Source: Candidatus Firestoneibacteriota bacterium | GTDB taxonomy: Bacteria; Oederibacteriota; D2-FULL-39-29; JBBTED01 | Assembly (NCBI GenBank): GCA_038042445.1 | Contig: JBBTED010000059.1 | Coordinates: 20,972-84,971 of the forward strand | DNA: 64,000 nucleotides | Direction of reading: 5' to 3' | Part shown: positions 1-64,000 of the stretch, piece by piece | Numbering within the stretch: position 1 is the first letter of the stretch | Layout of the letters: each line of letters starts with the position of its first letter | Notes under the pieces: generated by a model | Database searches by the model: none | What the model saw: the letters and a program-made list of their open reading frames with translations, nothing else | Told to the model about the DNA's origin: nothing | Position numbers and translations under genes: made by a program

Positions 1-174
1 TCACCTGCTGGATTTGTGCGGTATAATGTTAAAATATTGCAAACATCAGGATATAGAGAATTTGATGAAATAGTAATTGAAAGTATAAAGAAATGGAAAT
101 TTGAACCTTTACCAGGTACTGTTACACAATTAGATCAGCAAGGTGTGATTGCATTCAAGTTTAAAATCAAATAA
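1..174 (+). CDS. TonB C-terminal domain protein, 3' end only (cut by the window edge)
   Basis: Not in the ORF track. Frame 1 reads ...NVKILQTSGYREFDEIVIESIKKWKFEP...AFKFKIK*, matching the TonB_C pattern (SG..FD......KW+F.P). Confidence 0.75.
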   Translation, partial: SPAGFVRYNVKILQTSGYREFDEIVIESIKKWKFEPLPGTVTQLDQQGVIAFKFKIK

Positions 175-218
175 ATCAAACCATAATTCTAAAATTTTCC
201 TTAGTTTTGCGTTTTTTT

Positions 219-295
219 TGGTGCGCCTGAGTGGATTTGAACCACCAACGCGCGGCTTCGGAGGCCGCTGCTCTATCCAGCTGAGCTACAGGCGC
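219..295 (-). tRNA. tRNA-Arg (CCG)
   Basis: Reverse complement GCGCCTGTAGCTCAGCTGGATAGAGC...GCGGC-CTCCGAA-GCCGC...GGTTCAAATCC...CAGGCGCACCA; cloverleaf with encoded CCA. Confidence 0.97.
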
Positions 296-301
296 AAAAG
301 T

Positions 302-390
302 CAGACAATAGACTACAGACTAAAGACATTAGACTCTGAAGTCTATTGTCTTTAGTCTGTTTTAAAGTCTATAGTCTGTAGTTGTAGTTT
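302..390. repeat. Degenerate heptamer array forming an inverted repeat
   Basis: Units cagacaa/tagacta/cagacta/aagacat/tagactc, followed by complementary units agtctat/tgtcttt/agtctgt. Confidence 0.75.
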
Positions 391-401
391 ATCAAATCTT
401 A

Positions 402-431
402 TTGACAATATAAAGTTATTTCTGCTAATAT
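402..431 (+). promoter_or_regulatory. sigma70-type promoter of pilM
   Basis: TTGACA 402-407, 18-nt spacer, extended -10 TGcTAATAT ending at 431; ATG follows after 7 nt with no SD. Confidence 0.65.
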
Positions 432-438
432 TTTCTTT

Positions 439-1527
439 ATGAGCGTTGTAGGTTTGGATATAGGGACTAATGTTGTTAAAATTGTACAAGTAAAAGAAGC
501 AGGAGATAAATTCCAGCTTATAAACCTTGCTATTTCTGAAATTTCCTCTGAACCGGTTGAAGAATTAGAGCCACAAGCTCGTTTTAATCTAACAGTAGAA
601 GCCATTAAAAAAGTAGTTAAGGAAAGTGGAATAAAAAGTAAAAATGTAGCTTTATCTTTAAGTGGAGATGGAGTTATTGTTCGCTACGTACGTCTTCCAT
701 TTATGAGTAGAGATGAATTAAAAGCTATTGTAAAACATGAAGCAGAGCAGTATATCCCGATTGGTATTGATCAGGTAATGCTGGATTTCCAAATTCTTGG
801 CGAGGTAAGTGAGGATAATCAGAAAAAAATGGATGTTTTGCTTGTTGCAGCAAAAAATGAATTGGTTGACCAATATATAAATATTGTGCAATCCGCTGGA
901 TTAATTCCACTATTAATAGATGTAGATGTATTTGCACTCGGTAATTCTTATGAGGCGAATTTCGGCAAAAAAGAAGGAGAAACTGTCGCTTTAGTGAATA
1001 TAGGTGCAAAAATAATTTCAATCAATATATTGGAAGATGGTGTAACGAAGTTTGGCAGAGATGTTGCTGCTGGAAGTAATATTATAACCAAAGATATACA
1101 ACGGGAATTTAAATTAAATTATATTGATGCTGAGAAATTTAAAAAAGAAGAAGCAACTGTTATTATTGAATCAGATGACGAGTTACTTCTAACACGTATA
1201 CCAGACAAAGAAGATAAATCAATGAAAACCCATGAAGCAATAATAGGTAATTTAAATAAAATGGTTGCTGAAATAAGACGTGCACTTGATTTTTATGAGT
1301 CCCAGGCTAAAAAACGTGTGGTTAATAAAGTTTTACTAAGTGGTGGTGGCTCTTTGCTTAAAAATATGGATAAATTTTTAAATGATAAATTGCGTATACC
1401 TGTGGAATTTAATAATCCATTAGCTAATTTTGAAGTTAAACTGGACAATTTTCCAGCAGATAAAATTTCCGGGTTGGCATCACAACTTGCTGTTGTTATT
1501 GGTTTATCAACCAGAAAAGCAAAATGA
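439..1527 (+). CDS. pilM: Type IV pilus assembly protein PilM
   Basis: VGLDIGT actin-like motif, EAEQYIP, LLVAA, LSGGGS..., followed by pilN. Confidence 0.93.
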   Translation: MSVVGLDIGTNVVKIVQVKEAGDKFQLINLAISEISSEPVEELEPQARFNLTVEAIKKVVKESGIKSKNVALSLSGDGVIVRYVRLPFMSRDELKAIVKHEAEQYIPIGIDQVMLDFQILGEVSEDNQKKMDVLLVAAKNELVDQYINIVQSAGLIPLLIDVDVFALGNSYEANFGKKEGETVALVNIGAKIISINILEDGVTKFGRDVAAGSNIITKDIQREFKLNYIDAEKFKKEEATVIIESDDELLLTRIPDKEDKSMKTHEAIIGNLNKMVAEIRRALDFYESQAKKRVVNKVLLSGGGSLLKNMDKFLNDKLRIPVEFNNPLANFEVKLDNFPADKISGLASQLAVVIGLSTRKAK

Positions 1528-2072
1528 TCACTATAAATTTATTACCAGAAAAATATTATAAAGCACGCAAACTTAAGCAATTGCTGGCTATTTTAATTGT
1601 AGGTGGTTCTGTAATAGTAGCAGTTTTAATTTTTTTATATTTTATACAAGTTAAAAATGTGGCTAAACTAAACAAACAAATTAAAGAAGTTGAGGTTGAA
1701 CAGGAAAAATATAGGCCTATTCTTGAAAAGATGGAAATGATAAAAAACAAAGAAGCCTTTCTTCAATCAAGAATGAAAGTTTTGAAAGAGTTAACAACTA
1801 AGCATTCTGTGTGGCCACGACTTCTTGATGATTTAAATAGAGTAGTTCCATTTAATATCTGGCTTACCAAAGTGGATAGTAAAGCACAGGCAAAAGGCAG
1901 GATTTTTACAATAGATGGTATTAGTCTTTCAAAAGAGGGAGTTGCAGATTTTATGACTAATCTTCAAAAATCCACTTATTTTGAAAATGTTGTTTTGCTT
2001 TCTCTTGCAGAAAGTTTTGTTAGTGGAATGTCTCAAGTTTCATTTAGAATTACTTGTTCAAGTAAAATATGA
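1524..2072 (+). CDS. pilN: Type IV pilus assembly protein PilN
   Basis: N-terminal INLLP motif, one TM helix, coiled coil, P..IWLT. Confidence 0.9.
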   Translation: MITINLLPEKYYKARKLKQLLAILIVGGSVIVAVLIFLYFIQVKNVAKLNKQIKEVEVEQEKYRPILEKMEMIKNKEAFLQSRMKVLKELTTKHSVWPRLLDDLNRVVPFNIWLTKVDSKAQAKGRIFTIDGISLSKEGVADFMTNLQKSTYFENVVLLSLAESFVSGMSQVSFRITCSSKI

Positions 2073-2629
2073 TTTCAACTAATGACTTTCGAAAAGGGGT
2101 AATTATAGAAGTGGATAATATTTCTTGTGAAGTGATTGATTTTCAGCATGTAAAACCTGGTAAAGGTGGTGCTTTTGTAAGGACAAAGTTAAAAAATGTT
2201 AAAACAGGAGCAGTGCTTGATAAAACTTTTAATGCCGGGATAAAAGTAAAATTGGCAGATTTGGAAGAAAAATCTGTGCAATATTTATATAAATCCGAAA
2301 AAGAATACCATTTTATGGATGATAGAACTTATGAGCAGATATATCTTACCCAAGAGCAGATTGGAGACAACATAAAGTTTTTAAAAGAAAATATGACTTT
2401 GGATTTAGTATGTAAAGACGGGGTAGCGCTTACCATTAAATTCCCAACTTTTGTTGAATTAAAAATAACTGATACTCCTCCAGGTGTAAAAGGAGATACT
2501 GCAGCTACAAATTCAAAACCTGCAACTGTAGAAACAGGAGCATTAATTCAAGTGCCATTTTTTATCAATATTGGTGACGTTATAAAGATTGATACCAGAA
2601 CAAATGATTATGTAGAGCGGGTAAAATAA
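2069..2629 (+). CDS. efp: Elongation factor P
   Basis: HVKPGKGGAFVR, PGVKGDT, VPFFI..GD.IKIDTR. Confidence 0.97.
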   Translation: MISTNDFRKGVIIEVDNISCEVIDFQHVKPGKGGAFVRTKLKNVKTGAVLDKTFNAGIKVKLADLEEKSVQYLYKSEKEYHFMDDRTYEQIYLTQEQIGDNIKFLKENMTLDLVCKDGVALTIKFPTFVELKITDTPPGVKGDTAATNSKPATVETGALIQVPFFINIGDVIKIDTRTNDYVERVK

Positions 2630-2660
2630 TTATGGTCTGGTGAAAGAAGACAGACCATAA
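2630..2660 (+). promoter_or_regulatory. Inverted repeat upstream of accB, with a related copy upstream of the manC-like gene
   Basis: TTATGGTCTG-N11-CAGACCATAA, a perfect 10-bp inverted repeat ending 10 nt before the accB ATG. Confidence 0.5.
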
Positions 2661-2670
2661 ACAGAAAATT

Positions 2671-3129
2671 ATGAATATAAAAGAAATAAAAGAATTAATA
2701 GATTTAATACATAATACTGATGTGGCTGAATTGGAATTAGAACGTGAAGGGACCAGAATACGAATAAGAAAGGCAAGCGGAGATTTGCCAAAAGAAGTTA
2801 TCACTATGATTAATACTGCAAAGCAAGTTCAGAATGTTCCTGATGCACAGGTTGTTTTACCACAAAAAGAAAAGGCGGCAGAAAATCTAATTACTATTAC
2901 TGCTCCAATGGTTGGGACTTTTTATAGAGCGAATGCTCCAGATGCTTCACCTTATGTGCAAGAGGGCGATGTTGTAGCTGATGGTCAGACTATCTGTATT
3001 ATTGAAGCTATGAAACTTATGAATGAAATAAAATCTGAAACTAAAGGTAAGATTGTAAAAATATTGGTTGAAAGTGGACATGCTATTGAATATGGTCAAC
3101 CATTATTTTTGTTGGAGCCTGTAACCTAA
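2671..3129 (+). CDS. accB: Acetyl-CoA carboxylase biotin carboxyl carrier protein
   Basis: APMVGTFY and the EAMKLMNEI biotinylation motif. Confidence 0.97.
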
Positions 3130-3131
3130 CA

Positions 3132-4478
3132 GTGTTTAGCAAAATTCTTATTGCAAATCGTGGTGAAATAGCATTACGTATAATCCGTGCTTGTAAAGAA
3201 ATGGGAATTCGAACAGTTGCCGTTCATTCTGAAGCAGATGCAGATTCTCTTCATGTCCGATTTGCCGATGAAAATATATGTATAGGTGCACCATCTCCTG
3301 CCAAAAGCTATCTAAATATTGCCGCCATTATAAGTTCTGCTGAAATAACTGATGCCGAAGCTATACATCCGGGTTATGGTTTTCTTGCCGAAAATGCACA
3401 TTTTGCAGAAATTTGTGCTGAATGTAATATAAAATTTATAGGTCCTACACCAGATATTATGAGGAAAATGGGAGATAAAGTTGCGGCAAGGCAGACAATG
3501 AAAGCTGCAGGTGTGCCTGTAATTCCTGGAAGCGATGGTGTTATAAAGGATGAAAAAGAGGCGCTAAAAATTGCAAAGCAGATTGGCTATCCAGTTATAA
3601 TAAAAGCTGTAGCCGGTGGTGGTGGAAGAGGAATGCGTGTTGCGCATACAGATGTAAGTTTGACAAATGCTTTTCATACTGCAAGAGCTGAAGCAGAATC
3701 ATCATTTGGAAATCCTGATGTTTATATTGAAAAATATGTAGAAGAACCAAAACATATAGAAGTGCAACTTTTAGGTGATGAAAAAGGCAATATTTATCAT
3801 CTTGGTGAGAGAGATTGTACAATTCAAAGGCGGCATCAGAAATTAATAGAAGAATCACCATCACCTGCTATTAGTAATGCATTGCGTGATGAAATAGGTA
3901 ATGCTGCACTTAAAGGAGCTGAAAGTGTAGGATATGTTAGTGCTGGAACAATAGAATTTTTGCTTGATAAAAATAACAAATTTTATTTTATGGAAATGAA
4001 TACCAGAATACAGGTTGAACATGGTGTTACAGAAATGGTTACTGGATTAGATATAGTTAAAGAACAAATAAGAATAGCTGCAGGAGAGGAACTTAAACTT
4101 CCTAAAAAAGAAATTGGGTTAAGAGGGCATTCTATAGAATGTCGTATAAATGCAGAAGATTCTGAAAAAGGGTTTATACCTTCTCCCGGTAAAATTACAA
4201 GTTATTATGTTCCGGGTGGTCCTGGTGTTAGAATTGATACACATGTTTATGAAGAATATGTAATACCGCCATATTATGATTCACTTATTGCAAAAGCTAT
4301 AACACATGGTCAGAGTCGTATAGAAGCTATAACGCGTATGGAAAGAGTTCTTGATGAATTTGTAATAGAAGGTATAAAAACCACAATACCGTTTCACAAA
4401 AAAGTACTTTCAAATCCATTATTCAGACGTGGAGAAATTCACACTGATTTTATAAAAATGTTGGAGGAATCTCAATGA
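3132..4478 (+). CDS. accC: Biotin carboxylase
   Basis: [39 protein letters not shown]. Confidence 0.97.
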
Positions 4479-4822
4479 AACAGGATATTACAAGAAATCC
4501 ATTGGGAGTTTTAAATATTTCTATAGAAGCAATTGCTTCTATATCTGCTATTGCTGCATCTAAAGTGCCGGGAGTTATTGGAATGAGTGGGGGAGTTATA
4601 GATACAATTGCACAGTTTTTAGGTAAGAAAGGTGTTGATAAAGGTATCAGAGTTACAGTAGATGAAAAGGAAGTTGGTTTGGATTTATTTATAATTGTAA
4701 ATTTTGGTTCAGATATTTCAGAAATTGGCGCACAGGTTCAGGAAAAAGTAAGAGATGCAGTTGAAAATATGACAGGTCTTTCAGTTCGTGAAGTTAATGT
4801 TACAGTTCAGGAAGTAAAATAA
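4475..4822 (+). CDS. Asp23/Gls24 family envelope stress protein
   Basis: [13 protein letters not shown]...KGIRV...[21 protein letters not shown]; typical position after accC. Confidence 0.88.
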
Positions 4823-4836
4823 ATACTAATAATATT

Positions 4837-6096
4837 ATGAATTCCAAAGATATTGTTTTGAAAAGTTTAAAGCATCAGGATATTGAAAAAGTACCTGTGG
4901 ATTTTGGTGCAACTGCAGTTACAGGGATACATATAAGTTGTGTTGCAAAGTTGCGTGAGTATTATGGATTGAAAAAACTTCCAGTTAAGGTGATTGAGCC
5001 ATATCAGATGCTTGGTGAAATAGATAAGGAATTGAAAAATATAATAGGCGTTGATATTGAAGGAGTATTTCCAAAAAATAATATGTTTGGTTTCCCAAAT
5101 GAAAATTGGAAAGAGTGGAAAATGCCTGATGGTTTGATTGTTTTAGTGCCTGAAAAATTTAATACTACAGTAGATAATAATGGTGTTACATACATTTATC
5201 CGCAGGGTGATACTAATGTTTTTCCATCTGGGAAGATGCCTGCAGATGGTTATTTTTTTGATGCTATAATACGGCAGGAACCACTTGATGAGGAAAATCT
5301 TAATCCTGAAGATAATTTGGAAGAATTTAAAATTTTTACAGATGAAGATATTGCATATTTTGAGAATGCAATAAGAAATGCATCATTAACAAATCGTGCA
5401 GTTATTGCTACTTTTGGTGGGAGTGCATTTGGTGATATTGCATTAGTTCCTGCGCCATTTCTTAAACATCCAAAGGGTATTCGGGATATTGAAGAATGGT
5501 ATATATCTACAATTGCAAGACAGGATTATATTCATAAAGTATTTGAAAAACAGTCAGAGATTGCTATTTTAAATCTGGATAAAATATATAAAAGTGTTGG
5601 TAATCTTGTTAATGTTGTTTTTGTCTGTGGTACTGATTTCGGAACCCAAAATTCCACGTTTTGTTCGTTAGATACGTTTCGTAATCTGTATATGCCTTAT
5701 TATAAAAAAATAAATAATTGGATTCATAAAAATACACAATGGAAGACTTTTAAACATTCTTGTGGAGCAGTTGAGTCTTTTATTCCATCTCTGGTTGAAT
5801 CAGGGTTTGATATACTAAATCCGGTCCAATGTTCTGCTAAAGGTATGGATGCTGAATTATCAAAACAGAAATATGGAAATATAATTTCTTTCTGGGGTGG
5901 AGGTGTTGATACACAAAAAACACTTCCATTTGGTACACCTTCTGAAGTACGTGAACAAGTACTTAAAAGATGTGAAATATTTTCAAAGAATGGCGGATTT
6001 ATATTTAATACTATCCACAATATTCAGGTAAAAACTCCAATTGAGAATATTGTAGCAATGATTGATGCGTTACATGAATTTAATTCTGCAAGATAA
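4837..6096 (+). CDS. Uroporphyrinogen decarboxylase / methylcobamide methyltransferase (MtaA-like) family protein
   Basis: DFGTQ, HSCG, LNPVQ, FWGGGVDTQ..LPFGTP, HNIQ motifs. Confidence 0.85.
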   Translation: MNSKDIVLKSLKHQDIEKVPVDFGATAVTGIHISCVAKLREYYGLKKLPVKVIEPYQMLGEIDKELKNIIGVDIEGVFPKNNMFGFPNENWKEWKMPDGLIVLVPEKFNTTVDNNGVTYIYPQGDTNVFPSGKMPADGYFFDAIIRQEPLDEENLNPEDNLEEFKIFTDEDIAYFENAIRNASLTNRAVIATFGGSAFGDIALVPAPFLKHPKGIRDIEEWYISTIARQDYIHKVFEKQSEIAILNLDKIYKSVGNLVNVVFVCGTDFGTQNSTFCSLDTFRNLYMPYYKKINNWIHKNTQWKTFKHSCGAVESFIPSLVESGFDILNPVQCSAKGMDAELSKQKYGNIISFWGGGVDTQKTLPFGTPSEVREQVLKRCEIFSKNGGFIFNTIHNIQVKTPIENIVAMIDALHEFNSAR

Positions 6097-6302
6097 AATA
6101 TATTAATCACTATAAGTTTCATAAATAACATCATTTGACAAGATAGGGAAATACAATAGTTTTGCTTCTTTCGTATTTTAGGGTGCATTATTAGTATTTA
6201 TTTTGTAAGAAAGTATATATATTAGGTCATTCTGAACGAAAGTGAAGACGAAAGAACCATAAATTTCTTGATTTTTCATTATATTTCTGGTATTTTTATA
6301 GC

Positions 6303-6593
6303 ATGAATAAAGAAGAAATAAAAAACATTCTTAGTTCTCAACTTTCTTTTCTAAAAGAAAAATACCATGTCAAAAAATTAGGCATTTTTGGTTCTGTCGT
6401 TAGAAATGAAGCAAAAGAAGATAGTGATGTAGATGTAATGGTAGAGTTTGAATCTCCAATCGGTTTTTTTGAATTCATCAGGTTAGAAAATTTCTTAAGT
6501 GAAAAAATTCAGCAAAAAGTTGATCTTGTTTCTACAAAAGCGATAAAACCAATTATAAAGAACGATATTCTTAAGGAAACAATTTATGTCTAA
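6303..6593 (+). CDS. mntA: Minimal nucleotidyltransferase (MNT) antitoxin
   Basis: GS-X10-DxD (FGSVVRNEAKEDSDVD) and KVDLV; overlaps the HEPN gene. Confidence 0.9.
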   Translation: MNKEEIKNILSSQLSFLKEKYHVKKLGIFGSVVRNEAKEDSDVDVMVEFESPIGFFEFIRLENFLSEKIQQKVDLVSTKAIKPIIKNDILKETIYV

Positions 6594-6933
6594 AAGAGAA
6601 TCACGGCTTTATCTTGAAGATATAAAAGACTCTATTGGCAAGATAGAGAGATACATTAAAGATTTATCTTTTGATGAATTTACTGAAGACGATAAAACAA
6701 TTGATGCTATTGTTAGAAATCTGAGCATAATTGGTGAGGCTGCAAGAAATATTCCTGAGGACATAAAGTTAAAGAATCCCGATATTGCTTGGATTGAAAT
6801 CATTGGTATGAGAAATAAAATCACTCACGAATATTTTGGTATTGATGAAGATATTTTATGGAAGACTATAAAAGAAGATTTGCCAATCTTAAAAAATCAG
6901 ATTTTGGAATTATTAAAAAATTTTTTGATATAA
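6586..6933 (+). CDS. hepT: HEPN (DUF86) RNase toxin
   Basis: IIGEAA and the R-X4-H-X-Y motif RNKITHEY. Confidence 0.9.
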   Translation: MSKRESRLYLEDIKDSIGKIERYIKDLSFDEFTEDDKTIDAIVRNLSIIGEAARNIPEDIKLKNPDIAWIEIIGMRNKITHEYFGIDEDILWKTIKEDLPILKNQILELLKNFLI

Positions 6934-7094
6934 AATACCAACAATAGTTTCCTAAAATTTAGCATTTCAAAATATCAGTAACCCTTAACATATTAAAATA
7001 CTAACATCATCTGATTTTAAAATATTGAAGATATAATTTATAAAAATAGATTTACTTAATTGGAAACAATTGTTAAAATTTACAAAGAAATAAT

Positions 7095-7424
7095 ATGAAA
7101 ACAACTAATATTGTTGGTTTTGATGAGTCTATTACAATAGAGTGGAAGCCATCAAAAACTGACGAATATAGTTTTATAATAAATATTTATTCTGCCAAAG
7201 ACAAGTTTGTAGGAGAAGAGGAACTTCCTGAGTTTAATGAAAGACAGAAGAAAGCAATAGAATATGTAAAGAAGAAAGGCTCTATCAGTAGAAAAGAATA
7301 TAAACAACTTAATGGAATTTCTCATACCATTGCGCATAAAGAATTAAAAAATCTTGCAGAAAAAGATATTTTTAAAATACAAGGTGCTGGTAAATATTTA
7401 CGATATGGGTTGACGCAAGGTTGA
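7095..7424 (+). pseudogene. Probable remnant: C-terminal winged HTH of an AlbA_2/RecG-C-type ATP-binding protein
   Basis: NERQKKAIEYV...SISRKEY..L...S...A..EL..L.....F...GAGK..RY is normally the tail of a much longer protein; no upstream domains are present. Confidence 0.55.
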
Positions 7425-7657
7425 CGCAATAAAATTTGAAGAATAAGAGATAAATTCCGTATGATGTTTAGCATAAAAATATTGGCAGTTGTTACTCAAC
7501 AGATTGTATTAATAAACAGTTTGTTGGGTAATAGTAGAAAATATGAAAGGTGTGTTAAAAGGTATTTTATCAGAATAATTTGAAAATTCTATTCGGATGA
7601 AACAAGAATATGAATAGGCTTTAAGAATATTACCAAAATGTAACAAATATTAAATTT

Positions 7658-9037
7658 ATGATTGATCAAAATACACATAAAATAAAAGCGATGTACGATA
7701 ATTTGTTGGGTTTAATGGAAAAACTAATTTTTGTTTTGTCTACGGATTATAATAGTGATAAAAGTAATGATAAAGTTGTGCAAAAGTATATATTAGGTGA
7801 AAATGGTTGGAGTATAGGGGATATAAAGGTTAATGAAAGATTGTATTCGCATAGTAATATTATTCATTATATGGACAGTATTTGTGACATGAAAAAATCG
7901 AAAAATTTGTTTAAAGTTTTGTTAGGCAATAAATTTATTAAAAATCCATCTTTTGTAGATTCAAATAATAATACTGTTGAAAGTCCTGATGAAAAATCTG
8001 TTTTATGGTCCGGATTGTTACATGGCAATATATTTTATTTTATTAGTAGATATTTAGACCAAATAGATACATTGAATTTTGATAAAAATATTTTTGATAA
8101 ATTGTATTGCGATTTTGAAAGTTATACCATTAATGAAAAAGCAAAATTTGTTGGATATATACCATTGTTGAATTTTTCATCTGATATGAAGAATACAAAA
8201 TTTGATAATGGAGTAGAAATAATATATTTAGAACCAAATAAACGAGAATACTTTGCAAATTCCTTATTTTACAGAGAACCGAATACAGGAGATTTATGCG
8301 ATGTAGATGGTATCTTTAAATCTGGCTTTGCTTTTAAATTTATTTTTGAAGATAATAAAAGATCATCTTTGTCAGGTGAATCTATTAACTGTATTGTAAA
8401 AAAAAGCGAAAAAATTATTACTGCTTTACGCCTATTAAAATCTGGGGATCTATATCTGTCTAATTTTATTTTTTCAGAATCTATTAATAATTTCAATCCG
8501 CCACTAGTTGAGCCATTGAGGAACTCTATACATAGCAATTTTGCATCAGATAAATATTCAGGAGAAATCTTTAATTTTAATAATAATAGCGATTTTAAAA
8601 TATGCAATGATATATTCAAAGTACTTATAGAAGATAATTTAGATGTAATTGAAATTGCACTAAGAAGATTTAGCGATATTTATAGAAGAGAGTTATCAGA
8701 AGATAAAATAATTGATATGGCTATATTGCTTGAAAGTATTTTGCTTTATGGTATTAGTAATGAATTGAGTTATCGCTTTTGTTTGCGAGGAGCATATCTT
8801 CTTGAAAACAAAAGAGAAAAAGACAAGACATTTAAAACATTAGGAGAATTTTACAGAATTCGTAGTAACATTGTACATGGAAATGATAAAAAGAATTATT
8901 CTTGTGAAGTCGTTGAAGTAGAAAATATATGCAGAGAAATAATAAAATTAATAATTGAAGAATTACACAATAAAAATTCGTTGGAAAATATTATAAAGAA
9001 TATAGATAAAAGCATTTTATATAAAAATAATGTTTAG
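7658..9037 (+). CDS. Apea-like HEPN domain protein
   Basis: C-terminal LESIL...ELSYRF.LRGA.LL...FYRIRSNIVHG (R-X4-H); very AT-rich. Confidence 0.75.
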   Translation: MIDQNTHKIKAMYDNLLGLMEKLIFVLSTDYNSDKSNDKVVQKYILGENGWSIGDIKVNERLYSHSNIIHYMDSICDMKKSKNLFKVLLGNKFIKNPSFVDSNNNTVESPDEKSVLWSGLLHGNIFYFISRYLDQIDTLNFDKNIFDKLYCDFESYTINEKAKFVGYIPLLNFSSDMKNTKFDNGVEIIYLEPNKREYFANSLFYREPNTGDLCDVDGIFKSGFAFKFIFEDNKRSSLSGESINCIVKKSEKIITALRLLKSGDLYLSNFIFSESINNFNPPLVEPLRNSIHSNFASDKYSGEIFNFNNNSDFKICNDIFKVLIEDNLDVIEIALRRFSDIYRRELSEDKIIDMAILLESILLYGISNELSYRFCLRGAYLLENKREKDKTFKTLGEFYRIRSNIVHGNDKKNYSCEVVEVENICREIIKLIIEELHNKNSLENIIKNIDKSILYKNNV

Positions 9038-9073
9038 TATTAATATGAAGTGTAATATACTTTATGTAAATTT

Positions 9074-9158
9074 GCGAGGGTGGCGGAATTGGCAGACGCG
9101 TTGGACTTAGGATCCAATGCCGAAGGGCATGGGGGTTCAACTCCCCCCTCTCGCACCA
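9074..9158 (+). tRNA. tRNA-Leu (TAG)
   Basis: GCGAGGGTGGCGGAATTGGCAGACGC, anticodon arm TTGGA-CTTAGGA-TCCAA, long variable arm, GGTTCAACTCC, CCA end. Confidence 0.97.
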
Positions 9159-9217
9159 TTATAAAGATATTGAAATATAAAGAGTTTTTGTGTAGAGTAA
9201 AAGTGAGGTGATATGTA

Positions 9218-9403
9218 ATGATAACTGTAAAGCAAGAAGTTATTAAAATGATAAGTAACTTGTCAGACAAAGTTGATTATGATGAAATTATGGCTGAAAT
9301 ATATTTTAGACAAAAAGTTGATAAAAGCTTACAGCAAATTGAAGAACAAAAGATTGTTAGTCATAAAGAGGCAAAAAAGCGGATATCTAAGTGGATAAAA
9401 TAA
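9218..9403 (+). CDS. Small antitoxin-like protein, apparently an orphan
   Basis: SD GAGGTG. KQEVIKMI..L...V.YDEIM.EIYF.QKV...L...E....SH.EAK.R..KW resembles partners of RelE/ParE toxins; no toxin gene follows. Confidence 0.6.
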   Translation: MITVKQEVIKMISNLSDKVDYDEIMAEIYFRQKVDKSLQQIEEQKIVSHKEAKKRISKWIK

Positions 9404-9414
9404 AGGGGAATATT

Positions 9415-10518
9415 TTGAAAAAAACAATTGGGGTGTTGACAGGTGGTGGGGATTGCTCTGGTTTAAATGCTGCGATAAGAGCAGTAGTTAAAACAGCAAT
9501 TAATGATTATGGTATGGATGTTATTGGTTTTAAAGATGGATATCTAGGGCTTGTAGAATCTCAATTTAAAAAATTTACTTTAAATGATGCTTCAGGATTA
9601 CTTACGATAGGTGGAACTATACTTGGAACATCAAATAAAGCTGACCCATTTAATTATGTTGTATATACTAAAAAAAATAAATTCACAAAAAAAGATATGT
9701 CGAAAATTGCATTGAAAAATTATAAAAGATTAAAGCTGAGTGCTCTTATATGTATAGGTGGAGATGGTACATTATTTATTGCCAATAAATTAAGCAAAAT
9801 CGGGCTCAATATTGTTGGAATACCTAAAACAATAGACAATGACCTTTGTGCTACGGATGTGACTATTGGTTTTAATTCTGCTGTAGCAATAGCTACTGAT
9901 GCAATTGATAAACTTCATTCTACTGCAATGTCTCACCATAGAGTTATGATTATTGAGGTTATGGGAAGATATGCAGGGTGGCTTGCTTTGGAATCTGGAA
10001 TAGCGGGTGGTGGTGATATAATATTGATACCTGAGATACCTTATGATATAAAAATTGTATGTCAAAAAGTGTTGGAACGTCATCATAAGGGTAAACGTTT
10101 TAGTATAATAGTTGTAGCAGAAGGAGCAAAGCCAATAGGTGGAAATATGAGTATTAATAAAATTGTTAAAGATAGTCCTGACCCAATAAGACTTGGTGGT
10201 ATAGGAACCTTGCTTGGAAATGAAATAGAAAAAAGGACTGGTTTAGAAACAAGAGCAACTATTCTTGGGCATTTACAACGTGGAGGAATACCAACTGCTT
10301 ATGATAGAGTTCTTGCTACAAGACTTGGCAGAGAAGCAGTCCATCTTGCAGAAAAAAAATTATTTGGCATAATGGTTGCTTTAAAAGGTAAGGATATTGT
10401 TGCTGTTAAACTTGAAGAAGCAGTAGGAAAGTTGTGCAAAGTAGAATGCAATTCTTCTTTAATTGCAGCAGCTAAATCACTTGGAGTTTCTTTTGGAATA
10501 AAAAAAGGAGATATTTAA
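9415..10518 (+). CDS. pfkA: 6-phosphofructokinase (group III type, probably ATP-dependent)
   Basis: TGGGD, GGDG, PKTIDND, EVMGR, LGHLQRGG. TTG start at 9415 chosen for the AGGGG SD; the ORF track starts at 9391. Confidence 0.93.
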   Translation: MKKTIGVLTGGGDCSGLNAAIRAVVKTAINDYGMDVIGFKDGYLGLVESQFKKFTLNDASGLLTIGGTILGTSNKADPFNYVVYTKKNKFTKKDMSKIALKNYKRLKLSALICIGGDGTLFIANKLSKIGLNIVGIPKTIDNDLCATDVTIGFNSAVAIATDAIDKLHSTAMSHHRVMIIEVMGRYAGWLALESGIAGGGDIILIPEIPYDIKIVCQKVLERHHKGKRFSIIVVAEGAKPIGGNMSINKIVKDSPDPIRLGGIGTLLGNEIEKRTGLETRATILGHLQRGGIPTAYDRVLATRLGREAVHLAEKKLFGIMVALKGKDIVAVKLEEAVGKLCKVECNSSLIAAAKSLGVSFGIKKGDI

Positions 10519-10519
10519 A

Positions 10520-11611
10520 ATGAGTGATACCGAATACATAGATGCACCTTTGGAAGAGATGCATTTTTTATTAAAAAAAACAATTGAAAAAAAAGCGTCC
10601 GATTTAATTATTACTCCAAATTCTTCTCCTAAATTTAGAATTGATGGTAAATTGGTTTCAGGAGAATTTTCTATTCTTAGTGCAGAACGTACCTCTGCAC
10701 TATTACATAGCATACTTAGTGAGGCAGAATTTGAAACTTTACTAAATAAACATGAGCTTGATTTTACCTGTGGAGTTTCTCATGTAGGCAGATTTCGTGT
10801 AAATGCATATTTTCAAAGAGGAAGTATTGCAGCAGCTTTTAGACCGATACCATCGCATATTCCAACTTTAAAAGAACTTCATTTGCCACAGTCTTTGGCA
10901 GATTTGGTAGATTATCCTAATGGTTTGGTTTTACTTACTGGGCCAACTGGTTGTGGAAAATCTACTACATTGGCGACATTAATAGAAATAATAAATGAAA
11001 AATATAATTATCATGTGATAACTATAGAAGATCCAATTGAATACATTTATAAAAACAAAAAAAGTGTAATAGACCAAAGAGAAGTTGGTGCAGATACTGA
11101 TTCATTTGCCAATGCACTGCGGAATGTTGTTCGGCAAAGTCCGGATGTTATACTTGTTGGAGAAATGCGGGATTTAGAGACAATTTCTATGGCTATTACT
11201 GCTGCTGAAACAGGACATCTTGTGTTTTCTACTTTACATACTATAGATGCAGCTCAATCTATACATCGTATTGTAGATGTTTTTCCTTCACATCAACAGC
11301 AGCAAATCCGAGTGCAATTGGCAGGTTGTTTGCGTGCTATTGCAAGCCAGTGTTTGTTGCCTAAATTAGATGATGAAGGAAGAATACCGGCATTAGAAGT
11401 AATGGTTGTTAACTCTGCTATACGTTCTATGATTACTTTGAATGATATTCAGCAAATTCCAAGTGTTATACAAACTGGAGCAAAAGAGGGAATGAAAACA
11501 TTGAATCAAACACTTAAAGAATTAGTTGAGAAGAAACTTATTTCTTATGATACAGCTATAATTAAGAGTAGTAGCATACAAAATTTCTTTGGTAGATTTA
11601 CTATTGATTGA
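10520..11611 (+). CDS. pilT: Type IV pilus retraction ATPase, PilT family
   Basis: GPTGCGKST, TIEDPIE, QREVG, PDVILVGEMRD, ETGHLVFSTLH. Confidence 0.92.
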   Translation: MSDTEYIDAPLEEMHFLLKKTIEKKASDLIITPNSSPKFRIDGKLVSGEFSILSAERTSALLHSILSEAEFETLLNKHELDFTCGVSHVGRFRVNAYFQRGSIAAAFRPIPSHIPTLKELHLPQSLADLVDYPNGLVLLTGPTGCGKSTTLATLIEIINEKYNYHVITIEDPIEYIYKNKKSVIDQREVGADTDSFANALRNVVRQSPDVILVGEMRDLETISMAITAAETGHLVFSTLHTIDAAQSIHRIVDVFPSHQQQQIRVQLAGCLRAIASQCLLPKLDDEGRIPALEVMVVNSAIRSMITLNDIQQIPSVIQTGAKEGMKTLNQTLKELVEKKLISYDTAIIKSSSIQNFFGRFTID

Positions 11612-11632
11612 TAATTAAAAGGAGAATACAAA

Positions 11633-13810
11633 ATGGATGTGATTGAACGAAGACGTGCTGAAAGAATAACAATGCTGGCTGGTGTAAAGCTGAAGGAAAA
11701 AGAATATGGAATAGTAACTGAAGGGACAATAGTTAATATAAGTACACTTGGGCTTGGAGTTTTATCTTCTCAAACAATTCCAAGAGGAAAACAACTGTCA
11801 CTTTTTTTTGATTTGTCAGGTAATATTAATTTTGAAAATTTATCTGCGCGTGTAATACGAGGAACGCAACTTGTTGACAATCATTATTTGGCACTTGAAT
11901 TTACAGATATAACAGATGAACATAAAGGAAAAATAGATAAATTTGTAGAATCTTTTAAATGCAATTTTTCAATAATTTTTCAGCCGTATGGCAAAAAAAT
12001 AGTTGTTCCTGCAGGGACAAAAATTAAAGAAGCAGCTGCGCTTGCCGGAATAATGATTGAGACCCCATGTGGTGGCCAGAGTAAATGTGGTAAATGTTAT
12101 GTTGAAGTTATTACAGGTCTTATGCCGGCAAATGCAGAAGAGTCTAAAATATTGCAGGATGCACAGTTGCCAAATAACTTTCGTTTGTCCTGCAAAAGTG
12201 TTATTCAGACAAATACAGTAGTTAGAATTCCAGAAGAAACACTGCTATATACACAAAAGATTTTAGCAGAAGGTGTGGGGACTAAAGTGGTTGTTCAATC
12301 TGCTGTCAAAAAAATATATATTGAAATGGAAAAACCAAGTTTAGATAAACAGATAGGCGATTGGGATAATTTAAAATATAATTTAAAAGGCATAGTGAAT
12401 TCTCCAATTTCTAATTTAGATATGTTAAAGAATTTGTCAAAAAAACTCAAAGAATCAGATTTTAAAATAACTGTTACATCTGTTAATAATGAAATAATTG
12501 ATATTGAAAAAGGTAATACTGTGAGTAATTCTTATGGTATGGCATTTGATATAGGCACAACTACAGTTGTTGGAAGCCTCATAGATTTGGGCACAGGCGA
12601 AGTTAAAGCAGTTGTTCCTGCGATGAATCCACAGGTAGTCTATGGTGATGATGTAATATCAAGAATAAAATTTTCTATAACTGAATCCGATGGTTTAAAA
12701 AAAGTACATAGTAAAATAATAGATTTAATAAATGATTTAATATCAAAAGCTGTTAAAGTATGCAAGATTGACAAAAAGTCAATTTATGAAATAACTATTG
12801 TTGGAAATAGCACAATGCAGCATTTTTTTCTTGGTGTTTCTCCGGAAAATCTTGGGTTTTTACCGTATGTTCCTGTTATTCAGGAATCCTGTGATATAAA
12901 GGCGTGCGATTTAAAATTAGATATTAATCCAAATGGCAATGTTCATATTTTACCTAATATTGCTGGTTACGTTGGTGCAGATACAGTTGGGGTAATACTA
13001 TCCGCTTCTTTACATAAAAGTGAAAAAATAAAATTAGCTATAGATATTGGAACAAATGGAGAGATAGTTCTGGGTTCTAAAGATTTGCTGGTGTCTTGCT
13101 CTACTGCTGCTGGTCCTGCATTTGAAGGAGTGCATATTTCTTGTGGTATGAGAGCTGCATCAGGTGCTATTGATAAAGTAAAAATAGAAAATGATGATAT
13201 ATTTATTAATGTGATTGAGGGTGCAGTGCCACATGGTATATGTGGGACTGGGCTTGTTGATGCTGTTGCAGTGCTTTTAAGTGCTGGAATAATAGATGAG
13301 ACAGGAAGGATTTTATCAAAGGGAGAATTAGATAAAAAAGTGTCTGCTAAGTTGGCTGCTCGTATTGTAGAAGGGAAAAGCGGGTATGATTTTATATTGT
13401 GGCAGTCTGATACTAAAAAAATATTATTAACCCAAAAAGATGTCCGGGAATTACAATTGGCAAAAGGTGCTATAAGAAGTGGAATTGAAAGTTTGAAAAA
13501 AAACCTAAAAATTAGTAATGCTGATATTGAAGAAGTTCTTTTGGCCGGTGCATTTGGAAATTATCTTAAGCCAGAAAGTGCATTGCGTATAGGATTAATT
13601 CCGGATTTTCCACTATCCAAGGTTAAATCAATAGGAAATGCTGCATTTGAAGGCGCAAAAATGGCACTTGTGTCTGTTTTGGCACGTAAAGAATCTGATG
13701 AAATAGGTAGAAAAGCAAAATATATTGAATTGTCAACTGTGCAGGATTTTAACGAAGAATTTTCTAATGCTATGATGTTTCCAAAGTGGCAAGATATTGC
13801 TACGAAATAA
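11633..13810 (+). CDS. PilZ-[2Fe-2S]-ASKHA fusion (RACo/DUF4445-type corrinoid reductive activator with an N-terminal PilZ domain)
   Basis: RRRAER and NISTLG (PilZ); CGGQSKCGKC...RLSC (2Fe-2S); DIGTTT, DIGTNGE, AAGPAFEG, GICGTG, LAGAFG (ASKHA). Confidence 0.88.
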   Translation: MDVIERRRAERITMLAGVKLKEKEYGIVTEGTIVNISTLGLGVLSSQTIPRGKQLSLFFDLSGNINFENLSARVIRGTQLVDNHYLALEFTDITDEHKGKIDKFVESFKCNFSIIFQPYGKKIVVPAGTKIKEAAALAGIMIETPCGGQSKCGKCYVEVITGLMPANAEESKILQDAQLPNNFRLSCKSVIQTNTVVRIPEETLLYTQKILAEGVGTKVVVQSAVKKIYIEMEKPSLDKQIGDWDNLKYNLKGIVNSPISNLDMLKNLSKKLKESDFKITVTSVNNEIIDIEKGNTVSNSYGMAFDIGTTTVVGSLIDLGTGEVKAVVPAMNPQVVYGDDVISRIKFSITESDGLKKVHSKIIDLINDLISKAVKVCKIDKKSIYEITIVGNSTMQHFFLGVSPENLGFLPYVPVIQESCDIKACDLKLDINPNGNVHILPNIAGYVGADTVGVILSASLHKSEKIKLAIDIGTNGEIVLGSKDLLVSCSTAAGPAFEGVHISCGMRAASGAIDKVKIENDDIFINVIEGAVPHGICGTGLVDAVAVLLSAGIIDETGRILSKGELDKKVSAKLAARIVEGKSGYDFILWQSDTKKILLTQKDVRELQLAKGAIRSGIESLKKNLKISNADIEEVLLAGAFGNYLKPESALRIGLIPDFPLSKVKSIGNAAFEGAKMALVSVLARKESDEIGRKAKYIELSTVQDFNEEFSNAMMFPKWQDIATK

Positions 13811-14572
13811 ATGCCGCTGTATAAAACCCAAGCCATAGTTGTTAATTCTGTCAATTTCGGCGAAGCAAATAGAATACTGACATTATATACTTTTAAATTC
13901 GGAAAAATTCAGGCTGTAGTTAAAGGAATACGGAAGATAAAAAGCAGATTTGGTAGTTCAATGGAACTTTTTACAAACTGCACACTGATGCTTTATAGAA
14001 AAGAAGGAAAAGAATTATATACAGTAACACAGGTTGAAGTAATTAATTCGCTTAGATTTCTAAAAGAAAATTTAAAAAAGATGGTATTTGGAAGTTATAT
14101 TCTTGAGATTCTTTTGCATTTTGTTCCTGCCGAAGAAAAAAATGAAGAATTATATAATTTATTAATAAAAACTCTTATAAATATCGAAAAAAAAGATTAT
14201 GTTGAGAAGATTGCATTGACTTTTGCAATTCAGCTATTATCTATTGCAGGATATAAAATGAGAACTGATGTTTGTGTAATTTGCAAAACAAAACCTTTAG
14301 ATAAAGGTTCTCTTGGGTTAAGCTATGTTTTTGGAGGTATTTTATGTGCTAAATGCTCTTTAAATGATGAAGAAGCTCTTAGTATTTCACAGGATATATT
14401 TAAAACTATAAAAAATGTATATAAGGCAAATATAGATACAGAAAATTCAATGAATACAAATACAGATTTAACTATGGAAACCATTTTATTGCTGAATGTT
14501 TTTTTTGAAAATATTGTAGAAAGAAAATTTAAAGTTCCGGCAGTATTGAAAAAACTTGCAATTGCATTTTAA
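13811..14572 (+). CDS. recO: DNA repair protein RecO
   Basis: GEANRILTLYT...GKI....KG.RK.KSR; C-terminal CxxC...CxxC zinc finger. Confidence 0.93.
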   Translation: MPLYKTQAIVVNSVNFGEANRILTLYTFKFGKIQAVVKGIRKIKSRFGSSMELFTNCTLMLYRKEGKELYTVTQVEVINSLRFLKENLKKMVFGSYILEILLHFVPAEEKNEELYNLLIKTLINIEKKDYVEKIALTFAIQLLSIAGYKMRTDVCVICKTKPLDKGSLGLSYVFGGILCAKCSLNDEEALSISQDIFKTIKNVYKANIDTENSMNTNTDLTMETILLLNVFFENIVERKFKVPAVLKKLAIAF

Positions 14573-14573
14573 G

Positions 14574-15659
14574 ATGATGAAAATACTTATATCTGGATAT
14601 TATGGGTTTAAAAATGCAGGAGATGAATTGATACTTGAAGCACTGCTTGGCAGGTTTAAAAAAATATTGTCTGAAAAAGAAGAAATTGTGATTTTGTCAA
14701 ATATTCCTTCTGTTACATCAAAGTTATATGGTGTTAAATCTATTAACCGTAAAAATTTCTGGTTGATAATAAAAGAATTATTAAATACCAATTTGTTTAT
14801 TACAGGTGGTGGAGGGCTATTTCAGGATGTAACAAGTATTAAAAGTTTGATGTATTATTTATTTTTGATTTTTATTGCACAAATTTTGAATGTAAAAACA
14901 ATGCTATATGCTTGTGGCATAGGCCCGATTAATACAAAAATTGGAAAGTTTTGGACACGTTTGATTCTCAAAAAAGTTGATTATATAACTTTGAGAGATA
15001 ATTTTTCGTATGAAGTATTAAAGTCAATAGGCATATATAGAGAAGATATTGTGATTTGTGCAGATCCAGTAGTAACTTTAAATGAGGGGAATAAAAGTGC
15101 AGGGGAAATACTGCTAAAAAAGATATTTAAAAATACCAATGTCCCAATTTTGGGAATTGCTCCACGTGCTTGTTCAACATCTATTGATTTTTGCAAAGTA
15201 ATTGCTGAATTTTCAGATAAGTTAATTGAAGCTAATAATTGGAATGTTATTTTTATTCCATTTGATTTACAAAATGACATAACAGTTATAAAGAATATTA
15301 CTTCTAAAATGAAAAAGAAACATTTTGTATTAGATAATTATACTTTAAGTGAACTTGTTGATGTTGTATCTGCATTGGATATTTTACTTGGTATGAGGTT
15401 GCATTCTTTGATTTTGGCTTGCGCAAATAAAATTCCTGCAATAGGTATAAATTATGACCCAAAAGTAAAAAACTTTCAGCAATTGATAGATATGCCTTGT
15501 TTTGAAATCCCCGAATTATCTGTAGAACAATTATTTGATAAGACAATTAAAACTTATGAACAGCGGGATAAATATTCTAAAATACTTGGGTTGAAACTTC
15601 CTGAGCTTGTAGAATCAGTAGATAAACCAGCTGTGATAGTTTCTAACTTATTTTTTTAA
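14574..15659 (+). CDS. csaB: Polysaccharide pyruvyl transferase CsaB
   Basis: ISGYYGFKNAGDE, GGGGLFQDVTS, GMRLHSLI, YDPKV. Confidence 0.9.
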   Translation: MMKILISGYYGFKNAGDELILEALLGRFKKILSEKEEIVILSNIPSVTSKLYGVKSINRKNFWLIIKELLNTNLFITGGGGLFQDVTSIKSLMYYLFLIFIAQILNVKTMLYACGIGPINTKIGKFWTRLILKKVDYITLRDNFSYEVLKSIGIYREDIVICADPVVTLNEGNKSAGEILLKKIFKNTNVPILGIAPRACSTSIDFCKVIAEFSDKLIEANNWNVIFIPFDLQNDITVIKNITSKMKKKHFVLDNYTLSELVDVVSALDILLGMRLHSLILACANKIPAIGINYDPKVKNFQQLIDMPCFEIPELSVEQLFDKTIKTYEQRDKYSKILGLKLPELVESVDKPAVIVSNLFF

Positions 15660-16241
15660 CTGACTAATTGTTGTTTTTAATTTTTCTATTAATAGTGTGG
15701 TTTCTATTGAAGTAGCAACCTGGTTTGCTAATATTTCTAATATTTCCAAATCTTCTGTTGTCCAAATTTCATTATTTACTTTATTCACAACCTCAAGAAC
15801 TCCAATGATTTTGTTTTTTTCAAGTTCTTCGTTCACTTTAACTGTTAGAGGTGTTGCTATAATAGATCTTGTAGTAAATCCGCTTTTTCCATCAATATCC
15901 GTATTGAATCTTGTATCATCTTTTACATTATTAACAATAATTGCTTTTTTTTCTTTTATGACCCATCCTGCAATACCCTGGGAAATTGGCATTCTTATTC
16001 TTGAAACAGCATTTGCCTTTTTTCCATGTGCTATTTCAAAATACAATTCATTTTTTTCTCTATCAATTAAAATGACAGAGCTACCTTCTGCCTGTAGTAA
16101 TTCAGCTGTAACTGACATTACATACGGAAGCAACTTTATTATATCTAAATTTAAAGCCAATACTGTGTTGATATCCAATAGTGTTGATAGAGTTTCAACC
16201 TTTTTCTTTAATAATTCTACTTCCGGATTTTTATTACTCAT
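15648..16241 (-). CDS. Stand-alone GAF domain protein
   Basis: GIAGWV, D.RF...D..SGFTTRSI..PL, IGVLEVVNK. Start at 16241 chosen because TGgTAGAAT lies 8 nt upstream; the ORF track starts at 16259. Confidence 0.8.
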   Translation of the reverse strand: MSNKNPEVELLKKKVETLSTLLDINTVLALNLDIIKLLPYVMSVTAELLQAEGSSVILIDREKNELYFEIAHGKKANAVSRIRMPISQGIAGWVIKEKKAIIVNNVKDDTRFNTDIDGKSGFTTRSIIATPLTVKVNEELEKNKIIGVLEVVNKVNNEIWTTEDLEILEILANQVATSIETTLLIEKLKTTISQLKK

Positions 16242-16332
16242 ATAACGTAATTCTACCATATTTGACTATTTTTGTTCCACAAAAATTTTTTAATTGAAAG
16301 AAGAAGCAGTTTTTGGTATAAATAACACAATA

Positions 16333-16430
16333 TAGTTTAAAATGTAAAGTGAAAAACGTAAAACCAAAGCTAAAAATTTAAAATTTTAAGCTATAGTTTT
16401 TTGCTTCTAGTTTTAAGTTTTTAGCTATAT
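16333..16430. repeat. Degenerate heptamer array forming an inverted repeat
   Basis: Units taaaatg/taaagtg/aaaaacg/taaaacc/aaagcta, followed by tagtttt/aagtttt/tagctat. Confidence 0.5.
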
Positions 16431-16484
16431 AGTAGCGCTAACGTTTTGCAATTGCATAGCAATTACAAAAAGGGGGATAGTGGT

Positions 16485-17456
16485 ATGGCAGATGTTAAAA
16501 TTGGGTTTATAGGCACTGGTGGTATAGCAAATGCACATGCAGGAGTGCTTTCACAATTGCCAGATGTGAAAATAATTGCTTGTACTGATGTAGATGAAAA
16601 AAAAGGTAATGAATTTGCTTCAAAGTATAGCGCAAAATTTTTAAAAGATTATAAGGCTTTATTAGATATAAAAGAAATAGATGCTGTTTATATATGTACT
16701 CCGCCATATTTGCATAAAGAGCAGGTAATAGATACAGCAAAGGCAAAAAAACATATATTTTGTGAAAAGCCAATAACATTAAATTTGGCTGATGCTGATG
16801 AGATTGCAAAAGTAATTAAATCGGCAGGTGTAAAATTAATGGTGGGTTATATTTTGCATTTTTATCCGGCTTGCAAAACTTTGAAGGATATATTTGAATC
16901 TGGTAAACTTGGCTCATTACTTACTTGTTGGTCAAATAGGTTAGGTTATTTTAATACTGCAAAAAAATGGATTTCTGATCCTTCTAAAAGTGGAGGTATG
17001 ACAGTTGAGTTTTTTACACATGATTTGGATTGGCTTAAATGGGTCGGTGGTGAAGTGTTATCAGTATATGGAAAAGTGTGGCGTGTTCATCCTGATACAC
17101 AGACAGAAGATAATATATGGACTATTCTTACATTTAAAACTGGAGTTGGTGTAGGTGGTGCAAGTTGGGCATCTCCACTTGGAAATACTACAATGGGAGT
17201 TATAGGAACAAAAGGTGGAGCAATAATGTTAGATTGGACTAAAATAAAAGTAAAAGAAAATAATGGAGAAGAAAAAATAATTGAAGTAGAACCTACGGGT
17301 GTGGCTATGGTTAATGAAGATAAACATTTTATTGAATGCATAAAATCAGGTAAAGATCCTATAAATAATATAGTAGATGCACGTGAAGTTTTAAGAATAG
17401 CTTTAGCTGTTCAGCAGTCTTCACGTGAAAACAAAGTCATACAATTGGGGGCATAG
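16485..17456 (+). CDS. Gfo/Idh/MocA family oxidoreductase
   Basis: IGFIGTGGIA, CTPP..H, CEKP, HDLD; ATG at 16485 follows the AGGGGG SD. Confidence 0.92.
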   Translation: MADVKIGFIGTGGIANAHAGVLSQLPDVKIIACTDVDEKKGNEFASKYSAKFLKDYKALLDIKEIDAVYICTPPYLHKEQVIDTAKAKKHIFCEKPITLNLADADEIAKVIKSAGVKLMVGYILHFYPACKTLKDIFESGKLGSLLTCWSNRLGYFNTAKKWISDPSKSGGMTVEFFTHDLDWLKWVGGEVLSVYGKVWRVHPDTQTEDNIWTILTFKTGVGVGGASWASPLGNTTMGVIGTKGGAIMLDWTKIKVKENNGEEKIIEVEPTGVAMVNEDKHFIECIKSGKDPINNIVDAREVLRIALAVQQSSRENKVIQLGA

Positions 17457-17522
17457 CCAAGCGGCTAAGGCAGCAGTCTGCAAAACTGTTATTCATCGGT
17501 TCAAGTCCGATTGCCCCCTCCA
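17447..17522 (+). tRNA. tRNA-Cys (GCA), overlapping the upstream CDS by 10 nt
   Basis: Acceptor stem GGGGGCA/TGCCCCC, U discriminator, CCA; anticodon loop CTGCAAA; GGTTCAAGTCC. Confidence 0.95.
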
Positions 17523-17554
17523 CAAATTAAATATAATAGGTTAGCGTTTCTAAG

Positions 17555-17626
17555 TTGTCATTGCGAATGAAGTGAAGCAATCCCGTTTTTAGATTGCTTT
17601 GTCACTAATGTTCCTCGCAATGACAA
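17555..17626. repeat. Palindromic element, GTCATTGCGA...TCGCAATGAC family
   Basis: 12-bp terminal inverted repeat plus an inner GCAATC/GATTGC pair; a related copy in the opposite orientation lies at 47915-48004. Confidence 0.85.
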
Positions 17627-17641
17627 ATTATAGGAGAAAAG

Positions 17642-18505
17642 ATGTTTAAATTAGGGATTTTTACTGACGAGGTTTCACAAGAGCTTGATGTTGCTATAAA
17701 ACTTGCAAAAGAATTTAATTTGGATTCTGTTGAAATTAGAACTGTATGGAATAAATCACCGCATCAGTTGGACAACAACGATATAGACAAAATTAAGCAA
17801 TTACTTGATAGTGCGAATCTAAAGATTTCCTGTATTGCTTCTCCATTTCTTAAATGTGATATTGACAATGAAAAAGAATATTTAGAACACATAGAAATTT
17901 TTAAAAAATGTATTATCGTTGCAAAAAAACTTGGCACAAATTTGATTCGTGGATTTACTTTCTGGCGAAAGGGAGAATTAGAGCAATATTACTCAAAAAT
18001 TATTGATAAATATAAAGAGCCAGCCAGAATTGCAAAAGATGAAAATATTATTATTGCAATAGAAAATGAAGCATCTTGTTTTATTGGCAGAGGCGCTGAC
18101 CTCGGAAAGTTTCTAAAAGATATTAATTCGAAAAATGTTTTAGCTGTATGGGATCCTGCTAATGAGATATATGATCCAAAAGGCGAAAATCCGTATCCTG
18201 ATGGGTATGAACATATTAAAAAATTTATGATACATATGCATCTTAAGGATGCAGTGCATAAAGGTGAAAATAGTGCAGAATGTGTGGAAATTGGCGAAGG
18301 AGAAATTGATTTCCCAAGTCAATTTAAAGAACTTAAAACATCTGGTTATAACGGATATGTTTCTTTGGAAACACACTGGCGTGCAAAAGGTAATTTAACT
18401 GAGTCACAGATGAACAGACCAGGTGGTGGCGCGTTTTCAGAATCTGGGGAAATATCGTCAAGAATTTGTCTGGAAAATTGGATGAGAATTCTTAGATCTA
18501 TATAA
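17642..18505 (+). CDS. Sugar phosphate isomerase/epimerase (xylose isomerase-like TIM barrel)
   Basis: FTDEVSQ, IENE, WDPAN, HMHLKD, SLETHW. Confidence 0.87.
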   Translation: MFKLGIFTDEVSQELDVAIKLAKEFNLDSVEIRTVWNKSPHQLDNNDIDKIKQLLDSANLKISCIASPFLKCDIDNEKEYLEHIEIFKKCIIVAKKLGTNLIRGFTFWRKGELEQYYSKIIDKYKEPARIAKDENIIIAIENEASCFIGRGADLGKFLKDINSKNVLAVWDPANEIYDPKGENPYPDGYEHIKKFMIHMHLKDAVHKGENSAECVEIGEGEIDFPSQFKELKTSGYNGYVSLETHWRAKGNLTESQMNRPGGGAFSESGEISSRICLENWMRILRSI

Positions 18506-19431
18506 TGCAAAATAAGTTGTACGATATAATAATAATAGGTGGTGGTCCTGCTGGTTTGACTGCAGGTTTATACTGTTCACGTGCAGGGTTTACCACTTTG
18601 CTTTTGGAAAAAGGACTTTTAGGCGGTAAATTAACTGATATAAGTGATATAGAAAATTATCCCGGTTTTCCAGATGGTGTAAATGGTGCAGAGCTTGCAT
18701 TAAAAATGCAGAACCAAGCAAAACGTTTTGGATTAGAAGTTGTCCATTCAGCAATTGAAAGTATAAAACTTGAAGAAAAAATAAAACACGTAAAAACTAA
18801 TTCCTCACAAATCTACATTTCAAAAGCAATAATAATAGCTTCAGGTTCTGATTCTGTTAAATTAAATGTTCCCGGTGAAGATAATTTGCGTGGCAAAGGT
18901 GTATCATATTGTGCCACTTGTGATGGTCCTTTGTTTAAAAATGCTTCTATTGCTGTAATAGGTGGTGGAGATTCTGCATTAGAAGAAGCGTTGTTTTTAA
19001 CCAGATTTGCAAAAAGTGTTACTATAGTTCATAGACGCGATTCTTTGCGTGCAGTTAAAATACTTCAGGATAGGGCTTTAGCAAATGAAAAGATAAAATT
19101 TATATGGAATTCTGTAGTTTCTGAAATACAAGGCAGTAGTAGTGTTGAAAAATTAATTCTGGAGAATGTGAAAACAGGTAAAAAAGAAAATTTTGTATGC
19201 GATGGCATATTTGTATATATAGGTTTAAAACCAAATACTGCATTTTTGAATGGTATTATTAAAACGAATGAATATGGATATATAATCACAAATGAAAATT
19301 TAGAATCATCATCTCCTGGAATTTTTGCAGCAGGCGATGTTAGAAAAAAACAGTTGCCGCAGATATCAACTGCAGTAGGAGATGGTGCATTAGCTTCATT
19401 TTCTGCACGTAAATACTTAGAGGAGTTTTAA
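18505..19431 (+). CDS. trxB: Thioredoxin-disulfide reductase
   Basis: GGGPAGLTA, ENYPGF, GVSYCATCDG, GGGDSA, FAAGD. Confidence 0.96.
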   Translation: MQNKLYDIIIIGGGPAGLTAGLYCSRAGFTTLLLEKGLLGGKLTDISDIENYPGFPDGVNGAELALKMQNQAKRFGLEVVHSAIESIKLEEKIKHVKTNSSQIYISKAIIIASGSDSVKLNVPGEDNLRGKGVSYCATCDGPLFKNASIAVIGGGDSALEEALFLTRFAKSVTIVHRRDSLRAVKILQDRALANEKIKFIWNSVVSEIQGSSSVEKLILENVKTGKKENFVCDGIFVYIGLKPNTAFLNGIIKTNEYGYIITNENLESSSPGIFAAGDVRKKQLPQISTAVGDGALASFSARKYLEEF

Positions 19432-19778
19432 TGCCGAAATTGTGTGACAGGTGTTTTAAACCAATTACAAAGTCAATGCAAAGATATACTGTAAAAATAG
19501 AAGTGTATGCATCTGCCGATGAAAAACTTGCCATTACAAAAAAGGATTTGCAAAAAGATTTTCATAAAGAAATAAAAGATTTAATCAATATAATGAAAAA
19601 TATGAGCTCTGAAGAACTTATGGAAGATATATATGTAAAATTTATGTATAACCTATGTCCTAAATGCCATAGTTTATATGTTTCTGCCTTAAAAGAAGAA
19701 GTAAAAGATAAGATGTTATTTAAAAAAATATCTTATAAGCATTTAAATTCACAAATTCTTTCCGAAAATAAAAACTAA
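19431..19778 (+). CDS. Hypothetical protein, probably Zn-binding
   Basis: CDRC near the N-terminus and CPKC near the C-terminus; start overlaps the trxB stop. Confidence 0.7.
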   Translation: MPKLCDRCFKPITKSMQRYTVKIEVYASADEKLAITKKDLQKDFHKEIKDLINIMKNMSSEELMEDIYVKFMYNLCPKCHSLYVSALKEEVKDKMLFKKISYKHLNSQILSENKN

Positions 19779-19790
19779 AATAGTGTTCAC

Positions 19791-21386
19791 TTATTTTTCT
19801 TCATGTAATAATTCAAGAAATTTGTTAAATTCTTCTGCAGCTGTTAGACCTTCACCTATTTCTTCCAAACATAAACTTAATACGTAATGTGCTCTAATAT
19901 GCTTGGAGTTAATTTTTATTATTTCTTTGCATATATTTATCGTTTGTTGATATTCCTCCATTTTCCAGTAACAATAAGCCGTGGAATATTTTTTTTCTAG
20001 ATTATTAGGATCTATTTGCACTGATTTTTTAGCTAAACTTAATGCTTTTTCAAAATTGTGTTTTTCTAACTCTGTAATAATTGCAGTATAATAAGCGTCC
20101 GAAAACTGTGGGTCTTTTTTTATTGATTTAGATATATAAAAATCAGATTTTTTTAGTTTTTCTATTTTTCTATGTGCTATACTAATATTACGATATAAAT
20201 TAGCCATATTTGAATCTAACTTGATGGCTTTTTTCCAACTTAATATAGCTTTTTCATATTTTCCTCTATCATAGTATGTAATTCCTTGTTTGTTTAGTCC
20301 AGATGCTATTTCTTCTGCTTCTATCTTTTTTGGTTTTGCAACAAATAATGCAGATACAAGATATTTTTTTATTTTACTTATTTCAAAAAACTGCAATGTA
20401 CTATTATCTGTTTTTTTTCCATTTACATATGCAAAAACTATTTTCTCTCCTTTTTCTGCCCAAATTGGACAAGTGTCTGCAATAGAAAATTCAGTTAATG
20501 GTTTTCTAACTTTATTTCTAAAATTATAGACATATAAATTAAATTTACTTTGGAATAAAATCATTTTGTCATCAGGTGACCATACGGAAGGAGTATCATC
20601 GCATACGTAATCTTTTACTAAACATGTTTGCATGCTTCCATCACTATTTGTCAACCATAATTCTTTACTTTTATAAAATACTATTTTGGTTCCATCATTT
20701 GAAAACATAGGGTATTTAATATTAGAAGAATATTTTGTAAGTTGAGTAAATACAAAATTATTTGTTTCCAACTCTGATATTTTCCAGATATTGATATATC
20801 CATTTTTATTACTTGCAAAAATAATATACTTATTATCAGGAGACCATGATGGATGAGCATTAAAGCTTGTTTTTAATTTATCTGTTAGATTAATTTTGCT
20901 TTTATCCATAATATCAATTGTAAAAATATTTATATTTCTATTTTTATCTAAGTCAGTAAAAGCTATTTTATTACTATCGGGATTCCATGAAATAGGAAAA
21001 CTAATTAGATTTACAGATGTTAATTCCCATTCATCTTTGCCATCAGCAGTTACAATATTTAAACTGTATTTGCCATCAGTGCATCTAAAATATGCAATAT
21101 ATTCTCCATTTGGTGACCAATAAGGTAAAATACAATCTCCATATAAAATTTTGGTTAATCTTTTTTGATTATTACCTGTAGAGTCAATTTTATAAATTAA
21201 AGAATTTGATGTGGTTGAGGCAAATGAACTGAATACTATCCATTTTCCATCTGGTGAACATGATGGAGAAACACCATTAATGCGTATTAATCCTTTTGCT
21301 TTTGGAAGTGCGAATATATTCAAATAAATGATATAAAAAAGAATAGCCAAAAATATCGTAGTAATTATTAGTATAAGTTTTTTCAT
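19791..21386 (-). CDS. Membrane-anchored TolB-like (PD40) beta-propeller with C-terminal TPRs
   Basis: N-terminal TM helix, repeated (W)SPDG/WSPN motifs, helical TPR repeats at the C-terminus. Confidence 0.85.
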   Translation of the reverse strand: MKKLILIITTIFLAILFYIIYLNIFALPKAKGLIRINGVSPSCSPDGKWIVFSSFASTTSNSLIYKIDSTGNNQKRLTKILYGDCILPYWSPNGEYIAYFRCTDGKYSLNIVTADGKDEWELTSVNLISFPISWNPDSNKIAFTDLDKNRNINIFTIDIMDKSKINLTDKLKTSFNAHPSWSPDNKYIIFASNKNGYINIWKISELETNNFVFTQLTKYSSNIKYPMFSNDGTKIVFYKSKELWLTNSDGSMQTCLVKDYVCDDTPSVWSPDDKMILFQSKFNLYVYNFRNKVRKPLTEFSIADTCPIWAEKGEKIVFAYVNGKKTDNSTLQFFEISKIKKYLVSALFVAKPKKIEAEEIASGLNKQGITYYDRGKYEKAILSWKKAIKLDSNMANLYRNISIAHRKIEKLKKSDFYISKSIKKDPQFSDAYYTAIITELEKHNFEKALSLAKKSVQIDPNNLEKKYSTAYCYWKMEEYQQTINICKEIIKINSKHIRAHYVLSLCLEEIGEGLTAAEEFNKFLELLHEEK

Positions 21387-21497
21387 AAAATAGAAATATA
21401 ATAAATTCTATCATGCTAAATAGAACTTAAGCAATTGAATTAGTAATATTTTTTTGCTTTACTTTTATATTATGGGGAGAGTAGTATAAAGTAAAGT

Positions 21498-22205
21498 ATG
21501 AAGAAAATTCTATTTAGTATAGTTATTATAATTGGAATAACAATAACCAATATTAGTTATTCTGAAAAAGTAGTAGTTCCTACAATAATGCAAGAAATGA
21601 AACGTGATGAAGAATTGCGAAGAATTATGTTGATTGCCGAAAAAGGATTAGATAAATGGATAAAATGGTGTAGCGTAACAATTGCAAAATTTGATATTAA
21701 GCAATGCAAGAAAGAGAAAGAAGAATCCATTCATTTTTATGAATTCGGACCTATGAATACTGAAATTTATCAATTTGATAAAATGAAGAATAAATTAGAG
21801 GTGAAATTGTATTCCTACTCGCCAGATAAAACCAAAGTTTTACATATTAATAATGGAATATTTGTTAATAAAAAAGGAGAATTTGAGTTAGTTGGTGAAC
21901 CTGATTCTGCAGTGAGTTTTATCGATCTTAAAAAGGGAAAACATTATCATATATTATTTTATGGGACAATGGGCGGATTTAATGAAATGATTTGGATAGA
22001 TGCCAATAATTTTATAATTACTGCAAGTAGTTGGGATGAGTTTTCTCAAGGAAAGATTCACTATACCCCCATGTTATATTTTTTTAGCCTTTCCAAAAAT
22101 ATAATGATTCAATATAGACATCCTGGAATAAAAACTTCTACTGAAACATTTTTTTTAAATTGGCAACGATACTTTGAAGTAAAATTCCCAAACTTAAAGA
22201 GATAA
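21498..22205 (+). CDS. Exported hypothetical protein
   Basis: Signal peptide MKKILFSIVIII; a single YSPDK motif. Confidence 0.75.
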   Translation: MKKILFSIVIIIGITITNISYSEKVVVPTIMQEMKRDEELRRIMLIAEKGLDKWIKWCSVTIAKFDIKQCKKEKEESIHFYEFGPMNTEIYQFDKMKNKLEVKLYSYSPDKTKVLHINNGIFVNKKGEFELVGEPDSAVSFIDLKKGKHYHILFYGTMGGFNEMIWIDANNFIITASSWDEFSQGKIHYTPMLYFFSLSKNIMIQYRHPGIKTSTETFFLNWQRYFEVKFPNLKR

Positions 22206-22228
22206 ATAAGTAACATTAGTTTTTAAAT

Positions 22229-23284
22229 ATGAAAAAGTTCATAATAAAATTAATAATATTATTGCTGCTTAGTTCGCTTTTTAATTTACTTAATCCTGAA
22301 AATATAATGTGCAAACAAGAAACAAATGGAAATAAATACAAGATAGCATTTGTAATGGACAAAAATATATGGATAATGAATGACGATGGAAGTGAGAAAC
22401 GCCAAATAACAAAAACTAATGATGTGAGTATTTTATTTGGCTGGTTTCCTGATAACAAAAATTTGTTATATGGTGTCGAAAACATCAAAAGCACCATAGA
22501 AAATTGTAGCAATGGATATAAGTTATGGATATTAACAGTAGACGAAAATAAAGTAGTTAAACTCGCTCAGGAATTTAATGTATTTAAGATAAACTATTTT
22601 GATAATGAAATGGTTATATTTACTACTATAGATAGTCGTGTGTGGAGTATAAATATGAAAAAGCATCAAATAAAAAAAATATTTGATAAAAATGGAACAT
22701 TTCAAGATTTGTCGCCTGATAAAAAAAGGATATTATATATTGATTCTCCGGAAATTTCATCTGTTGAATCTAATGAAATTGAAATTGCTGATCCTGGTAT
22801 AGATATCTATTGGTTGGATATTTCCAACTTAAATGAAAAATTTTTAATAACTTCAACTTTTACTAATAATGCTCTGTGGTTATCAAATGATAAAATTATT
22901 TATTCTGAAATGAAAGGAATTTATACAGATTTATCTGTGGTAAGGATTGATACGGGTGAGCAACAGATATTAAAATTTAAAAATTTTCCTCTAACTAATT
23001 ATGATATAAAACTTTCCCCAAAACGGGATAAAATAATTGGTCTTTGGACAACTCAAGAGTATATCAGATATACACAAAAGGATTTTCTTTGGGTGGGAAA
23101 GTTAAAAACAAAAATTGGTAAGACAATAACAAGGGGAATAAAAAATTGTATAAATTATTGGCATTCAGATAATGAAAGAATCATATATGTTTCGGATAGA
23201 AATGGAATTTGGATTGTAGATTATGATGGTAAAAATTCAAAAAAACTTTCAGATAAAGGTGATTATCCCTGTTGCTCAAAATAA
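22229..23284 (+). CDS. Exported TolB-like beta-propeller protein
   Basis: Signal peptide; IWIMNDDGS.KRQIT, WFPD, LSPDKK, LSPK, WHSD. Confidence 0.8.
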   Translation: MKKFIIKLIILLLLSSLFNLLNPENIMCKQETNGNKYKIAFVMDKNIWIMNDDGSEKRQITKTNDVSILFGWFPDNKNLLYGVENIKSTIENCSNGYKLWILTVDENKVVKLAQEFNVFKINYFDNEMVIFTTIDSRVWSINMKKHQIKKIFDKNGTFQDLSPDKKRILYIDSPEISSVESNEIEIADPGIDIYWLDISNLNEKFLITSTFTNNALWLSNDKIIYSEMKGIYTDLSVVRIDTGEQQILKFKNFPLTNYDIKLSPKRDKIIGLWTTQEYIRYTQKDFLWVGKLKTKIGKTITRGIKNCINYWHSDNERIIYVSDRNGIWIVDYDGKNSKKLSDKGDYPCCSK

Positions 23285-23288
23285 TTAA

Positions 23289-24245
23289 ATGCAAAAAATA
23301 TTTATATATATAATAATATTCTTAATTATAGGGTTTTCTATACCAATTAATATAGTGAGTGCACAATACGATAATATTTATAAGATAAATCATATTATTA
23401 ATAGTTTAGATAACCATCTTTTTTCTACATATTATTATCTTCAGGTTGAAACAGCAAGTAATTTAGGGAAATCAGTTATGCCAATATTAATAAAATCTTT
23501 AGCCGATGAAAGGTATAATATCAGATGTTTTGCAGCAGATGTTTTAGGAAACATAAGGATGAGAGATAAGATTGCAATTCCATATTTAGTTGAAGCATCT
23601 ACGGATAAACATCCAATGGTGAGACAAAGTGTTGGTATTGCTTTAACAAAATATCTTGATTTGAATAATCAAGAAGTAATTGCTTCGTTAAAAAAATTAT
23701 TACAAGATAATGTATGGGAAGTTCGGACAGGTGTTCTTAACTCGTTAGGAGTTAAGAAAATCAAAATATTTATGCCAGAAATAATAAAAATGTTAAGTGA
23801 TGAACATGAATGGGTTCGTGTATCTGCTATAGATGCATTAGAAAAAGCAAAAGATATTCAAGTAATGCAATTTTTGCGAAAATTATTTGATGATCCACAA
23901 GAATTTGTTAAAGTTAGAGCATATCATGTAGCCGCAAAGATGGATAAATCAATAATAGAAGAATGTTTAATTGAGTTAAAAAATGATGATACAAATATTA
24001 GAAAATTTGCAATTAAGAAACTTGGTTGGATAGCAGATAAAAATACGATAAATAATTTAGTAGAGCTAATATCCGAAGTAGATATAGAAGAACAAGGTTT
24101 AATAGCTCTTTCTTTGTCAGAAATATGCTGGGAAAATCCAGGATTAATAGGTGAAATAAAACATTTATGTAATAGTTCAAATAATAAGATTAAGAAAGTA
24201 GCCGAAATGATACTTTATTATATAGAACAAAGCGTATATGACTAA
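23289..24245 (+). CDS. Exported HEAT-repeat protein
   Basis: Signal/TM segment; repeated L.D....VR..A..AL units. Confidence 0.85.
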   Translation: MQKIFIYIIIFLIIGFSIPINIVSAQYDNIYKINHIINSLDNHLFSTYYYLQVETASNLGKSVMPILIKSLADERYNIRCFAADVLGNIRMRDKIAIPYLVEASTDKHPMVRQSVGIALTKYLDLNNQEVIASLKKLLQDNVWEVRTGVLNSLGVKKIKIFMPEIIKMLSDEHEWVRVSAIDALEKAKDIQVMQFLRKLFDDPQEFVKVRAYHVAAKMDKSIIEECLIELKNDDTNIRKFAIKKLGWIADKNTINNLVELISEVDIEEQGLIALSLSEICWENPGLIGEIKHLCNSSNNKIKKVAEMILYYIEQSVYD

Positions 24246-24323
24246 TAGATAATTTTATAAATAAAATTTTTAAAAAACAGTCTTTTGAGTAAAAAAACAT
24301 TGACTGTTATCATATGGGGCAAC

Positions 24324-25397
24324 ATGATAATGAGAACATTTAAAAAGGTTTTGTTGGCGATAATGTTGACTGTTTTATTTGTTGCATTTGTAAATAGTGA
24401 TGAGACGTTGTGGAATAAGTTAAATGAAGAAATTGGTGTGCTTTATGAAAAAGGTCAATATTCAGAAGCAGTTAAAGTGTCCGAAGAATCTTTAAGGGTT
24501 GCAGAAAAAACATTTGGCTCTAGTCATTCTAATGTAGCAGAATCACTCAATAATCTTGCATTGCTTTATGAGAAATTGGGAAAATATACAGAAGCAGAGC
24601 CACTTTATAAAAGAGCATTAAAAATATATGAAGAGGTTTTAGGTCCAAATCATGAAGATGTTGCAACATGTTTAAATAATTTGGGAGGACTTTATTATAT
24701 TCAGGGTAAATATGTTGAAGCAGAACAATTTTTAAAAAGAGCATTGACTATATTGGGAAAATCTTCAAAAAAGAATGTCGATAATGTAGCAAGCTCTTTG
24801 AATACTTTAGCTGCTGTTTATAGCGGACAAAAGAAGTATGTCGAGGCAGAGTTACTTTGTAAACGGGGATTGGAAATTTTTGAAAAGACTTTACCTCCAG
24901 ATCATTCATATGTAGCGGTATTACTTAATAATTTAGCTATAATTTATAAAATGGAAGGCAAATATAAAGAAGCTGAACCTATTTATAAAAGAGTATTGTT
25001 GATATTAGAGAAAACTCTTGAACCTGAACATCCTGATATTGCAGCATTTCAGAATAATTTAGCTGCGTTTTACAAAATACAAGGAAAGTATACTGAGGCT
25101 GAGGTTTATTGCAAACGAGCATTAAGAATATATGAAAAAACTTTAGGTCTAAATCATCCAAATGTGGCGGCATTTTCAAATAATTTGGCAGAAATTTATC
25201 GAGTTTTAGGTAGATATAAAGAAGCCGAGCCTCTTTATAAAAGGGCATTGGCGATTTGGAAAAAAAATCTTGTTCCCAATCATCCTGATATAATACAAAT
25301 TTTGGACCATATGATAGAAATGTACAAAATGATGGGTAAAAATGGTGAAGCAAAAAAAATGCAACAGTATTTAGAAGAAATTACTTCAGAGAAATAA
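24324..25397 (+). CDS. Exported TPR protein (kinesin-light-chain-like 42-aa repeats)
   Basis: Repeats of H..VA..LNNLA..Y...GKY.EAEPLYKRAL.I.EK; signal peptide. Start uncertain (24285, 24324 or 24330). Confidence 0.88.
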   Translation: MIMRTFKKVLLAIMLTVLFVAFVNSDETLWNKLNEEIGVLYEKGQYSEAVKVSEESLRVAEKTFGSSHSNVAESLNNLALLYEKLGKYTEAEPLYKRALKIYEEVLGPNHEDVATCLNNLGGLYYIQGKYVEAEQFLKRALTILGKSSKKNVDNVASSLNTLAAVYSGQKKYVEAELLCKRGLEIFEKTLPPDHSYVAVLLNNLAIIYKMEGKYKEAEPIYKRVLLILEKTLEPEHPDIAAFQNNLAAFYKIQGKYTEAEVYCKRALRIYEKTLGLNHPNVAAFSNNLAEIYRVLGRYKEAEPLYKRALAIWKKNLVPNHPDIIQILDHMIEMYKMMGKNGEAKKMQQYLEEITSEK

Positions 25398-25549
25398 CAA
25401 AATTTCCATAAGTATTCATTTTTATCTCTTATTTTTCTTAAAAAGCTATCAGAAATATTAACATTTCAAGATACTAATTGCCAATATGCTTAAAATTAAA
25501 AATGATTGTATTGTGATTATAGATTAGATATAATTATATAAAAAATTAT

Positions 25550-25572
25550 TGTAGTTGCTCAATTTATTGAGC
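25550..25572 (+). repeat. GTAG-type REP variant
   Basis: tGTAGtt-GCTCAA-TTTA-TTGAGC. Confidence 0.65.
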
Positions 25573-25612
25573 ATATTTTTATAAATGAATTAGGTGTATA
25601 TGGAGGTGATAG

Positions 25613-25756
25613 ATGATGAAACAGAAAGGGTTGTTATTGGCGTATGTTATAGCAGCGGTATTGCTTGCACATTTAATTCTTGTGGTTGGATGTGGAAGAA
25701 ATCCATTGCTTAGTGCTTTAGGTTCTAGCTTTAATGTAGGAGTTGGAAGGTTGTAA
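25613..25756 (+). CDS. Small lipoprotein precursor (47 aa), not in the ORF track
   Basis: SD GGAGGTG; MMKQKGLLLAYVIAAVLLAHLILVVG|CGRNPLLSALGSSFNVGVGRL* with a VVGC lipobox. Confidence 0.65.
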   Translation: MMKQKGLLLAYVIAAVLLAHLILVVGCGRNPLLSALGSSFNVGVGRL

Positions 25757-25832
25757 ATGTTTATGTGCATAAGTGCATAGGTTAAATTTGTAATTGCTAG
25801 GATAAATTTGGATAGGATAAGAGGAGGGTAAA

Positions 25833-26852
25833 ATGATAAATAAAGTGAAAAATATATTTAAAATAACAATTTTGGTAGAGTGTGTAGTTTTAGCGGTTTT
25901 AATGGGGATGAAACATTTTAGTCCTAATATAGTTGATGCAATACAGTGGTTAGCACATAATAGTTCTGCACCTGAATCTTTTATTGTAACTGTACAAAAT
26001 ATAGAGTTGCAGAAAGAGGATGGAACTAATGTTTCTGTATGGAGTGGTTCAGAGGATGTAGATATAGCAAAAGTAACTTCTCTTGCGGATGTAACAGCAT
26101 TTAAAGGAGATATTCCTCCTGGAAAATACAAAAAATTCTTTTTAACAATATCTAGCAAATACAAAGTTAAAGGTAGTGTGGTTCTAAATGGAACTACATA
26201 TTACACTAAGATTGCTCATACAGGTTATACAATAGCTCCAGCAGAATTAGAAGAAGTAGGAATACTTGGACAGAATATGCCTCAACAAAGAATTGAAAGA
26301 GTTTTTGATCCTGTAGCTCAACTTGGTGGTTCTATTTCTGAAGCACATATTCTTGTTGATATATCTAATTTCCTTACTTATTATGATGGGAACGAGCAAA
26401 CAAGTAATGAATTTAATTTTGGAAGTTATAAGCCCACAGCAGGTATGTATTTATGGAGTTATTTGCCTTATGCACTTACAATTGGTAAGCCAGCTATAAA
26501 GGAAATATATGAGTATACTAGTTCAACAACAATAGGCACAGGACTTTTAACTATTATTTATGATAGCGATAATAATCCTATAGATGCAATGGCAAGACCA
26601 CTTTATACAAATAATTCTGGTACTCAATTTAAACTTTTCCCTTCTGAAGCAGGTGTAATTACTGGTAGTAATTTACAAAAAAATTCTGATGGAACATTGA
26701 GACTTCAGATGAATCCTGCTCCAACTGATACTAGTGATACAATGGGTTTTGGTACTATAGTTATGTCTAATTTCCAAAGAATCAGTCATACAGGTAGTTA
26801 TACATCTACAAGACAAGGAAATGGAACATATACAGCTACAAGAATTCAATAA
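25833..26852 (+). CDS. Exported beta-rich protein, DUF4382-like
   Basis: SD GAGGAGG; N-terminal hydrophobic stretch; VTVQNIEL...W...VDI...IPPGKY pattern. Confidence 0.6.
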   Translation: MINKVKNIFKITILVECVVLAVLMGMKHFSPNIVDAIQWLAHNSSAPESFIVTVQNIELQKEDGTNVSVWSGSEDVDIAKVTSLADVTAFKGDIPPGKYKKFFLTISSKYKVKGSVVLNGTTYYTKIAHTGYTIAPAELEEVGILGQNMPQQRIERVFDPVAQLGGSISEAHILVDISNFLTYYDGNEQTSNEFNFGSYKPTAGMYLWSYLPYALTIGKPAIKEIYEYTSSTTIGTGLLTIIYDSDNNPIDAMARPLYTNNSGTQFKLFPSEAGVITGSNLQKNSDGTLRLQMNPAPTDTSDTMGFGTIVMSNFQRISHTGSYTSTRQGNGTYTATRIQ

Positions 26853-26917
26853 ACAATTAAAACAAAAAGTATAGTTGCATATAGATTAGTTACTATAATA
26901 AAGGGGAGGTATAGAAA

Positions 26918-27478
26918 ATGAAGAAATATTTTTTGTATATAATGACTATAATTTTAGGAGTAACGACACTTGCACAAGCAGAAATATTTTCAGTGGATAC
27001 GCGTATTGGGGAGTATTGGGTTGGTTCATTTGTAAATTATCGTACATCACGTGTAACATTAGGTTTGCCATTTTTAGTTTCAGGAAGAATAGTCAATGGA
27101 GTATATAATGGTTTGGGTTTTAAGGGAGAGCTTAACAATTATAGAATAGGACTCCAGGGAGTTTATGATATAAGCGTGCCTGAGACAGGATTTTCTATAA
27201 AACCATTTGTAGGGTTTAGTTTAAGTAGTTCAGATACTGTTTCAAATTCAATATCATTTGATTGTGGTTCTGATGCAAAGTTTGATTTAATAGGATGGTT
27301 AGCAGGCGCTGCAGGAGCAGAGGCAACAATATTTAGTGATTCATATATGTTAGATTACTATGCAGGACCTTCATTTCCAATAATTGAATATATAACACTG
27401 GATGTGTTATATACAGGTTTATTGACAAATAATAATCACAAAACAGGTTTTGCCGGCAGAGTGACCTTTCAATTTTGA
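26918..27478 (+). CDS. Small outer-membrane beta-barrel protein
   Basis: Signal peptide ending AQA, amphipathic beta strands, C-terminal GRVTFQF. Confidence 0.7.
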   Translation: MKKYFLYIMTIILGVTTLAQAEIFSVDTRIGEYWVGSFVNYRTSRVTLGLPFLVSGRIVNGVYNGLGFKGELNNYRIGLQGVYDISVPETGFSIKPFVGFSLSSSDTVSNSISFDCGSDAKFDLIGWLAGAAGAEATIFSDSYMLDYYAGPSFPIIEYITLDVLYTGLLTNNNHKTGFAGRVTFQF

Positions 27479-27493
27479 GGAGGTTGATGTTAG

Positions 27494-28423
27494 GTGGAAA
27501 ATTTATCTGAAATTTCCAGAAGAAAATTCATAAGAAATATGGCTGCGGGTAGTTTAGTATTATTAGCATCTAAAGCAATAAAAGTTAAAGAAGTTTTTGG
27601 CAAAAGTGATATATCTACGATACCTACGATTGTTGCAGCAAATAGTCCAAATCCAGGTTTTGCGACAAAGGCATGTATAAAAGAACTTGGTGGTATGTCA
27701 AAGTTTGTTAAAAAAAATGATGTGGTTGTGATTAAGCCAAATATTGCTTTTGACCGTAGACCTGAGCAGGCTGCTACTACAAATCCTGATGTAATTGCTG
27801 CTTTAATACAAGAATGTTTAAATGCGGGAGCCAAAACTGTTAAAGTTTTTGATAGGACTTGTAATGATGCAAGACGTACTTATGAGACAAGTGGTATTTC
27901 AAAGGTAAGTCGGAAACTTGGAGCAGATGTTCATTATGTAAATGAAGGCAAATTTCATGATGTAAAAATACCGGGTGGTGTGGCATTTAAATCCTGGCCT
28001 GTTTATGATGAAGCAAGGGAATGCGATGTGTTTATCAATGTTCCAATACTTAAACAGCATGCAGTAGCAAAAGTTACAATGGGATTTAAAAACTTGATGG
28101 GAATAGCAGGTGGAAATCGTGGAATATGGCATAGGAATATAAACAATTCTATTGTAGATTTAAATTCTGTAGTTAAAGTGCATTTGACTGTATTAGATGC
28201 TTATAGAGTTTTAATAAATCATGGGCCTACAGGCGGTAGATTAGAAGATGTTAAACTATTTAATAAAATAGTAATAGGTACGGATAGGGTGGCAGTAGAT
28301 GTGTATGGAGCAAAACTTTTTGGTATTTCCGCGTCAGAATTACCATTTATTAAGCAGGCTTCAGAAGTTGGATTAGGTGAAGCAAATTTAGAAAAGGTAT
28401 CAATTAAAGAAATAAATGTTTAA
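27494..28423 (+). CDS. DUF362 family protein, Tat-exported
   Basis: SRRKFI Tat motif; VVIKPN, ATTNP, P.LKQH, KNLMG. Confidence 0.9.
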   Translation: MENLSEISRRKFIRNMAAGSLVLLASKAIKVKEVFGKSDISTIPTIVAANSPNPGFATKACIKELGGMSKFVKKNDVVVIKPNIAFDRRPEQAATTNPDVIAALIQECLNAGAKTVKVFDRTCNDARRTYETSGISKVSRKLGADVHYVNEGKFHDVKIPGGVAFKSWPVYDEARECDVFINVPILKQHAVAKVTMGFKNLMGIAGGNRGIWHRNINNSIVDLNSVVKVHLTVLDAYRVLINHGPTGGRLEDVKLFNKIVIGTDRVAVDVYGAKLFGISASELPFIKQASEVGLGEANLEKVSIKEINV

Positions 28424-28443
28424 TACAAATGTATTAAGTTGTT

Positions 28444-28464
28444 TGTAGTTGCCGATTTATCGGC
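28444..28464 (+). repeat. GTAG-type REP
   Basis: tGTAGttGCCGA-TTTA-TCGGC, identical to 50081-50101 and to the reverse complement of 60982-61002. Confidence 0.85.
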
Positions 28465-28512
28465 TTTTTAATTCTGTCTGCCTATGCGGACAATTGCAAT
28501 AGTCAAAGAATT

Positions 28513-30039
28513 ATGAAAACTACGCGAAGAATTACACAAATATTATTTTTGGTTTTATTTCTGATTTTGATTTTAAAAACCACATATCCTCTTAATTTTA
28601 AACATACACATTTATTTTTGAGTATGAGTTCTCTTTTGGCACTTACTCAAATGTTAAGTGTTAGGTCGTATGTTCATTCTTTTGAACTCGCAATTATAAT
28701 AGCTATTGGGACAATATTTTTAGGCAGATTTTTCTGTGGCTGGGTATGTCCATTTGGAACCACATTGGATATAACAGACAGGTTATTTAAAAAGAAAAAA
28801 AACATAGAAAAAAAAACACAAAAAAAACTCATATCAATAAAATACATTTTATTGATATTTTTACTTGTATTGGCAACACTTGGAATACAGATTGCTGGAT
28901 GGTTTGATCCTATATGTATAAGTGTTCGTTCTTATGGTCTTGTAGTCTATACCTATTTTAATTTTTTGGCAGAGAAAACCTTTTTGATTTTGGGTAGATT
29001 ATCCATAGTTGGTGGAGTAGCAGATAAATTTTATAATTTTGCGAAAGAGAATTTTCTTGCTTATACTCAGCCTGTATTTTCCGGTTCAATTTTAATATTT
29101 TTATTTTTTATAGGTATTTTATTTCTTGGTATTTTTCTGCGAAGATTTTGGTGTAGAAATTTGTGTCCATTAGGAGCATTATTTGGTTTTTTGAGCTTAA
29201 AGCCATTAGTTTTAAAACGCTATGTTTCAGATACTTGCGATTCCTGTAGTTTGTGTGAAAGTAAATGTAAAATGGGCGCAATAACCGAAGAAGGCAAAAC
29301 AGAGATAACAGGAGAATGTATTTTATGTTTTGATTGTGTCCAGAAATGTCCTAAAGGAGCAATTGACTATAAATTCACAAATCATAATTACAAATTGCCA
29401 AAGTTTGATACTGTAGATATCTCAAAAAGATCATTTGTATTTTCTTTAGGAGCAGGTTTAATTTCTGTTCCATTTTTTGAAGTTAATTTTTTGAAAAACA
29501 AAGTCAATAATATAATTCATCCACCTGGGAGTGTGTCGTATGAACAATTTTTTGCTAAATGTGTCCGATGTGGTGAATGTATGAAAGTATGTCCTACTAA
29601 TTATATACATCCTGCTTTGTTTGAAAAGGGTGTTGCTGGAATGTGGACACCTAATTTGAATGCTCGGCTCGGATATTGTGAATACAACTGTGCTTTGTGC
29701 GGAGAAGTTTGTCCGAGTGGTGCAATACAAAAACTTTCTATAGAGGAAAAGAAAAAGACAGTAATAGGTATTGCATATTTTTGCAAAAGTAGATGTATTA
29801 CATGGATTGGATATGATAATTGCACGGTTTGTGAAGAAATGTGTCCTGTTCCGGAAAAAGCAATTGTGCTTAGAAAAGAACATATTATTGATCCAGCTGG
29901 AAAAAAGAGAATTTTGCTTAGACCTTATGTAATTGAAGAGCTTTGTATTGGATGTGGAATTTGTGAAACTAAATGTCCTGTTGAAGGCGCCTCTGCAATT
30001 AAAATTATAGGTTTGAAATATCAGAAAAAAATAGCATAA
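28513..30039 (+). CDS. Membrane polyferredoxin (NapH/MauN plus MauM-like 4Fe-4S protein)
   Basis: GRFFCGWVCPFG, RFWCRNLCPLG, many CxxCxxCxxxCP motifs; usual partner of DUF362. Confidence 0.9.
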   Translation: MKTTRRITQILFLVLFLILILKTTYPLNFKHTHLFLSMSSLLALTQMLSVRSYVHSFELAIIIAIGTIFLGRFFCGWVCPFGTTLDITDRLFKKKKNIEKKTQKKLISIKYILLIFLLVLATLGIQIAGWFDPICISVRSYGLVVYTYFNFLAEKTFLILGRLSIVGGVADKFYNFAKENFLAYTQPVFSGSILIFLFFIGILFLGIFLRRFWCRNLCPLGALFGFLSLKPLVLKRYVSDTCDSCSLCESKCKMGAITEEGKTEITGECILCFDCVQKCPKGAIDYKFTNHNYKLPKFDTVDISKRSFVFSLGAGLISVPFFEVNFLKNKVNNIIHPPGSVSYEQFFAKCVRCGECMKVCPTNYIHPALFEKGVAGMWTPNLNARLGYCEYNCALCGEVCPSGAIQKLSIEEKKKTVIGIAYFCKSRCITWIGYDNCTVCEEMCPVPEKAIVLRKEHIIDPAGKKRILLRPYVIEELCIGCGICETKCPVEGASAIKIIGLKYQKKIA

Positions 30040-30720
30040 ATGCAAACTTTCGGTGTTTTATATATTGTGAGTACTCCAATAGGTAATTTAGAAGATATTA
30101 CTTTAAGGGCACTTAGAATTTTAAAAGAAGTGGGTTTAATAGCTGCTGAAGATACAAGGAGAACCCGTAAACTTCTTACTCATTATGAAATACATACTCC
30201 AATTACCAGTTATTATACATATAATAAATTTGTAAGAGGAATGGAATTAATTGAAGAGCTTAAAGCCGGCAAAAATATTGCTCTTGTATCAGATTCAGGC
30301 ACACCGGGAATATCAGACCCCGGAATAGATTTAATTAAACTTGCAATTTCGCATAGCATAAAAGTCGTTCCTGTGCCAGGTCCCTCTGCAGTAATTTCAG
30401 CATTGGTGGGTGCAGGTTTTTCAACACATGAGTTTGTATTTGTAGGTTTTTTAAGCAAAAAAAATAGTCATAGAAAAAAAGAATTGATGGGTTTGAAAGA
30501 CGAAAAAAAAACAATTATTATATATGAATCCCCATATAGAGTAAAAGATACTATGCAGAATATTCTCGAAATTTTGGGAGATAGAAATGTTGTTATATGC
30601 AGGGAATTGACAAAGCTATATGAAGAATTCATACGTGGAAAGGCAAGTGAAGTTGTTGAGAGTTTAAAAACAAAAACTTTGCGTGGTGAATGTACAATAG
30701 TAATAAAAAATTATGAATAA
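30040..30720 (+). CDS. rsmI: 16S rRNA C1402 2'-O-methyltransferase
   Basis: STPIGNLEDIT, AAEDTR, SDSGTPGISDPG, YESPYR, RELTK.YEE. Confidence 0.96.
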   Translation: MQTFGVLYIVSTPIGNLEDITLRALRILKEVGLIAAEDTRRTRKLLTHYEIHTPITSYYTYNKFVRGMELIEELKAGKNIALVSDSGTPGISDPGIDLIKLAISHSIKVVPVPGPSAVISALVGAGFSTHEFVFVGFLSKKNSHRKKELMGLKDEKKTIIIYESPYRVKDTMQNILEILGDRNVVICRELTKLYEEFIRGKASEVVESLKTKTLRGECTIVIKNYE

Positions 30721-31363
30721 ATTAGTAAAAATAATTATAGGAATTATATTATTATTTTTATGTATAGCATTTACTGTTTCTCTTAGTCATTCCATTGCCA
30801 AATGGGATTTTACCGAGAAATCACAACTTATATTTTTTGGAGGTGTAGTAACATATTTTATACTACATCTTTTGTTTTTGCGGCCGATATTTGTTCACGT
30901 GATAGGGCACGAAATAACACATGCTTTATGGGCATTGGTTTTTGGCGGCAGAGTAAAATCTATGGAGGTATCTTCAGAAGGTGGAAATGTTGTAGTTGAT
31001 AAAACAAATTTTATCATAACATTAGCCCCATATTTTTTTCCGATTTATACAATAATTTTAATTGCTTTGTATTTTTTGATAAAAATAGAATATTTGCCTT
31101 ATATTGTTTTTTTTATCGGATTTACATGGAGTTTTCATATAATGCTTACAATGTATTCACTTAGAGTCAAACAGACAGATTTTAAGGAATCAGGCTTTTT
31201 ATTTTCTATAACATTTGTATATTTAATGAATATATTTATCTTAAGTCTGATTTTAGCATTAATTTCACCAAATACTATAAAATTAGAACAAATTTTGAAA
31301 AATTTCATTGATATTTTAATACAAATTGTATACTGGGTTGTAAAAGAGGTAAAAATAAAATGA
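30713..31363 (+). CDS. Membrane protein, M50B-like metallopeptidase
   Basis: HEITH (HExxH) within TM segments; LAPYF. Confidence 0.7.
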   Translation: MNKLVKIIIGIILLFLCIAFTVSLSHSIAKWDFTEKSQLIFFGGVVTYFILHLLFLRPIFVHVIGHEITHALWALVFGGRVKSMEVSSEGGNVVVDKTNFIITLAPYFFPIYTIILIALYFLIKIEYLPYIVFFIGFTWSFHIMLTMYSLRVKQTDFKESGFLFSITFVYLMNIFILSLILALISPNTIKLEQILKNFIDILIQIVYWVVKEVKIK

Positions 31364-32544
31364 CAAAGTTAATTCCAACAACTTTTTATATTTTATTAAT
31401 TTCTATTTCTACTACTGTTGAACTTTTTGCAATTGACCAATCTTGTCCTGATATTGTGGATTATATTGATAAAACATATGGAGCAGGAATCCGGCAGATA
31501 AATAATCCGAATGGTCATGAGCATAATATTTATTATCATCGTAATCCTTGGAATGCTGATAATACTTATCTAATCGGAATAAAATCTGATATCAATCAAA
31601 AAAATTGGAAAGTTGTTCTTTATAATGGCAAGGGTTGTTTTATTAAAGAACTTTTTTCTATAGAGAACTATGATTGGCGATTAGTGTGGGATAGGAATGA
31701 CCCAAAAATTTTCTATACATGGAAAGGTTCAAATCTGTATAGATATAACGTTGATACTGATAAAGCTGATTTGTTAAAATCATTTGCACCTTTAGGTTTA
31801 AAAGTTTGTGGGCCATCATTGAATCAAACGGGAGATAGAATTCTTGTAATTACTTCTGATGAAATTTTCCATTCTTATCATATTCCTGATATGCAAGATG
31901 AACGAACCTTTGCAGTAGGTTTTCAATCTGGCTGTTTTACTGATTGGGAAGATGAACGTTATATTGGTTATGGCAACTATATTGTTACTGGATGTAATTC
32001 TAAAGATTGGACTACTGAAATTACATATATCTATGATGATACAGGAAAACTCTATCATAAGTTCGATGGGATATCATTTCCACATAAAGATTTTTCTCCT
32101 GATGGAAAATGGGCATATTTCAAAATGCCAACATATGCTAGACGGGGAGGTAATGTAACATCACTAGAGATACATCTTGTAAATATTGATGGAACCGATG
32201 ATAAAATAGTTTATACTGTTTCTCAATTGCAGGCTGGATATATTCGGAATTTACATCTCTCTTGGCCGGACAAAGTGAATAATTGGTTTATCGCTTCTTT
32301 CTTTCCATCTGCAGAGTATCTTCCTAAAACGTATACACCACCACTGGATGAAATTCTATTGATTAACATTGATGGTACATATAAATATCTTTGCAGAACA
32401 GAAACTACAGTATCAAGAGGTTTTTCTATGTTTTGGGCTGAGCCACTTGCAAGTTCAAGTAGTGATGGTACGCGTATTAATTTCAATTCCAATCGTTCAG
32501 GCACAATAGACCAATACATTCTTTTTATGGAAAAAGATAAATAA
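31360..32544 (+). CDS. Exported beta-propeller hypothetical protein
   Basis: Signal peptide; WNAD, FSPDGK, SSDGTRI.FNSN motifs. Confidence 0.7.
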   Translation: MTKLIPTTFYILLISISTTVELFAIDQSCPDIVDYIDKTYGAGIRQINNPNGHEHNIYYHRNPWNADNTYLIGIKSDINQKNWKVVLYNGKGCFIKELFSIENYDWRLVWDRNDPKIFYTWKGSNLYRYNVDTDKADLLKSFAPLGLKVCGPSLNQTGDRILVITSDEIFHSYHIPDMQDERTFAVGFQSGCFTDWEDERYIGYGNYIVTGCNSKDWTTEITYIYDDTGKLYHKFDGISFPHKDFSPDGKWAYFKMPTYARRGGNVTSLEIHLVNIDGTDDKIVYTVSQLQAGYIRNLHLSWPDKVNNWFIASFFPSAEYLPKTYTPPLDEILLINIDGTYKYLCRTETTVSRGFSMFWAEPLASSSSDGTRINFNSNRSGTIDQYILFMEKDK

Positions 32545-32545
32545 A

Positions 32546-33541
32546 ATGAAAAAACCAATTGTGCTAATTACTATGGGTGATGCCGCTGGTATTGGCCCTG
32601 AAGTAATAATTAAGGCATTATCTAATAAAAAAATACATAAAATATGTTTTCCTGTAGTAATTGGTGACTTGAGTGTAATGCAATTTGCAATTTTAAAATT
32701 CAAATCAGATTTTAAAATAAATATTGTAACTGATATAAAAGCAGAGAAATTCATACCAAAATGCATAAATCTATTTGATATGTCAAATTTAAATGCAAGT
32801 GAAATTAAAATGGGACAGATAAATAAATTAGCTGGAAAATCTTCAATAGAATACATAGAAAAAGCAGTTGAATTAATAAATAAAAATATGGCAAATGCTG
32901 TTGTAACAGCACCTATTAATAAAGAAGCTATTGCAAGAGCTGGGTTTTGGTATCAAGGTCATACTGAGTTTTTGGCAAAACTTACAAATACAAAACATTT
33001 TGAAATGATGTTAGTTGGTGGTTCGCTTAAAGTTGTTCTTGTTACAAGGCATATTCCTCTAAAAGAAGTAAGCAAGTTTTTGAGCAAAGAAAAGATTGTT
33101 CAAACTATTAAGATTACCAACAAATATTTAAAGGAATATTTTAATATTAAATCTCCTAAAATAGGGGTTTTAGGTTTAAATCCACATTCTGGAGAAGGTG
33201 GGTTATTTGGTTTAGAAGAAAAAGAGATAATAATTCCCGCAATTAAATATGCAAATAAAATCAATATAAATGCAATAGGGCCACTTGTTCCAGATGCTTG
33301 TTTTTATAAAGCTCTTAAAGGTGAGTTTGATGCATTGGTATGTATGTATCATGATCAGGGATTAATACCACTTAAAATGTTGTTTTTTGACAAAGGAGTT
33401 AATATAACACTTGGGCTTCCATTTATTCGCACATCTGCCGACCATGGGACAGCTTATGATATAGCTGGTAAAGGGATAGCTAATTGTGGAAGTATGATTT
33501 TTGCCATAGAATTGGCTGCTAGGTTTTCCCAAAGATGCTAA
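32546..33541 (+). CDS. pdxA: 4-hydroxythreonine-4-phosphate dehydrogenase
   Basis: TMGD.AGIGPE, GHTEFLA, LNPHSGE, MYHDQG, RTS.DHGTA. Confidence 0.96.
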   Translation: MKKPIVLITMGDAAGIGPEVIIKALSNKKIHKICFPVVIGDLSVMQFAILKFKSDFKINIVTDIKAEKFIPKCINLFDMSNLNASEIKMGQINKLAGKSSIEYIEKAVELINKNMANAVVTAPINKEAIARAGFWYQGHTEFLAKLTNTKHFEMMLVGGSLKVVLVTRHIPLKEVSKFLSKEKIVQTIKITNKYLKEYFNIKSPKIGVLGLNPHSGEGGLFGLEEKEIIIPAIKYANKININAIGPLVPDACFYKALKGEFDALVCMYHDQGLIPLKMLFFDKGVNITLGLPFIRTSADHGTAYDIAGKGIANCGSMIFAIELAARFSQRC

Positions 33542-34398
33542 TTCTTAAAAAATCATTAGGCCAGAATTTGCTTTTCGATGAAAACATTTTAAATGAGATA
33601 GTAACTGCAGGCGAAATAACAAAAGATGATATTGTCCTTGAAATAGGTTGTGGCACAGGTAATTTGACAAAAATTTTAGCCCAGCATTCGAAATTTGTTT
33701 TAGGTGTAGAAATAGACCATAATTTGTGTGATATTTTAAAAGAAAATATGCTACCGTACGATAATGTTAATATTGTTAAAGAAGATATATTAAAAATAGA
33801 CTTGAAAGATTTAATCACAAATTTTTTTAAAAAAAATAACTTGTCGCAAATTAACACTAATGTGAAGGTTGTTGGAAATCTGCCATATTATATTACAACT
33901 CCTATTTTGATTAAATTATTAAAAGAAAGAGAAAATTTTAATACAATCGTAATTATGGTGCAAAAAGAAGTTGCAGAAAGAATTGTTGCCAAATCGGGTA
34001 GCAAAATTTATGGTAAACTTTCATTGTTAGTTCAGTATTATGCATTGCCTGAAATTATTACAAAAATTTCAGCAGAGGCTTTTAGTCCTAAGCCAAAAGT
34101 AGATTCTGCACTTATCAAGCTAAAAATTTTACCTAAGCCAAGTGTATATGTTAAAGATGAAGAAATGTTTTTCTCAATAATAAAAGCTGGTTTTGGAGGA
34201 AGACGAAAAATGTTTAAAAATACAATTAAAAATGCTTTGCATTTACAGGAAGACATTATTTTGAAGGCATTTAATATAGCGAAAATAGATGCCAAATCAC
34301 GTGCAGAAGATTTAGATATGGATAAATTTGCAGTGCTTTCTGAAGAATTCACGAAAGTAAAGATGCATTGCAATGAGTCTCTACAAAAAGCAAAATGA
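33535..34398 (+). CDS. rsmA: 16S rRNA adenine dimethyltransferase
   Basis: KKSLGQN, LEIGCGTG, GNLPYYIT, MVQKEVA, PKVDSA. Confidence 0.96.
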   Translation: MLILKKSLGQNLLFDENILNEIVTAGEITKDDIVLEIGCGTGNLTKILAQHSKFVLGVEIDHNLCDILKENMLPYDNVNIVKEDILKIDLKDLITNFFKKNNLSQINTNVKVVGNLPYYITTPILIKLLKERENFNTIVIMVQKEVAERIVAKSGSKIYGKLSLLVQYYALPEIITKISAEAFSPKPKVDSALIKLKILPKPSVYVKDEEMFFSIIKAGFGGRRKMFKNTIKNALHLQEDIILKAFNIAKIDAKSRAEDLDMDKFAVLSEEFTKVKMHCNESLQKAK

Positions 34399-35288
34399 GA
34401 AATATTAAATTTATAGTTAATCCTATTTCAGGTGATGGCAAAGGCAAAAATGCTGCTTTGCAGATTGAAAATTATTTTAAGAACAAAAAAACTAATTATT
34501 CTATAGATTTAATTCCACATCCTGGAAAAATTTCTTTTTTAGTAAAAAATGCTGTGAATGAAGGTTATGATATAATAGTAGCAGTTGGTGGAGATGGAAC
34601 TATAAACGGGGTTGTAAATGAAGTTTTTGGAGAAAATGTATTGTTTGGCATTATTCCTGTTGGTTTTGGCAATGACTTTGCAAGACATCTAAGAATCCCA
34701 AAAAATATTTCAAAAGCTTGTAAAATTATAGAAAATGCCAATACTATTCCAATTGATGTTGGGAAAATAAAATCCCGTGGTGCAAATGATAAATATTTTA
34801 TAAATAGTGTAGGTTTTGGTTTTGATGGTTTAGTGTTGCATGATGCAGAAAAATCACGTGGTAAAGCACATAGTTTAGTTCGTTATATAGTAAGTATATT
34901 AAAAACAATACGACTTTTTAAATCTATAAAATTGAAAATTATGTTAGATAAAACATACGAAATAGACACAGATACTTTAATGATAGTTATCGGTAATTCT
35001 GCGTATGAAGCAGGTGGTTTCAAAGTTACTCCGAATGCAAAACTTGATGACGGACTTTTAGATATTTGTATATTAAAAAAAATGAGTAAATTTCAGTTTC
35101 TTATACATATGCCTAAAGCTTTTTATGGCAACCATATGGATAGTTCTTTAGTTATGACATATCAAGCTAAAACCATAGATATATTTTCCGATTCTGTCTT
35201 GTATGGTCACATAGACGGTGAAAAAATACAATCCACACACTATAACATAAAAGTAATACCCAAAATCCTGCAACTTATAGTTCCATAA
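34395..35288 (+). CDS. Diacylglycerol kinase family lipid kinase (YegS/DgkB-like)
   Basis: NPISG, GGDGT, P.G.GNDFA, DDGLLD, DGE. Confidence 0.9.
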   Translation: MRNIKFIVNPISGDGKGKNAALQIENYFKNKKTNYSIDLIPHPGKISFLVKNAVNEGYDIIVAVGGDGTINGVVNEVFGENVLFGIIPVGFGNDFARHLRIPKNISKACKIIENANTIPIDVGKIKSRGANDKYFINSVGFGFDGLVLHDAEKSRGKAHSLVRYIVSILKTIRLFKSIKLKIMLDKTYEIDTDTLMIVIGNSAYEAGGFKVTPNAKLDDGLLDICILKKMSKFQFLIHMPKAFYGNHMDSSLVMTYQAKTIDIFSDSVLYGHIDGEKIQSTHYNIKVIPKILQLIVP

Positions 35289-35360
35289 ATCTTAGAAATA
35301 AACACTTGGAAATAAAAATTAGTTGCTTATCGCAAATATTTTGTGCTAATATAATTTTAA

Positions 35361-35444
35361 TATGGTCTGGTGGAAAAAATATCAACCATAAGGGAAAAAA
35401 TTATACTGTCTCCTTAAAACACACAGTATCAGGGAAAAAATTAT
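35361..35444 (+). promoter_or_regulatory. Structured leader upstream of the manC-like gene
   Basis: TATGGTCTGGTG...ACCATAA (similar to 2631-2660), then AGGGAAAAAATTAT twice (35391, 35431) flanking an ATACTGT/ACAGTAT hairpin. Confidence 0.45.
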
Positions 35445-37941
35445 GAAAGCTGTTATAATGGCAGGGGGATTTGGTACACGACTTAGACCTATTACTTGTA
35501 ATATTCCTAAACCGGTTGTTCCTTTAGCAAACAGACCTATAATGGAACATATTATCGAACTTCTAAAACGTTATGGGTTTGTGGATTTAGCTGCAATACT
35601 TTATCATCAACCTGAAATAATTACAGAATATTTTCGCGATGGTGTGGAATTTGGTGTGAAGATGAGTTATGTCAGAGCTGAGTCTGACCTTGGGACTGCG
35701 GGTAGTGTAAAAAAGGCTGTTAAATTATTAAATGAGAGATTTTTAATTATAAGTGGAGATTTGCTTACTAATTTTAATTTATCTGAAATTATAGATTATC
35801 ATATCAAAAAGAAAGCACTTGCAACTATGGTTTTAACTCGTGTTGAAAATCCACTTCAGTATGGAGTTGTTATCACAGAAAAAAATGGTAAAATATCCAG
35901 ATTTTTAGAAAAACCTTCATGGGGAGAAGTTTTTAGTGATACGATAAATACAGGAATTTATGTATTAGAGCCACAAGCACTTAACTATATTCCGGACGAT
36001 CAGGAATTTGATTTTAGCAAAAATCTTTTTCCTCTTTTTCTTGAAAAAGGTTTGCCTCTTTATGGATATGTAGCATCAGGTTACTGGAAAGATATTGGGA
36101 ATTTATCTGAATACAGGTTAGCGCATAGTGATGTTTTAAATGGCAAGATAACTCTTAATATACATGGCCGTAAAATTGAAGATAAAAATAAGAATCTTTG
36201 GATAGGAGAGGAAACAAATATTGATCCACAGGCTATTTTGGAGGGTTCGATAATAATTGGAAAAAACTGTACTATCAAAAAGAATGTCCGAATTTCAGGT
36301 TCTGTGATTGGTGATAATTGTGTTCTTGATGAAGATGCTGATATAAAAGATTGTGTATTATGGGATAACATATATGTGGGTCCTAGTGCAAAAATATTAG
36401 ATAGCGTTATTTGCAAAGGTGTAGATGTAGGTGCAGATGCGCAAGTAGAAAAAAATGTTGTAGTTAGTGAAGAGTGTGTTCTTGGCAGGGGAAGTTTAAT
36501 TAAGCAGGATGTAAAAATATGGCCTTATAAAACTATAGAAGACGGAGCTACATTGTGCACAAGTTTAATATGGGGCGATAAATGGTCAAGAGCGTTATTT
36601 GGTGAATATGGAATAGTAGGGCTTGCAAATATAGAAATAACACCTGAATTTGCAGCAAAATTGGGAGCGGCTTATGGAGCTACTTTAGATAAAGGCGCAA
36701 CAATTTTAAGCTCTCGGGATATACATAAAACAAGCAGGATAATACATAGAGCGATAATGTGTGGTTTGCTTTCTTCAGGTGTGAATATAGTTGATTTTGG
36801 AATTACACCAATACCTGTAGCTCATTATGTGTCTAGGCCACTTGGAACTTGTGGTGGAATACATATTAGAAGGTCTCCTTATAATTCACAGGTTATAGAC
36901 ATTAAGTTTTTTGATGAAAATGGAATGGATTTAAGTTCTTCAAGAGAACGGAGTATAGAAAGTTTGTTTTTTAGGGAAGATTTTAGACGTGCCCAGATTG
37001 AAGAAACAGGTGAAATATCTTTTCCATCCAGAGCTATGGAATTATATAGAGACGGGTTTTTAAATTTTGCAAATGTTAAAGAAATACAAAATGCAAAATT
37101 TAAAATTGTTGTGGATTACGCTTATGGTCCGGCTGCCACAATATTTCCTTCGCTTCTTGGAAAATTTTCCTGTGAAGTGGTTGCTTTGAATTCACATATG
37201 GATGCTTCAAAACTTACTAAAACTGCGGAGGAATTTGATCATAGCTTGAAACAGCTTTCTAATATTGTTGGAACATTAAAAGCAGATGCCGGATTTTTGA
37301 TGGATGCAGGTGGAGAGAAAATTTTTATGGTTGATGAACTTGGAAAGGTTGTTTCCGGAGATGATGCATTGGGATTGATTGTGTCACTTGTATTGTCGAG
37401 CAATCCATTTTCTACAATTGCTGTTCCAGTTACTGCTTCTAGAAATATTGAAGAAATAGCAAAAAAAAATGGGTCTATTGTTTTGCGGACACGAACTACA
37501 TATCGTTCTATGATGGATACAGCACAAAAAAAAGATGTGATTTTTGTAGGTGAAAATAAGGGTGGATATATATTTTCAAAATTCAATACTACTTTTGATG
37601 CAATGATGTCTATAGCAAAGCTTCTGGAATTTCTGGCAAAACATAAAGTAAAAATATCAACAGTTTTGAAAAAATTACCTAAGTCAGTAATTATTCGCGA
37701 GCATATTTCTTGTCCATGGGAACTTAAAGGAACAATTATGCGTAATTTAATAGAAGCAACCAAGTCGCATAAAGTGGATTTAATAGATGGTGTTAAAGTG
37801 TATCATAACAGGGATTGGGTTATAATAGTTCCAGATCAGGAAATGCCATTATTACATATTAATGCTGAAGCATCTGATGAGCAAAAAGCAAGGACATTAG
37901 TAAATAAATATATAGAACAAATCAAAAAATGGCAAAAATAA
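35443..37941 (+). CDS. Mannose-1-phosphate guanylyltransferase-like nucleotidyltransferase fused to a degenerate phosphohexomutase domain
   Basis: MAGGFGTRLRP, hexapeptide repeats, then a PGM/PMM fold lacking the SHNP and DxDxDR motifs. Confidence 0.88.
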   Translation: MKAVIMAGGFGTRLRPITCNIPKPVVPLANRPIMEHIIELLKRYGFVDLAAILYHQPEIITEYFRDGVEFGVKMSYVRAESDLGTAGSVKKAVKLLNERFLIISGDLLTNFNLSEIIDYHIKKKALATMVLTRVENPLQYGVVITEKNGKISRFLEKPSWGEVFSDTINTGIYVLEPQALNYIPDDQEFDFSKNLFPLFLEKGLPLYGYVASGYWKDIGNLSEYRLAHSDVLNGKITLNIHGRKIEDKNKNLWIGEETNIDPQAILEGSIIIGKNCTIKKNVRISGSVIGDNCVLDEDADIKDCVLWDNIYVGPSAKILDSVICKGVDVGADAQVEKNVVVSEECVLGRGSLIKQDVKIWPYKTIEDGATLCTSLIWGDKWSRALFGEYGIVGLANIEITPEFAAKLGAAYGATLDKGATILSSRDIHKTSRIIHRAIMCGLLSSGVNIVDFGITPIPVAHYVSRPLGTCGGIHIRRSPYNSQVIDIKFFDENGMDLSSSRERSIESLFFREDFRRAQIEETGEISFPSRAMELYRDGFLNFANVKEIQNAKFKIVVDYAYGPAATIFPSLLGKFSCEVVALNSHMDASKLTKTAEEFDHSLKQLSNIVGTLKADAGFLMDAGGEKIFMVDELGKVVSGDDALGLIVSLVLSSNPFSTIAVPVTASRNIEEIAKKNGSIVLRTRTTYRSMMDTAQKKDVIFVGENKGGYIFSKFNTTFDAMMSIAKLLEFLAKHKVKISTVLKKLPKSVIIREHISCPWELKGTIMRNLIEATKSHKVDLIDGVKVYHNRDWVIIVPDQEMPLLHINAEASDEQKARTLVNKYIEQIKKWQK

Positions 37942-39353
37942 CTTTTGGTACATCAGGGTGGAGAGCTATAATAGCTGAGGATTTTACTTTTGAAAATGTT
38001 TCTATTGTAGCTCAGGCGATTGCAAATTATCTTGCTGAAAGCAAAAGTAAAAGCATTGTTATAGGTTATGATACACGTTTTTTGTCTGAAAAATTTGCTC
38101 ATAGTGTTGCTGAAGTAACTTCTGCAAATAAACTACACACATTTTTAGCGCATAGAGATGTTCCTACTCCAGTAATTGCTTTTGAAATCTTAAGACGCAA
38201 ATCCGGAGGTGGAATAAACATTACTGCAAGTCATAATCCTCCGGAATATAACGGGATAAAATTTTCTTCCAATTGGGGAGGTCCTGCTACTACAGATGTA
38301 ACAAAACAGATAGAAAAAAATATTCAAGAAATTCTGAAGGGCAAAAAAAGCGTAAAAAAGATTTCAATTGAAGAAGGAGTTAAAAAAGGCAATATTGAAT
38401 TCATACAGCCATATTTTGCATATTTTAAGAGAATAAAAGATATTGTTGACTTTAAAATTTTAAAAAAATTAAAGAAAAAAATAGTTGTGGATTGTTTTTA
38501 TGGAACAGGCAGAGGATATTTAGATGAACTTTTATCACAAGCAGGTTGTAGTACAGTAATATTACATTCAAAAAGAGATGTTTTGTTTGGTGGAAAAACT
38601 CCAGAACCATCTGGCGAAAACTTGCAGGAATTAATTGCTACAGTTAAATCGCAAAATGCTGTATTAGGTCTTGCAATGGATGGAGATGCAGATAGATTTG
38701 GCATAGTAGATAGAGATGGAACATATTTAACTTCAAATGAAGTGTTGGTATTACTTTTTAAATATTTGGTTGAATCCAGAAACTGGAAAGGTTGTGTTGT
38801 CCGAACTATTGCAACGACTCATCTTATAGATGCAATGGCGTCAAAATATAATGTTCCTGTAAGGGAAACACCTGTTGGATTTAAATATATTGGTGAAATA
38901 ATGACAAAAGAAGACATAATAATAGGTGGAGAAGAGAGCGGTGGGCTTTCTGTTTACAGGCATATTCCTGAAAAAGACGGTATACTTGCTTGTTTGCTTA
39001 TTGCTGAACTTGTTGCTGCTTATGGTGGTAAAACTTTAAAGTCTATTTTGAAAGAAATACATAAAGAATTTGGTACATATTATAACTCAAGGATGAGTTT
39101 AAAATTAGGGGAAGACAAAAAAGTAAAACTACTGCATTTATTTAAAAATAATCCTCCTGAAAAATTGGGGTATTTAAAAGTTACACATTTAGATACCAGA
39201 GATGGATTTAAATTTATTTTAGAAGATGGAAATTGGATGCTTATGAGGTTTTCCGGAACAGAGCCACTTGTACGTTTATATTTTGAAGCTACTAATTTGA
39301 AATCGCTACAGGCTCTAAAAAAATCCACACGAGAAATAATATCAAAACTTTGA
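37929..39353 (+). CDS. Phosphoglucomutase/phosphomannomutase
   Basis: FGTSGWR, TASHNP, DGDADR, GEESGG, RFSGTEP. Confidence 0.94.
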   Translation: MAKITFGTSGWRAIIAEDFTFENVSIVAQAIANYLAESKSKSIVIGYDTRFLSEKFAHSVAEVTSANKLHTFLAHRDVPTPVIAFEILRRKSGGGINITASHNPPEYNGIKFSSNWGGPATTDVTKQIEKNIQEILKGKKSVKKISIEEGVKKGNIEFIQPYFAYFKRIKDIVDFKILKKLKKKIVVDCFYGTGRGYLDELLSQAGCSTVILHSKRDVLFGGKTPEPSGENLQELIATVKSQNAVLGLAMDGDADRFGIVDRDGTYLTSNEVLVLLFKYLVESRNWKGCVVRTIATTHLIDAMASKYNVPVRETPVGFKYIGEIMTKEDIIIGGEESGGLSVYRHIPEKDGILACLLIAELVAAYGGKTLKSILKEIHKEFGTYYNSRMSLKLGEDKKVKLLHLFKNNPPEKLGYLKVTHLDTRDGFKFILEDGNWMLMRFSGTEPLVRLYFEATNLKSLQALKKSTREIISKL

Positions 39354-39362
39354 AGGAAGAGT

Positions 39363-40115
39363 GTGTTTAAGAAAATATTGCTTAGATTCTTTTGGAAAGC
39401 TTATGATAATATAGGCAAGGTGTTTTATGTAAGTATTCTTTGGTTTGTCACCACAACCCCATTTTTTTTATTTACCACTTATGCACCATTTGTGCAATTA
39501 CTCAATATGATAATAAGTCTCATTTTTGCATTGCTTATTTTTGTTTCTGCTATTTCAAGTTTTAATGTGATGAGCATTGTGACGAGAGAAGGCAGTATTG
39601 AAGAAAAAAAAATATATCAGATGTTTTATAGCGGAATCCTGAGTTTCTTTAAAAAAGGCACAATTCTTTTTTTTATAAATATATTAATTCTTTTTTTTGC
39701 ATTTATAAATCTAAAATTTTATCTTTATTTGCCAGGCGCCTTAAAATATCTTGGTGCTATATTGTCCGGTATTATTTTTTGGATTTTGATTTTTTGGGCT
39801 ACGGTACATATATATATATTTCCACTACTTGTTAAAAAGGATTTAAGTTTATGGAGAACTATAAGAACAGCATTGTTGCTTACTTTGGATAATGTTTTTG
39901 CAAGTCTTGGAATTTTTGCAATTTGTGTTTTGTTTTTTGCTGTTCTTACTGTTTCAATTGCAGGTTTTGCATTGTTATTAGTTGGAGTCCTTGCAGTGTT
40001 TTTAGATGTGGCATTTGCTGAAATATGGAAAAAATATGATAAATTGGTAGATACTGAAAGCGATGAAGAAGAAAACAGAACATTTAAAGAACTAATAAAA
40101 CCCTGGGAAGCATGA
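39363..40115 (+). CDS. Integral membrane protein (DUF624/YesL-like)
   Basis: Five to six hydrophobic helices; the family assignment is tentative. Confidence 0.65.
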   Translation: MFKKILLRFFWKAYDNIGKVFYVSILWFVTTTPFFLFTTYAPFVQLLNMIISLIFALLIFVSAISSFNVMSIVTREGSIEEKKIYQMFYSGILSFFKKGTILFFINILILFFAFINLKFYLYLPGALKYLGAILSGIIFWILIFWATVHIYIFPLLVKKDLSLWRTIRTALLLTLDNVFASLGIFAICVLFFAVLTVSIAGFALLLVGVLAVFLDVAFAEIWKKYDKLVDTESDEEENRTFKELIKPWEA

Positions 40116-40140
40116 CCGAAGGGAATACTGGAAGTGAAAA

Positions 40141-40566
40141 ATGAGATTTGGCAAAAAACATAATAGAAAAACATCTGGAAGAGGTATAAAGCTAAGAAAT
40201 ATAATTGCTGTTCCTGTAATACAGGTGATGCATAAAAAAAATATTTTGGTAATAGCAATATTGATAATATTAATGTGGGTATTTTTAGGCGGAAAAAAAG
40301 GATTTGTAAAATTGGCTTCGTTGTATTTTAAAAAAGTCAAGATAGAGCAGGAAGTAGAGGAATTAAAAAAGACAAATGAGAAAGCTGAACTTGAAATCAA
40401 AGAATTAAAAGAAAATCCTGCAGCATTAGAACGCATAGCACGTGAAGAGCTTGGATTTGTAAAAAATGGAGAAATTATTTATAAATTTGTTGAGAAGAAC
40501 AATTCCCCCCTACCCCCCTTTAATAAAGGGGGTAAAGCAACGCCCCCTTTATTAAAGGGGGACTAA
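40141..40566 (+). CDS. ftsB: Septum formation initiator FtsB/DivIC
   Basis: TM helix, coiled coil, LERIAREELGFVKNGEIIY. The C-terminal tail is encoded by a repeat element; start uncertain. Confidence 0.85.
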   Translation: MRFGKKHNRKTSGRGIKLRNIIAVPVIQVMHKKNILVIAILIILMWVFLGGKKGFVKLASLYFKKVKIEQEVEELKKTNEKAELEIKELKENPAALERIAREELGFVKNGEIIYKFVEKNNSPLPPFNKGGKATPPLLKGD

Positions 40567-40574
40567 GGGGGAAT
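40502..40574. repeat. C-rich/G-rich palindromic element
   Basis: ATTCCCCCCTACCCCCCTTTAATAAAGGGGG...CCCCCTTTATTAAAGGGGGACTAAGGGGGAAT, nested inverted repeats. Confidence 0.85.
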
Positions 40575-40611
40575 AAATATTTCTCAGTTTAAAAACACAA
40601 AAAATTTTTGG

Positions 40612-40788
40612 ATGTTAAGCAGTTTAGGGCTAATGTTAGTTAGTTCAACATTTGTAGGATTAATTATAGGGTATTATTTAGATAAATGGTTTAAAACAGA
40701 TCCATATCTCACCATAATATTTTTTGTGCTTGGAATAATTTCAGGTTTTTTTACTGTGTTTAGAGATGTTAAGAAAATGAGAAATTGA
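40612..40788 (+). CDS. AtpZ/AtpI ('ATPase gene 1') family membrane protein, not in the ORF track
   Basis: MLSSLGLMLVSSTFVGLIIGYYLDKWFKTDPYLTIIFFVLGIISGF..., with the G..LD.W..T.P signature; the frame stays open back to 40567. Confidence 0.8.
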   Translation: MLSSLGLMLVSSTFVGLIIGYYLDKWFKTDPYLTIIFFVLGIISGFFTVFRDVKKMRN

Positions 40789-40792
40789 TAAA

Positions 40793-41086
40793 GTGAATTT
40801 CACTGAAATTATGAATATTTTTTTAGGATTTTTATCTGGAGTAGTCCTTGGAGCTTTAAATTTATTTTTACTTAAGATAACTGTACGTAGTGCAATTGGC
40901 AAAACGTTAAAAAAAGTCCGTCTGATTATAATATTTAGTTATTTTGTAAGATATGTTGTTATAGCGGTTCTTTTATTAATCATAATCAAAACTCAAGTCC
41001 TAAATGTATTTGCATTTGCAGGTGGTTTAGCGATTAGCACGTTTTTATTCCCTAAATTTCTTTCACGAATCGAAAATTTATCTTGA
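40793..41086 (+). CDS. atpI: ATP synthase subunit I-like membrane protein
   Basis: G...G.LN...L..., RY.......... hydrophobic helices; lies directly after the AtpZ-family gene. Confidence 0.7.
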   Translation: MNFTEIMNIFLGFLSGVVLGALNLFLLKITVRSAIGKTLKKVRLIIIFSYFVRYVVIAVLLLIIIKTQVLNVFAFAGGLAISTFLFPKFLSRIENLS

Positions 41087-41111
41087 CAATAGTTTGATAT
41101 CAAACTATAAT
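41083..41111 (+). promoter_or_regulatory. Consensus sigma70 promoter with an overlapping 20-bp palindromic operator
   Basis: TTGACA-17 nt-TATAAT; ATAGTTTGATATCAAACTAT at 41089-41108. Confidence 0.88.
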
Positions 41112-41117
41112 AAATCT

Positions 41118-41540
41118 ATGAAAATAAATAATATAATATCTTTGATTTCTCAAGTGAGAGAGAAAGCAAATAAATTTTTAGTTAAAGAAATGCATGGGAA
41201 AAATATAAAAGGTCTTGTAACTTCTCATGGAGATATAATATTTTCTCTTTTTGAAGAATCAAAACTTACGATGAAAGATTTAAAAGGAAAAACAGGAAAA
41301 GATAAATCAACAGTTACTGCGCTTGTAGATAAACTTGAAAAATTAGGTTTTGTTAAAAAAAATAAATCATTAGATGATGCAAGAATTACTTACATTACAT
41401 TAACAGAAAAAGGTTTGACTTTAAAACCGAAATTAATAGAAATTTCAGAGAAATTATTTAATAGTGCTTATAAAGGAATTGCAGATAAAGAAGTAGAGTT
41501 AGTAAATAACGTTTTAATAAAAATCAAAAAGAACCTGTAA
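41118..41540 (+). CDS. MarR family transcriptional regulator
   Basis: SHGDII, DKSTVTALVDKLEKLGFV, DAR.TYI.LT.KG. ATG at 41118 lies downstream of the promoter; the track's 41094 start is inside it. Confidence 0.92.
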   Translation: MKINNIISLISQVREKANKFLVKEMHGKNIKGLVTSHGDIIFSLFEESKLTMKDLKGKTGKDKSTVTALVDKLEKLGFVKKNKSLDDARITYITLTEKGLTLKPKLIEISEKLFNSAYKGIADKEVELVNNVLIKIKKNL

Positions 41541-41553
41541 TTTTTTTGGAATA

Positions 41554-41573
41554 ATAGTTTGATATCAAACTAT
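41554..41573. promoter_or_regulatory. Second identical copy of the palindromic operator
   Basis: ATAGTTTGATATCAAACTAT immediately downstream of marR. Confidence 0.85.
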
Positions 41574-41734
41574 ATATAATGGTTATGTAAAAAAACAAAA
41601 AGTGGGAGGTGGTGAAAGATGAAAGAAATATAAACTGTTAGGCCTTTGTTAAAAATAGAGGTCTAAAGAGGCTAAGTGTAATAAAATTAAGGCTTTTTCA
41701 ATTAAAAAGCCTGGTAAAAAAAGGGAGAGTTAAA

Positions 41735-42577
41735 ATGCAAAGAATAATTATTTTCATTACTGCAATTACATTATTTGTATTTGCAGGGGATAAAACTAAG
41801 GAGGCAAGCATGAATATTTCAAACAAAGAAAAAGTTGTAGCACTTTTAAAAAGTCTTGAAACAGGAGATCCGAGTCCTGTAGGATACATTAATTCTGAAA
41901 AGTATATCCAGCATAATCTTATGGTTGGCGATGGATTGAAAGGATTTGGTGAGCTTTTGAAACAAGTTCCAAAAGGAAGTTTAAAAGTTAATGTTATTCG
42001 TGTGTTTTCAGAGGGTAATTATGTATTTGCCCATACCGACTATGATTTTTTTGGGCCCAAAGCAGGATTTGATATTTTTAGATTTGAAAATGGAAAAATT
42101 GTTGAACATTGGGACAATCTTACTGAAAAAGCAAAAGCGCCAAATCCGAGTGGACATACTCAATTTGATGGAAGCACAAAAATTTCTGATATTGATAAAA
42201 CTAAAGATAACAAAAAATTGGTTGCAGATTTCGTAAAGACAATTCTTGTAGAAGGTAAGTTTGACAAATTAGGAAACTATTTTAACGGGGACTCTTATAT
42301 TCAGCATAATACAGTTATTGCAGATGGTCTTTCAGGCCTTGGAAAAGCTTTGGAGTCAATGGCGAAACAGGGCATCAAAATGATATATGATAAAAACCAT
42401 ATGGTATTTGGAGAAGGAAATTTCGTTCTTTCAGTGAGTGAAGGTCAATTTTCTGGAAAACATGTAGCTTTTTATGATTTATTCAGGGTTGAAAATCAGA
42501 AAATAGCTGAACATTGGGATATAATTGAGAAAATTCCGTCAAAAGATAAATGGGCAAATACTAACGGAAAATTTTAA
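41735..42577 (+). CDS. Tandem SnoaL-like (NTF2 fold) protein with a signal peptide
   Basis: Two repeats of YIQHN....DG...D.FR.EN.KI.EHWD. Confidence 0.88.
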   Translation: MQRIIIFITAITLFVFAGDKTKEASMNISNKEKVVALLKSLETGDPSPVGYINSEKYIQHNLMVGDGLKGFGELLKQVPKGSLKVNVIRVFSEGNYVFAHTDYDFFGPKAGFDIFRFENGKIVEHWDNLTEKAKAPNPSGHTQFDGSTKISDIDKTKDNKKLVADFVKTILVEGKFDKLGNYFNGDSYIQHNTVIADGLSGLGKALESMAKQGIKMIYDKNHMVFGEGNFVLSVSEGQFSGKHVAFYDLFRVENQKIAEHWDIIEKIPSKDKWANTNGKF

Positions 42578-42595
42578 TATTGTACTATTGTATCA

Positions 42596-42632
42596 AAAAA
42601 GTCCAATCTGTATTATGCAGATTGGACTTTTT
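42596..42632. terminator. Intrinsic terminator, bidirectional form
   Basis: AAAAAGTCCAATCTG...CAGATTGGACTTTTT. Confidence 0.8.
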
Positions 42633-42664
42633 GTTATAAATAATTCATATATAGATTTGTGTAT

Positions 42665-42693
42665 TTGACAAAACCTTAAAAGTGATGTATACT
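42665..42693 (+). promoter_or_regulatory. sigma70 promoter of the minor-pilin operon
   Basis: TTGACA-17 nt-TATACT; ATG follows after 9 nt. Confidence 0.75.
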
Positions 42694-42702
42694 ATATATA
42701 GT

Positions 42703-44514
42703 ATGCGAAATAAGTTTAAGATATTTAGAAAAATTGATGCATTTAGTTTGGTTGAGATTATGATTGCAGTTACAGTTATTGCATTATTATTGGTAGCTGT
42801 TCTTAAGATGTTTGCCAGTTTATCCAAAGGTGCTCTTATGGCAAAATTTAAGACAGTAGCAACAAATTTGGCGCAGGAAAAAATTGAGGTGTATAAGAAT
42901 TATTCGTATGATGAGTTGGTAACAGGTACAACTACTGACAATGTAACTATTGGTGATAAAGTGTATACTCGTAGTGTAGATGTATCATATATTGTGGAAT
43001 CTTCCGGAGTGATGATAGCTTCTACTACTGATCAAAATATTAAAAAACTCAATGTTGTTGTTAGGTGGACAGACGGGGGACAAGCAAAAAATTTCTCTCT
43101 AGATAATTTTTTTGCAAATCCCGGGGTGCCTGTTATGACAGGTTCTATAGAAGGAAAAATAACCAAATATGGGACGTCTACTATTGTAGATGATGCTACT
43201 GTTACTGTAGTATATCCTCCTGGTGTTTATTATTCTGCAATTAGTTCAGGTGCTACTGTTAATTATACTCTTACTAATATGGAAAATGGAACATATACTT
43301 TGTCTGTATCTAAAAGAACATATTTAACAGCTTATAGTGGTGCAATAACCATTTCTAATGGTTCAAGTTTTACAGGTGCGAATATTGCTATAACTTTAGT
43401 TTCTGTTGGAGTAGTTGCAGGAAATACATATCAAAGTGGTGGAGCTATTGAAGAAGCTGCTATAGTTTCTGTAAATGATAATGTTTCAGTTGAGACAACA
43501 AGTGCATCTGGAACAGGGTACTATATAATAAGTGATGTCAAAACAGGTGTCTGGACACTTACTGCAAGCAAAAGCAATACCTATGGCACACGTTCCGATA
43601 TCACAATTTCTGCAGGTGTTACTCTTACTGGAAGAAATATAACATTAAACCAAACAAATTCTGTAGGCAGGGTTTTAGGAAATGTAAAGGATGATACTGC
43701 AGCTAATGTGCAAAATGTAACTTTAAGTTGTAATGATGGAGTATCAGGTTCTACTTTATCAAATTCCAGTGGAAACTATACTTTGCTTAACACTGGGCTT
43801 GGAACGTGGACAGTTACAGCATCAAAGAATAATTATGTTTCAGGGACAAATGCGATTACTTTATTGAATAATGGAGAAACATTATCAGGTATAAATTTTA
43901 TTATAACCCGTGTAGGAAAAATTTCAGGAACTGTGGTAGACAGTGTAACTAGTGCAATAGCAAATATAAATGTTACGGCTACAGATCCACTTTCTGGTGG
44001 AACAGTTTTAGGTGTCGGGACAAGTAACTCAAGCGGTAATTTTACAATTAATAATGTTGCTGTGGGAACAAATTATATGGTTGAGCCGGTAGTTGGAAGT
44101 CAATATAATAGTTCTCCTTCAAGTGTTACAGGAGTTACTATAACACAAGGGAATATTACAAGTGTTGGTTCTTTTATACTTACTTCTGTAACCGGCACAA
44201 TAAGTGGTAACGTATATAATAGTAGCGGTAGATTAATTAACACAGGGGTTTTGATAACAGCTGCATCAAGTAGTGCTGCTGTGTCTCCTACAACTACTCC
44301 TACATTGAATGCATCATTTAGGTCAGGGACCAGTATTTTTTATAGTGCTTTATCTAATTATAGTGGTTTTTATAGTGTAACTGTTATGCAGGGTGTAACT
44401 TATACAGTATATGGCCAATATGTAACTACAACAAATAATATTGCTACAACAAAAACATCAACACTTACAAATATAAGTGTAGGGAGTACAAATGCAAATT
44501 TCACGTTTCCGTAA
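42703..44514 (+). CDS. Large PilV-like minor pilin with about five carboxypeptidase-regulatory-like beta-sandwich repeats
   Basis: Class III signal A|FSLVEIMIAV; A..LAQEKIE; repeat starts GSIEGKI, GVVAGNT, GRVLGNV, GKISGTV, GTISGNV; Ser/Thr-rich. Confidence 0.85.
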   Translation: MRNKFKIFRKIDAFSLVEIMIAVTVIALLLVAVLKMFASLSKGALMAKFKTVATNLAQEKIEVYKNYSYDELVTGTTTDNVTIGDKVYTRSVDVSYIVESSGVMIASTTDQNIKKLNVVVRWTDGGQAKNFSLDNFFANPGVPVMTGSIEGKITKYGTSTIVDDATVTVVYPPGVYYSAISSGATVNYTLTNMENGTYTLSVSKRTYLTAYSGAITISNGSSFTGANIAITLVSVGVVAGNTYQSGGAIEEAAIVSVNDNVSVETTSASGTGYYIISDVKTGVWTLTASKSNTYGTRSDITISAGVTLTGRNITLNQTNSVGRVLGNVKDDTAANVQNVTLSCNDGVSGSTLSNSSGNYTLLNTGLGTWTVTASKNNYVSGTNAITLLNNGETLSGINFIITRVGKISGTVVDSVTSAIANINVTATDPLSGGTVLGVGTSNSSGNFTINNVAVGTNYMVEPVVGSQYNSSPSSVTGVTITQGNITSVGSFILTSVTGTISGNVYNSSGRLINTGVLITAASSSAAVSPTTTPTLNASFRSGTSIFYSALSNYSGFYSVTVMQGVTYTVYGQYVTTTNNIATTKTSTLTNISVGSTNANFTFP

Positions 44515-44998
44515 CAATTGTGGTGTTACTATTACTGAGTTAATGGTAGCTGTAGGTGTACTTGGGATAATTGCATCTGTAAGTGCAGTGATGTTTACTA
44601 TGGGTTTTAGGTCATGGCGGCAAAGTTATGCGCAGATTGAAGTTCAGGGGGATGCCAGAAAAGTTCTTGATTTAATTGAGCGAAATTTACGTCAGGCAAC
44701 TGCAAGTACAGTTGTAATTTCACAAACAAGTGGACAGCCTGCTTATAGCAAAATTAGTTTTACTAAAGTAAATGGGGATGCAATGGAATTTTATCAAACT
44801 AATGATAAACTATATCAAAAAGTTGATACAAATGTAAATTTGTTAAGTAATAATGTGCAAAATGTATTATTTTCATATCCGGATACTTCGGATAGTTACA
44901 TAGTAGGAATAAGTGTAACTTTGCAGAAATCTACTTATGGTGGTGGTGCGAAAACAATTCAGTTGAGTGTGGAAAAAGTACAAATAAAAAACCCGTAA
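44492..44998 (+). CDS. PilW/GspJ-like minor pilin
   Basis: G|VTITELMVA prepilin site with E5; AR..LD.IERNLRQA. Confidence 0.82.
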   Translation: MQISRFRNNCGVTITELMVAVGVLGIIASVSAVMFTMGFRSWRQSYAQIEVQGDARKVLDLIERNLRQATASTVVISQTSGQPAYSKISFTKVNGDAMEFYQTNDKLYQKVDTNVNLLSNNVQNVLFSYPDTSDSYIVGISVTLQKSTYGGGAKTIQLSVEKVQIKNP

Positions 44999-45020
44999 TT
45001 AAAAAAGGAGGGAAAAACTA

Positions 45021-46445
45021 ATGAAAAAGAATAATTCTGAAAAAGGACAAGTTACTGTGATGATATTGATTGCATCAGTAGTATTAGTTGTACTTATTGG
45101 CACAATAGCTATGCTTATGAAACAAGAAAATAAATGGATGGTAAAAAGCAAAAAATCAACTGTAGCATTACATATTGCAGATGCTGCTATTGATAGAGTT
45201 ATATATAAACTTCAAATAGGGAATAACTGGGATAATATAACAAATTTGATAGGTTACAGAAATGATGTAACATATTCAGATATATCCGGTGGAACTTATG
45301 TTGTAAATGTGATAATTGGAGATGCTACTAATCAAGATAGTGACGATGATGGTATAGAAGATGATGAAGATGAAGATGATGATGATGATGGTATAGAAGA
45401 TGACATTGATGATGATGATGATGGTGATGGTATAGAAGATGATGATGACGATGGAGACGAAGAAGATGAAGATGAAGATGATGAAGATGAAGAGGGTGAA
45501 TTTGAAAATCGCAGAACAGTGATAATTACATCAACTGCTACTGGTACAGGCGAAAGAAGGAAATTGCAGGCAGTTCTTTCTAAAACCACATTAAATCGTG
45601 GTCTTTCAAGTGGTGGCCAGGCACTTTTAGGTGGAAGTTCTGATGTTTATTGGGGGCCAATTATTTCATATAGCATAGCTGATCCATCAATTAATGTTGG
45701 TACAAATAGTGTGAAAGACCATCCGGAGTGGTATGCTATGGGGCATATACACAAACAAAGTGGAGCAGAAATTACAACTGCTTCTTATTCTAACTACCAT
45801 CCCAATACTCCCTCTAGTAGTATGCCGGCTGTTGTAAATCTGGATTTTAATTATTTTAAAGCAGTAGCAAAATCTACAAATACATATTTTGCAAGTGATG
45901 TAACACATTCAACTTCTCAGATTGCTGATCATTCTCCACCAGCTGCTGCTGTTCACAATGCAAATCAGACACATTATCCTCCTATTGCAGCAGATTTTAC
46001 ATCATTAGCCACCCAATATACACAGGACATTGTGATTTTTGTAGATACTACTGATAAGCTTGCTTACAATGGGACAAATGGTTGTGGAACTGTTACGATG
46101 CAGGGTAATTATAATCACGGAACTTTAATTGTAATGGGAGATTTGGATTTTGGAGGCAATGGAACTGGATCATTAAGTGTGCCGATACCTTCTACTGCTG
46201 AGGGACAAGGTGGTCCAGACGAACCGAATCCTTATACTATAAATTTTGCGATATTCAAAGGGTTAATATATGTTGCAGATGATTTTACTGCTACAGGAAC
46301 TCCTGCGGTATTTGGCTGTATGATAGTTGGAGATTCACCGAATAATACAGGCAATGTTAAAATATATTACGACGAAAATTTGAACATAAACGGTACAGGT
46401 TTAAAAACAATTTCAGTTAGTTCCTGGCGCGAATTAGTTCCGTAG
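45021..46445 (+). CDS. PilX-like minor pilin, copy 1, with an Asp-rich insert
   Basis: KG|QVTVMIL (no E5), ALHIADAAI, C-terminal SWRE; strong SD AAGGAGG. Confidence 0.82.
   Translation: MKKNNSEKGQVTVMILIASVVLVVLIGTIAMLMKQENKWMVKSKKSTVALHIADAAIDRVIYKLQIGNNWDNITNLIGYRNDVTYSDISGGTYVVNVIIGDATNQDSDDDGIEDDEDEDDDDDGIEDDIDDDDDGDGIEDDDDDGDEEDEDEDDEDEEGEFENRRTVIITSTATGTGERRKLQAVLSKTTLNRGLSSGGQALLGGSSDVYWGPIISYSIADPSINVGTNSVKDHPEWYAMGHIHKQSGAEITTASYSNYHPNTPSSSMPAVVNLDFNYFKAVAKSTNTYFASDVTHSTSQIADHSPPAAAVHNANQTHYPPIAADFTSLATQYTQDIVIFVDTTDKLAYNGTNGCGTVTMQGNYNHGTLIVMGDLDFGGNGTGSLSVPIPSTAEGQGGPDEPNPYTINFAIFKGLIYVADDFTATGTPAVFGCMIVGDSPNNTGNVKIYYDENLNINGTGLKTISVSSWRELVP
45336..45500 (+). repeat. Coding GAT/GAA tract with a 39-bp period
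   Basis: GATGGTATAGAAGATGA at 45348, 45387 and 45426; encodes DxDxDGIEDD three times. Confidence 0.9.
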
Positions 46446-46603
46446 TGGAAAAGTACAAATAAGGAATAGTTCTGTCATTGCGTCATTTCCAATCAAGTTG
46501 GGACAAGAAAGAAAAATATAGTTCTTCTGGGATTTTAGTGAGTTCTCTTGTAATAAGTTAGTCATTCTTAAAATGGCTGTTCCACAATATAAATGCCTTT
46601 AAA

Positions 46604-47905
46604 ATGAAAACTACTAAAAAAGGACAAGTTACTGTGATGATATTGATTGCATCAGTAGTATTACTTGTACTTATTGGCACAATAGTTATGCTTATGAAAC
46701 AAGAAAATAAATGGATGATAAAAACCAAACATTCTACTACAGCATTACATATTGCAGATGCTGCTATTGATAGAGTTATATATAAACTTCAAATAGGAAA
46801 TAATTGGAATAATGTAACAGGTTTAACAGGTTATAGAAATGATGTAACACATTCAGATATAGCTGGTGGTACGTATGTTGTAAATGTGGTAATTGGAGAT
46901 ACTTCTAATGACCCGGGTCAGGAAGAACAAGATGATGAAGAAGAAGAAGTGGCAGATGAATTTACAAATAATAGAACAGTAATAGTTACAGCAACGAGTA
47001 CCGGCACAAGAGAAAAAAGAAAATTGCAAGTAGTTCTTTATAAAACTACATTAAATCGTGGTCTTTCAAGTGGTGGCCAGTCATTTTTGGGCGGTAGTTC
47101 TGATGTTTACTGGGCACCAATTCTTTCATATAGTACAGCTGACCCCTCAATTGATGTAGGCACAAATAGTGTGAAGGACCATCCAGAATGGTATGCTGTG
47201 GGACATATACATAAACAAAGTGGAGCAGAAATTACAACTGCTTCTTATTCTAACTACCATCCCAATACTCCCTCTAGTAGTATGCCGGCTGTTGTAAGTC
47301 TGGATTTTGATTATTTTAAAGCAGTAGCAAAATCTACAAATACATATTTTTCAAGTGGTGTAAACCATTCTACTTCTCAAATTGCTGATCATGCTCCACC
47401 AGCTGTAGCTGCGCATAATGCAGATGGAACACATTATCCACCTATAAAAGCAGATTTTGAAGCATTAGCCACTCAGTATACACAGGACATTGTGATTTTT
47501 GTGGATACTACTGATACGCTTGCTTACAATGGAACAAATGGCTGTGGAATTGTGCAAATGCAAGGGGGATATAATCATGGGACTTTAATTGTAATGGGAG
47601 ATTTAAACTTTGGAGGTAATGGTGGTGGAACATTAACTGTGCCTATACCTTCTACTGCTGCTGCACAACACGGTCCTACGAGTCCGGATCCGTATACTAT
47701 AAATTTTGCGATATTTAAAGGGTTAATATATGTTGCAGATGATTTTACTGCTACAGGAACTCCTGCTGTATTTGGATGTGTAATAGTTGGAGATTCACCC
47801 AACAATACAGGCAGTGTTAAAATATATTACGATGAAAATCTAAATCTAACAGGCACAGGTTTAAAAACAATTTCAATTAAATCCTGGCGCGAATTAGTTC
47901 CATAA
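46604..47905 (+). CDS. PilX-like minor pilin, copy 2 (tandem paralog)
   Basis: Collinear with 45021-46445; for example 47213-47297 is identical to 45753-45837. The acidic insert is shorter. Confidence 0.82.
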   Translation: MKTTKKGQVTVMILIASVVLLVLIGTIVMLMKQENKWMIKTKHSTTALHIADAAIDRVIYKLQIGNNWNNVTGLTGYRNDVTHSDIAGGTYVVNVVIGDTSNDPGQEEQDDEEEEVADEFTNNRTVIVTATSTGTREKRKLQVVLYKTTLNRGLSSGGQSFLGGSSDVYWAPILSYSTADPSIDVGTNSVKDHPEWYAVGHIHKQSGAEITTASYSNYHPNTPSSSMPAVVSLDFDYFKAVAKSTNTYFSSGVNHSTSQIADHAPPAVAAHNADGTHYPPIKADFEALATQYTQDIVIFVDTTDTLAYNGTNGCGIVQMQGGYNHGTLIVMGDLNFGGNGGGTLTVPIPSTAAAQHGPTSPDPYTINFAIFKGLIYVADDFTATGTPAVFGCVIVGDSPNNTGSVKIYYDENLNLTGTGLKTISIKSWRELVP

Positions 47906-47914
47906 TAAGATTGC

Positions 47915-48004
47915 GTCATTGCGAGGAACGAAGTGACAAAGCAATCTGATTTTTGTATTGCGACTAAAGAGATTGCTTCACTTCCTTTGGTCATTCGCAA
48001 TGAC
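47915..48004. repeat. Palindromic element, GTCATTGCGA...TCGCAATGAC family
   Basis: Same family as 17555-17626, in the opposite orientation. Confidence 0.85.
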
Positions 48005-48016
48005 AAAAATGTCAAA

Positions 48017-50077
48017 ATGTTTCCAGCTCTATCAGTTTTCCTAATCAGCTTTGCCGTATACTTGCATACTATTTGTCCGAGTATTTACGTTGGGGATAGT
48101 GGCGAGCTTATAACTGCAAGTTATAATCTTGGAATTTCGCATCCACCTGGTTATCCAATATGGTGTGTCCTATCCAAAATATGGACAATAATAATTCCGT
48201 ATGGTGATATAGCATTTCGTGTAAATATTTCCTCTGCATTTTTTGCGGCATTATCAGTACTATTTCTTTATTTGATTATAATAAAATTATTCATTAAGGG
48301 ATATACAGCATTGCTTGCAGGTGGGACAGGTGCTATGCTTTTTGCTTTTTCAAGAACGTTCTGGTCGCAGTCAGTTGTTGCTGAGGTTTATACACTTAAT
48401 ATACTTTTTTTTGCTATAGTTTTATATCTTATAATTCTTTGGTCACAGGAAATATTTTTGAAACGAAAGAATTTATTGTTTTATCTGTTTTGCCTTTTTT
48501 ATGGATTGGGCTTAGCTCATCACCACACAATGTTATTATTTTTGCCTGCTTTTTTTGCATATATTCTGACTAATGAAATGGGCATATACACTGTTAAAAA
48601 TATGCCCTTACAAACTTATATTTGCGGTATTGGATTTTTTTTAATAGGGCTTTTGTTTTTTTTATATATTCCTATAAGAGGATTTGCAAATCCTGTGCTT
48701 GATTGGGGAAATCCTACAAGTTTTATGGATTTTATTGACCATATCTTACGGAAACGTTATGGAATTCTTATGAAACATTCTAAATCATTTACACTGCTTT
48801 TAAATCAGATAATTGCGTATTCGCGGTGTTTGGCAGATGAATTTGCACCGCATATTATTGCATTAGTATCACTTGGCTTAATACAAATAAAACGTTTTAA
48901 TTCTAAATTTTTAAGTTTTACAATTTTGTTACTCATACTTTCAAGTTTGAGTTTTATGTTCCTTATAAGTTATGAAATCAAGACTATTGAATTGGAGCAA
49001 ATCGGAGTATTTTTTATTCCATCTTATTTTATATTCTCTATATTGTTTGGAAGTGGTGCGTATTATTTGCTTGAGAAATTTAAAGGGGTTTTTAGATATG
49101 GAATCGCTATTTTGCTTTTAATAATACCATTTGTTCCGTTTGCATATAATTATTATTACAATAATAAAGCAAGCTATACTATTGCTTATAATTATGGAAT
49201 AAATATTTTAAAAACATTAGAAGAAAATGCATGTTTTTTGGGAACAGGCGATAATCAGATATTTACTTTAGCATATTTTAAAATGGTAGAAGGGATAAGA
49301 CGAGATGTAACAGTATATGATGATTTTGGTTTGGTGTTTGCAAATATTTACGGCAAAAATTTTCTAAAAATGCCGGGTGATGTGGCACTCACAAGAAGAA
49401 GGCGAGTTCATGAGTCAATATTACATAGCAAAAGACCTGTATATTTTTCAATAATAAGTGAGGCAAATAAAATAGAAGGTGTTAATTCAGAAACTTTAGG
49501 TATACTTTATAAAGTAAAAAGAAAATCTTATGCAAAAAAAATGAATGATGACTTATGGAATACCTACAGATTAAATGGTGTCCATGATGATGAGATTTAT
49601 AAAGATTTTATGACTCGTTTTGTAATAGTGCAGTATCATTATTTTTTGGCTGAACGTTATTTTGCTTCAAATGATATTGGTTCTGCTACAAAAGAGGCAC
49701 TTATAGCAGAAGACATAGGTTATGATATTGATTGGGTTCAGAATAGTTTGTCTGCCACATATATTGAGGCAGCTAAAATCAATGATGCAATGCGTACTGC
49801 ATTAAAAGCAGTTAAAATAAATCCTGATTATGCTGAGGCACACAGTAATTTAGGAATAGCATTATACTATAGAGGATTCATTGATAATGCTATATACGAA
49901 TATAAAAGAGCTATTACACTAAATCCTGTATTTGCCATTGCATATAATAATCTCGGATGTGCCTATGCTGCAAAAGGCGATATAAAAGCAGCTAATATTT
50001 CTTGGAAGAATGCTTTAAAAATAGCACCCGACTATAAAGATCCAATTAAAAATATGAAAGTAAGTCAGCGGTTCTAA
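48017..50077 (+). CDS. DUF2723 (TMEM260-like, GT-C fold) glycosyltransferase with C-terminal TPRs
   Basis: GDSGELI, LGISHPPGYP, FWSQSVVAEVY, DWGNP, many TM helices, TPR tail. The track's 47933 start lies inside the palindromic element. Confidence 0.88.
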   Translation: MFPALSVFLISFAVYLHTICPSIYVGDSGELITASYNLGISHPPGYPIWCVLSKIWTIIIPYGDIAFRVNISSAFFAALSVLFLYLIIIKLFIKGYTALLAGGTGAMLFAFSRTFWSQSVVAEVYTLNILFFAIVLYLIILWSQEIFLKRKNLLFYLFCLFYGLGLAHHHTMLLFLPAFFAYILTNEMGIYTVKNMPLQTYICGIGFFLIGLLFFLYIPIRGFANPVLDWGNPTSFMDFIDHILRKRYGILMKHSKSFTLLLNQIIAYSRCLADEFAPHIIALVSLGLIQIKRFNSKFLSFTILLLILSSLSFMFLISYEIKTIELEQIGVFFIPSYFIFSILFGSGAYYLLEKFKGVFRYGIAILLLIIPFVPFAYNYYYNNKASYTIAYNYGINILKTLEENACFLGTGDNQIFTLAYFKMVEGIRRDVTVYDDFGLVFANIYGKNFLKMPGDVALTRRRRVHESILHSKRPVYFSIISEANKIEGVNSETLGILYKVKRKSYAKKMNDDLWNTYRLNGVHDDEIYKDFMTRFVIVQYHYFLAERYFASNDIGSATKEALIAEDIGYDIDWVQNSLSATYIEAAKINDAMRTALKAVKINPDYAEAHSNLGIALYYRGFIDNAIYEYKRAITLNPVFAIAYNNLGCAYAAKGDIKAANISWKNALKIAPDYKDPIKNMKVSQRF

Positions 50078-50080
50078 ATA

Positions 50081-50101
50081 TGTAGTTGCCGATTTATCGG
50101 C
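50081..50101 (+). repeat. GTAG-type REP
   Basis: Identical to 28444-28464. Confidence 0.85.
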
Positions 50102-50122
50102 ATCAGAAGATAGATTTAAGTT

Positions 50123-51052
50123 TTAAAGTAAAATAAGATGCACCCGTTTGGTTAATTTATGTGCTTCGTTTATGTCAAAAATTCCAGGGCCTGATATTAA
50201 TGCGTTTGCACTTCCACAGGCAATGCCTAATTTTATTATATCTTCAGGCCTATTATTTTTTGATAAGCCATACACAAATCCGGCAGTCATTGCATCGCCA
50301 GAACCAATTGGATTAATTGCATCTATTTTTGGAGGAATTGCATGCCATATTTTATCTTTATTTCCTACAATTGCACCTTTTTTGCCTAAAGAAATTGCTA
50401 CCCATTCTATTCCTATAGATAAAAATTTTCGCACAGCTGTTTTTATCAAAGAAACTGTATTTAATTTGCATTCTAACATCATTTCTAATTCTAACAGGTT
50501 TGGTTTAATCATATAGGGTTTTGCTTTAATTCCAAAAGCTAATGTTTTTCCACCTGTATCAAGTATTGTTTTTATGCCATAAGTAGATGCTTTGCGAATT
50601 AAATCAAAATATATGTTGTCTGAAATACCTTTAGGAATTGTGCCGGACAGTGTAAGCATTTTTGTACGGGAAATAGTTTCATTGAATATTTTAAAAAATC
50701 TATCTTTTTCCTCTGTAGTTATATTAGTGGCTGGTTCTACTATTTCAGTGCAGGAATGCGCTTTTTCATCAACTAAAGTTATTGCCATTCGTGTATTTGC
50801 AATGGTTTTTACAAAATTATGGGATATTTTTTCATTCCGCAAATAATCAACTAAAATAGAACCATTTGTTCCACCTGCAAATCCTATTGCAAAGCTTGAC
50901 TCACCTAAAATCTTTAAAGAGCGGGCAACATTAATACCTTTTCCTGATGCCATTTCAATAACATTTTTTACTCTATTAACAGAATCAAGTTTTAAATTGT
51001 CTATTTCTAAAGTTTTCTGCCAAACAGGATTTAAACCCACATTTAATATCAT
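50123..51052 (-). CDS. 1-phosphofructokinase/LacC family (PfkB) hexose-phosphate kinase
   Basis: LNP, GKGINVA, IKPN..EL, SLGKKGA, GSGDA. Confidence 0.9.
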   Translation of the reverse strand: MILNVGLNPVWQKTLEIDNLKLDSVNRVKNVIEMASGKGINVARSLKILGESSFAIGFAGGTNGSILVDYLRNEKISHNFVKTIANTRMAITLVDEKAHSCTEIVEPATNITTEEKDRFFKIFNETISRTKMLTLSGTIPKGISDNIYFDLIRKASTYGIKTILDTGGKTLAFGIKAKPYMIKPNLLELEMMLECKLNTVSLIKTAVRKFLSIGIEWVAISLGKKGAIVGNKDKIWHAIPPKIDAINPIGSGDAMTAGFVYGLSKNNRPEDIIKLGIACGSANALISGPGIFDINEAHKLTKRVHLILL

Positions 51053-51167
51053 ATATCAATACATTATAGCAGATTCTGTAAAAAACGGTATAAAAATTCT
51101 TGACAAATGTGTTTTTGTTTGTGATACTTAGCATAAATTTGTATGAATTTATAATATAAATGATAAG

Positions 51168-51231
51168 GTAGTGAATGGTCTTTAGACCATTCATAAATAA
51201 GAATCTGCAGGGTCTAAAGACCCTGTGCTAC
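51168..51231. repeat. Inverted pair of GTAG-type REPs upstream of ilvC
   Basis: GTAGt-GAATGGTC-TTTA-GACCATTC, and on the - strand GTAGca-CAGGGTC-TTTA-GACCCTG. Confidence 0.75.
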
Positions 51232-51263
51232 CAAAAAAATAATGGAATTAAGGAGGAGGGAAT

Positions 51264-52259
51264 ATGGCAAAGATGTATTATGATAAAGATGCGGATTTGA
51301 AGATTTTAAAAGGTAAAACAGTTGCAGTTATAGGGTATGGTATTCAGGGACATGCGCAGGCACAGAATTTGAGGGATAGTGGAGTCCAAGTAATAGTTAG
51401 TGATTTGAAAGATAGTTCTGCCTGGAAACAGGCAGAAAAAGATGGTTTTAAACCTGTTAGTGCTTTTGAAGCTTGTAAAGCTGGTGATATAATTCAAATT
51501 TTAACTGAAGATCACGTGCAGGCAAAGGTTTATAAATCTGATGTAGAGCCAAATCTAAAAAAAGGAAAGGTTCTGCTGTTTTCTCATGGTTTTAATATTC
51601 ATTTTGGACAGATAGTTCCTCCTGCTGATATTGATGTGATAATGATAGCTCCTAAAGGCCCTGGTCATTTAGTAAGACGTCAATACACTGAGGGCAAAGG
51701 AGTGCCTGCACTTCTTGCTGTATATCAGGATGCTTCAGGAAAAGCAAAAGATATAGGTTTAGCGTATGCCAAAGGTATAGGCGCGACTCGTGCTGGAGTT
51801 ATTGAAACAACTTTTATGGAAGAAACTGAAACTGATTTATTTGGTGAACAGGTGGTTTTATGCGGCGGAGCTTCAGAGCTTATAAAAGCCGGGTTTGATA
51901 CTTTAGTAGAAGCAGGTTATCAACCTGAAATAGCTTACTTTGAATGTTTACATGAATTAAAATTAATATGTGATCTTGTTTATGAAGTTGGTATAACAGG
52001 TATGAGGTCAAAAGTTTCAGATACTGCTGCTTATGGTGATGTAACCAGAGGAAAAAGAATAATAACTGAGGAAACACGAAAAGAAATGAAAAAAATTCTT
52101 ACTGAAATTCAAAATGGTTCTTTTGCCAGAGAATGGATTTTAGAGAATATGGTTGGCAGACCTGGATTTAAAGCGATACTTAAGCAGGAAGCTTCACATC
52201 CAATAGAAAAAATTGGAGAAAAACTTCGTGCAATGATGGATTGGATAAAAAGAAAATAA
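51264..52259 (+). CDS. ilvC: Ketol-acid reductoisomerase
   Basis: [43 protein letters not shown]. Confidence 0.97.
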
Positions 52260-52366
52260 ATATTGTGCCAATTTATACGGCAGGACAAGAATGTCCGGCC
52301 TATAGGTTGTTTTTTTAAACCCAACAAACGGTTTTTGGGAACAGCAAGTAAATTTCAGAGGAATAA

Positions 52367-53014
52367 ATGGAACAAAAAGCCACTGAAGAACGACTAAATT
52401 TTATTTGGTTATTTGCACTTGGCGCTATTTTTATTACTGTGGGGTTTCTTTCAGAATCAACATCGCCATTTGTTATAGGATCGGTTTTTTTAGTGCTTTT
52501 TGCGTTTGTTGTATTCTTTTTTCGCGATCCGGATAGGAAAATAACTGAAGCTCCTAATGCAATATTGTCTCCTGCAGATGGGAAAATAGTTGCTATTGTT
52601 TCAGAGGAAGAGAAAGAGTTTATAAAAACTTTAACAACGCGGGTTAGTATATTTCTTTCACCGTTAAATGTTCATGTTCAGCGGGCTCCTTGTAATTGCA
52701 AAACAGTATGGGTTAAATATTCACCCGGAAAATTTTTGCCTGCTTTTCGTGAAAAAGCAAGTGTATTAAATGAACAGAATTTAATTGCACTTGAAAATGA
52801 TAAAACGAAAATCTTAATCAAACAGATTGCGGGTATAGTAGCAAGGCGTGTTGTATGTTGGGTTAAAAAAGATGAAAAAGTTAAATCTGGTGAAAGAATT
52901 GGTTTTATTAAATTTGGCTCCAGAGTTGATATTTTTCTTCCAAATACTGCTAAGTTGAATGTGAAAAATGGTGAATCTGTTCAAGCAGGAATTACTGTAC
53001 TCGCTTTGTTGTAA
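52367..53014 (+). CDS. psd: Phosphatidylserine decarboxylase proenzyme
   Basis: FFRDP, SPADG, NVHVQR, FGSRVD cleavage motif. Confidence 0.93.
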   Translation: MEQKATEERLNFIWLFALGAIFITVGFLSESTSPFVIGSVFLVLFAFVVFFFRDPDRKITEAPNAILSPADGKIVAIVSEEEKEFIKTLTTRVSIFLSPLNVHVQRAPCNCKTVWVKYSPGKFLPAFREKASVLNEQNLIALENDKTKILIKQIAGIVARRVVCWVKKDEKVKSGERIGFIKFGSRVDIFLPNTAKLNVKNGESVQAGITVLALL

Positions 53015-53062
53015 AATAAATAGAAGTTTTTTGAAGCACGTCATTGAGATTGTGTTGTAATG

Positions 53063-53116
53063 GTAGCCGCAGGCTTTAGCCTGCGTTATTTACCGCAAGC
53101 TAAAGCTTGCGACTAC
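53063..53116. repeat. Inverted pair of GTAG-type REPs
   Basis: GTAGc-CGCAGGC-TTTA-GCCTGCG, and on the - strand GTAGt-CGCAAGC-TTTA-GCTTGCG. Confidence 0.85.
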
Positions 53117-53135
53117 AGAAAAAAATACAAAAAAT

Positions 53136-53972
53136 ATGCGTCGTGGTCTATTCCTTTTACCTAATTTATTGACAACAGGAAATCTGTTTTGTGGATTTTT
53201 GTCAATAGTATTTGCAATGACTGATGCTATGCGTCTTGCAAATTTGCCGGCATTTGAGCAGGCATTTGTGCATTCAGCATGGCTTATAATGTTGGCAATG
53301 GTTTTGGATCTTTTTGATGGGTTAGTCGCACGAGTTACTAAATCTGCAAGCAGATTTGGTGTTGAATATGATTCATTGGCAGATATGGTATCTTTTGGAG
53401 TTGCACCTGCTATTCTTGTTTATTTATCTGTTTTGAGGTATCATGGCAAAATAGGCTGGATATTTGCAACAATATATGTTATTGGTGGAGCACTGCGTTT
53501 GGCAAGATATAATGTTCAGGCAGGAACAACTGAAAGCAAACATTTTGTAGGGCTTCCTATACCTGCAGCTGCTGGAATTTTGTGTTCTTATGTATTGCTT
53601 AGTCACTGGGGTGGATGGTATTCTGAAAGTAGTAAAGTATTTTTAAATGTGGCGGCTGGGTGGTATGAAGAAAAAATAACTTTTTTAAATCAGGTTTTTA
53701 TACCAATACTTACAGTTTTATTGGCTTTTTTAATGGTAAGCACTATTGATTACCCTAGTTTTAAAGTTTATGCTACAAAAGAAAAATTTCCTTTTGTAGT
53801 TTTGTTTTTATGTGTTATAGGTTTACTTGTTGTAATAATAACACCTGAAATAGCTGGTTTTAGTTTGATGATGTTATATTTAGTTTATGGTTTATTTACA
53901 GGAACATTTAAAAAAGGTGCAAAAAAAGTTGAATTAATCAGGGAGAAAAGGAAATGGCGGAAAAAATTATAA
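53136..53972 (+). CDS. pssA: CDP-diacylglycerol--serine O-phosphatidyltransferase
   Basis: LPNLLT, D.FDGLVAR, FGVEYDSLAD.VSFGVAPA, RLARYN, FVGLP.P. Confidence 0.94.
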   Translation: MRRGLFLLPNLLTTGNLFCGFLSIVFAMTDAMRLANLPAFEQAFVHSAWLIMLAMVLDLFDGLVARVTKSASRFGVEYDSLADMVSFGVAPAILVYLSVLRYHGKIGWIFATIYVIGGALRLARYNVQAGTTESKHFVGLPIPAAAGILCSYVLLSHWGGWYSESSKVFLNVAAGWYEEKITFLNQVFIPILTVLLAFLMVSTIDYPSFKVYATKEKFPFVVLFLCVIGLLVVIITPEIAGFSLMMLYLVYGLFTGTFKKGAKKVELIREKRKWRKKL

Positions 53973-55471
53973 TATTTGATACTACTTTGCGAGATGGAGA
54001 GCAGGTTCCAGGCGCTTCACTTACAAGAGATGAAAAAATAGAAATTGCAAAACAACTTGAGCGTCTAAATGTAGATATTATAGAAGCCGGGTTTCCTGTT
54101 TCATCTCCAGGTGATTTGGAATCAGTAAAAGAAATTGCAAAAATAGTAAGGACTCCTGTTATTGCGGGGCTTGCAAGGGCTGTTAAAAAAGACATAGATG
54201 CTTGTAGAGAGGCATTAAAGTCGGCTAAACATCCGAGAATTCATACTTTCATAGGAACATCGGACATTCATGTAAAATACATTACTAATACTACAAGAGA
54301 AGAGGTTCTAAGACGTGCAATTGAATCTGTAACATACGCAAGGAAATATTGTGGTGATGTAGAATTTTCTGCAATGGATGCAACAAGAACTAATTTTGAT
54401 TATCTTTGTCAGTTAGTTGAAAGTACAATAAAAGCAGGAGCAAGGACTATAAATATTCCGGATTCAGTTGGCTATTCAGAGCCTGAAGAATTTGGTAATT
54501 TAATAAAAAGACTTTTTAATAAGGTTCCTAACATAAATAAGGCGGTAATTTCTGTTCATTGTCATAATGATTTAGGATTGGCAACTGCAAATTCGCTTTC
54601 TGCTATATTAAATGGAGCAAGGCAAGTAGAATGTACAATAAATGGTCTGGGAGAAAGAGCAGGGAATGCTTCTTTGGAAGAAGTTGTTATGGCGATAAAA
54701 GTTAGGAAAGATATTTATAAAATAGATACAAATATAAAAACAGAAGAGATTTATAAAACTTCTAAACTTGTAACAAGACGGACAGGTATACCAGTTCAGC
54801 CAAATAAAGCAATAGTTGGGCAGAATGCATTTGCCCATGCGTCAGGTATTCATCAGGATGCCATCTTGAAAAAAGAATCTACTTTTGGAATTATAACACC
54901 AAAAAGTATAGGGTTTGCCGGGCATGAGATAGTACTTACAAGTCGTTCAGGCAGACATGCACTAAGGCATAGGTTGGAAGAACTTGGATTTAAAATATCC
55001 GGTGATGAATTAAATGATATGTACAAGAAATTCTTGGAAATCGCAGATAAAAAGAAAGAGGTTTTCAATGATGACCTTATAGTGTTTATGGATACACAAG
55101 GAAAAAAGGGTAAAGAAGCAGTGTATCAACTTGAATATATCTACACAGCAACAGGTAATAAAATGGTTCCAACAGCAACAGTATCTTTGAAAATAGGTGG
55201 AAAAATTTATAGTGCATCTGCTATTGGAGATGGTCCTGTTGATGCTACTTATAAAGCAATTAATGAAGTTATAAAAGAAAATGTAAGTCTTATAGATTAC
55301 CAGATAAGATCAATAACATCAGGGAAAGAGGCGCAGGGTGAAGTTAGCGTTAGAATAAAAAGAAAAGATATAGAAGTAAATGGAAGAGGAATATCAACAG
55401 ATATTATAGAAGCAAGTGCAAGAGCGTATCTTGATGCTATGTCGAAGTTAAAAAATGTGCATAAGTTCTAG
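53954..55471 (+). CDS. leuA: 2-isopropylmalate synthase
   Basis: FDTTLRDGEQ, HCHNDLG, NGLGERAGN, HASGIHQD, regulatory C-terminal domain. Confidence 0.95.
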   Translation: MAEKIIIFDTTLRDGEQVPGASLTRDEKIEIAKQLERLNVDIIEAGFPVSSPGDLESVKEIAKIVRTPVIAGLARAVKKDIDACREALKSAKHPRIHTFIGTSDIHVKYITNTTREEVLRRAIESVTYARKYCGDVEFSAMDATRTNFDYLCQLVESTIKAGARTINIPDSVGYSEPEEFGNLIKRLFNKVPNINKAVISVHCHNDLGLATANSLSAILNGARQVECTINGLGERAGNASLEEVVMAIKVRKDIYKIDTNIKTEEIYKTSKLVTRRTGIPVQPNKAIVGQNAFAHASGIHQDAILKKESTFGIITPKSIGFAGHEIVLTSRSGRHALRHRLEELGFKISGDELNDMYKKFLEIADKKKEVFNDDLIVFMDTQGKKGKEAVYQLEYIYTATGNKMVPTATVSLKIGGKIYSASAIGDGPVDATYKAINEVIKENVSLIDYQIRSITSGKEAQGEVSVRIKRKDIEVNGRGISTDIIEASARAYLDAMSKLKNVHKF

Positions 55472-55592
55472 GTGCATAAGTTCTATGTTCTAGGTTCTAT
55501 GTGTTATGTTCATAGGTTTTTTTATACCTATGCACACTTCGAACTTAGAACATAGAACTTAGGCACTTCGAACCTATACACTTAGGTACTTA
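55457..55592. repeat. Degenerate heptamer array forming an inverted repeat between leuA and leuC
   Basis: Left units TAAGTTC/TAGGTTC/TATGTTC; right units GAACTTA/GAACATA/GAACCTA are their reverse complements. Confidence 0.85.
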
Positions 55593-55597
55593 TTAAG

Positions 55598-56854
55598 ATG
55601 ACTATAACAGAAAAAATATTAGCCGATCATTCAGGTAAAAGCCAAGTTCATCCCGGCGAACTTGTATGGTGTCCAGTTGATATAGCGCTTGGTAATGATA
55701 TAACAGCGCCTATAGCAATTGAAGAATTTAAAAAATCCGGTGCAAAAAAAGTTTTTGACAAAAATAGGGTAGTATTAATACCTGACCATTTTACTCCGAA
55801 TAAAGATATAAAATCTGCTGAGCAGTGTAAGTTTTTGCGTGAATTTGCAAAAGAGCAGAAACTGAAATATTATTTTGAAGTTGGCAAAGCAGGAATTGAG
55901 CATGCACTTCTTCCAGAGCAGGGCATAGTGGTACCGGGTGATGTTGTAATTGGAGCAGATTCACATACCTGTACTTATGGTGCGCTCGGCGCATTTTCAA
56001 CAGGAGTTGGAAGCACTGATTTGGCAGCTACAATGATTAGTGGTTTTACTTGGTTTAAAGTTCCTTCAGCAATAAAATTTATTTTTTATGGCAAGTTAAA
56101 TAAATGGGTTTCTGGCAAGGATTTAATTTTGCATACAATTGGAAATATAGGAGTGGATGGTGCATTATATAAATCAATGGAATTCACAGGTGAAGTTATT
56201 TCAAAATTGCCTATTGATGGAAGACTTTCAATGTGTAATATGGCAATTGAAGCAGGTGCAAAAAATGGAATAATTGAACCGGATGAAATTACAAAACAAT
56301 ATGTCCAAAATAGGGCAAAACGAAAATGGAAATTCTATAAAAGTGATAAAGATGCGAAATATGATACTGTTTATGAATATGATTGTTCAAAAATTGAGCC
56401 TCAGATAGCTTTGCCACATTTGCCTTCAAATGTGAAGCCAATTAGTAAAATAGGCAAAATTAAAATTGATCAGGTAGTTATAGGTTCCTGCACAAATGGT
56501 CGTATAGATGATATGCGTATTGCAGCGAAAATATTAAAAGGAAAAAAAGTTAATTCTTCAATTAGAGTTTTAATATTTCCTGCAACTTATGACATTGTTA
56601 AGCAGATGCTTAAAGAAGGTATATTCGAAATATTTATAAATGCAGGTGCAGTAGTTAGCCCACCAACTTGTGGTCCTTGTCTTGGTGGTCATATGGGAAT
56701 TTTAGCAAGTGGAGAAAAAGTAATATCCACCACAAACAGAAATTTTGTCGGTAGAATGGGTTCAACAAAAAGTGAAGTCTATCTTTCAAACCCAGCAGTA
56801 GCAGCAGCTTCAGCCATTTTAGGATATATTGCAACCCCCGAAGAAATTTTTTAA
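55598..56854 (+). CDS. leuC: 3-isopropylmalate dehydratase large subunit
   Basis: [33 protein letters not shown]. Confidence 0.95.
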
Positions 56855-56900
56855 TACAACTTATGAGAAAAAAAATTAGAAACAGAACTTGAGGTGGCTT

Positions 56901-57110
56901 ATGAAAACATACGAAGTTGTTTTAACAAAATCTTATATTGTAAAAATTAAAGCAAATAATAAAAGAAATGCAAAAGAATATTCTACTTTTTTTACTGGTG
57001 ATATTCAAGATATTTCAAAAACTGAAGATAGACAGAAATTAAACTTTGAAATAGAAGATATTGATTGTAAAGTAAATGAAACTTTCGAAGTGAAAGAAAT
57101 TTATGAATGA
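56901..57110 (+). CDS. Small protein, DpnD/PcfM-like
   Basis: SD GAGGTG; MKTYEV.LT....VKIKA.....AKE pattern; coupled to the methyltransferase gene. Confidence 0.55.
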   Translation: MKTYEVVLTKSYIVKIKANNKRNAKEYSTFFTGDIQDISKTEDRQKLNFEIEDIDCKVNETFEVKEIYE

Positions 57111-57951
57111 AATTGAAACTAAAATTTTATTAGGTGATAGTAACGATATTTTAAAAGAGATAGAAGAAAACTCTATTGATTTAATTGTTACTTCGCCACC
57201 TTACGCTGACCGACGTCAAAATACTTACGGTGGAATAAAACCAGAAAAATATATAGAATGGTTTTTACCTATTTCGAAGCAATTATTAAGAGTTCTAAAA
57301 CCTACAGGCACTTTTATTTTAAATATAAAAGAAAAAGCAGAAGACGGGGAAAGGCATACTTATGTAATTGAACTGATTTTAGAATTACGAAAACAAGGGT
57401 GGTTATGGACAGAAGAGTATATTTGGTATAAAAAAAACTGTTACCCTGGAAAATGGCCAAATCGTTTTCGCGACGCATGGGAGAGATGTTTGCAATTTAA
57501 TAAAACAAAAAAATTCAATATGTATCAGGAAGAAGTTATGGTTCCTGTTGGAGTCTGGGCAAATGAAAGATTGAAAAATCTAAGTGTAACTGATCAAATA
57601 AGAGATAATTCAAAAAATGGAAGTGGTTTTGGGAAAAACGTTTCAAATTGGTTAAATCGCAATATGGTGTATCCAACTAATGTATTAAATTTTGCAACAG
57701 TTTGTAATAATAAAAACCATAGTGCTGCTTTTCCAGAAGAGTTACCAGAATGGTTTATTAAATTATTTACAAAAGAATTTGATTGGGTTTTAGATCCTTT
57801 TGCTGGATCTGGTACGACCTTGTCCGTTGCTAAAAAAATGTATAGAAACTCAATTGGCATTGAAGTTTTACCTGAATATGTTGAAAAAATAAGAGCAAAC
57901 ATTCAGGAAAACGAATTAATTTTATTTGAATCGAGAGAAAAATATGAATAA
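57103..57951 (+). CDS. Site-specific DNA methyltransferase, beta class, probably N4-cytosine
   Basis: TSPPY catalytic motif preceding VLDPFAGSGTT; H.A.FP. Confidence 0.93.
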   Translation: MNEIETKILLGDSNDILKEIEENSIDLIVTSPPYADRRQNTYGGIKPEKYIEWFLPISKQLLRVLKPTGTFILNIKEKAEDGERHTYVIELILELRKQGWLWTEEYIWYKKNCYPGKWPNRFRDAWERCLQFNKTKKFNMYQEEVMVPVGVWANERLKNLSVTDQIRDNSKNGSGFGKNVSNWLNRNMVYPTNVLNFATVCNNKNHSAAFPEELPEWFIKLFTKEFDWVLDPFAGSGTTLSVAKKMYRNSIGIEVLPEYVEKIRANIQENELILFESREKYE

Positions 57952-58693
57952 ACTAAATCTTTCTGAGTTGTACAATTATGTTGAGGAGCATATCTTAACC
58001 TTTCATCAAAAAAGATTGGATTACGTTAAAAACAAAGTTGATTTTAAAAATATATTGGAACACAAAAATCCATATCTTTTCAAAGCAAAGAATATATTAA
58101 CAGCACAAGACCTTATTAAAGGTTTTTTAGATGCGTACCTTCAATCACAGGAAGAAACTTTTTTTGGTGAGTTTATTGAAGGACTTGCAATATTTGTTTG
58201 TAATAAAATTTTTGGTGCAAAAAAATCAAAACTAACAGGTATAGATTTAGAGTTTGAAAAAAATAACAAAATATACATTGTTGAAATAAAGGCAGGTTGG
58301 AATTGGGGTAATTCAAGTCAAATCAGGCAATTAAAAATCAACTTTAATAATGCAATAAAACATTTTAAATCAATAACTGACAAAGAAATAATTGCAATAA
58401 ACGGTTGTTGCTTTGGTAAAAAGAAAAACAAAAATCCTGATAAAGACGGATACTTTAAAATATGTGGACAGGAATTCTGGCAACTCATTACAGGCGAAGA
58501 AGATTTTTATATTAAAATAATGGAACCTATTGGACATAAAGCAAAACAAAAAAATGAAGAATTTGTTGATGCATATTCTATTTTAATAAATAAATTTACT
58601 TTTGAATTCTCAAACTGCTTTTGTTTTGATGGTAAAATTAAGTGGGATAAATTATTAGAATTTAATTCAGGCAAAAAGAAAAGTAGTAAATAA
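57944..58693 (+). CDS. Type II restriction endonuclease, PmeII/EcoO109I-like
   Basis: KNPYLF, ET.FG...E.LA, GIDLEF, EIKAG.NWGN, GQ.FW; coupled to the methyltransferase gene. Confidence 0.8.
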   Translation: MNKLNLSELYNYVEEHILTFHQKRLDYVKNKVDFKNILEHKNPYLFKAKNILTAQDLIKGFLDAYLQSQEETFFGEFIEGLAIFVCNKIFGAKKSKLTGIDLEFEKNNKIYIVEIKAGWNWGNSSQIRQLKINFNNAIKHFKSITDKEIIAINGCCFGKKKNKNPDKDGYFKICGQEFWQLITGEEDFYIKIMEPIGHKAKQKNEEFVDAYSILINKFTFEFSNCFCFDGKIKWDKLLEFNSGKKKSSK

Positions 58694-58792
58694 TAATTAC
58701 TCAGTGAGGATAGAATTTATCTTATTTTCTTTTCCCCAAATTTTTTGAATTGACTTTTTAGTTGCTTTATAATTAAAATGTAGGAAATATAG

Positions 58793-59026
58793 ATGCCGAC
58801 AATTATAATAGAAGGAGGATTTAGACTGTTTTTTTATTCAAATGATAAAAAAGAATTACCATATGTTCATGTTCAGTATCAATCGTCAGTGGCAAAGTTT
58901 TGGATACATCCAGTGTCACTTGCAAGAAATTTGGGTATGAATGTGTCAGAGTTAAGAAAAGCATCAGATTTAGTTTTAAAACATGAAAGTTTAATTAAGG
59001 AGAAATGGGATGAGTACTTTAGCTGA
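58793..59026 (+). CDS. DUF4160 family protein (putative toxin of a toxin-antitoxin pair)
   Basis: MPTI....GFRLFFYSND...P.VHV......AKFW...W.EYF. Confidence 0.85.
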   Translation: MPTIIIEGGFRLFFYSNDKKELPYVHVQYQSSVAKFWIHPVSLARNLGMNVSELRKASDLVLKHESLIKEKWDEYFS

Positions 59027-59270
59027 AAGAGTTGTATATGAACCTACAGCAAAAAAAGTTGCATTCACAAATGATTTTCTATGCCTTTATCTCGCAGATG
59101 GAAGAGAAATTAGAGTACCTATTGAATTTTATCCGCGTCTAAAGAAAGCAACTAAGAAGCAACGTGAAAAATATGAAATCGTTGGTAATGGAACAGGCAT
59201 TTATTGGTCGGATATTGATGAGGATTTATCTGTTGAAGGTATTGTAGAAGGTTATCCAAGTAGGTTCTAA
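59010..59270 (+). CDS. DUF2442 family protein (putative antitoxin)
   Basis: L.DGREI.VP...YPRL..AT..QR......G.GI.W.DIDEDLSV. Confidence 0.88.
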   Translation: MSTLAERVVYEPTAKKVAFTNDFLCLYLADGREIRVPIEFYPRLKKATKKQREKYEIVGNGTGIYWSDIDEDLSVEGIVEGYPSRF

Positions 59271-59372
59271 GAATAAATATTATTAAAACAGGTAACATTG
59301 AAAGAAACTATAAAACGACTTAATGCTTTTATTTATAAACATACTGTTACAAAAGAAAGGTGAGAAATTTCT

Positions 59373-59858
59373 ATGAAAGGCAAAGTTTTTAAATATAAAG
59401 ATAATGTAAATACTGATGAGATAATTCCAGCAAGGTATCTTAATACTACAAATCCTTTAGAGCTTGCTAAATATTGTATGGAAGATATAGATATGGAGTT
59501 TGTCAAAAAAGTGAAAAAGGGTGATATTATAATTGCAGGGAAAAATTTTGGGTGCGGATCATCTCGGGAACATGCACCAATTGCAATAAAAGCTTCTGGT
59601 ATTTTCTGTATTATAGCTTCTAGTTTTGCGAGAATATTTTACAGGAATGCTTTTAATATAGGTTTACCTGTTTTGGAGTGTGTTTGTGCTGATGAAATTG
59701 ATAATGGTGATATATTGGAAATTGTATTATCCAAAGGATTGATTAAAAATCTGACAAAAGGTAAAACTTATAATGCTTTACCAGTGCCGGATTTTATGCA
59801 GGGAATAATAAATGCAGGTGGTTTAATGGAGTATGTAAGAAAGAAGGCGGAAAAATGA
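59373..59858 (+). CDS. leuD: 3-isopropylmalate dehydratase small subunit
   Basis: [33 protein letters not shown]. Confidence 0.96.
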
Positions 59859-60913
59859 AAACATATAAAATTGCTGTAGTTCCGGGTGATGGAATTGGTC
59901 CTGAAGTAATTCAGGAAGGTTTGAAAATATTAGAAATTGTTACATCCAAGTTTGGGTTTAAATGTGAACTTATCAAATATGATTTTGGCGGGGAACGATA
60001 TCTAAAAACAAAAGAGATATTGCCAGATTCTGCATTGGCTGAATTCAGGAAAATGGATGCAATTTATTTAGGTGCCATAGGTCATCCTGATGTTCCTACA
60101 GGACTTCTTGAAAAAGGTATACTTTTGAGAATAAGATTTGAACTTGACCAATATATAAATTTAAGGCCTATAAAATTATATCCCGGTGTGGAAACTCCAA
60201 TAAAAAATAAAGGGCCTGAAGATATTGATTTTATGGTTGTGCGGGAAAATACTGAATGTTTATATATAGGAGTTGGCGGGTTTTTAAAAAAAGGAACTGC
60301 AAATGAAGTTGCAATTCAGGAAATGGTTTATACCAGAAATGGAACTGAAAGGTGTATTCGTTATGCTTTTGAATTAACTAAAAAAATAAACAAGAAAAAT
60401 CGTTTAACATTATGTGATAAAGCAAATGTGTTAACATACGGCCATGATTTATGGAGAAGGGTTTTTGCAGAGGTAGGAAAAGAATATCCCAGTATAGAAA
60501 AGGATTATGCTTATGTTGATGCTACTACTATGTGGATGATAAAAAATCCTGAATGGTTTGATGTGATAGTTACCTGTAATATGTTTGGAGATATAATTAC
60601 TGATTTGGGAGCGATAATTCAAGGTGGAATGGGAATTGCGGCTTCCGGGAATATCAATCCTGAAGGAGTGTCAATGTTTGAACCTATACATGGTTCAGCT
60701 CCAAAATATAAGGGAAAAAATATGATAAACCCGATTGCTTCTATATGTGCTTGCCAGATGATGCTTGATTATTTAGGTGAGAAAAAAGCAGCAAATGCAG
60801 TTGAATCTGCTGTGATGAAAGTACTTGCTTCAGGTAAATTGAAAAGTCTTGATGCAGGCAAAATGGGTTTTACTACTTTTGAAGTCGGAGATTTAGTTGC
60901 AAGTTATATATAA
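59855..60913 (+). CDS. leuB: 3-isopropylmalate dehydrogenase
   Basis: [30 protein letters not shown]; sits in the leu operon. Confidence 0.92.
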
Positions 60914-60919
60914 TAAAAC

Positions 60920-61002
60920 TGTAGTTGCTGATTTATCAGCGTTTTTAAATTAATATTTTATGATTATATATGTCATCTTAAGCCGATAAATCGGCAACTA
61001 CA
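60920..61002. repeat. Inverted pair of GTAG-type REPs
   Basis: tGTAGttGCTGA-TTTA-TCAGC (60920-60940) and an inverted tGTAGttGCCGA-TTTA-TCGGC (60982-61002). Confidence 0.88.
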
Positions 61003-61028
61003 TTATTAATAAAGAAGGATAAAAAATT

Positions 61029-62039
61029 ATGAAACAATACAATGTTGCAATAGTAGGTGCTACTGGTGCAGTTGGAAATAAAATGCGGGAAGTATTAGAA
61101 GAGAGGAATTTTCCTGTTGAAAATTTACGTTTGTTAGCTTCAGCTCGTTCTGTTGGAAAGAAATTATCATTTAAAGGTGAGGATATTTCTGTAGAGGAAC
61201 TAAAAGAAAATTCTTTTGTTGGTATAGATATAGCGCTATTTTCTGCTGGTGCAACTATAAGTAGAAAATTTTGTCCTATTGCTGCAAAAGCAGGAGCTAT
61301 TGTTGTGGATAACAGCAGTGCGTGGAGAATGGATAAAGAAGTGCCACTTGTGGTTCCTGAAGTTAATCCTGATGCTATCAAAAGACATAAAGGCATAATT
61401 GCAAATCCTAATTGTTCAACAATACAGATGGTTGTGGTGTTAAAACCGTTACATAATGTGGCAAAAATTAAAAGAATTGTAGTGTCAACATATCAGGCAG
61501 TTTCAGGAAAAGGGCTTAAAGCAGTAGAAGAGCTTAAACTTCAGTCGAAAGCATTACTTGAAGGTGCAGAGCCAGAAATAAAAGTTTTTCCTCATAGAAT
61601 AGGATTTAATATATTGCCGCAAATTGATGATTTTTTGCCAAATGGATATACTAAAGAAGAAATAAAAATGATTCAGGAAACAAAAAAAATAATGGAAGAT
61701 GATTCTATAAAAATGACTGCAACTACAATTCGTGTTCCTGTTTTTAACTGTCATAGCGAATCAGTAAATATTGAAACTGAAAAAAAGTTGAGTCCTGATT
61801 CTGCAAGAGAGATTTTGTCAAAATCACCAGGTGTAATTGTCCTTGATGAACCAGCATCTTGTAAATATCCTTTACCGAGTATTGCTGATGGAAAAGATGA
61901 ATGTTTCGTCGGCAGAATAAGAGAAGATGAGTCTATTGAAAATGGGCTTAATCTTTGGATTGTTGCAGACAACATAAGAAAAGGCGCAGCTACCAATGCT
62001 GTTCAGATTGCAGAAATAGTGATTAAATCATTGCAATGA
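61029..62039 (+). CDS. asd: Aspartate-semialdehyde dehydrogenase
   Basis: GATGAVG, DNSSAWRM, NPNCST, STYQAVSG, DNIRKGAA.NAVQI. Confidence 0.97.
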   Translation: MKQYNVAIVGATGAVGNKMREVLEERNFPVENLRLLASARSVGKKLSFKGEDISVEELKENSFVGIDIALFSAGATISRKFCPIAAKAGAIVVDNSSAWRMDKEVPLVVPEVNPDAIKRHKGIIANPNCSTIQMVVVLKPLHNVAKIKRIVVSTYQAVSGKGLKAVEELKLQSKALLEGAEPEIKVFPHRIGFNILPQIDDFLPNGYTKEEIKMIQETKKIMEDDSIKMTATTIRVPVFNCHSESVNIETEKKLSPDSAREILSKSPGVIVLDEPASCKYPLPSIADGKDECFVGRIREDESIENGLNLWIVADNIRKGAATNAVQIAEIVIKSLQ

Positions 62040-63856
62040 GAAAAAAAGAAATTGCATTTATTGCAACAGATATTTTATTAATCAATTTAAGCATACGATT
62101 AGCTTTTTTTATAAGGTTTGGAAATGATATACCTTTTGAATTTGCCAAACATTTAGGTTTGCTTTTTCTTTTTGTAACAGTTATACGAATATGCGTATTT
62201 TATTTTTTTAGAATATACAAGATAGTTTTTAAATATATCGGCACGTCTGATTTAATTTCAATTATAACCGCTATATCAGTTGGATCCGCTTTAATTGTAA
62301 CCGGAGTTTTCTTTACCCGTGAACTTGGATTTCCCAGAACTGTTATAATAATCGATTGGCTTTTAAGTATTGTTTTTATATGTGGAGTCAGGTTTTTGCC
62401 AAGTGTATTGGGGAATATTAGAAAAAAGACAGTTAATCAGGAAGATATAAAACGTGCTTTAATAGTTGGTGCTGGGGATATGGGTGAGATGGTAGTTAGG
62501 GAAATGGAAAAGCACAAAGAAAAGGGATATATTCCTGTTGGATTTATAGATGATGATAAAGAGAAAAAAGGATTGCGAATTCATAATGTTGAGGTTTTGG
62601 GTTTAAGTAATGATATTGTAAAAATAGTTAATAAGAAAAAAATTAATGAAATAATAATTGCATTACCTGATGCATCTCCGCAAGTAATACAGAATTTGAT
62701 AAAGCACTGTGAAAACGCAAAAGTTAAATTTAAAATTATTCCATCTTTGCACGATATAATGTCTGGTGACGTTAGTATAAATCAGATAAGAGAGGTTGAA
62801 ATAGAAGACTTGCTTGGCAGGGAGCCAATAAGTATTGATTTGGAAGAGATAGCATCATATTTGCGAGGAAAGAATGTTTTGATAACAGGTGCCGGTGGTT
62901 CAATTGGTTCTGAATTATGTAGGCAGGTGATGCATTTTGAACCTGCGAATTTGGTAATGATTGGTCAGGGTGAAAACAGTATTTACAATATTGAAACAGA
63001 GATGAAAAGAGCCTATCCGGATAGAGAGTTTGTATATGTTATAGCAGATGTAAAAGATGTGCAGAAAATCGAGTGGATTATTGAAAAATACAGGCCAAAG
63101 GTTGTATTTCATGCTGCAGCACATAAACATGTTCCAATGATGGAGCATAATATTGATGAAGCTGTAAAAAATAATATTTTTGGTACAAAATCAATAGCTT
63201 TGGCATCTTTGAAATATGAGGTGGAAAAATTTGTTCTGATATCAACTGATAAGGCTGTAAATCCAACAAGTGTTATGGGTGTTACAAAAAGAGTGGCTGA
63301 AATGACAATACAGTCATTATTTGATAAAGGTAAGACAGATTTTATGGCTGTTAGATTTGGAAATGTGCTTGGAAGTCGTGGAAGTGTTGTTCCATTATTT
63401 AAACATCAGATTGCACAAGGGGGTCCTGTTACAATTACACATCCTGATATAATAAGATATTTTATGACTGTAGAAGAAGCAGTTCAATTAGTGATACAGG
63501 CAGGTGCAATAGGAAAAGGTGGAGAAGTTTTTGTGCTTGATATGGGGCAACCTGTTAAAATAGTTGATTTAGCACGTAATTTGATTACTTTGTCAGGTTT
63601 TAAGCCAGACGAGGATATTAAAATAGAATATACGGGCTTGCGACCTGGGGAAAAATTGTATGAAGAAATGTTGACGAAATCAGAAGGTGTTACAGCAACT
63701 AATCATAAAAAAATATTTATCGCAAAGCCAGAAAAAATAGATGCAAAAAAATTAAATGAAGATTTAAATGAACTTCTAAAACTATCAACGAATATTAATG
63801 GTGAAGAAATTATAAATAAATTGCAGGAAATAGTCCCTGCATATAAACGAATGTAA
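62036..63856 (+). CDS. Membrane-bound nucleotide-sugar 4,6-dehydratase (CapD/PglF/WbpM-like)
   Basis: N-terminal TM helices, GAGGSIGSEL, HAAAHKHVP, STDKAVNP..VMG.TK, RFGNVLGSRGSV. Confidence 0.93.
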   Translation: MRKKEIAFIATDILLINLSIRLAFFIRFGNDIPFEFAKHLGLLFLFVTVIRICVFYFFRIYKIVFKYIGTSDLISIITAISVGSALIVTGVFFTRELGFPRTVIIIDWLLSIVFICGVRFLPSVLGNIRKKTVNQEDIKRALIVGAGDMGEMVVREMEKHKEKGYIPVGFIDDDKEKKGLRIHNVEVLGLSNDIVKIVNKKKINEIIIALPDASPQVIQNLIKHCENAKVKFKIIPSLHDIMSGDVSINQIREVEIEDLLGREPISIDLEEIASYLRGKNVLITGAGGSIGSELCRQVMHFEPANLVMIGQGENSIYNIETEMKRAYPDREFVYVIADVKDVQKIEWIIEKYRPKVVFHAAAHKHVPMMEHNIDEAVKNNIFGTKSIALASLKYEVEKFVLISTDKAVNPTSVMGVTKRVAEMTIQSLFDKGKTDFMAVRFGNVLGSRGSVVPLFKHQIAQGGPVTITHPDIIRYFMTVEEAVQLVIQAGAIGKGGEVFVLDMGQPVKIVDLARNLITLSGFKPDEDIKIEYTGLRPGEKLYEEMLTKSEGVTATNHKKIFIAKPEKIDAKKLNEDLNELLKLSTNINGEEIINKLQEIVPAYKRM

Positions 63857-63925
63857 TCATTTGTATTAGATAATGACGGTTTGCCTTTTTCCCTTGGAGA
63901 CTGTGTTATAATTAAAATTTTGGAT

Positions 63926-63992
63926 GTCATTCCCGCGAAAGCGGGAATCCAGTGACTTTAAAATCCTTTAAAATCAAAGCCTCTGGATTCCC
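63926..63992. repeat. GTCATTCCCGCG-type palindromic element, cut by the window end
   Basis: GTCATTCCCGCGAAAGCGGGAATCCAG...CTGGATTCCC. Confidence 0.75.
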
Positions 63993-64000
63993 GATAAGAG

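Follow-up and report, generated by a model that had tools for sequence, protein, structure and literature searches.

In the 64-kb stretch of DNA analysed here, called the window, a single open reading frame encodes a polypeptide in which a PilZ domain is joined to a plant-type [2Fe-2S] ferredoxin domain (Fer2) and to an ASKHA reductive activator of the RACE type. The ORF itself, first proposed in a preliminary description of this DNA, is real (positions 11633..13810, + strand, 725 aa, ATG start), the single polypeptide is genuine, and five Pfam domains are found in it, each of them scoring above its gathering cutoff. We tentatively propose, with a probability of roughly 0.4, that this PilZ-fused RACE activator would repair a corrinoid protein and that the repair would be responsive to c-di-GMP. 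The architecture thus hints at a second-messenger control of B12-dependent methyl transfer, and does not prove it. The features of the gene are the following, with positions in the window, strand, residues of the protein and the basis of each assignment.

11620..11625, +, Shine-Dalgarno sequence AAGGAG, 7 nt 5' of the ATG at 11633 (sequence)
11633..13810, +, whole ORF, PilZ + Fer2 + RACE-type ASKHA activator (ORF list, Pfam, NCBIfam)
11645..11950, +, PilZ domain, residues 5-106 (PF07238, 41.8 bits against 22.5, E 1.5e-10, profile positions 1-101 of 102)
11651..11665, +, RxxxR motif R7-R8-A9-E10-R11, followed by I12-T13-M14, i.e., RxxxRhxh (sequence)
11735..11752, +, [D/N]hSxxG motif N35-I36-S37-T38-L39-G40 (sequence)
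11951..11980, +, junction, residues 107-116 (sequence)
11981..12205, +, plant-type [2Fe-2S] ferredoxin domain, residues 117-191 (PF00111, 33.5 bits against 21)
12287..12520, +, RACo_linker, residues 219-296 (PF17650, 64.5 bits against 26.2)
12533..13021, +, Raco_middle, residues 301-463, including DIGTTT at 306-311 (PF17651, 198.6 bits against 26.8)
13028..13786, +, RACo_C_ter (ASKHA), residues 466-718, including DIGTNGE at 471-477 and S490-T491-A492 (PF14574, 275.5 bits against 27)

Activator Body

Judging from its sequence and its model, the enzyme body looks functional. An alignment of 62 sequences shows no variation at any of the cluster cysteines (C146-x5-C152-x2-C155 and C187), nor in the columns of D306, G308, T309 and the whole of D471-I-G-T-N-G-E477. 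AF2 predicts the enzyme body (linker, middle and ASKHA domains) with a pLDDT of about 90, and residues 111-718 of the query match the PDB entry 3zyy with an E-value of 1.3e-112. By analogy with its family, whose RACo-type chemistry is the ATP-driven reduction of Co(II) to Co(I) (PMC7317905), the enzyme body most likely uses ATP to reduce a corrinoid protein in the Co(II) state.

The description of the protein as a RACo-type activator has nevertheless to be narrowed. It is of the RACE type, but it is not RACo/AcsV proper, as its score with the AcsV model NF040756 is 484.8 bits against a cutoff of 800 and as the column of Ser398 holds an alanine. In RACo, Ser398 ligates Co(II) (PMC4934906); in the 3zyy alignment this column corresponds to A492, within an ungapped block with an offset of +94, and Ser490 and Thr491 lie just upstream. 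The alanine is shared by 190 of the 191 relatives having the motif, most of which display a serine two residues upstream, and this serine could stand in for Ser398. The RamA model TIGR04270 matches residues 301-710 with 148.3 bits, the cutoff being 500.

PilZ Domain

The N-terminus is, by sequence, a canonical and motif-complete PilZ domain. The identification of residues 1-110 as PilZ is borne out by the Pfam match to PF07238 over almost the whole profile, and both c-di-GMP motifs announced in the preliminary description are present, ERRRAER at residues 5-11 (R7xxxR11) and NISTLG at residues 35-40. The extended forms of the two motifs, defined as RxxxRhxh and [D/N]hSxxG (10.1101/814665), are also intact, with a hydrophobic residue (I36) at position h of the latter. 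When the motif pair is searched as R...R.{15,35}[DN].S..G, one match is found in the window, whose stop-free translation in six frames comprises 35,727 residues, namely that in ORF 11633..13810, and 34 matches are found in 736,940 residues of related loci; from these window and related-loci counts, the match was called well above chance.

The evidence for a PilZ fold rests on Pfam and on the ESM Atlas model, as the AF2 models that we computed for this domain are poor. In the ESM Atlas, the nearest feature hits are PilZ clusters in 30 cases out of 30, and the model that the Atlas gives for residues 1-111 can be superposed on PilZ cluster models with a TM of 0.83-0.89. AF2 gives a pLDDT of 39.4 for residues 1-115 modeled without alignment, and of 25-52 for the PilZ part of the full-length protein (62 sequences); these models show, with low confidence, strands and then a helix spanning residues 95-108. 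Sequence comparisons of the PilZ part retrieve no PDB match at E<=10 (phmmer), only the ORF's own protein in a word-indexed search of near-length proteins (230 candidates), and none at E<=1e-3 in a word-indexed search of shorter proteins (33 candidates). One PilZ-cyclase cluster is present among the Atlas structural neighbours of the PilZ part.

From these motifs, we infer that the PilZ part would bind c-di-GMP. Alternatively, the domain could be an interaction or localisation module, not responsive to c-di-GMP, that docks an electron donor or a corrinoid partner or that oligomerises, its motifs being kept by ancestry only. Such a role would be in line with those PilZ domains that work through protein contacts alone (10.1101/814665), and no c-di-GMP-metabolising gene (GGDEF, EAL or HD-GYP) is seen in the window; this absence, however, concerns 64 kb of the genome only. 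Moreover, disruption of the motifs is typical of non-binding PilZ domains (10.1101/814665), whereas both motifs are intact here, including the hydrophobic h and the RxxxRhxh extension. We regard such an interaction or localisation role as quite unlikely.

Junction and Integrity of the Gene

The strong Shine-Dalgarno sequence in front of the ATG supports translation from the PilZ domain onward. The junction (residues 107-116) contains neither a stop nor an in-frame ATG, GTG or TTG, and the first in-frame start codon past PilZ is that of M141, already within Fer2. As there is no in-frame start between PilZ and M141, the fusion is obligate. The join sits exactly at the native N-terminus of Fer2, and the linker between the two domains is very short, the predicted C-terminal helix of PilZ almost abutting strand 1 of Fer2 (AF2, low confidence). 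In GC, GC3 and codon usage, the PilZ part does not stand out from the window, ranking 21st among 62 chunks, and these values stay uniform on both sides of the junction. Finally, 3 contigs, possibly from one sample, carry this same protein in the records, the longest being of 144,916 bp, and the ESM Atlas has an entry identical to it at every residue, again possibly from one sample.

These observations bear on the possibility of an artefact, in which two genes, or the sequences of two organisms, would have been joined in silico at the assembly or sequencing stage. The unique architecture could suggest such an event, as could the source, apparently an uncultured, low-GC organism, chimeric contigs being known to occur in such sources. 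However, a one-base error cannot make the fusion, because the second half has neither a start codon nor a Shine-Dalgarno sequence. The continuous frame without stop codon, the composition and codon usage that do not change over the junction, the position of the join at the very beginning of native Fer2, and the presence of the same protein on 3 contigs and in the ESM Atlas (perhaps from the same sample) all argue against an artefact, which we consider to be very improbable.

Rarity of the Fusion

The fusion is a singleton in all the searches made. A PilZ domain is carried by only one of the 120 best homologs, and by one of the best 150 among 1.84 billion representatives, and in both cases this is the ORF's own protein. 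All the 119 other listed homologs start at the ferredoxin domain, in agreement with the earlier statement that this is where RACo-type proteins normally begin, and no N-terminal extension of PilZ size occurs among 77 ORFs called in relatives. Likewise, tblastn of the PilZ part against the loci of 80 relatives gives no match (0/80). In these 80 loci, the PilZ motif pair is present in 12 ORFs with a length of 60 aa or more, one of them being the RACE gene itself of locus L073; among the other 11, which represent motif-bearing ORFs only, none is PilZ at E<=0.01. The genes neighbouring relatives were scanned for domains at E<=1e-8 and E<=1e-10, thresholds at which a weak PilZ could slip through.

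The preliminary description knew of no described example of a PilZ + Fer2 + RACo protein, and none was found in the literature. As the fusion is a singleton, conservation provides no evidence for a selected coupling of its two parts.

Gene Neighbourhood

The gene is located in a tight cluster on the + strand, whose members are listed below together with an upstream ORF that is discussed further on.

4837..6096, +, URO-D / MtaA-CmuA-like ORF, 419 aa (PF01208, 59.7 bits, residues 214-415 only)
9391..10518, +, pfkA, 6-phosphofructokinase, at the head of the tight cluster (PF00365; TIGR02483, 447.7 bits against 430.55)
10520..11611, +, pilT, type IV pilus retraction ATPase family (TIGR01420, 450.5 bits against 319.1)
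13811..14572, +, recO, beginning immediately behind the stop codon of PilZ-RACE, with no base between (RecO_N, RecO_C; TIGR00613, 146.5 bits against 48.7)
14556..15659, +, csaB, polysaccharide pyruvyl transferase, sharing 17 nt with the end of recO (PF04230; TIGR03609, 277.5 bits against 213.1)

The PilZ-RACE gene indeed lies directly behind pilT, from which it is separated by 21 nt, and pfkA and pilT are separated by 1 nt. This tight spacing is the sole basis on which the pfkA-pilT operon proposed earlier can be kept. On the other side, the scans for promoters and terminators between 9000 and 16500 are at chance, with 43 promoter-like sites for 39.3 +/- 6.4 expected and 5 terminator-like sites for 2.9 +/- 1.9 expected, and the neighbourhood is conserved in none of the 80 relatives, tblastn of the window's pfkA, pilT, recO and csaB against their loci giving 0/80 for each gene.

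This location lends equal weight to a serious rival of c-di-GMP-responsive repair, that of an incidental fusion, neutral or recent, which we hold to be rather unlikely overall. A stand-alone pilZ gene linked to pilT would have lost its stop and spacer and would have merged with the next gene; the PilZ domain would still serve the pilus (for instance PilT) or would be without role, and the activator would work as it does in relatives, the two halves being uncoupled. The position of the gene 21 nt behind pilT is what such an origin would leave, and PilZ-family proteins do regulate type IV pili by protein contacts, as illustrated by the Xanthomonas PilZ, which contacts FimX and PilB (10.1101/814665). 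Being a singleton in every search is also expected of a young or neutral event, and the pfkA, pilT, recO and csaB neighbours, common to 0/80 relatives, have no functional link to corrinoids. Nevertheless, separate pilT-pilZ-RACE genes are found in no relative listed, close kin being absent from the listing, and the junction is clean, with no leftover stop, start codon or Shine-Dalgarno sequence. The passage of the PilZ C-terminal helix almost directly into Fer2 strand 1, as seen in a low-confidence model, also argues against two uncoupled halves, as does the retention of both c-di-GMP motifs together with all the enzyme motifs. In addition, one would hardly expect a bulky domain to have no effect when it is placed directly on the mobile domain that donates the electron.

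Corrinoid Links and Possible Target

The neighbour genes of its relatives tie the RACE family to corrinoid systems. A corrinoid-type immediate neighbour (B12-binding, URO-D, pterin-binding, MttB, DUF1638 or homocysteine S-methyltransferase) is found in 25 of 80 relatives, and DUF1638 or homocysteine S-methyltransferase genes adjoin the relatives L034, L044, L046, L051, L059, L074 and L025. In the window, by comparison, none of the 58 main ORFs scanned over 64 kb corresponds to a corrinoid protein, a B12-binding or pterin-binding protein, MttB, MetH, CFeSP/acs or DUF1638. The tetrapyrrole-methylase ORF at 30040-30720 could have pointed to corrin biosynthesis, but this reading was discarded, since the ORF is RsmI (TIGR00096, 256 bits against 167.9). 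The URO-D-like ORF 4837-6096, located 5.5 kb upstream, is a candidate corrinoid-dependent methyltransferase that may belong to the same system. With the MtaA/CmuA model it scores 48.4 bits, far short of the cutoff, 235.4; it has tblastn relatives in 12 of the 80 RACE loci, and in 8 of the 80 relatives a gene of the URO-D family is an immediate neighbour.

The link to one-carbon metabolism, understood as acetogenic, that had been drawn from the sequence is unfounded, because the protein falls outside RACo/AcsV sensu stricto, given its low AcsV score (484.8 against 800) and the alanine in the Ser398 column. Fer2+DUF4445 proteins have been found to be genetically required for the reactivation of MetH B12 in Phaeobacter and Desulfovibrio (PMC5764234), and reactivation of this MetH type (Price et al., 2018) is as plausible as Wood-Ljungdahl chemistry for the target. 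The more likely target, rather than a Wood-Ljungdahl CFeSP, would be a MetH lacking its own activation domain, or the small URO-D/MtaA-like system of ORF 4837-6096.

Proposed Mechanism

In the proposed mechanism, the enzyme body would bind a Co(II) corrinoid protein, and ATP would drive an electron uphill from the [2Fe-2S] cluster, so that Co(I) would be regenerated and B12-dependent methyl transfer restored. The added PilZ domain would make this corrinoid repair c-di-GMP-responsive, the regulation being presumably exerted in cis. Fer2 has to move relative to the ATPase core for electron delivery; upon binding of c-di-GMP, the RxxxR loop would close onto the PilZ barrel and could alter the mobility of Fer2, its docking or the access of its donor. 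As PilZ sits directly on Fer2, such a ligand-induced closure would be expected to alter the behaviour of Fer2. The prediction of a complex between PilZ (1-113) and the RACo body (114-725) with two c-di-GMP scored 0.07 and 0.01, the mark being 0.32, and these scores speak neither for nor against docking.

Several observations count against a control by c-di-GMP. As a singleton, the fusion brings no conservation support for a selected coupling, and the PilZ part is without detectable sequence relatives in the searches made. The 64-kb window holds no corrinoid protein, no MetH and no GGDEF/EAL/HD-GYP gene, the short linker is taken from a low-confidence region of the model, and the adjacency of pilT suggests another role for PilZ. 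The strongest form of the proposal, in which c-di-GMP would directly gate the ATP-driven B12 repair and thereby switch methyl transfer, most provocatively that of methionine synthase and thus methionine/SAM supply, with PilZ clamping or releasing the mobile [2Fe-2S] domain, appears improbable to us.

Comparison with Known Systems

The c-di-GMP receptors are mostly known for the control of motility, adhesion, exopolysaccharide secretion and transcription, and RACE-type activators are usually regarded as constitutive housekeeping enzymes. If c-di-GMP-responsive repair were true, the reach of c-di-GMP would extend to the redox upkeep of B12 enzymes, and possibly to the supply of methionine and SAM, and central methyl-group metabolism would be coupled directly, at the post-translational level, to the c-di-GMP lifestyle switch. 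The protein would be the first RACE-type activator found with a small-molecule sensor domain, and it would offer a compact, testable system made of one polypeptide, one ligand and one measurable electron transfer. Its value is limited by its being a singleton so far, possibly an evolutionary accident, in an uncultured organism, and by its target being putative.

With RamA of methanogens, which carries 4Fe-4S clusters, the protein shares the ASKHA core, but it has an N-terminal plant-type [2Fe-2S] domain. It resembles RACo of Carboxydothermus hydrogenoformans (3zyy, 4c1n) in that the order Fer2, linker, middle and ASKHA C-terminal domain is the same, and in that the [2Fe-2S] cysteines and the ASKHA phosphate motifs are kept, the chemistry being presumed to be the same. 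It differs from RACo by its additional 113-residue N-terminal PilZ domain, by Ala492 in place of the Co(II)-ligating Ser398, by its AcsV score, and by the absence of CFeSP/acs genes from the 64-kb window. The same architecture of ferredoxin and DUF4445 (RACo_C_ter) is found in Phaeobacter PGA1_c15200 and in Desulfovibrio Dde_2711 and DvMF_1398 (Price et al., 2018; PMC5764234), to which we liken the protein by architecture and context. Like their genes, the window gene lies outside dedicated methylotrophy operons; unlike these systems, the window is without a MetH or DUF1638 gene, and in what that paper describes of these proteins, PilZ is reported for none of them.

On the side of PilZ, the stand-alone receptor MapZ (PA4608) of P. 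aeruginosa, of about 110 aa, has its motifs at R9/R13 and D35-V36-S37, positions nearly coinciding with R7/R11 and N35-I36-S37 here (10.1101/814665). Predicted strands and a long C-terminal helix may be common to the window domain and stand-alone receptors (low confidence in AF2; TM 0.83-0.89 with the Atlas model), whereas the window domain is fused to an enzyme and has no pairwise similarity to solved PilZ structures (E<=10). PilZ is likewise covalently attached to the output protein in BcsA, Alg44 and the PilZ-adenylate/guanylate cyclases, in which c-di-GMP control is exerted in cis (10.1101/814665). An iron-sulfur cofactor-repair ATPase is not among the PilZ architectures given in the text of that source, which never uses the word 'ferredoxin'; its Tables S1-S3 may add more architectures. 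The outputs of the PilZ fusions described there are exopolysaccharide synthesis and secretion, motility and signalling, whereas that of the window protein would be an iron-sulfur cofactor-repair ATPase.

A motif-complete PilZ domain fused to a reductive activator

The open reading frame at 11633-13810 (+) encodes a fusion protein of 725 aa with five Pfam domains, each above its gathering score (Fer2 being a [2Fe-2S] ferredoxin domain).

Pfam domains of the fusion protein
Residues 5-106, +, PilZ (PF07238), 41.8 bits against 22.5, profile positions 1-101 of 102
Residues 117-191, +, Fer2
Residues 219-296, +, RACo_linker
Residues 301-463, +, Raco_middle
Residues 466-718, +, RACo_C_ter

The closest solved structure is 3zyy, the RACo of Carboxydothermus hydrogenoformans (E 1.3e-112); as its alignment starts at query residue 111 (111-718), the first ~110 residues of the fusion protein are extra. 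Across two alignments, one of 18 and one of 62 sequences, the cluster cysteines C146, C152, C155 and C187 are invariant columns, and most residues of the ASKHA phosphate motifs (D306, G308, T309 and D471-E477) are invariant as well. The motifs quoted in the preliminary description were each recovered at their place, and the N-terminal PilZ that it proposed is recognized by the Pfam profile. A motif-complete PilZ is obligately fused to a complete enzyme of the RACE type (reductive activators of corrinoid enzymes: RACo, AE and RamA-like ASKHA ATPases), with intact catalytic motifs.

A Shine-Dalgarno sequence, AAGGAG, lies 7 nt 5' of the ATG at 11633. The stretch from the end of PilZ to M141, already within Fer2, lacks any in-frame start (ATG, GTG or TTG), any stop codon and any second ribosome-binding site, and the RACo part can therefore not be produced alone from a canonical start. 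The PilZ-Fer2 join falls at the exact position of the N-terminus in relatives. The PilZ part is typical of the window in GC (0.319 against 0.339), GC3 and codon usage, its composition ranking 21 among 62 chunks of 113 codons, and GC is uniform over the region of the gene. The protein is on record in three contigs, possibly not independent, the longest of 144,916 bp. That the fusion is an assembly or sequencing artefact is thus highly improbable, in view of the uninterrupted frame, the single start, the join at a native N-terminus and the window-typical GC and codon usage. The continuous frame with its single ribosome-binding site bears out the earlier reading of a PilZ domain running into a ferredoxin and an ASKHA ATPase.

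Among 7,995 homologs at E<=0.001 (8,000 candidates scored), PF07238 occurs in one of the best 120, the fusion protein itself, the remaining 119 having 590-698 aa and at most 50% identity to it. An exhaustive HMMER scan of 1.84 billion cluster representatives with residues 1-215 (PilZ and Fer2), insensitive to fusions of an unrelated PilZ with a more distant Fer2, gave 2,831 matches at E<=0.001. Within the best 150, residues 1-215 are aligned in the fusion protein only; the other 149 match query 103-215, starting within their own first 76 residues, in agreement with the view that RACo-type proteins normally begin at the ferredoxin. The PilZ, Fer2 and RACo combination was found in no other of these best 120 and best 150 proteins. 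We also considered 80 RACE-gene loci of relatives in GTDB species genomes, taken from the genome-scan matches listed, which comprise neither the source genome nor its close kin. A RACE ORF was callable in 77, with a longest N-terminal extension of ~65 aa, and tblastn with the PilZ part matched none of the 80. PilZ was found in none of the clusters of at least 50 members near the whole fusion protein in the ESM Atlas of protein clusters with predicted models. The preliminary description knew of no described example, and literature searches, partly of titles and abstracts, yielded, among the matches listed, no relevant description of PilZ combined with RACo, corrinoid or ASKHA and no paper joining c-di-GMP, 'reductive activator' and corrinoid. 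The available main text of a PilZ survey does not mention ferredoxin fusions (10.1101/814665). Judged from sequence, two well-known modules, PilZ and a RACE-type activator, are newly combined here, in one instance so far.

Genomic neighbourhood

The gene stands in the tight order pfkA, pilT, fusion gene, recO, csaB, with gaps of 1, 21, 0 and -17 nt. Because consensus promoter and terminator scans around the cluster were at chance level, it is the spacing that suggests a pfkA-pilT-fusion-recO-csaB operon. The operon position proposed earlier is consistent with this spacing but finds no further support in the scans or in relatives, as none of pfkA, pilT, recO and csaB recurs next to RACE genes in the 80 loci (tblastn).

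No B12-binding, MetH, CFeSP, GGDEF, EAL or HD-GYP gene was found among the 58 main window ORFs scanned. A possible relative of corrinoid methyltransferases lies 5.5 kb upstream of the fusion gene:

4837-6096, URO-D/MtaA-like ORF of 419 aa, MtaA/CmuA model 48 bits against a cutoff of 235

The URO-D/MtaA-CmuA match of its product is confined to the C-terminal half (residues 214-415), the N-terminal ~210 residues having no family match. Relatives of this ORF occur in 12 of the 80 loci (tblastn). Proteins of similar length whose URO-D match is C-terminal only adjoin RACE genes in L019, L026 and L050, and similar ones lie within 6 kb of the RACE gene in L016 and L074.

One pairing, a GFO_IDH_MocA oxidoreductase with a xylose-isomerase-like TIM barrel (AP_endonuc_2), is found a few kb from the RACE gene in the window (16446-18505) and again in the Desantisbacteria locus L001 (2750-5916); the GFO proteins are 33% identical, and this is the sole trace of a common neighbourhood found. 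Near the fusion gene and convergent with csaB, 15648-16259 (-) encodes a GAF-only protein of 203 aa (67.3 bits), a small-molecule-sensor-type domain without an output domain. The type IV pilus genes are apparently dispersed: efp, accB and accC, in place of pilO/P/Q, come directly after pilM and pilN (439-2629), and pilT lies ~8 kb beyond them.

PilZ motifs and possible coupling to the activator

PilZ domains bind c-di-GMP through a pair of motifs, RxxxR and [D/N]hSxxG. In the available text of Galperin and Chou, the canonical binding form has RxxxR (often RxxxRhxh) and [D/N]hSxxG, represented in MapZ by R9, R13, D35, V36 and S37 (10.1101/814665). Both extended motifs are present in the fusion protein, as R7-R8-A9-E10-R11-I12-T13-M14 and N35-I36-S37-T38-L39-G40, at positions almost identical to those of MapZ. 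Searched as a regular expression, the motif pair has one match in the stop-free six-frame translation of the window (35,727 residues), the fusion protein itself, and 34 in 736,940 residues of related loci. That this PilZ is an interaction module, non-binding for c-di-GMP, appears improbable.

Since no pairwise relatives of the PilZ part were detectable in sequence searches (near-length proteins, shorter proteins, PDB) and our own AF2 models of it were poor (pLDDT 39 alone, 25-52 within the full-length model), the predicted PilZ fold is based on two sources, the Pfam profile and the Atlas model of an identical sequence (pTM 0.74, pLDDT 0.83). The 30 Atlas clusters nearest to residues 1-113 by features are all PilZ (score 0.91), and residues 1-111 of the Atlas model superpose on predicted PilZ cluster models with TM 0.83-0.89.

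In RACE enzymes, the electron comes from Fer2, a mobile domain. In our low-confidence full-length model, the C-terminal helix of PilZ (95-108) leads almost directly into strand 1 of Fer2 (111-117). We tentatively propose, with a probability of about 0.4, that c-di-GMP on PilZ could modulate the reactivation of Co(II) to Co(I) via Fer2: its binding would close the RxxxR loop, this closure would alter Fer2 movement, docking or donor access, and the changed behaviour of Fer2 would affect reactivation. As the main alternative, a pilus-linked pilZ gene behind pilT might have merged accidentally with the gene that follows, the two halves not being functionally coupled; this is somewhat less likely, and a fusion seen once, among unrelated neighbours, fits it equally well. 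The initial interpretation, c-di-GMP gating B12-dependent methyl transfer through a PilZ-RACo fusion, is supported in part: the fusion architecture stands, the strict RACo identity does not.

Other loci of the window

Two gene pairs draw attention elsewhere:

57103-57951, N6_N4 DNA methylase of a restriction-modification pair
57926-58693, EcoO109I-family endonuclease of the same pair
6303-6593, MntA-like nucleotidyltransferase, NTP_transf_2 58.5 bits
6586-6933, HepT-like RNase, PF01934 104 bits; HepT_toxin 46 bits against a cutoff of 60

The type II restriction-modification pair (57103-58693) lies between leuC-like (Aconitase, 55598-56854) and leuD-like (Aconitase_C, 59373-59858) genes, in the order ilvC, psd, pssA, leuA, leuC, [R-M], leuD, leuB, asd, and looks like an insertion into a leucine operon. 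The overlapping MntA-like and HepT-like genes (6303-6933) make up a toxin-antitoxin pair of type VII. Just upstream of pfkA, they share an AT-rich stretch (GC 0.26-0.29) with an ORF of 459 aa (7658-9037) that matches no Pfam or NCBIfam family, possibly as a small islet of mobile or defence character. At 35443-39353, a fusion of 832 aa joins a nucleotidyl transferase with hexapeptide repeats to a phosphoglucomutase/phosphomannomutase, and its gene overlaps the next one, which encodes a second PGM/PMM standing alone (474 aa).

Comparison with known corrinoid activators

The RACo part of the fusion protein, 15 database matches and 64 locus ORFs with a length of 560-700 aa make up the 80 rows of a FastTree tree; the tree omits 16 loci, three without a called ORF and 13 outside the length range. 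Two Firestonebacteria sequences adjoin the fusion protein with an SH-like support of 93, below the star threshold of 95, within a group that has loose support and comprises 23 rows (Omnitrophota, Desantisbacteria, Planctomycetota, Spirochaetota, Latescibacterota, Verrucomicrobiota). The top identity is 50%.

A corrinoid-methyltransferase component is an immediate neighbour of the RACE gene at 25 of the 80 loci (143 neighbours scanned, E<=1e-8).

Types of immediate RACE neighbours in the 80 loci
B12-binding, 5
URO-D, 8
Pterin-binding, 5
MttB, 2
DUF1638, 6
Homocysteine S-methyltransferase, 1

In the fusion protein's own tree group, such a neighbour occurs in one of 10 locus rows (L074). A scan within 6 kb (11 loci, 80 proteins, E<=1e-10) found URO-D-like, MttB, DUF1638 or homocysteine S-methyltransferase genes in L016, L041 and L074. 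In L074 (Latescibacterota, 452-7688), whose RACE protein shares its broad tree group with the fusion protein, a compact cluster runs B12-binding, RACE, DUF1638, URO-D-like, nitroreductase, URO-D-like and homocysteine S-methyltransferase, and resembles a methionine synthase system of the MetH kind, split and equipped with an activator of its own.

According to the available text of Price et al. (2018), Fer2+DUF4445 proteins are genetically required for methionine synthase B12 reactivation in Phaeobacter and Desulfovibrio and co-occur with DUF1638 (PMC5764234). Because of these genetics and this co-occurrence, a MetH-type target would, by analogy, be no less likely than the Wood-Ljungdahl target first considered.

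The activator half is a RACE-type ATPase. The proposed RACo type holds in this broad sense but not for RACo/AcsV proper, to which the fusion protein, by its model scores (AcsV 484.8 against a cutoff of 800; RamA 148.3 against 500) and its Ser398 column, does not belong. When RACo is in complex with CoFeSP, its Ser398 is a ligand of Co(II) (PMC4934906), whereas the fusion protein has A492 at this position of the 3zyy alignment. Ala occupies the column in 190 of 191 motif-bearing relatives (loci L001-L080 and best listed database homologs P0002-P0120), including ones inside methyltransferase operons, and a Ser two residues before it is common (CSTAA 109, CSCAA 35, ASTAA 22). The cobalt-ligation mode of RACo may not be valid for most of the RACE family.

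Follow-up and report, generated by a model that had tools for sequence, protein, structure and literature searches.

Does a bacterial operon for the pilus tip encode its own enzyme for decorating the pilins it specifies? This question is raised by a locus in a 64,000-nucleotide stretch of DNA (the window) from an uncultured groundwater bacterium, in which a pilus-tip gene set ends with a gene for a TMEM260-like enzyme. From sequence comparison and from analogy to known systems, we lean, somewhat beyond an even chance, towards a model in which this minor-pilin operon ends in its own putative periplasm-facing protein O-glycosyltransferase.

The gene set and its presumed transcription unit

Five ORFs on the + strand, established from the reading frames and by profile searches, encode the PilV-like pilin, the PilW-like protein, the two PilX-like proteins and the DUF2723 enzyme with TPR repeats that the original prediction had described as a one-strand set. 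A hairpin followed by a U tract (42596-42636, + strand), read directly from the sequence as an intrinsic terminator, ends the upstream SnoaL-like gene and sets the operon off from it at the 5' boundary; its RNA fold (-22.5 kcal/mol, z -8.1) was equalled in stability by 0 of 200 shuffles. This terminator is absent from the list of the consensus scan. The promoter-like site TTGACA-17-TATACT (42665-42693, + strand) matches at 11 of 12 positions and ranks first of the 45 sites in a 10-kb scan, a total not above that in shuffles (mean 52.3). The predicted absence of a clear terminator inside the gene set held: from 42700 to 50077, the same scan picked up nothing terminator-like on the + strand. The same-strand arrangement is tight, and a convergent pfkB gene would close the transcription unit. 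We infer that the five genes are co-transcribed: the transcript would begin at about 42700, run through pilV, pilW, X1 and X2 and reach the enzyme gene across a repeat hairpin.

This hairpin is a 90-nt palindromic repeat element in the spacer between X2 and the enzyme gene (47915-48004, + strand). Its RNA fold is long and stable (-35.5 kcal/mol, z -4.65), with a stability reached by 0 of 200 shuffles, and is not followed by a U tract on the + strand; the element has four copies in the genome at up to six mismatches and belongs to no Rfam family. In four metagenome runs, depth rises to a spike and loose ends are numerous at 47914/15 and 47946/47, and the junction between X2 and the enzyme gene is bridged by a contig of only one run, possibly that of the source sample. 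The enzyme ORF, when read from its GTG (47933-50077, + strand), draws its initial 28 codons from the repeat. Because the paralogues of the enzyme begin near Met29, its gene probably starts at the ATG at 48017, in which case the gap to X2 is 111 nt rather than 27 nt. The strong hairpin, this uncertainty over the start and the single bridging run all weigh against our model.

The first gene (from GTG 42682 or ATG 42703 to 44514, + strand) encodes a PilV-like large minor pilin. In line with the roughly 600 residues and five or so Ser/Thr-rich repeats originally predicted, the protein has 610 aa and five Ser/Thr-rich beta-sandwich repeats that are visible by direct reading of the sequence; Pfam recognizes CarboxypepD_reg (PF13620, E 6.9e-23) in four stretches, and a Ser+Thr content of 27% places the protein at the 99.8th percentile of 2,083 genome ORFs of at least 150 aa. 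Its N-terminal prepilin segment has an atypical Ala at -1, and the N_methyl match of 19.3 bits is just short of the 21.2 cut-off. PilV homologues head the cassette in relatives, with PF13620 in 14 of 15 tested. The pilW-like gene (44492-44998, + strand), which overlaps pilV by 23 nt, encodes a small minor pilin (N_methyl 21.4 bits, cut-off 21.2; TIGR02532 E 0.0011), and its homologues take the second cassette position in the related loci examined.

X1 (45021-46445, + strand) and X2 (46604-47905, + strand) are tandem paralogues with 82% identity and match no family in Pfam or NCBIfam. Their designation as PilX-like pseudopilins rests on an N-terminal GQ and hydrophobic segment without Glu5 and on ESM-Atlas neighbours with a score of 0.97, one a cluster with PilX_N on 53% of its members and one a named PilX family. 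X1 has an Asp/Glu-rich insert that stems from a 39-nt tandem repeat (45334-45493, 4.1 copies), at which metagenome contigs break. As in the FimU-PilV-PilW-PilX and GspH-K sets, prepilin-like genes thus stand in a row and the last lacks Glu5. This set departs from those in comprising just three subunit types, in lacking a PilY1-like gene, in the great size of its first subunit, which has five beta-sandwich repeats, and in a PilX-like gene that is doubled in forms that Pfam does not recognize. PilM/PilN, PilT-like ATPases, PilD and secretins are encoded in the same genome.

The TMEM260-like enzyme and characterized counterparts

The last gene encodes a GT-C membrane glycosyltransferase of the DUF2723 family (PF11028, E 4e-39, 134.7 bits against a cut-off of 24.2) with C-terminal TPR families in Pfam; the predicted topology places a Rossmann-like region in the periplasm. 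The expected kinship with TMEM260 is borne out: a phmmer comparison with the human enzyme (PDB 9rql_A; also 9rqm, 9rqn) aligns residues 33-464 with 30-465 over 432 residues (E 1.6e-44), a stretch that takes in the GT-C core as well as the Rossmann-like region, and both proteins end in TPR repeats. Six TMEM260 residues are described as needed on the basis of mutagenesis or structure (bioRxiv 10.64898/2026.03.17.711096). Five of these, human D52, H67, R264, Y267 and D441, are conserved here as D55, H70, R273, Y276 and D440, and all five are invariant or nearly so across the 15 paralogues in the genome, whereas R355, which contacts mannose in the human enzyme, is replaced by V359. The human enzyme is described as modifying Ser/Thr residues of beta-sandwich (IPT) domains while these are extended (bioRxiv 10.64898/2026.03.17.711096). 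The candidate acceptor here is instead a prealbumin-like CarboxypepD_reg repeat, the sequon proposed for TMEM260 (P-x5-P-x3-G-P-x2-G/A-G-G-x2-T/S) is missing from all four pilins, a bacterial polyprenol would act as the lipid carrier, and 15 paralogues contrast with a single human gene. The enzyme has no 1:1 orthologue; its best match is a paralogue in its own genome (41% identity), and its sister in the tree is likewise such a paralogue (on C95). The Val in place of R355, the missing sequon and the lack of an orthologue count against our model. The literature searched assigns no substrate to any bacterial DUF2723 member.

Among known systems, TfpW of Pseudomonas is the nearest analogue of the enzyme. 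It is reported to belong to the GT-C enzymes, with 11 TM segments predicted, a periplasmic TPR domain and a gene directly after pilA, and to be both required and sufficient for the glycosylation of pilin at multiple sites (bioRxiv 10.1101/2020.04.19.049825). In P. aeruginosa group IV (Pa5196, PA7), tfpW likewise follows a pilin gene immediately and on the same strand, and TfpW is described as modifying several Ser/Thr sites, with an acidic motif in its first periplasmic loop being essential (bioRxiv 10.1101/2020.04.19.049825; PMC11841053). The two differ in that TfpW follows the major pilin gene and adds D-arabinofuranose oligomers, whereas the enzyme here follows a minor-pilin cassette. A further parallel is offered by the O-oligosaccharyltransferases of the TfpO/PilO, PglL and PglS type (Wzy_C), membrane enzymes that are described as glycosylating pilins and as often encoded beside their target (PMC3643930, PMC9829042), with genes that tend to adjoin target pilins (PMC3643930). 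The window's enzyme is outside this family.

The gene slot after the PilX-like gene

If the original prediction holds, DUF2723 genes should accompany minor-pilin operons in related genomes. PilX-like homologues occur in 34 of 99 genomes of the phylum (E <= 1e-8), and the slot, by which we mean the position immediately behind the PilX-like gene, could be assessed in 32 of the 33 genomes other than this one. A conserved linkage was not borne out: DUF2723 occupies the slot in this genome only and in 0 of the 32 others. Across 12 genomes of the same class, none of 82 DUF2723 genes stands directly after a pilin cassette, and the numbers within 5 kb (one) and 14 kb (five) of a pilin gene compare with a rough chance estimate of about five.

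What did stand is the functional side of the prediction of a pilin O-glycosylation system, since the slot holds a polytopic membrane transferase on the same strand in 27 of the 32 genomes, with TPR in 23 of these. The occupant is of the Wzy_C type in 23 genomes; Pfam Wzy_C is found in 21, of which 20 also have TPR (L052 being the exception), and the remaining two, fragments at contig ends, were assigned from similarity only. It is PMT_2-like in four genomes, by Pfam PMT_2 in three and by similarity (E 1e-110 to 1e-120) in L036; TPR repeats turned up in L038 and L040, whereas L036 and L039 showed none at E <= 1e-3. Two more PMT_2-like slot enzymes come from two metagenome loci, and one family (f6) has both kinds of occupant. 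In a tree of Wzy_C slot proteins and 19 non-slot paralogues from two of the same genomes, 10 of 11 slot proteins group in a single clade (SH-aLRT 97) and all 19 paralogues are outside it, suggesting a dedicated, orthologous lineage kept with the cassette across many GTDB families. These Wzy_C proteins combine a C-terminal TPR with a position after minor pilins, neither of which is described in the titles and opening abstract lines searched. Because 27 of 32 slots hold another membrane transferase, the comparison lends strong support to a dedicated pilin-modifying enzyme.

The adjacency in this genome might nevertheless be fortuitous, the enzyme being one of 15 general envelope glycosyltransferases, with other proteins or glycans as substrates, that a recent rearrangement, possibly marked by the repeat element at the junction, placed behind the cassette. 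The other 14 paralogues in the 2.8-Mb genome stand in unrelated, mostly housekeeping contexts (only the C163 copy follows a type-9-secretion cargo gene), DUF2723 genes are not enriched near pilins within the class, and the nearest relatives G003 and G005, the two same-class genomes with the cassette, keep the pilV repeats yet have no transferase in the slot. With 15 paralogues and about six pilin clusters, at least one adjacency has an a priori chance of roughly a few percent, which is not negligible. Against this, such enzymes make up only about 1.2% of genes here (15 DUF2723, about seven Wzy_C and about 13 PMT_2-like among about 2,825 ORFs), which is also the chance of finding one in a given slot, and this very slot is filled from two other enzyme families in the 27 genomes, with one Wzy_C lineage that stays with the cassette. 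We consider a fortuitous neighbour unlikely, although it is the alternative to be taken most seriously.

It is distinctly improbable that the enzyme is pilus-related and merely co-regulated, with a target outside the operon such as several periplasmic proteins or the major pilins. The known enzymes TfpO and TfpW are described as modifying the major pilin (bioRxiv 10.1101/2020.04.19.049825; PMC11841053), and the two PilA-like proteins of this genome (C116, C136) have a Ser/Thr content of 19-20% and C-terminal halves rich in Ser/Thr; however, neither of their genes adjoins a transferase, and the phylum-wide link is with the minor-pilin cassette, the slot always lying after the PilX-like gene. 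We give still less credit, and very little overall, to a TPR scaffold or pilotin for pilus assembly, akin to PilF/PilW/Tgl, in which transferase activity is irrelevant or lost. A second minor-pilin cassette (C147) is followed by a small TPR protein, and in NCBIfam the C-terminal part of the enzyme scores best with type_IV_pilW (44 bits) and Tgl (40 bits). These matches are far below cut-offs and reflect generic TPR similarity, and the retention of five of six functional residues, as well as of enzyme domains in the slot occupants of relatives, speaks against this reading.

A model for glycosylation of pilus-tip proteins

Since relatives keep another sugar-transferring membrane enzyme in the slot, we suggest that a dedicated enzyme probably adds a coat of sugar to the pilus-tip proteins. 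In our model, which builds on homology to human TMEM260 and analogy to TfpW, prepilins would enter the inner membrane, and the transmembrane GT-C core would bind a polyprenyl-phosphate sugar through D55, H70, R273 and Y276. The periplasmic TPR "fingers" and the Rossmann-like "palm" would then grip an extended Ser/Thr-rich pilin stretch, with D440 activating the acceptor hydroxyl. We modestly favour some pilin of the operon as the target. Within it, the five-repeat part of the PilV-like pilin is our preferred acceptor, a tentative choice: the idea that the enzyme glycosylates these adhesin repeats gains from the dedicated-enzyme slot as regards the enzyme, and found no support as regards the repeats.

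The sugar may be mannose, although the arginine that contacts mannose in human TMEM260 is not kept. Sugar-nucleotide genes do lie upstream as predicted (35443-39353), encoding a sugar-1-phosphate nucleotidyltransferase fused to a phosphohexomutase and a second mutase. Their best NCBIfam matches reach 283 bits for mannose-1-P guanylyltransferase, against a cut-off of 440, and 298 bits for archaeal GlmM, against 439. Both fall short, so that the proposed GDP-mannose label is plausible as one candidate and the genes are not assignable to a particular sugar. Four unrelated genes and a terminator separate them from the operon. In favour of our model as regards sugar supply, G005 and G004 each have a DUF2723 gene in translational coupling with a gene for a GMPPB-like sugar-1-P nucleotidyltransferase (checked with Pfam), as do three more genomes going by coordinates only. 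If our model is true, glycosylation would likely serve to shield an exposed tip adhesin from phages or proteases, or to tune adhesion.

The pilin operon and its boundaries

The original prediction described this locus as five co-oriented genes, and our analysis agrees: the ORF layout, the Pfam matches and the repeats were all found, with five + strand ORFs at 42.6-50.1 kb of the window, which is AT-rich throughout (26-36% G+C). The first gene, pilV-like, encodes a 610-aa protein with a prepilin-type N-terminus, the N_methyl match of which (19.3 bits) lies just below the Pfam cut-off of 21.2, and with Ala at position -1 instead of the Gly present in its homologues. Pfam recognizes four CarboxypepD_reg stretches (E 6.9e-23) where reading of the sequence gives five repeats, and Ser and Thr account for 27% of the residues, placing the protein at the 99.8th percentile among the ORFs of this genome. 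The pilW-like gene follows (168 aa; N_methyl 21.4 bits versus the same cut-off of 21.2) and then two PilX-like genes, X1 (474 aa) and X2 (433 aa), the products of which matched no Pfam or NCBIfam family. The X1 and X2 proteins are 82% identical, begin with GQ followed by a hydrophobic segment, lack Glu5, and have PilX_N and PilX-family clusters among their ESM-Atlas neighbors (score 0.97). X1 contains a tandem repeat (45334-45493; 39-nt unit, 4.1 copies) that encodes an Asp/Glu-rich insert of ~50 residues, and the corresponding place in X2 holds a shorter acidic insert; because metagenome contigs break in the X1 repeat, its length may vary between populations.

Genes for pilus assembly are found both in the window (PilM/PilM_2, PilN and a PilT-like T2SSE ATPase) and on contigs C38, C63, C116 and C136 of the same genome (a PilD-type peptidase, secretins, T2SSF/T2SSE, PilO and major pilins). 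Directly 3' of the PilT-like ATPase gene, a gene at 11633-13810 encodes a fusion of a PilZ domain, a 2Fe-2S ferredoxin and a RACo-like protein (corrinoid activator, ASKHA), which unusually combines a c-di-GMP reader and a redox activator; at 6586-6933 there is a gene for a HepT-like ribonuclease toxin. A 789-aa gene 5' of the major pilin gene on C136 was considered as a transferase and ruled out as a coiled-coil protein. The genome has a second minor-pilin cassette on contig C147 (locus L065, 2091-6505) encoding a 470-aa pilin, a 211-aa pilin and a 545-aa protein, after which comes, in place of a transferase, a 205-aa protein whose N-terminus contains a TPR and whose C-terminus is hydrophobic; both cassettes stand in tandem in the relative G003 (L041).

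On its 5' side the operon is delimited by a terminator hairpin with a U tract (42596-42636; -22.5 kcal/mol, z -8.1), which ends the upstream gene, and by a promoter-like TTGACA-17-TATACT (42665-42693), the best such site of the region. Within the operon, the scan listed no terminator-like site on the + strand. The fifth gene, which encodes the enzyme, is followed by a convergent pfkB gene. The enzyme gene lies on the + strand 27 or 111 nt 3' of X2, depending on the start codon, and positions 47915-48004 between the two fold into a long hairpin (-35.5 kcal/mol, z -4.65) for which Rfam has no family. Because this hairpin has no U tract on the + strand, transcriptional read-through is plausible. 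The hairpin arm (~33 nt) reaches a summed contig depth of 207 versus about 10 in a metagenome run (run X1, not the gene), and contigs from four runs of four studies pile up on it, with many loose ends at both arm borders. We therefore regard the element as a dispersed repeat. It has four copies in this genome at six or fewer mismatches, the others at C63:38886, C77:10217 and C92:12311, and its depth, far above that of the genome itself, shows that it is present in many other contexts or organisms. Two of these three other copies adjoin pilus or secretion genes. The repeat also encodes the first 28 codons of the GTG-started (47933) enzyme ORF, and paralogs begin near Met29, making ATG 48017, the start originally chosen, the likelier one. 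Only one contig record, from run X1 and possibly from the source sample, bridges the junction of X2 with the enzyme gene; contigs of other runs stop at the repeat, and independent confirmation of the join is therefore absent.

A TMEM260-like enzyme among fifteen paralogs

Counted from GTG 47933, the enzyme has 714 aa and matches DUF2723 (PF11028) over residues 55-214 with 134.7 bits (cut-off 24.2; E 4e-39), followed by C-terminal TPR repeats at about 566-709, which are placed on the non-cytoplasmic side by homology only. A phmmer search of residues 1-470 against the PDB returned a single match, human TMEM260 (9rql_A, E 1.6e-44), aligning enzyme residues 33-464 to residues 30-465, i.e. the GT-C core and the luminal Rossmann-like region; a profile of the 15 paralogs of the genome matches human TMEM260 at E 2.1e-87. 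The accessible part of the TMEM260 structure paper places D52 and H67 on the donor side and names also R264 and Y267, has R355 in TMH10 touching the mannose and D441 as the catalytic base, and reports binding of the acceptor peptide, in an extended form, to the TPR domain on its own (bioRxiv 10.64898/2026.03.17.711096). These six residues align to D55, H70, R273, Y276, V359 and D440 of the enzyme, respectively; five of the six are thus kept, each of them invariant or at least 90% conserved across the 15 paralogs. The column of R355, where the alignment is less sure, holds Val, Glu, Pro or Ile in 14 paralogs and Arg in one, and the donor sugar may therefore differ from mannose. In humans, TMEM260 is a disease gene (SHDRA syndrome), and the bacterial side, in the accessible part of that paper, is limited to 'distant homologs in bacteria' (PMC10214176). 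Among the papers found, some of them judged by title and the start of the abstract, none assigned a substrate to a bacterial DUF2723/TMEM260 member.

The 15 PF11028 genes are spread over 2.8 Mb, and only the one in the window is on a contig with pilin-like genes. The other 14 adjoin mostly housekeeping genes (UppS/CdsA, ClpXP, RecA, PFK and GyrB), and one comes after a type-9-secretion cargo gene and a PorV-like gene. In the 12 other genomes of the class we found 82 DUF2723 genes at E <= 1e-30, none of which lies directly 3' of a pilin cassette. One of the 82 (on contig C41 of G001) has a pilin gene, recognized by N_methyl, within 5 kb, and four more have one at 10-13.4 kb, about what chance would give by our own estimate (roughly 5 of 82). 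Single-protein searches of genome contigs found no close relatives of the enzyme. Its best matches are its own paralogs (41% identity versus at most 37% in relatives), and in a tree of 30 sequences (the 15 paralogs, one best match from each of 11 relatives and four short-type genes) it pairs with the paralog on C95 (UFBoot 90, SH-aLRT 93; node not starred). Because no relative's gene follows a cassette, pilin proximity is near chance and the closest matches are the genome's own paralogs, the expected operon linkage of DUF2723 genes to minor pilins is not conserved in this lineage.

The position after the PilX-like gene across the phylum

A search with a single protein detected the PilX-like gene in 20 of 61 genomes; with a 20-row profile (E <= 1e-8), 34 of the phylum's 99 genomes proved to have it. 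We examined its surroundings in all 33 genomes other than that of the window, asking which gene occupies the slot, i.e. the position directly 3' on the same strand. Nearly all cassettes have the order large pilin, small pilin, PilX-like gene, and the large pilin contains CarboxypepD_reg in 14 of the 15 tested. In 23 genomes the slot holds a ~590-aa polytopic Wzy_C-type protein. Pfam confirmed Wzy_C in 21 of these (E 1e-10 to 1e-23), 20 of them with TPR as well and one, L052, with Wzy_C only; the slot proteins of L105 and L106 are contig-end fragments assigned by similarity alone, and that of L102 is split into two ORFs. In four genomes the slot protein is polytopic, ~800 aa long and a member of one group that matches PMT_2 weakly, TPR being found in L038 and L040 only; the L036 member has no Pfam match and is similar to the group at E 1e-110 to 1e-120. 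Five genomes (G003, G005, G041, G075 and G076) have something other than a membrane transferase, and in G026, where the contig ends, the slot is not assessable. With the window included, a membrane transferase thus occupies the slot in 28 of 33 assessable genomes. In metagenome contigs, a single-protein search found no close relatives of X2; a search with a 7-row alignment gave 12 metagenome and six genome loci. Downstream DNA was usable only in L070, L072, L075 (a duplicate of L040) and L077; the metagenome loci add two further PMT_2-like slots, and L072 has no transferase.

Three enzyme families occupy the slot, and a single GTDB family, f6, has two of them. As a background, DUF2723 (15 genes), Wzy_C (about 7) and PMT_2-like enzymes (about 13) together make up about 1.2% of the ~2,825 ORFs of the window's genome, and in five genomes that have a Wzy_C slot gene, 9-15 Wzy_C matches were counted per genome. 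In a tree of 11 slot Wzy_C proteins and 19 other Wzy_C paralogs from two of those genomes, ten slot proteins form one clade (SH-aLRT 97) with no non-slot paralog inside, indicating that one dedicated Wzy_C lineage has remained linked to the cassette in many families. The f6 slot protein falls outside this clade on a long branch, and all slot Wzy_C proteins may therefore have a single origin. Genomes without this dedicated lineage have a different enzyme family in the slot. Because relatives are not independent, we count events instead of genomes, and the number of independent slot events is at least three. The Wzy_C domain of the PglL/TfpO O-oligosaccharyltransferases is present in the slot proteins of 21 relatives, whereas Pfam found no match to it in the window's enzyme. 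A profile-profile comparison between the DUF2723 paralogs and the slot proteins of the PMT_2-like group aligned no more than ~195 C-terminal columns (93.7% probability); for the membrane parts, no relation is detectable at this depth of sequence comparison.

In several relatives with a Wzy_C slot (L101, 2654-4342; L044, L051, L100, L107 and L110), genes for a UbiA-like prenyltransferase and an Lgt-like membrane protein lie just upstream of the large pilin gene on the same strand, and an unassigned protein of ~490-530 aa is encoded after the slot enzyme; with these flanking genes, the conserved unit may comprise seven genes. In the D-Araf pathway of mycobacteria and Pseudomonas, the lipid-linked pentose donor is the product of a UbiA-type enzyme. 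Giant fn3-rich proteins of 1,827 and 2,359 aa with FlgD_ig-type C-termini are encoded after the cassette or slot enzyme in L037 (4351-9834) and L111 (88-7167).

Sugar supply and a candidate pilin glycosylation system

In G005 and G004 (checked by Pfam) and, by coordinates only, in G009, G010 and G012, a DUF2723 gene is translationally coupled, by overlap or direct contact, to a gene for a GMPPB-like sugar-1-phosphate nucleotidyltransferase (346-347 aa), whereas the ortholog of the latter gene in the window's genome (E 8e-109) overlaps a Wzy_C gene by 4 nt; coupled gene pairs lie at C136:27633-30151 of the window's genome, L119 2675-5580 and L120 1899-5045. This coupling ties DUF2723 to nucleotide-sugar supply, and DUF2723 and Wzy_C here swap places again, a second exchange that hints at families behaving as interchangeable modules. 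In the window itself, the GDP-mannose pathway was originally placed upstream of the operon. Each of the 12 class relatives has an ortholog of the nucleotidyltransferase-mutase fusion gene found there (35443-37941). In G004 (checked) and, going by coordinates, in G009 and G010, the distance from this ortholog to a short DUF2723+TPR gene is 2.4-2.5 kb; in G001 it is separated from a DUF2723+TPR gene 6 kb away by a two-component system and two pilin genes, and in G003 and G005 it has a pilin gene nearby. The proximity of sugar genes thus gains some comparative support from the relatives, but the NCBIfam matches fall below the cut-off, so GDP-mannose is no more than plausible and the sugar cannot be named. 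In the G001 locus (L115, contig C41, 5575-16073), the short DUF2723+TPR gene is divergent from genes for a histidine kinase, an OmpR-type regulator, two T2SSG-like pilins and a 561-aa protein, and from the fusion gene; parts of this neighborhood recur in G003, G004 and G005.

A known system with a comparable arrangement is TfpW of Pseudomonas aeruginosa, described in the accessible part of its report as a GT-C enzyme of 646 aa that is predicted to have 11 TM segments, carries a TPR domain in its periplasmic C-terminal part, is encoded directly 3' of pilA and is both necessary and sufficient for pilin arabinosylation (bioRxiv 10.1101/2020.04.19.049825). As in that system, the gene for a GT-C enzyme with TPR lies directly 3' of a pilin gene on the same strand, and on paper the locus would work like it. 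It differs in its place after minor pilins instead of pilA, in adhesin-like repeats as the probable acceptor and, apparently, in the enzyme family.

Judged from sequence, we lean towards the enzyme being a dedicated pilin O-glycosyltransferase that would act on the pilins of its own operon. The non-conserved linkage of DUF2723 genes would fit a fortuitous adjacency of enzyme and cassette, but the functionally equivalent linkage, a membrane transferase in the slot, is strongly conserved, and we consider fortuitous adjacency unlikely, if still a serious alternative. The original interpretation is supported in part; what survives is its functional core, and not the family that it named. In a motif search, the sequon of human TMEM260 was absent from the four pilins and two PilA-like proteins. 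That the enzyme acts on another pilus-related target seems improbable, and a non-catalytic role we regard as very improbable. Beyond this locus, and more tentatively than for the dedicated glycosyltransferase, we suggest as a possibility that pilus-tip cassettes of the phylum reserve a place for a dedicated periplasmic glycosylation enzyme with a TPR 'reader', in which Wzy_C oligosaccharyltransferase-like, PMT_2-like and TMEM260-like families replace one another.

If this is true, the bacterial TMEM260 family gets its first substrate class, the beta-sandwich repeats of a pilus-tip adhesin, which would echo the preference of the human enzyme for beta-sandwich receptor domains and suggest an ancient enzyme-fold pairing. 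The pilin operon offers this family a concrete candidate substrate. As far as the accessible parts of the reports go, pilus glycosylation blocks pilus-specific phages (bioRxiv 10.1101/150227) and glycosylation by TfpO and TfpW protects from them (PMC11841053), and the finding could therefore bear on phage-host ecology in groundwater. Finally, the exchange of three families in the slot provides independent evidence, from comparison of genomes, that dedicated glycosylation enzymes exist for minor (tip) pilins as well as for major ones, and the slot offers a route to finding such enzymes in uncultured phyla.
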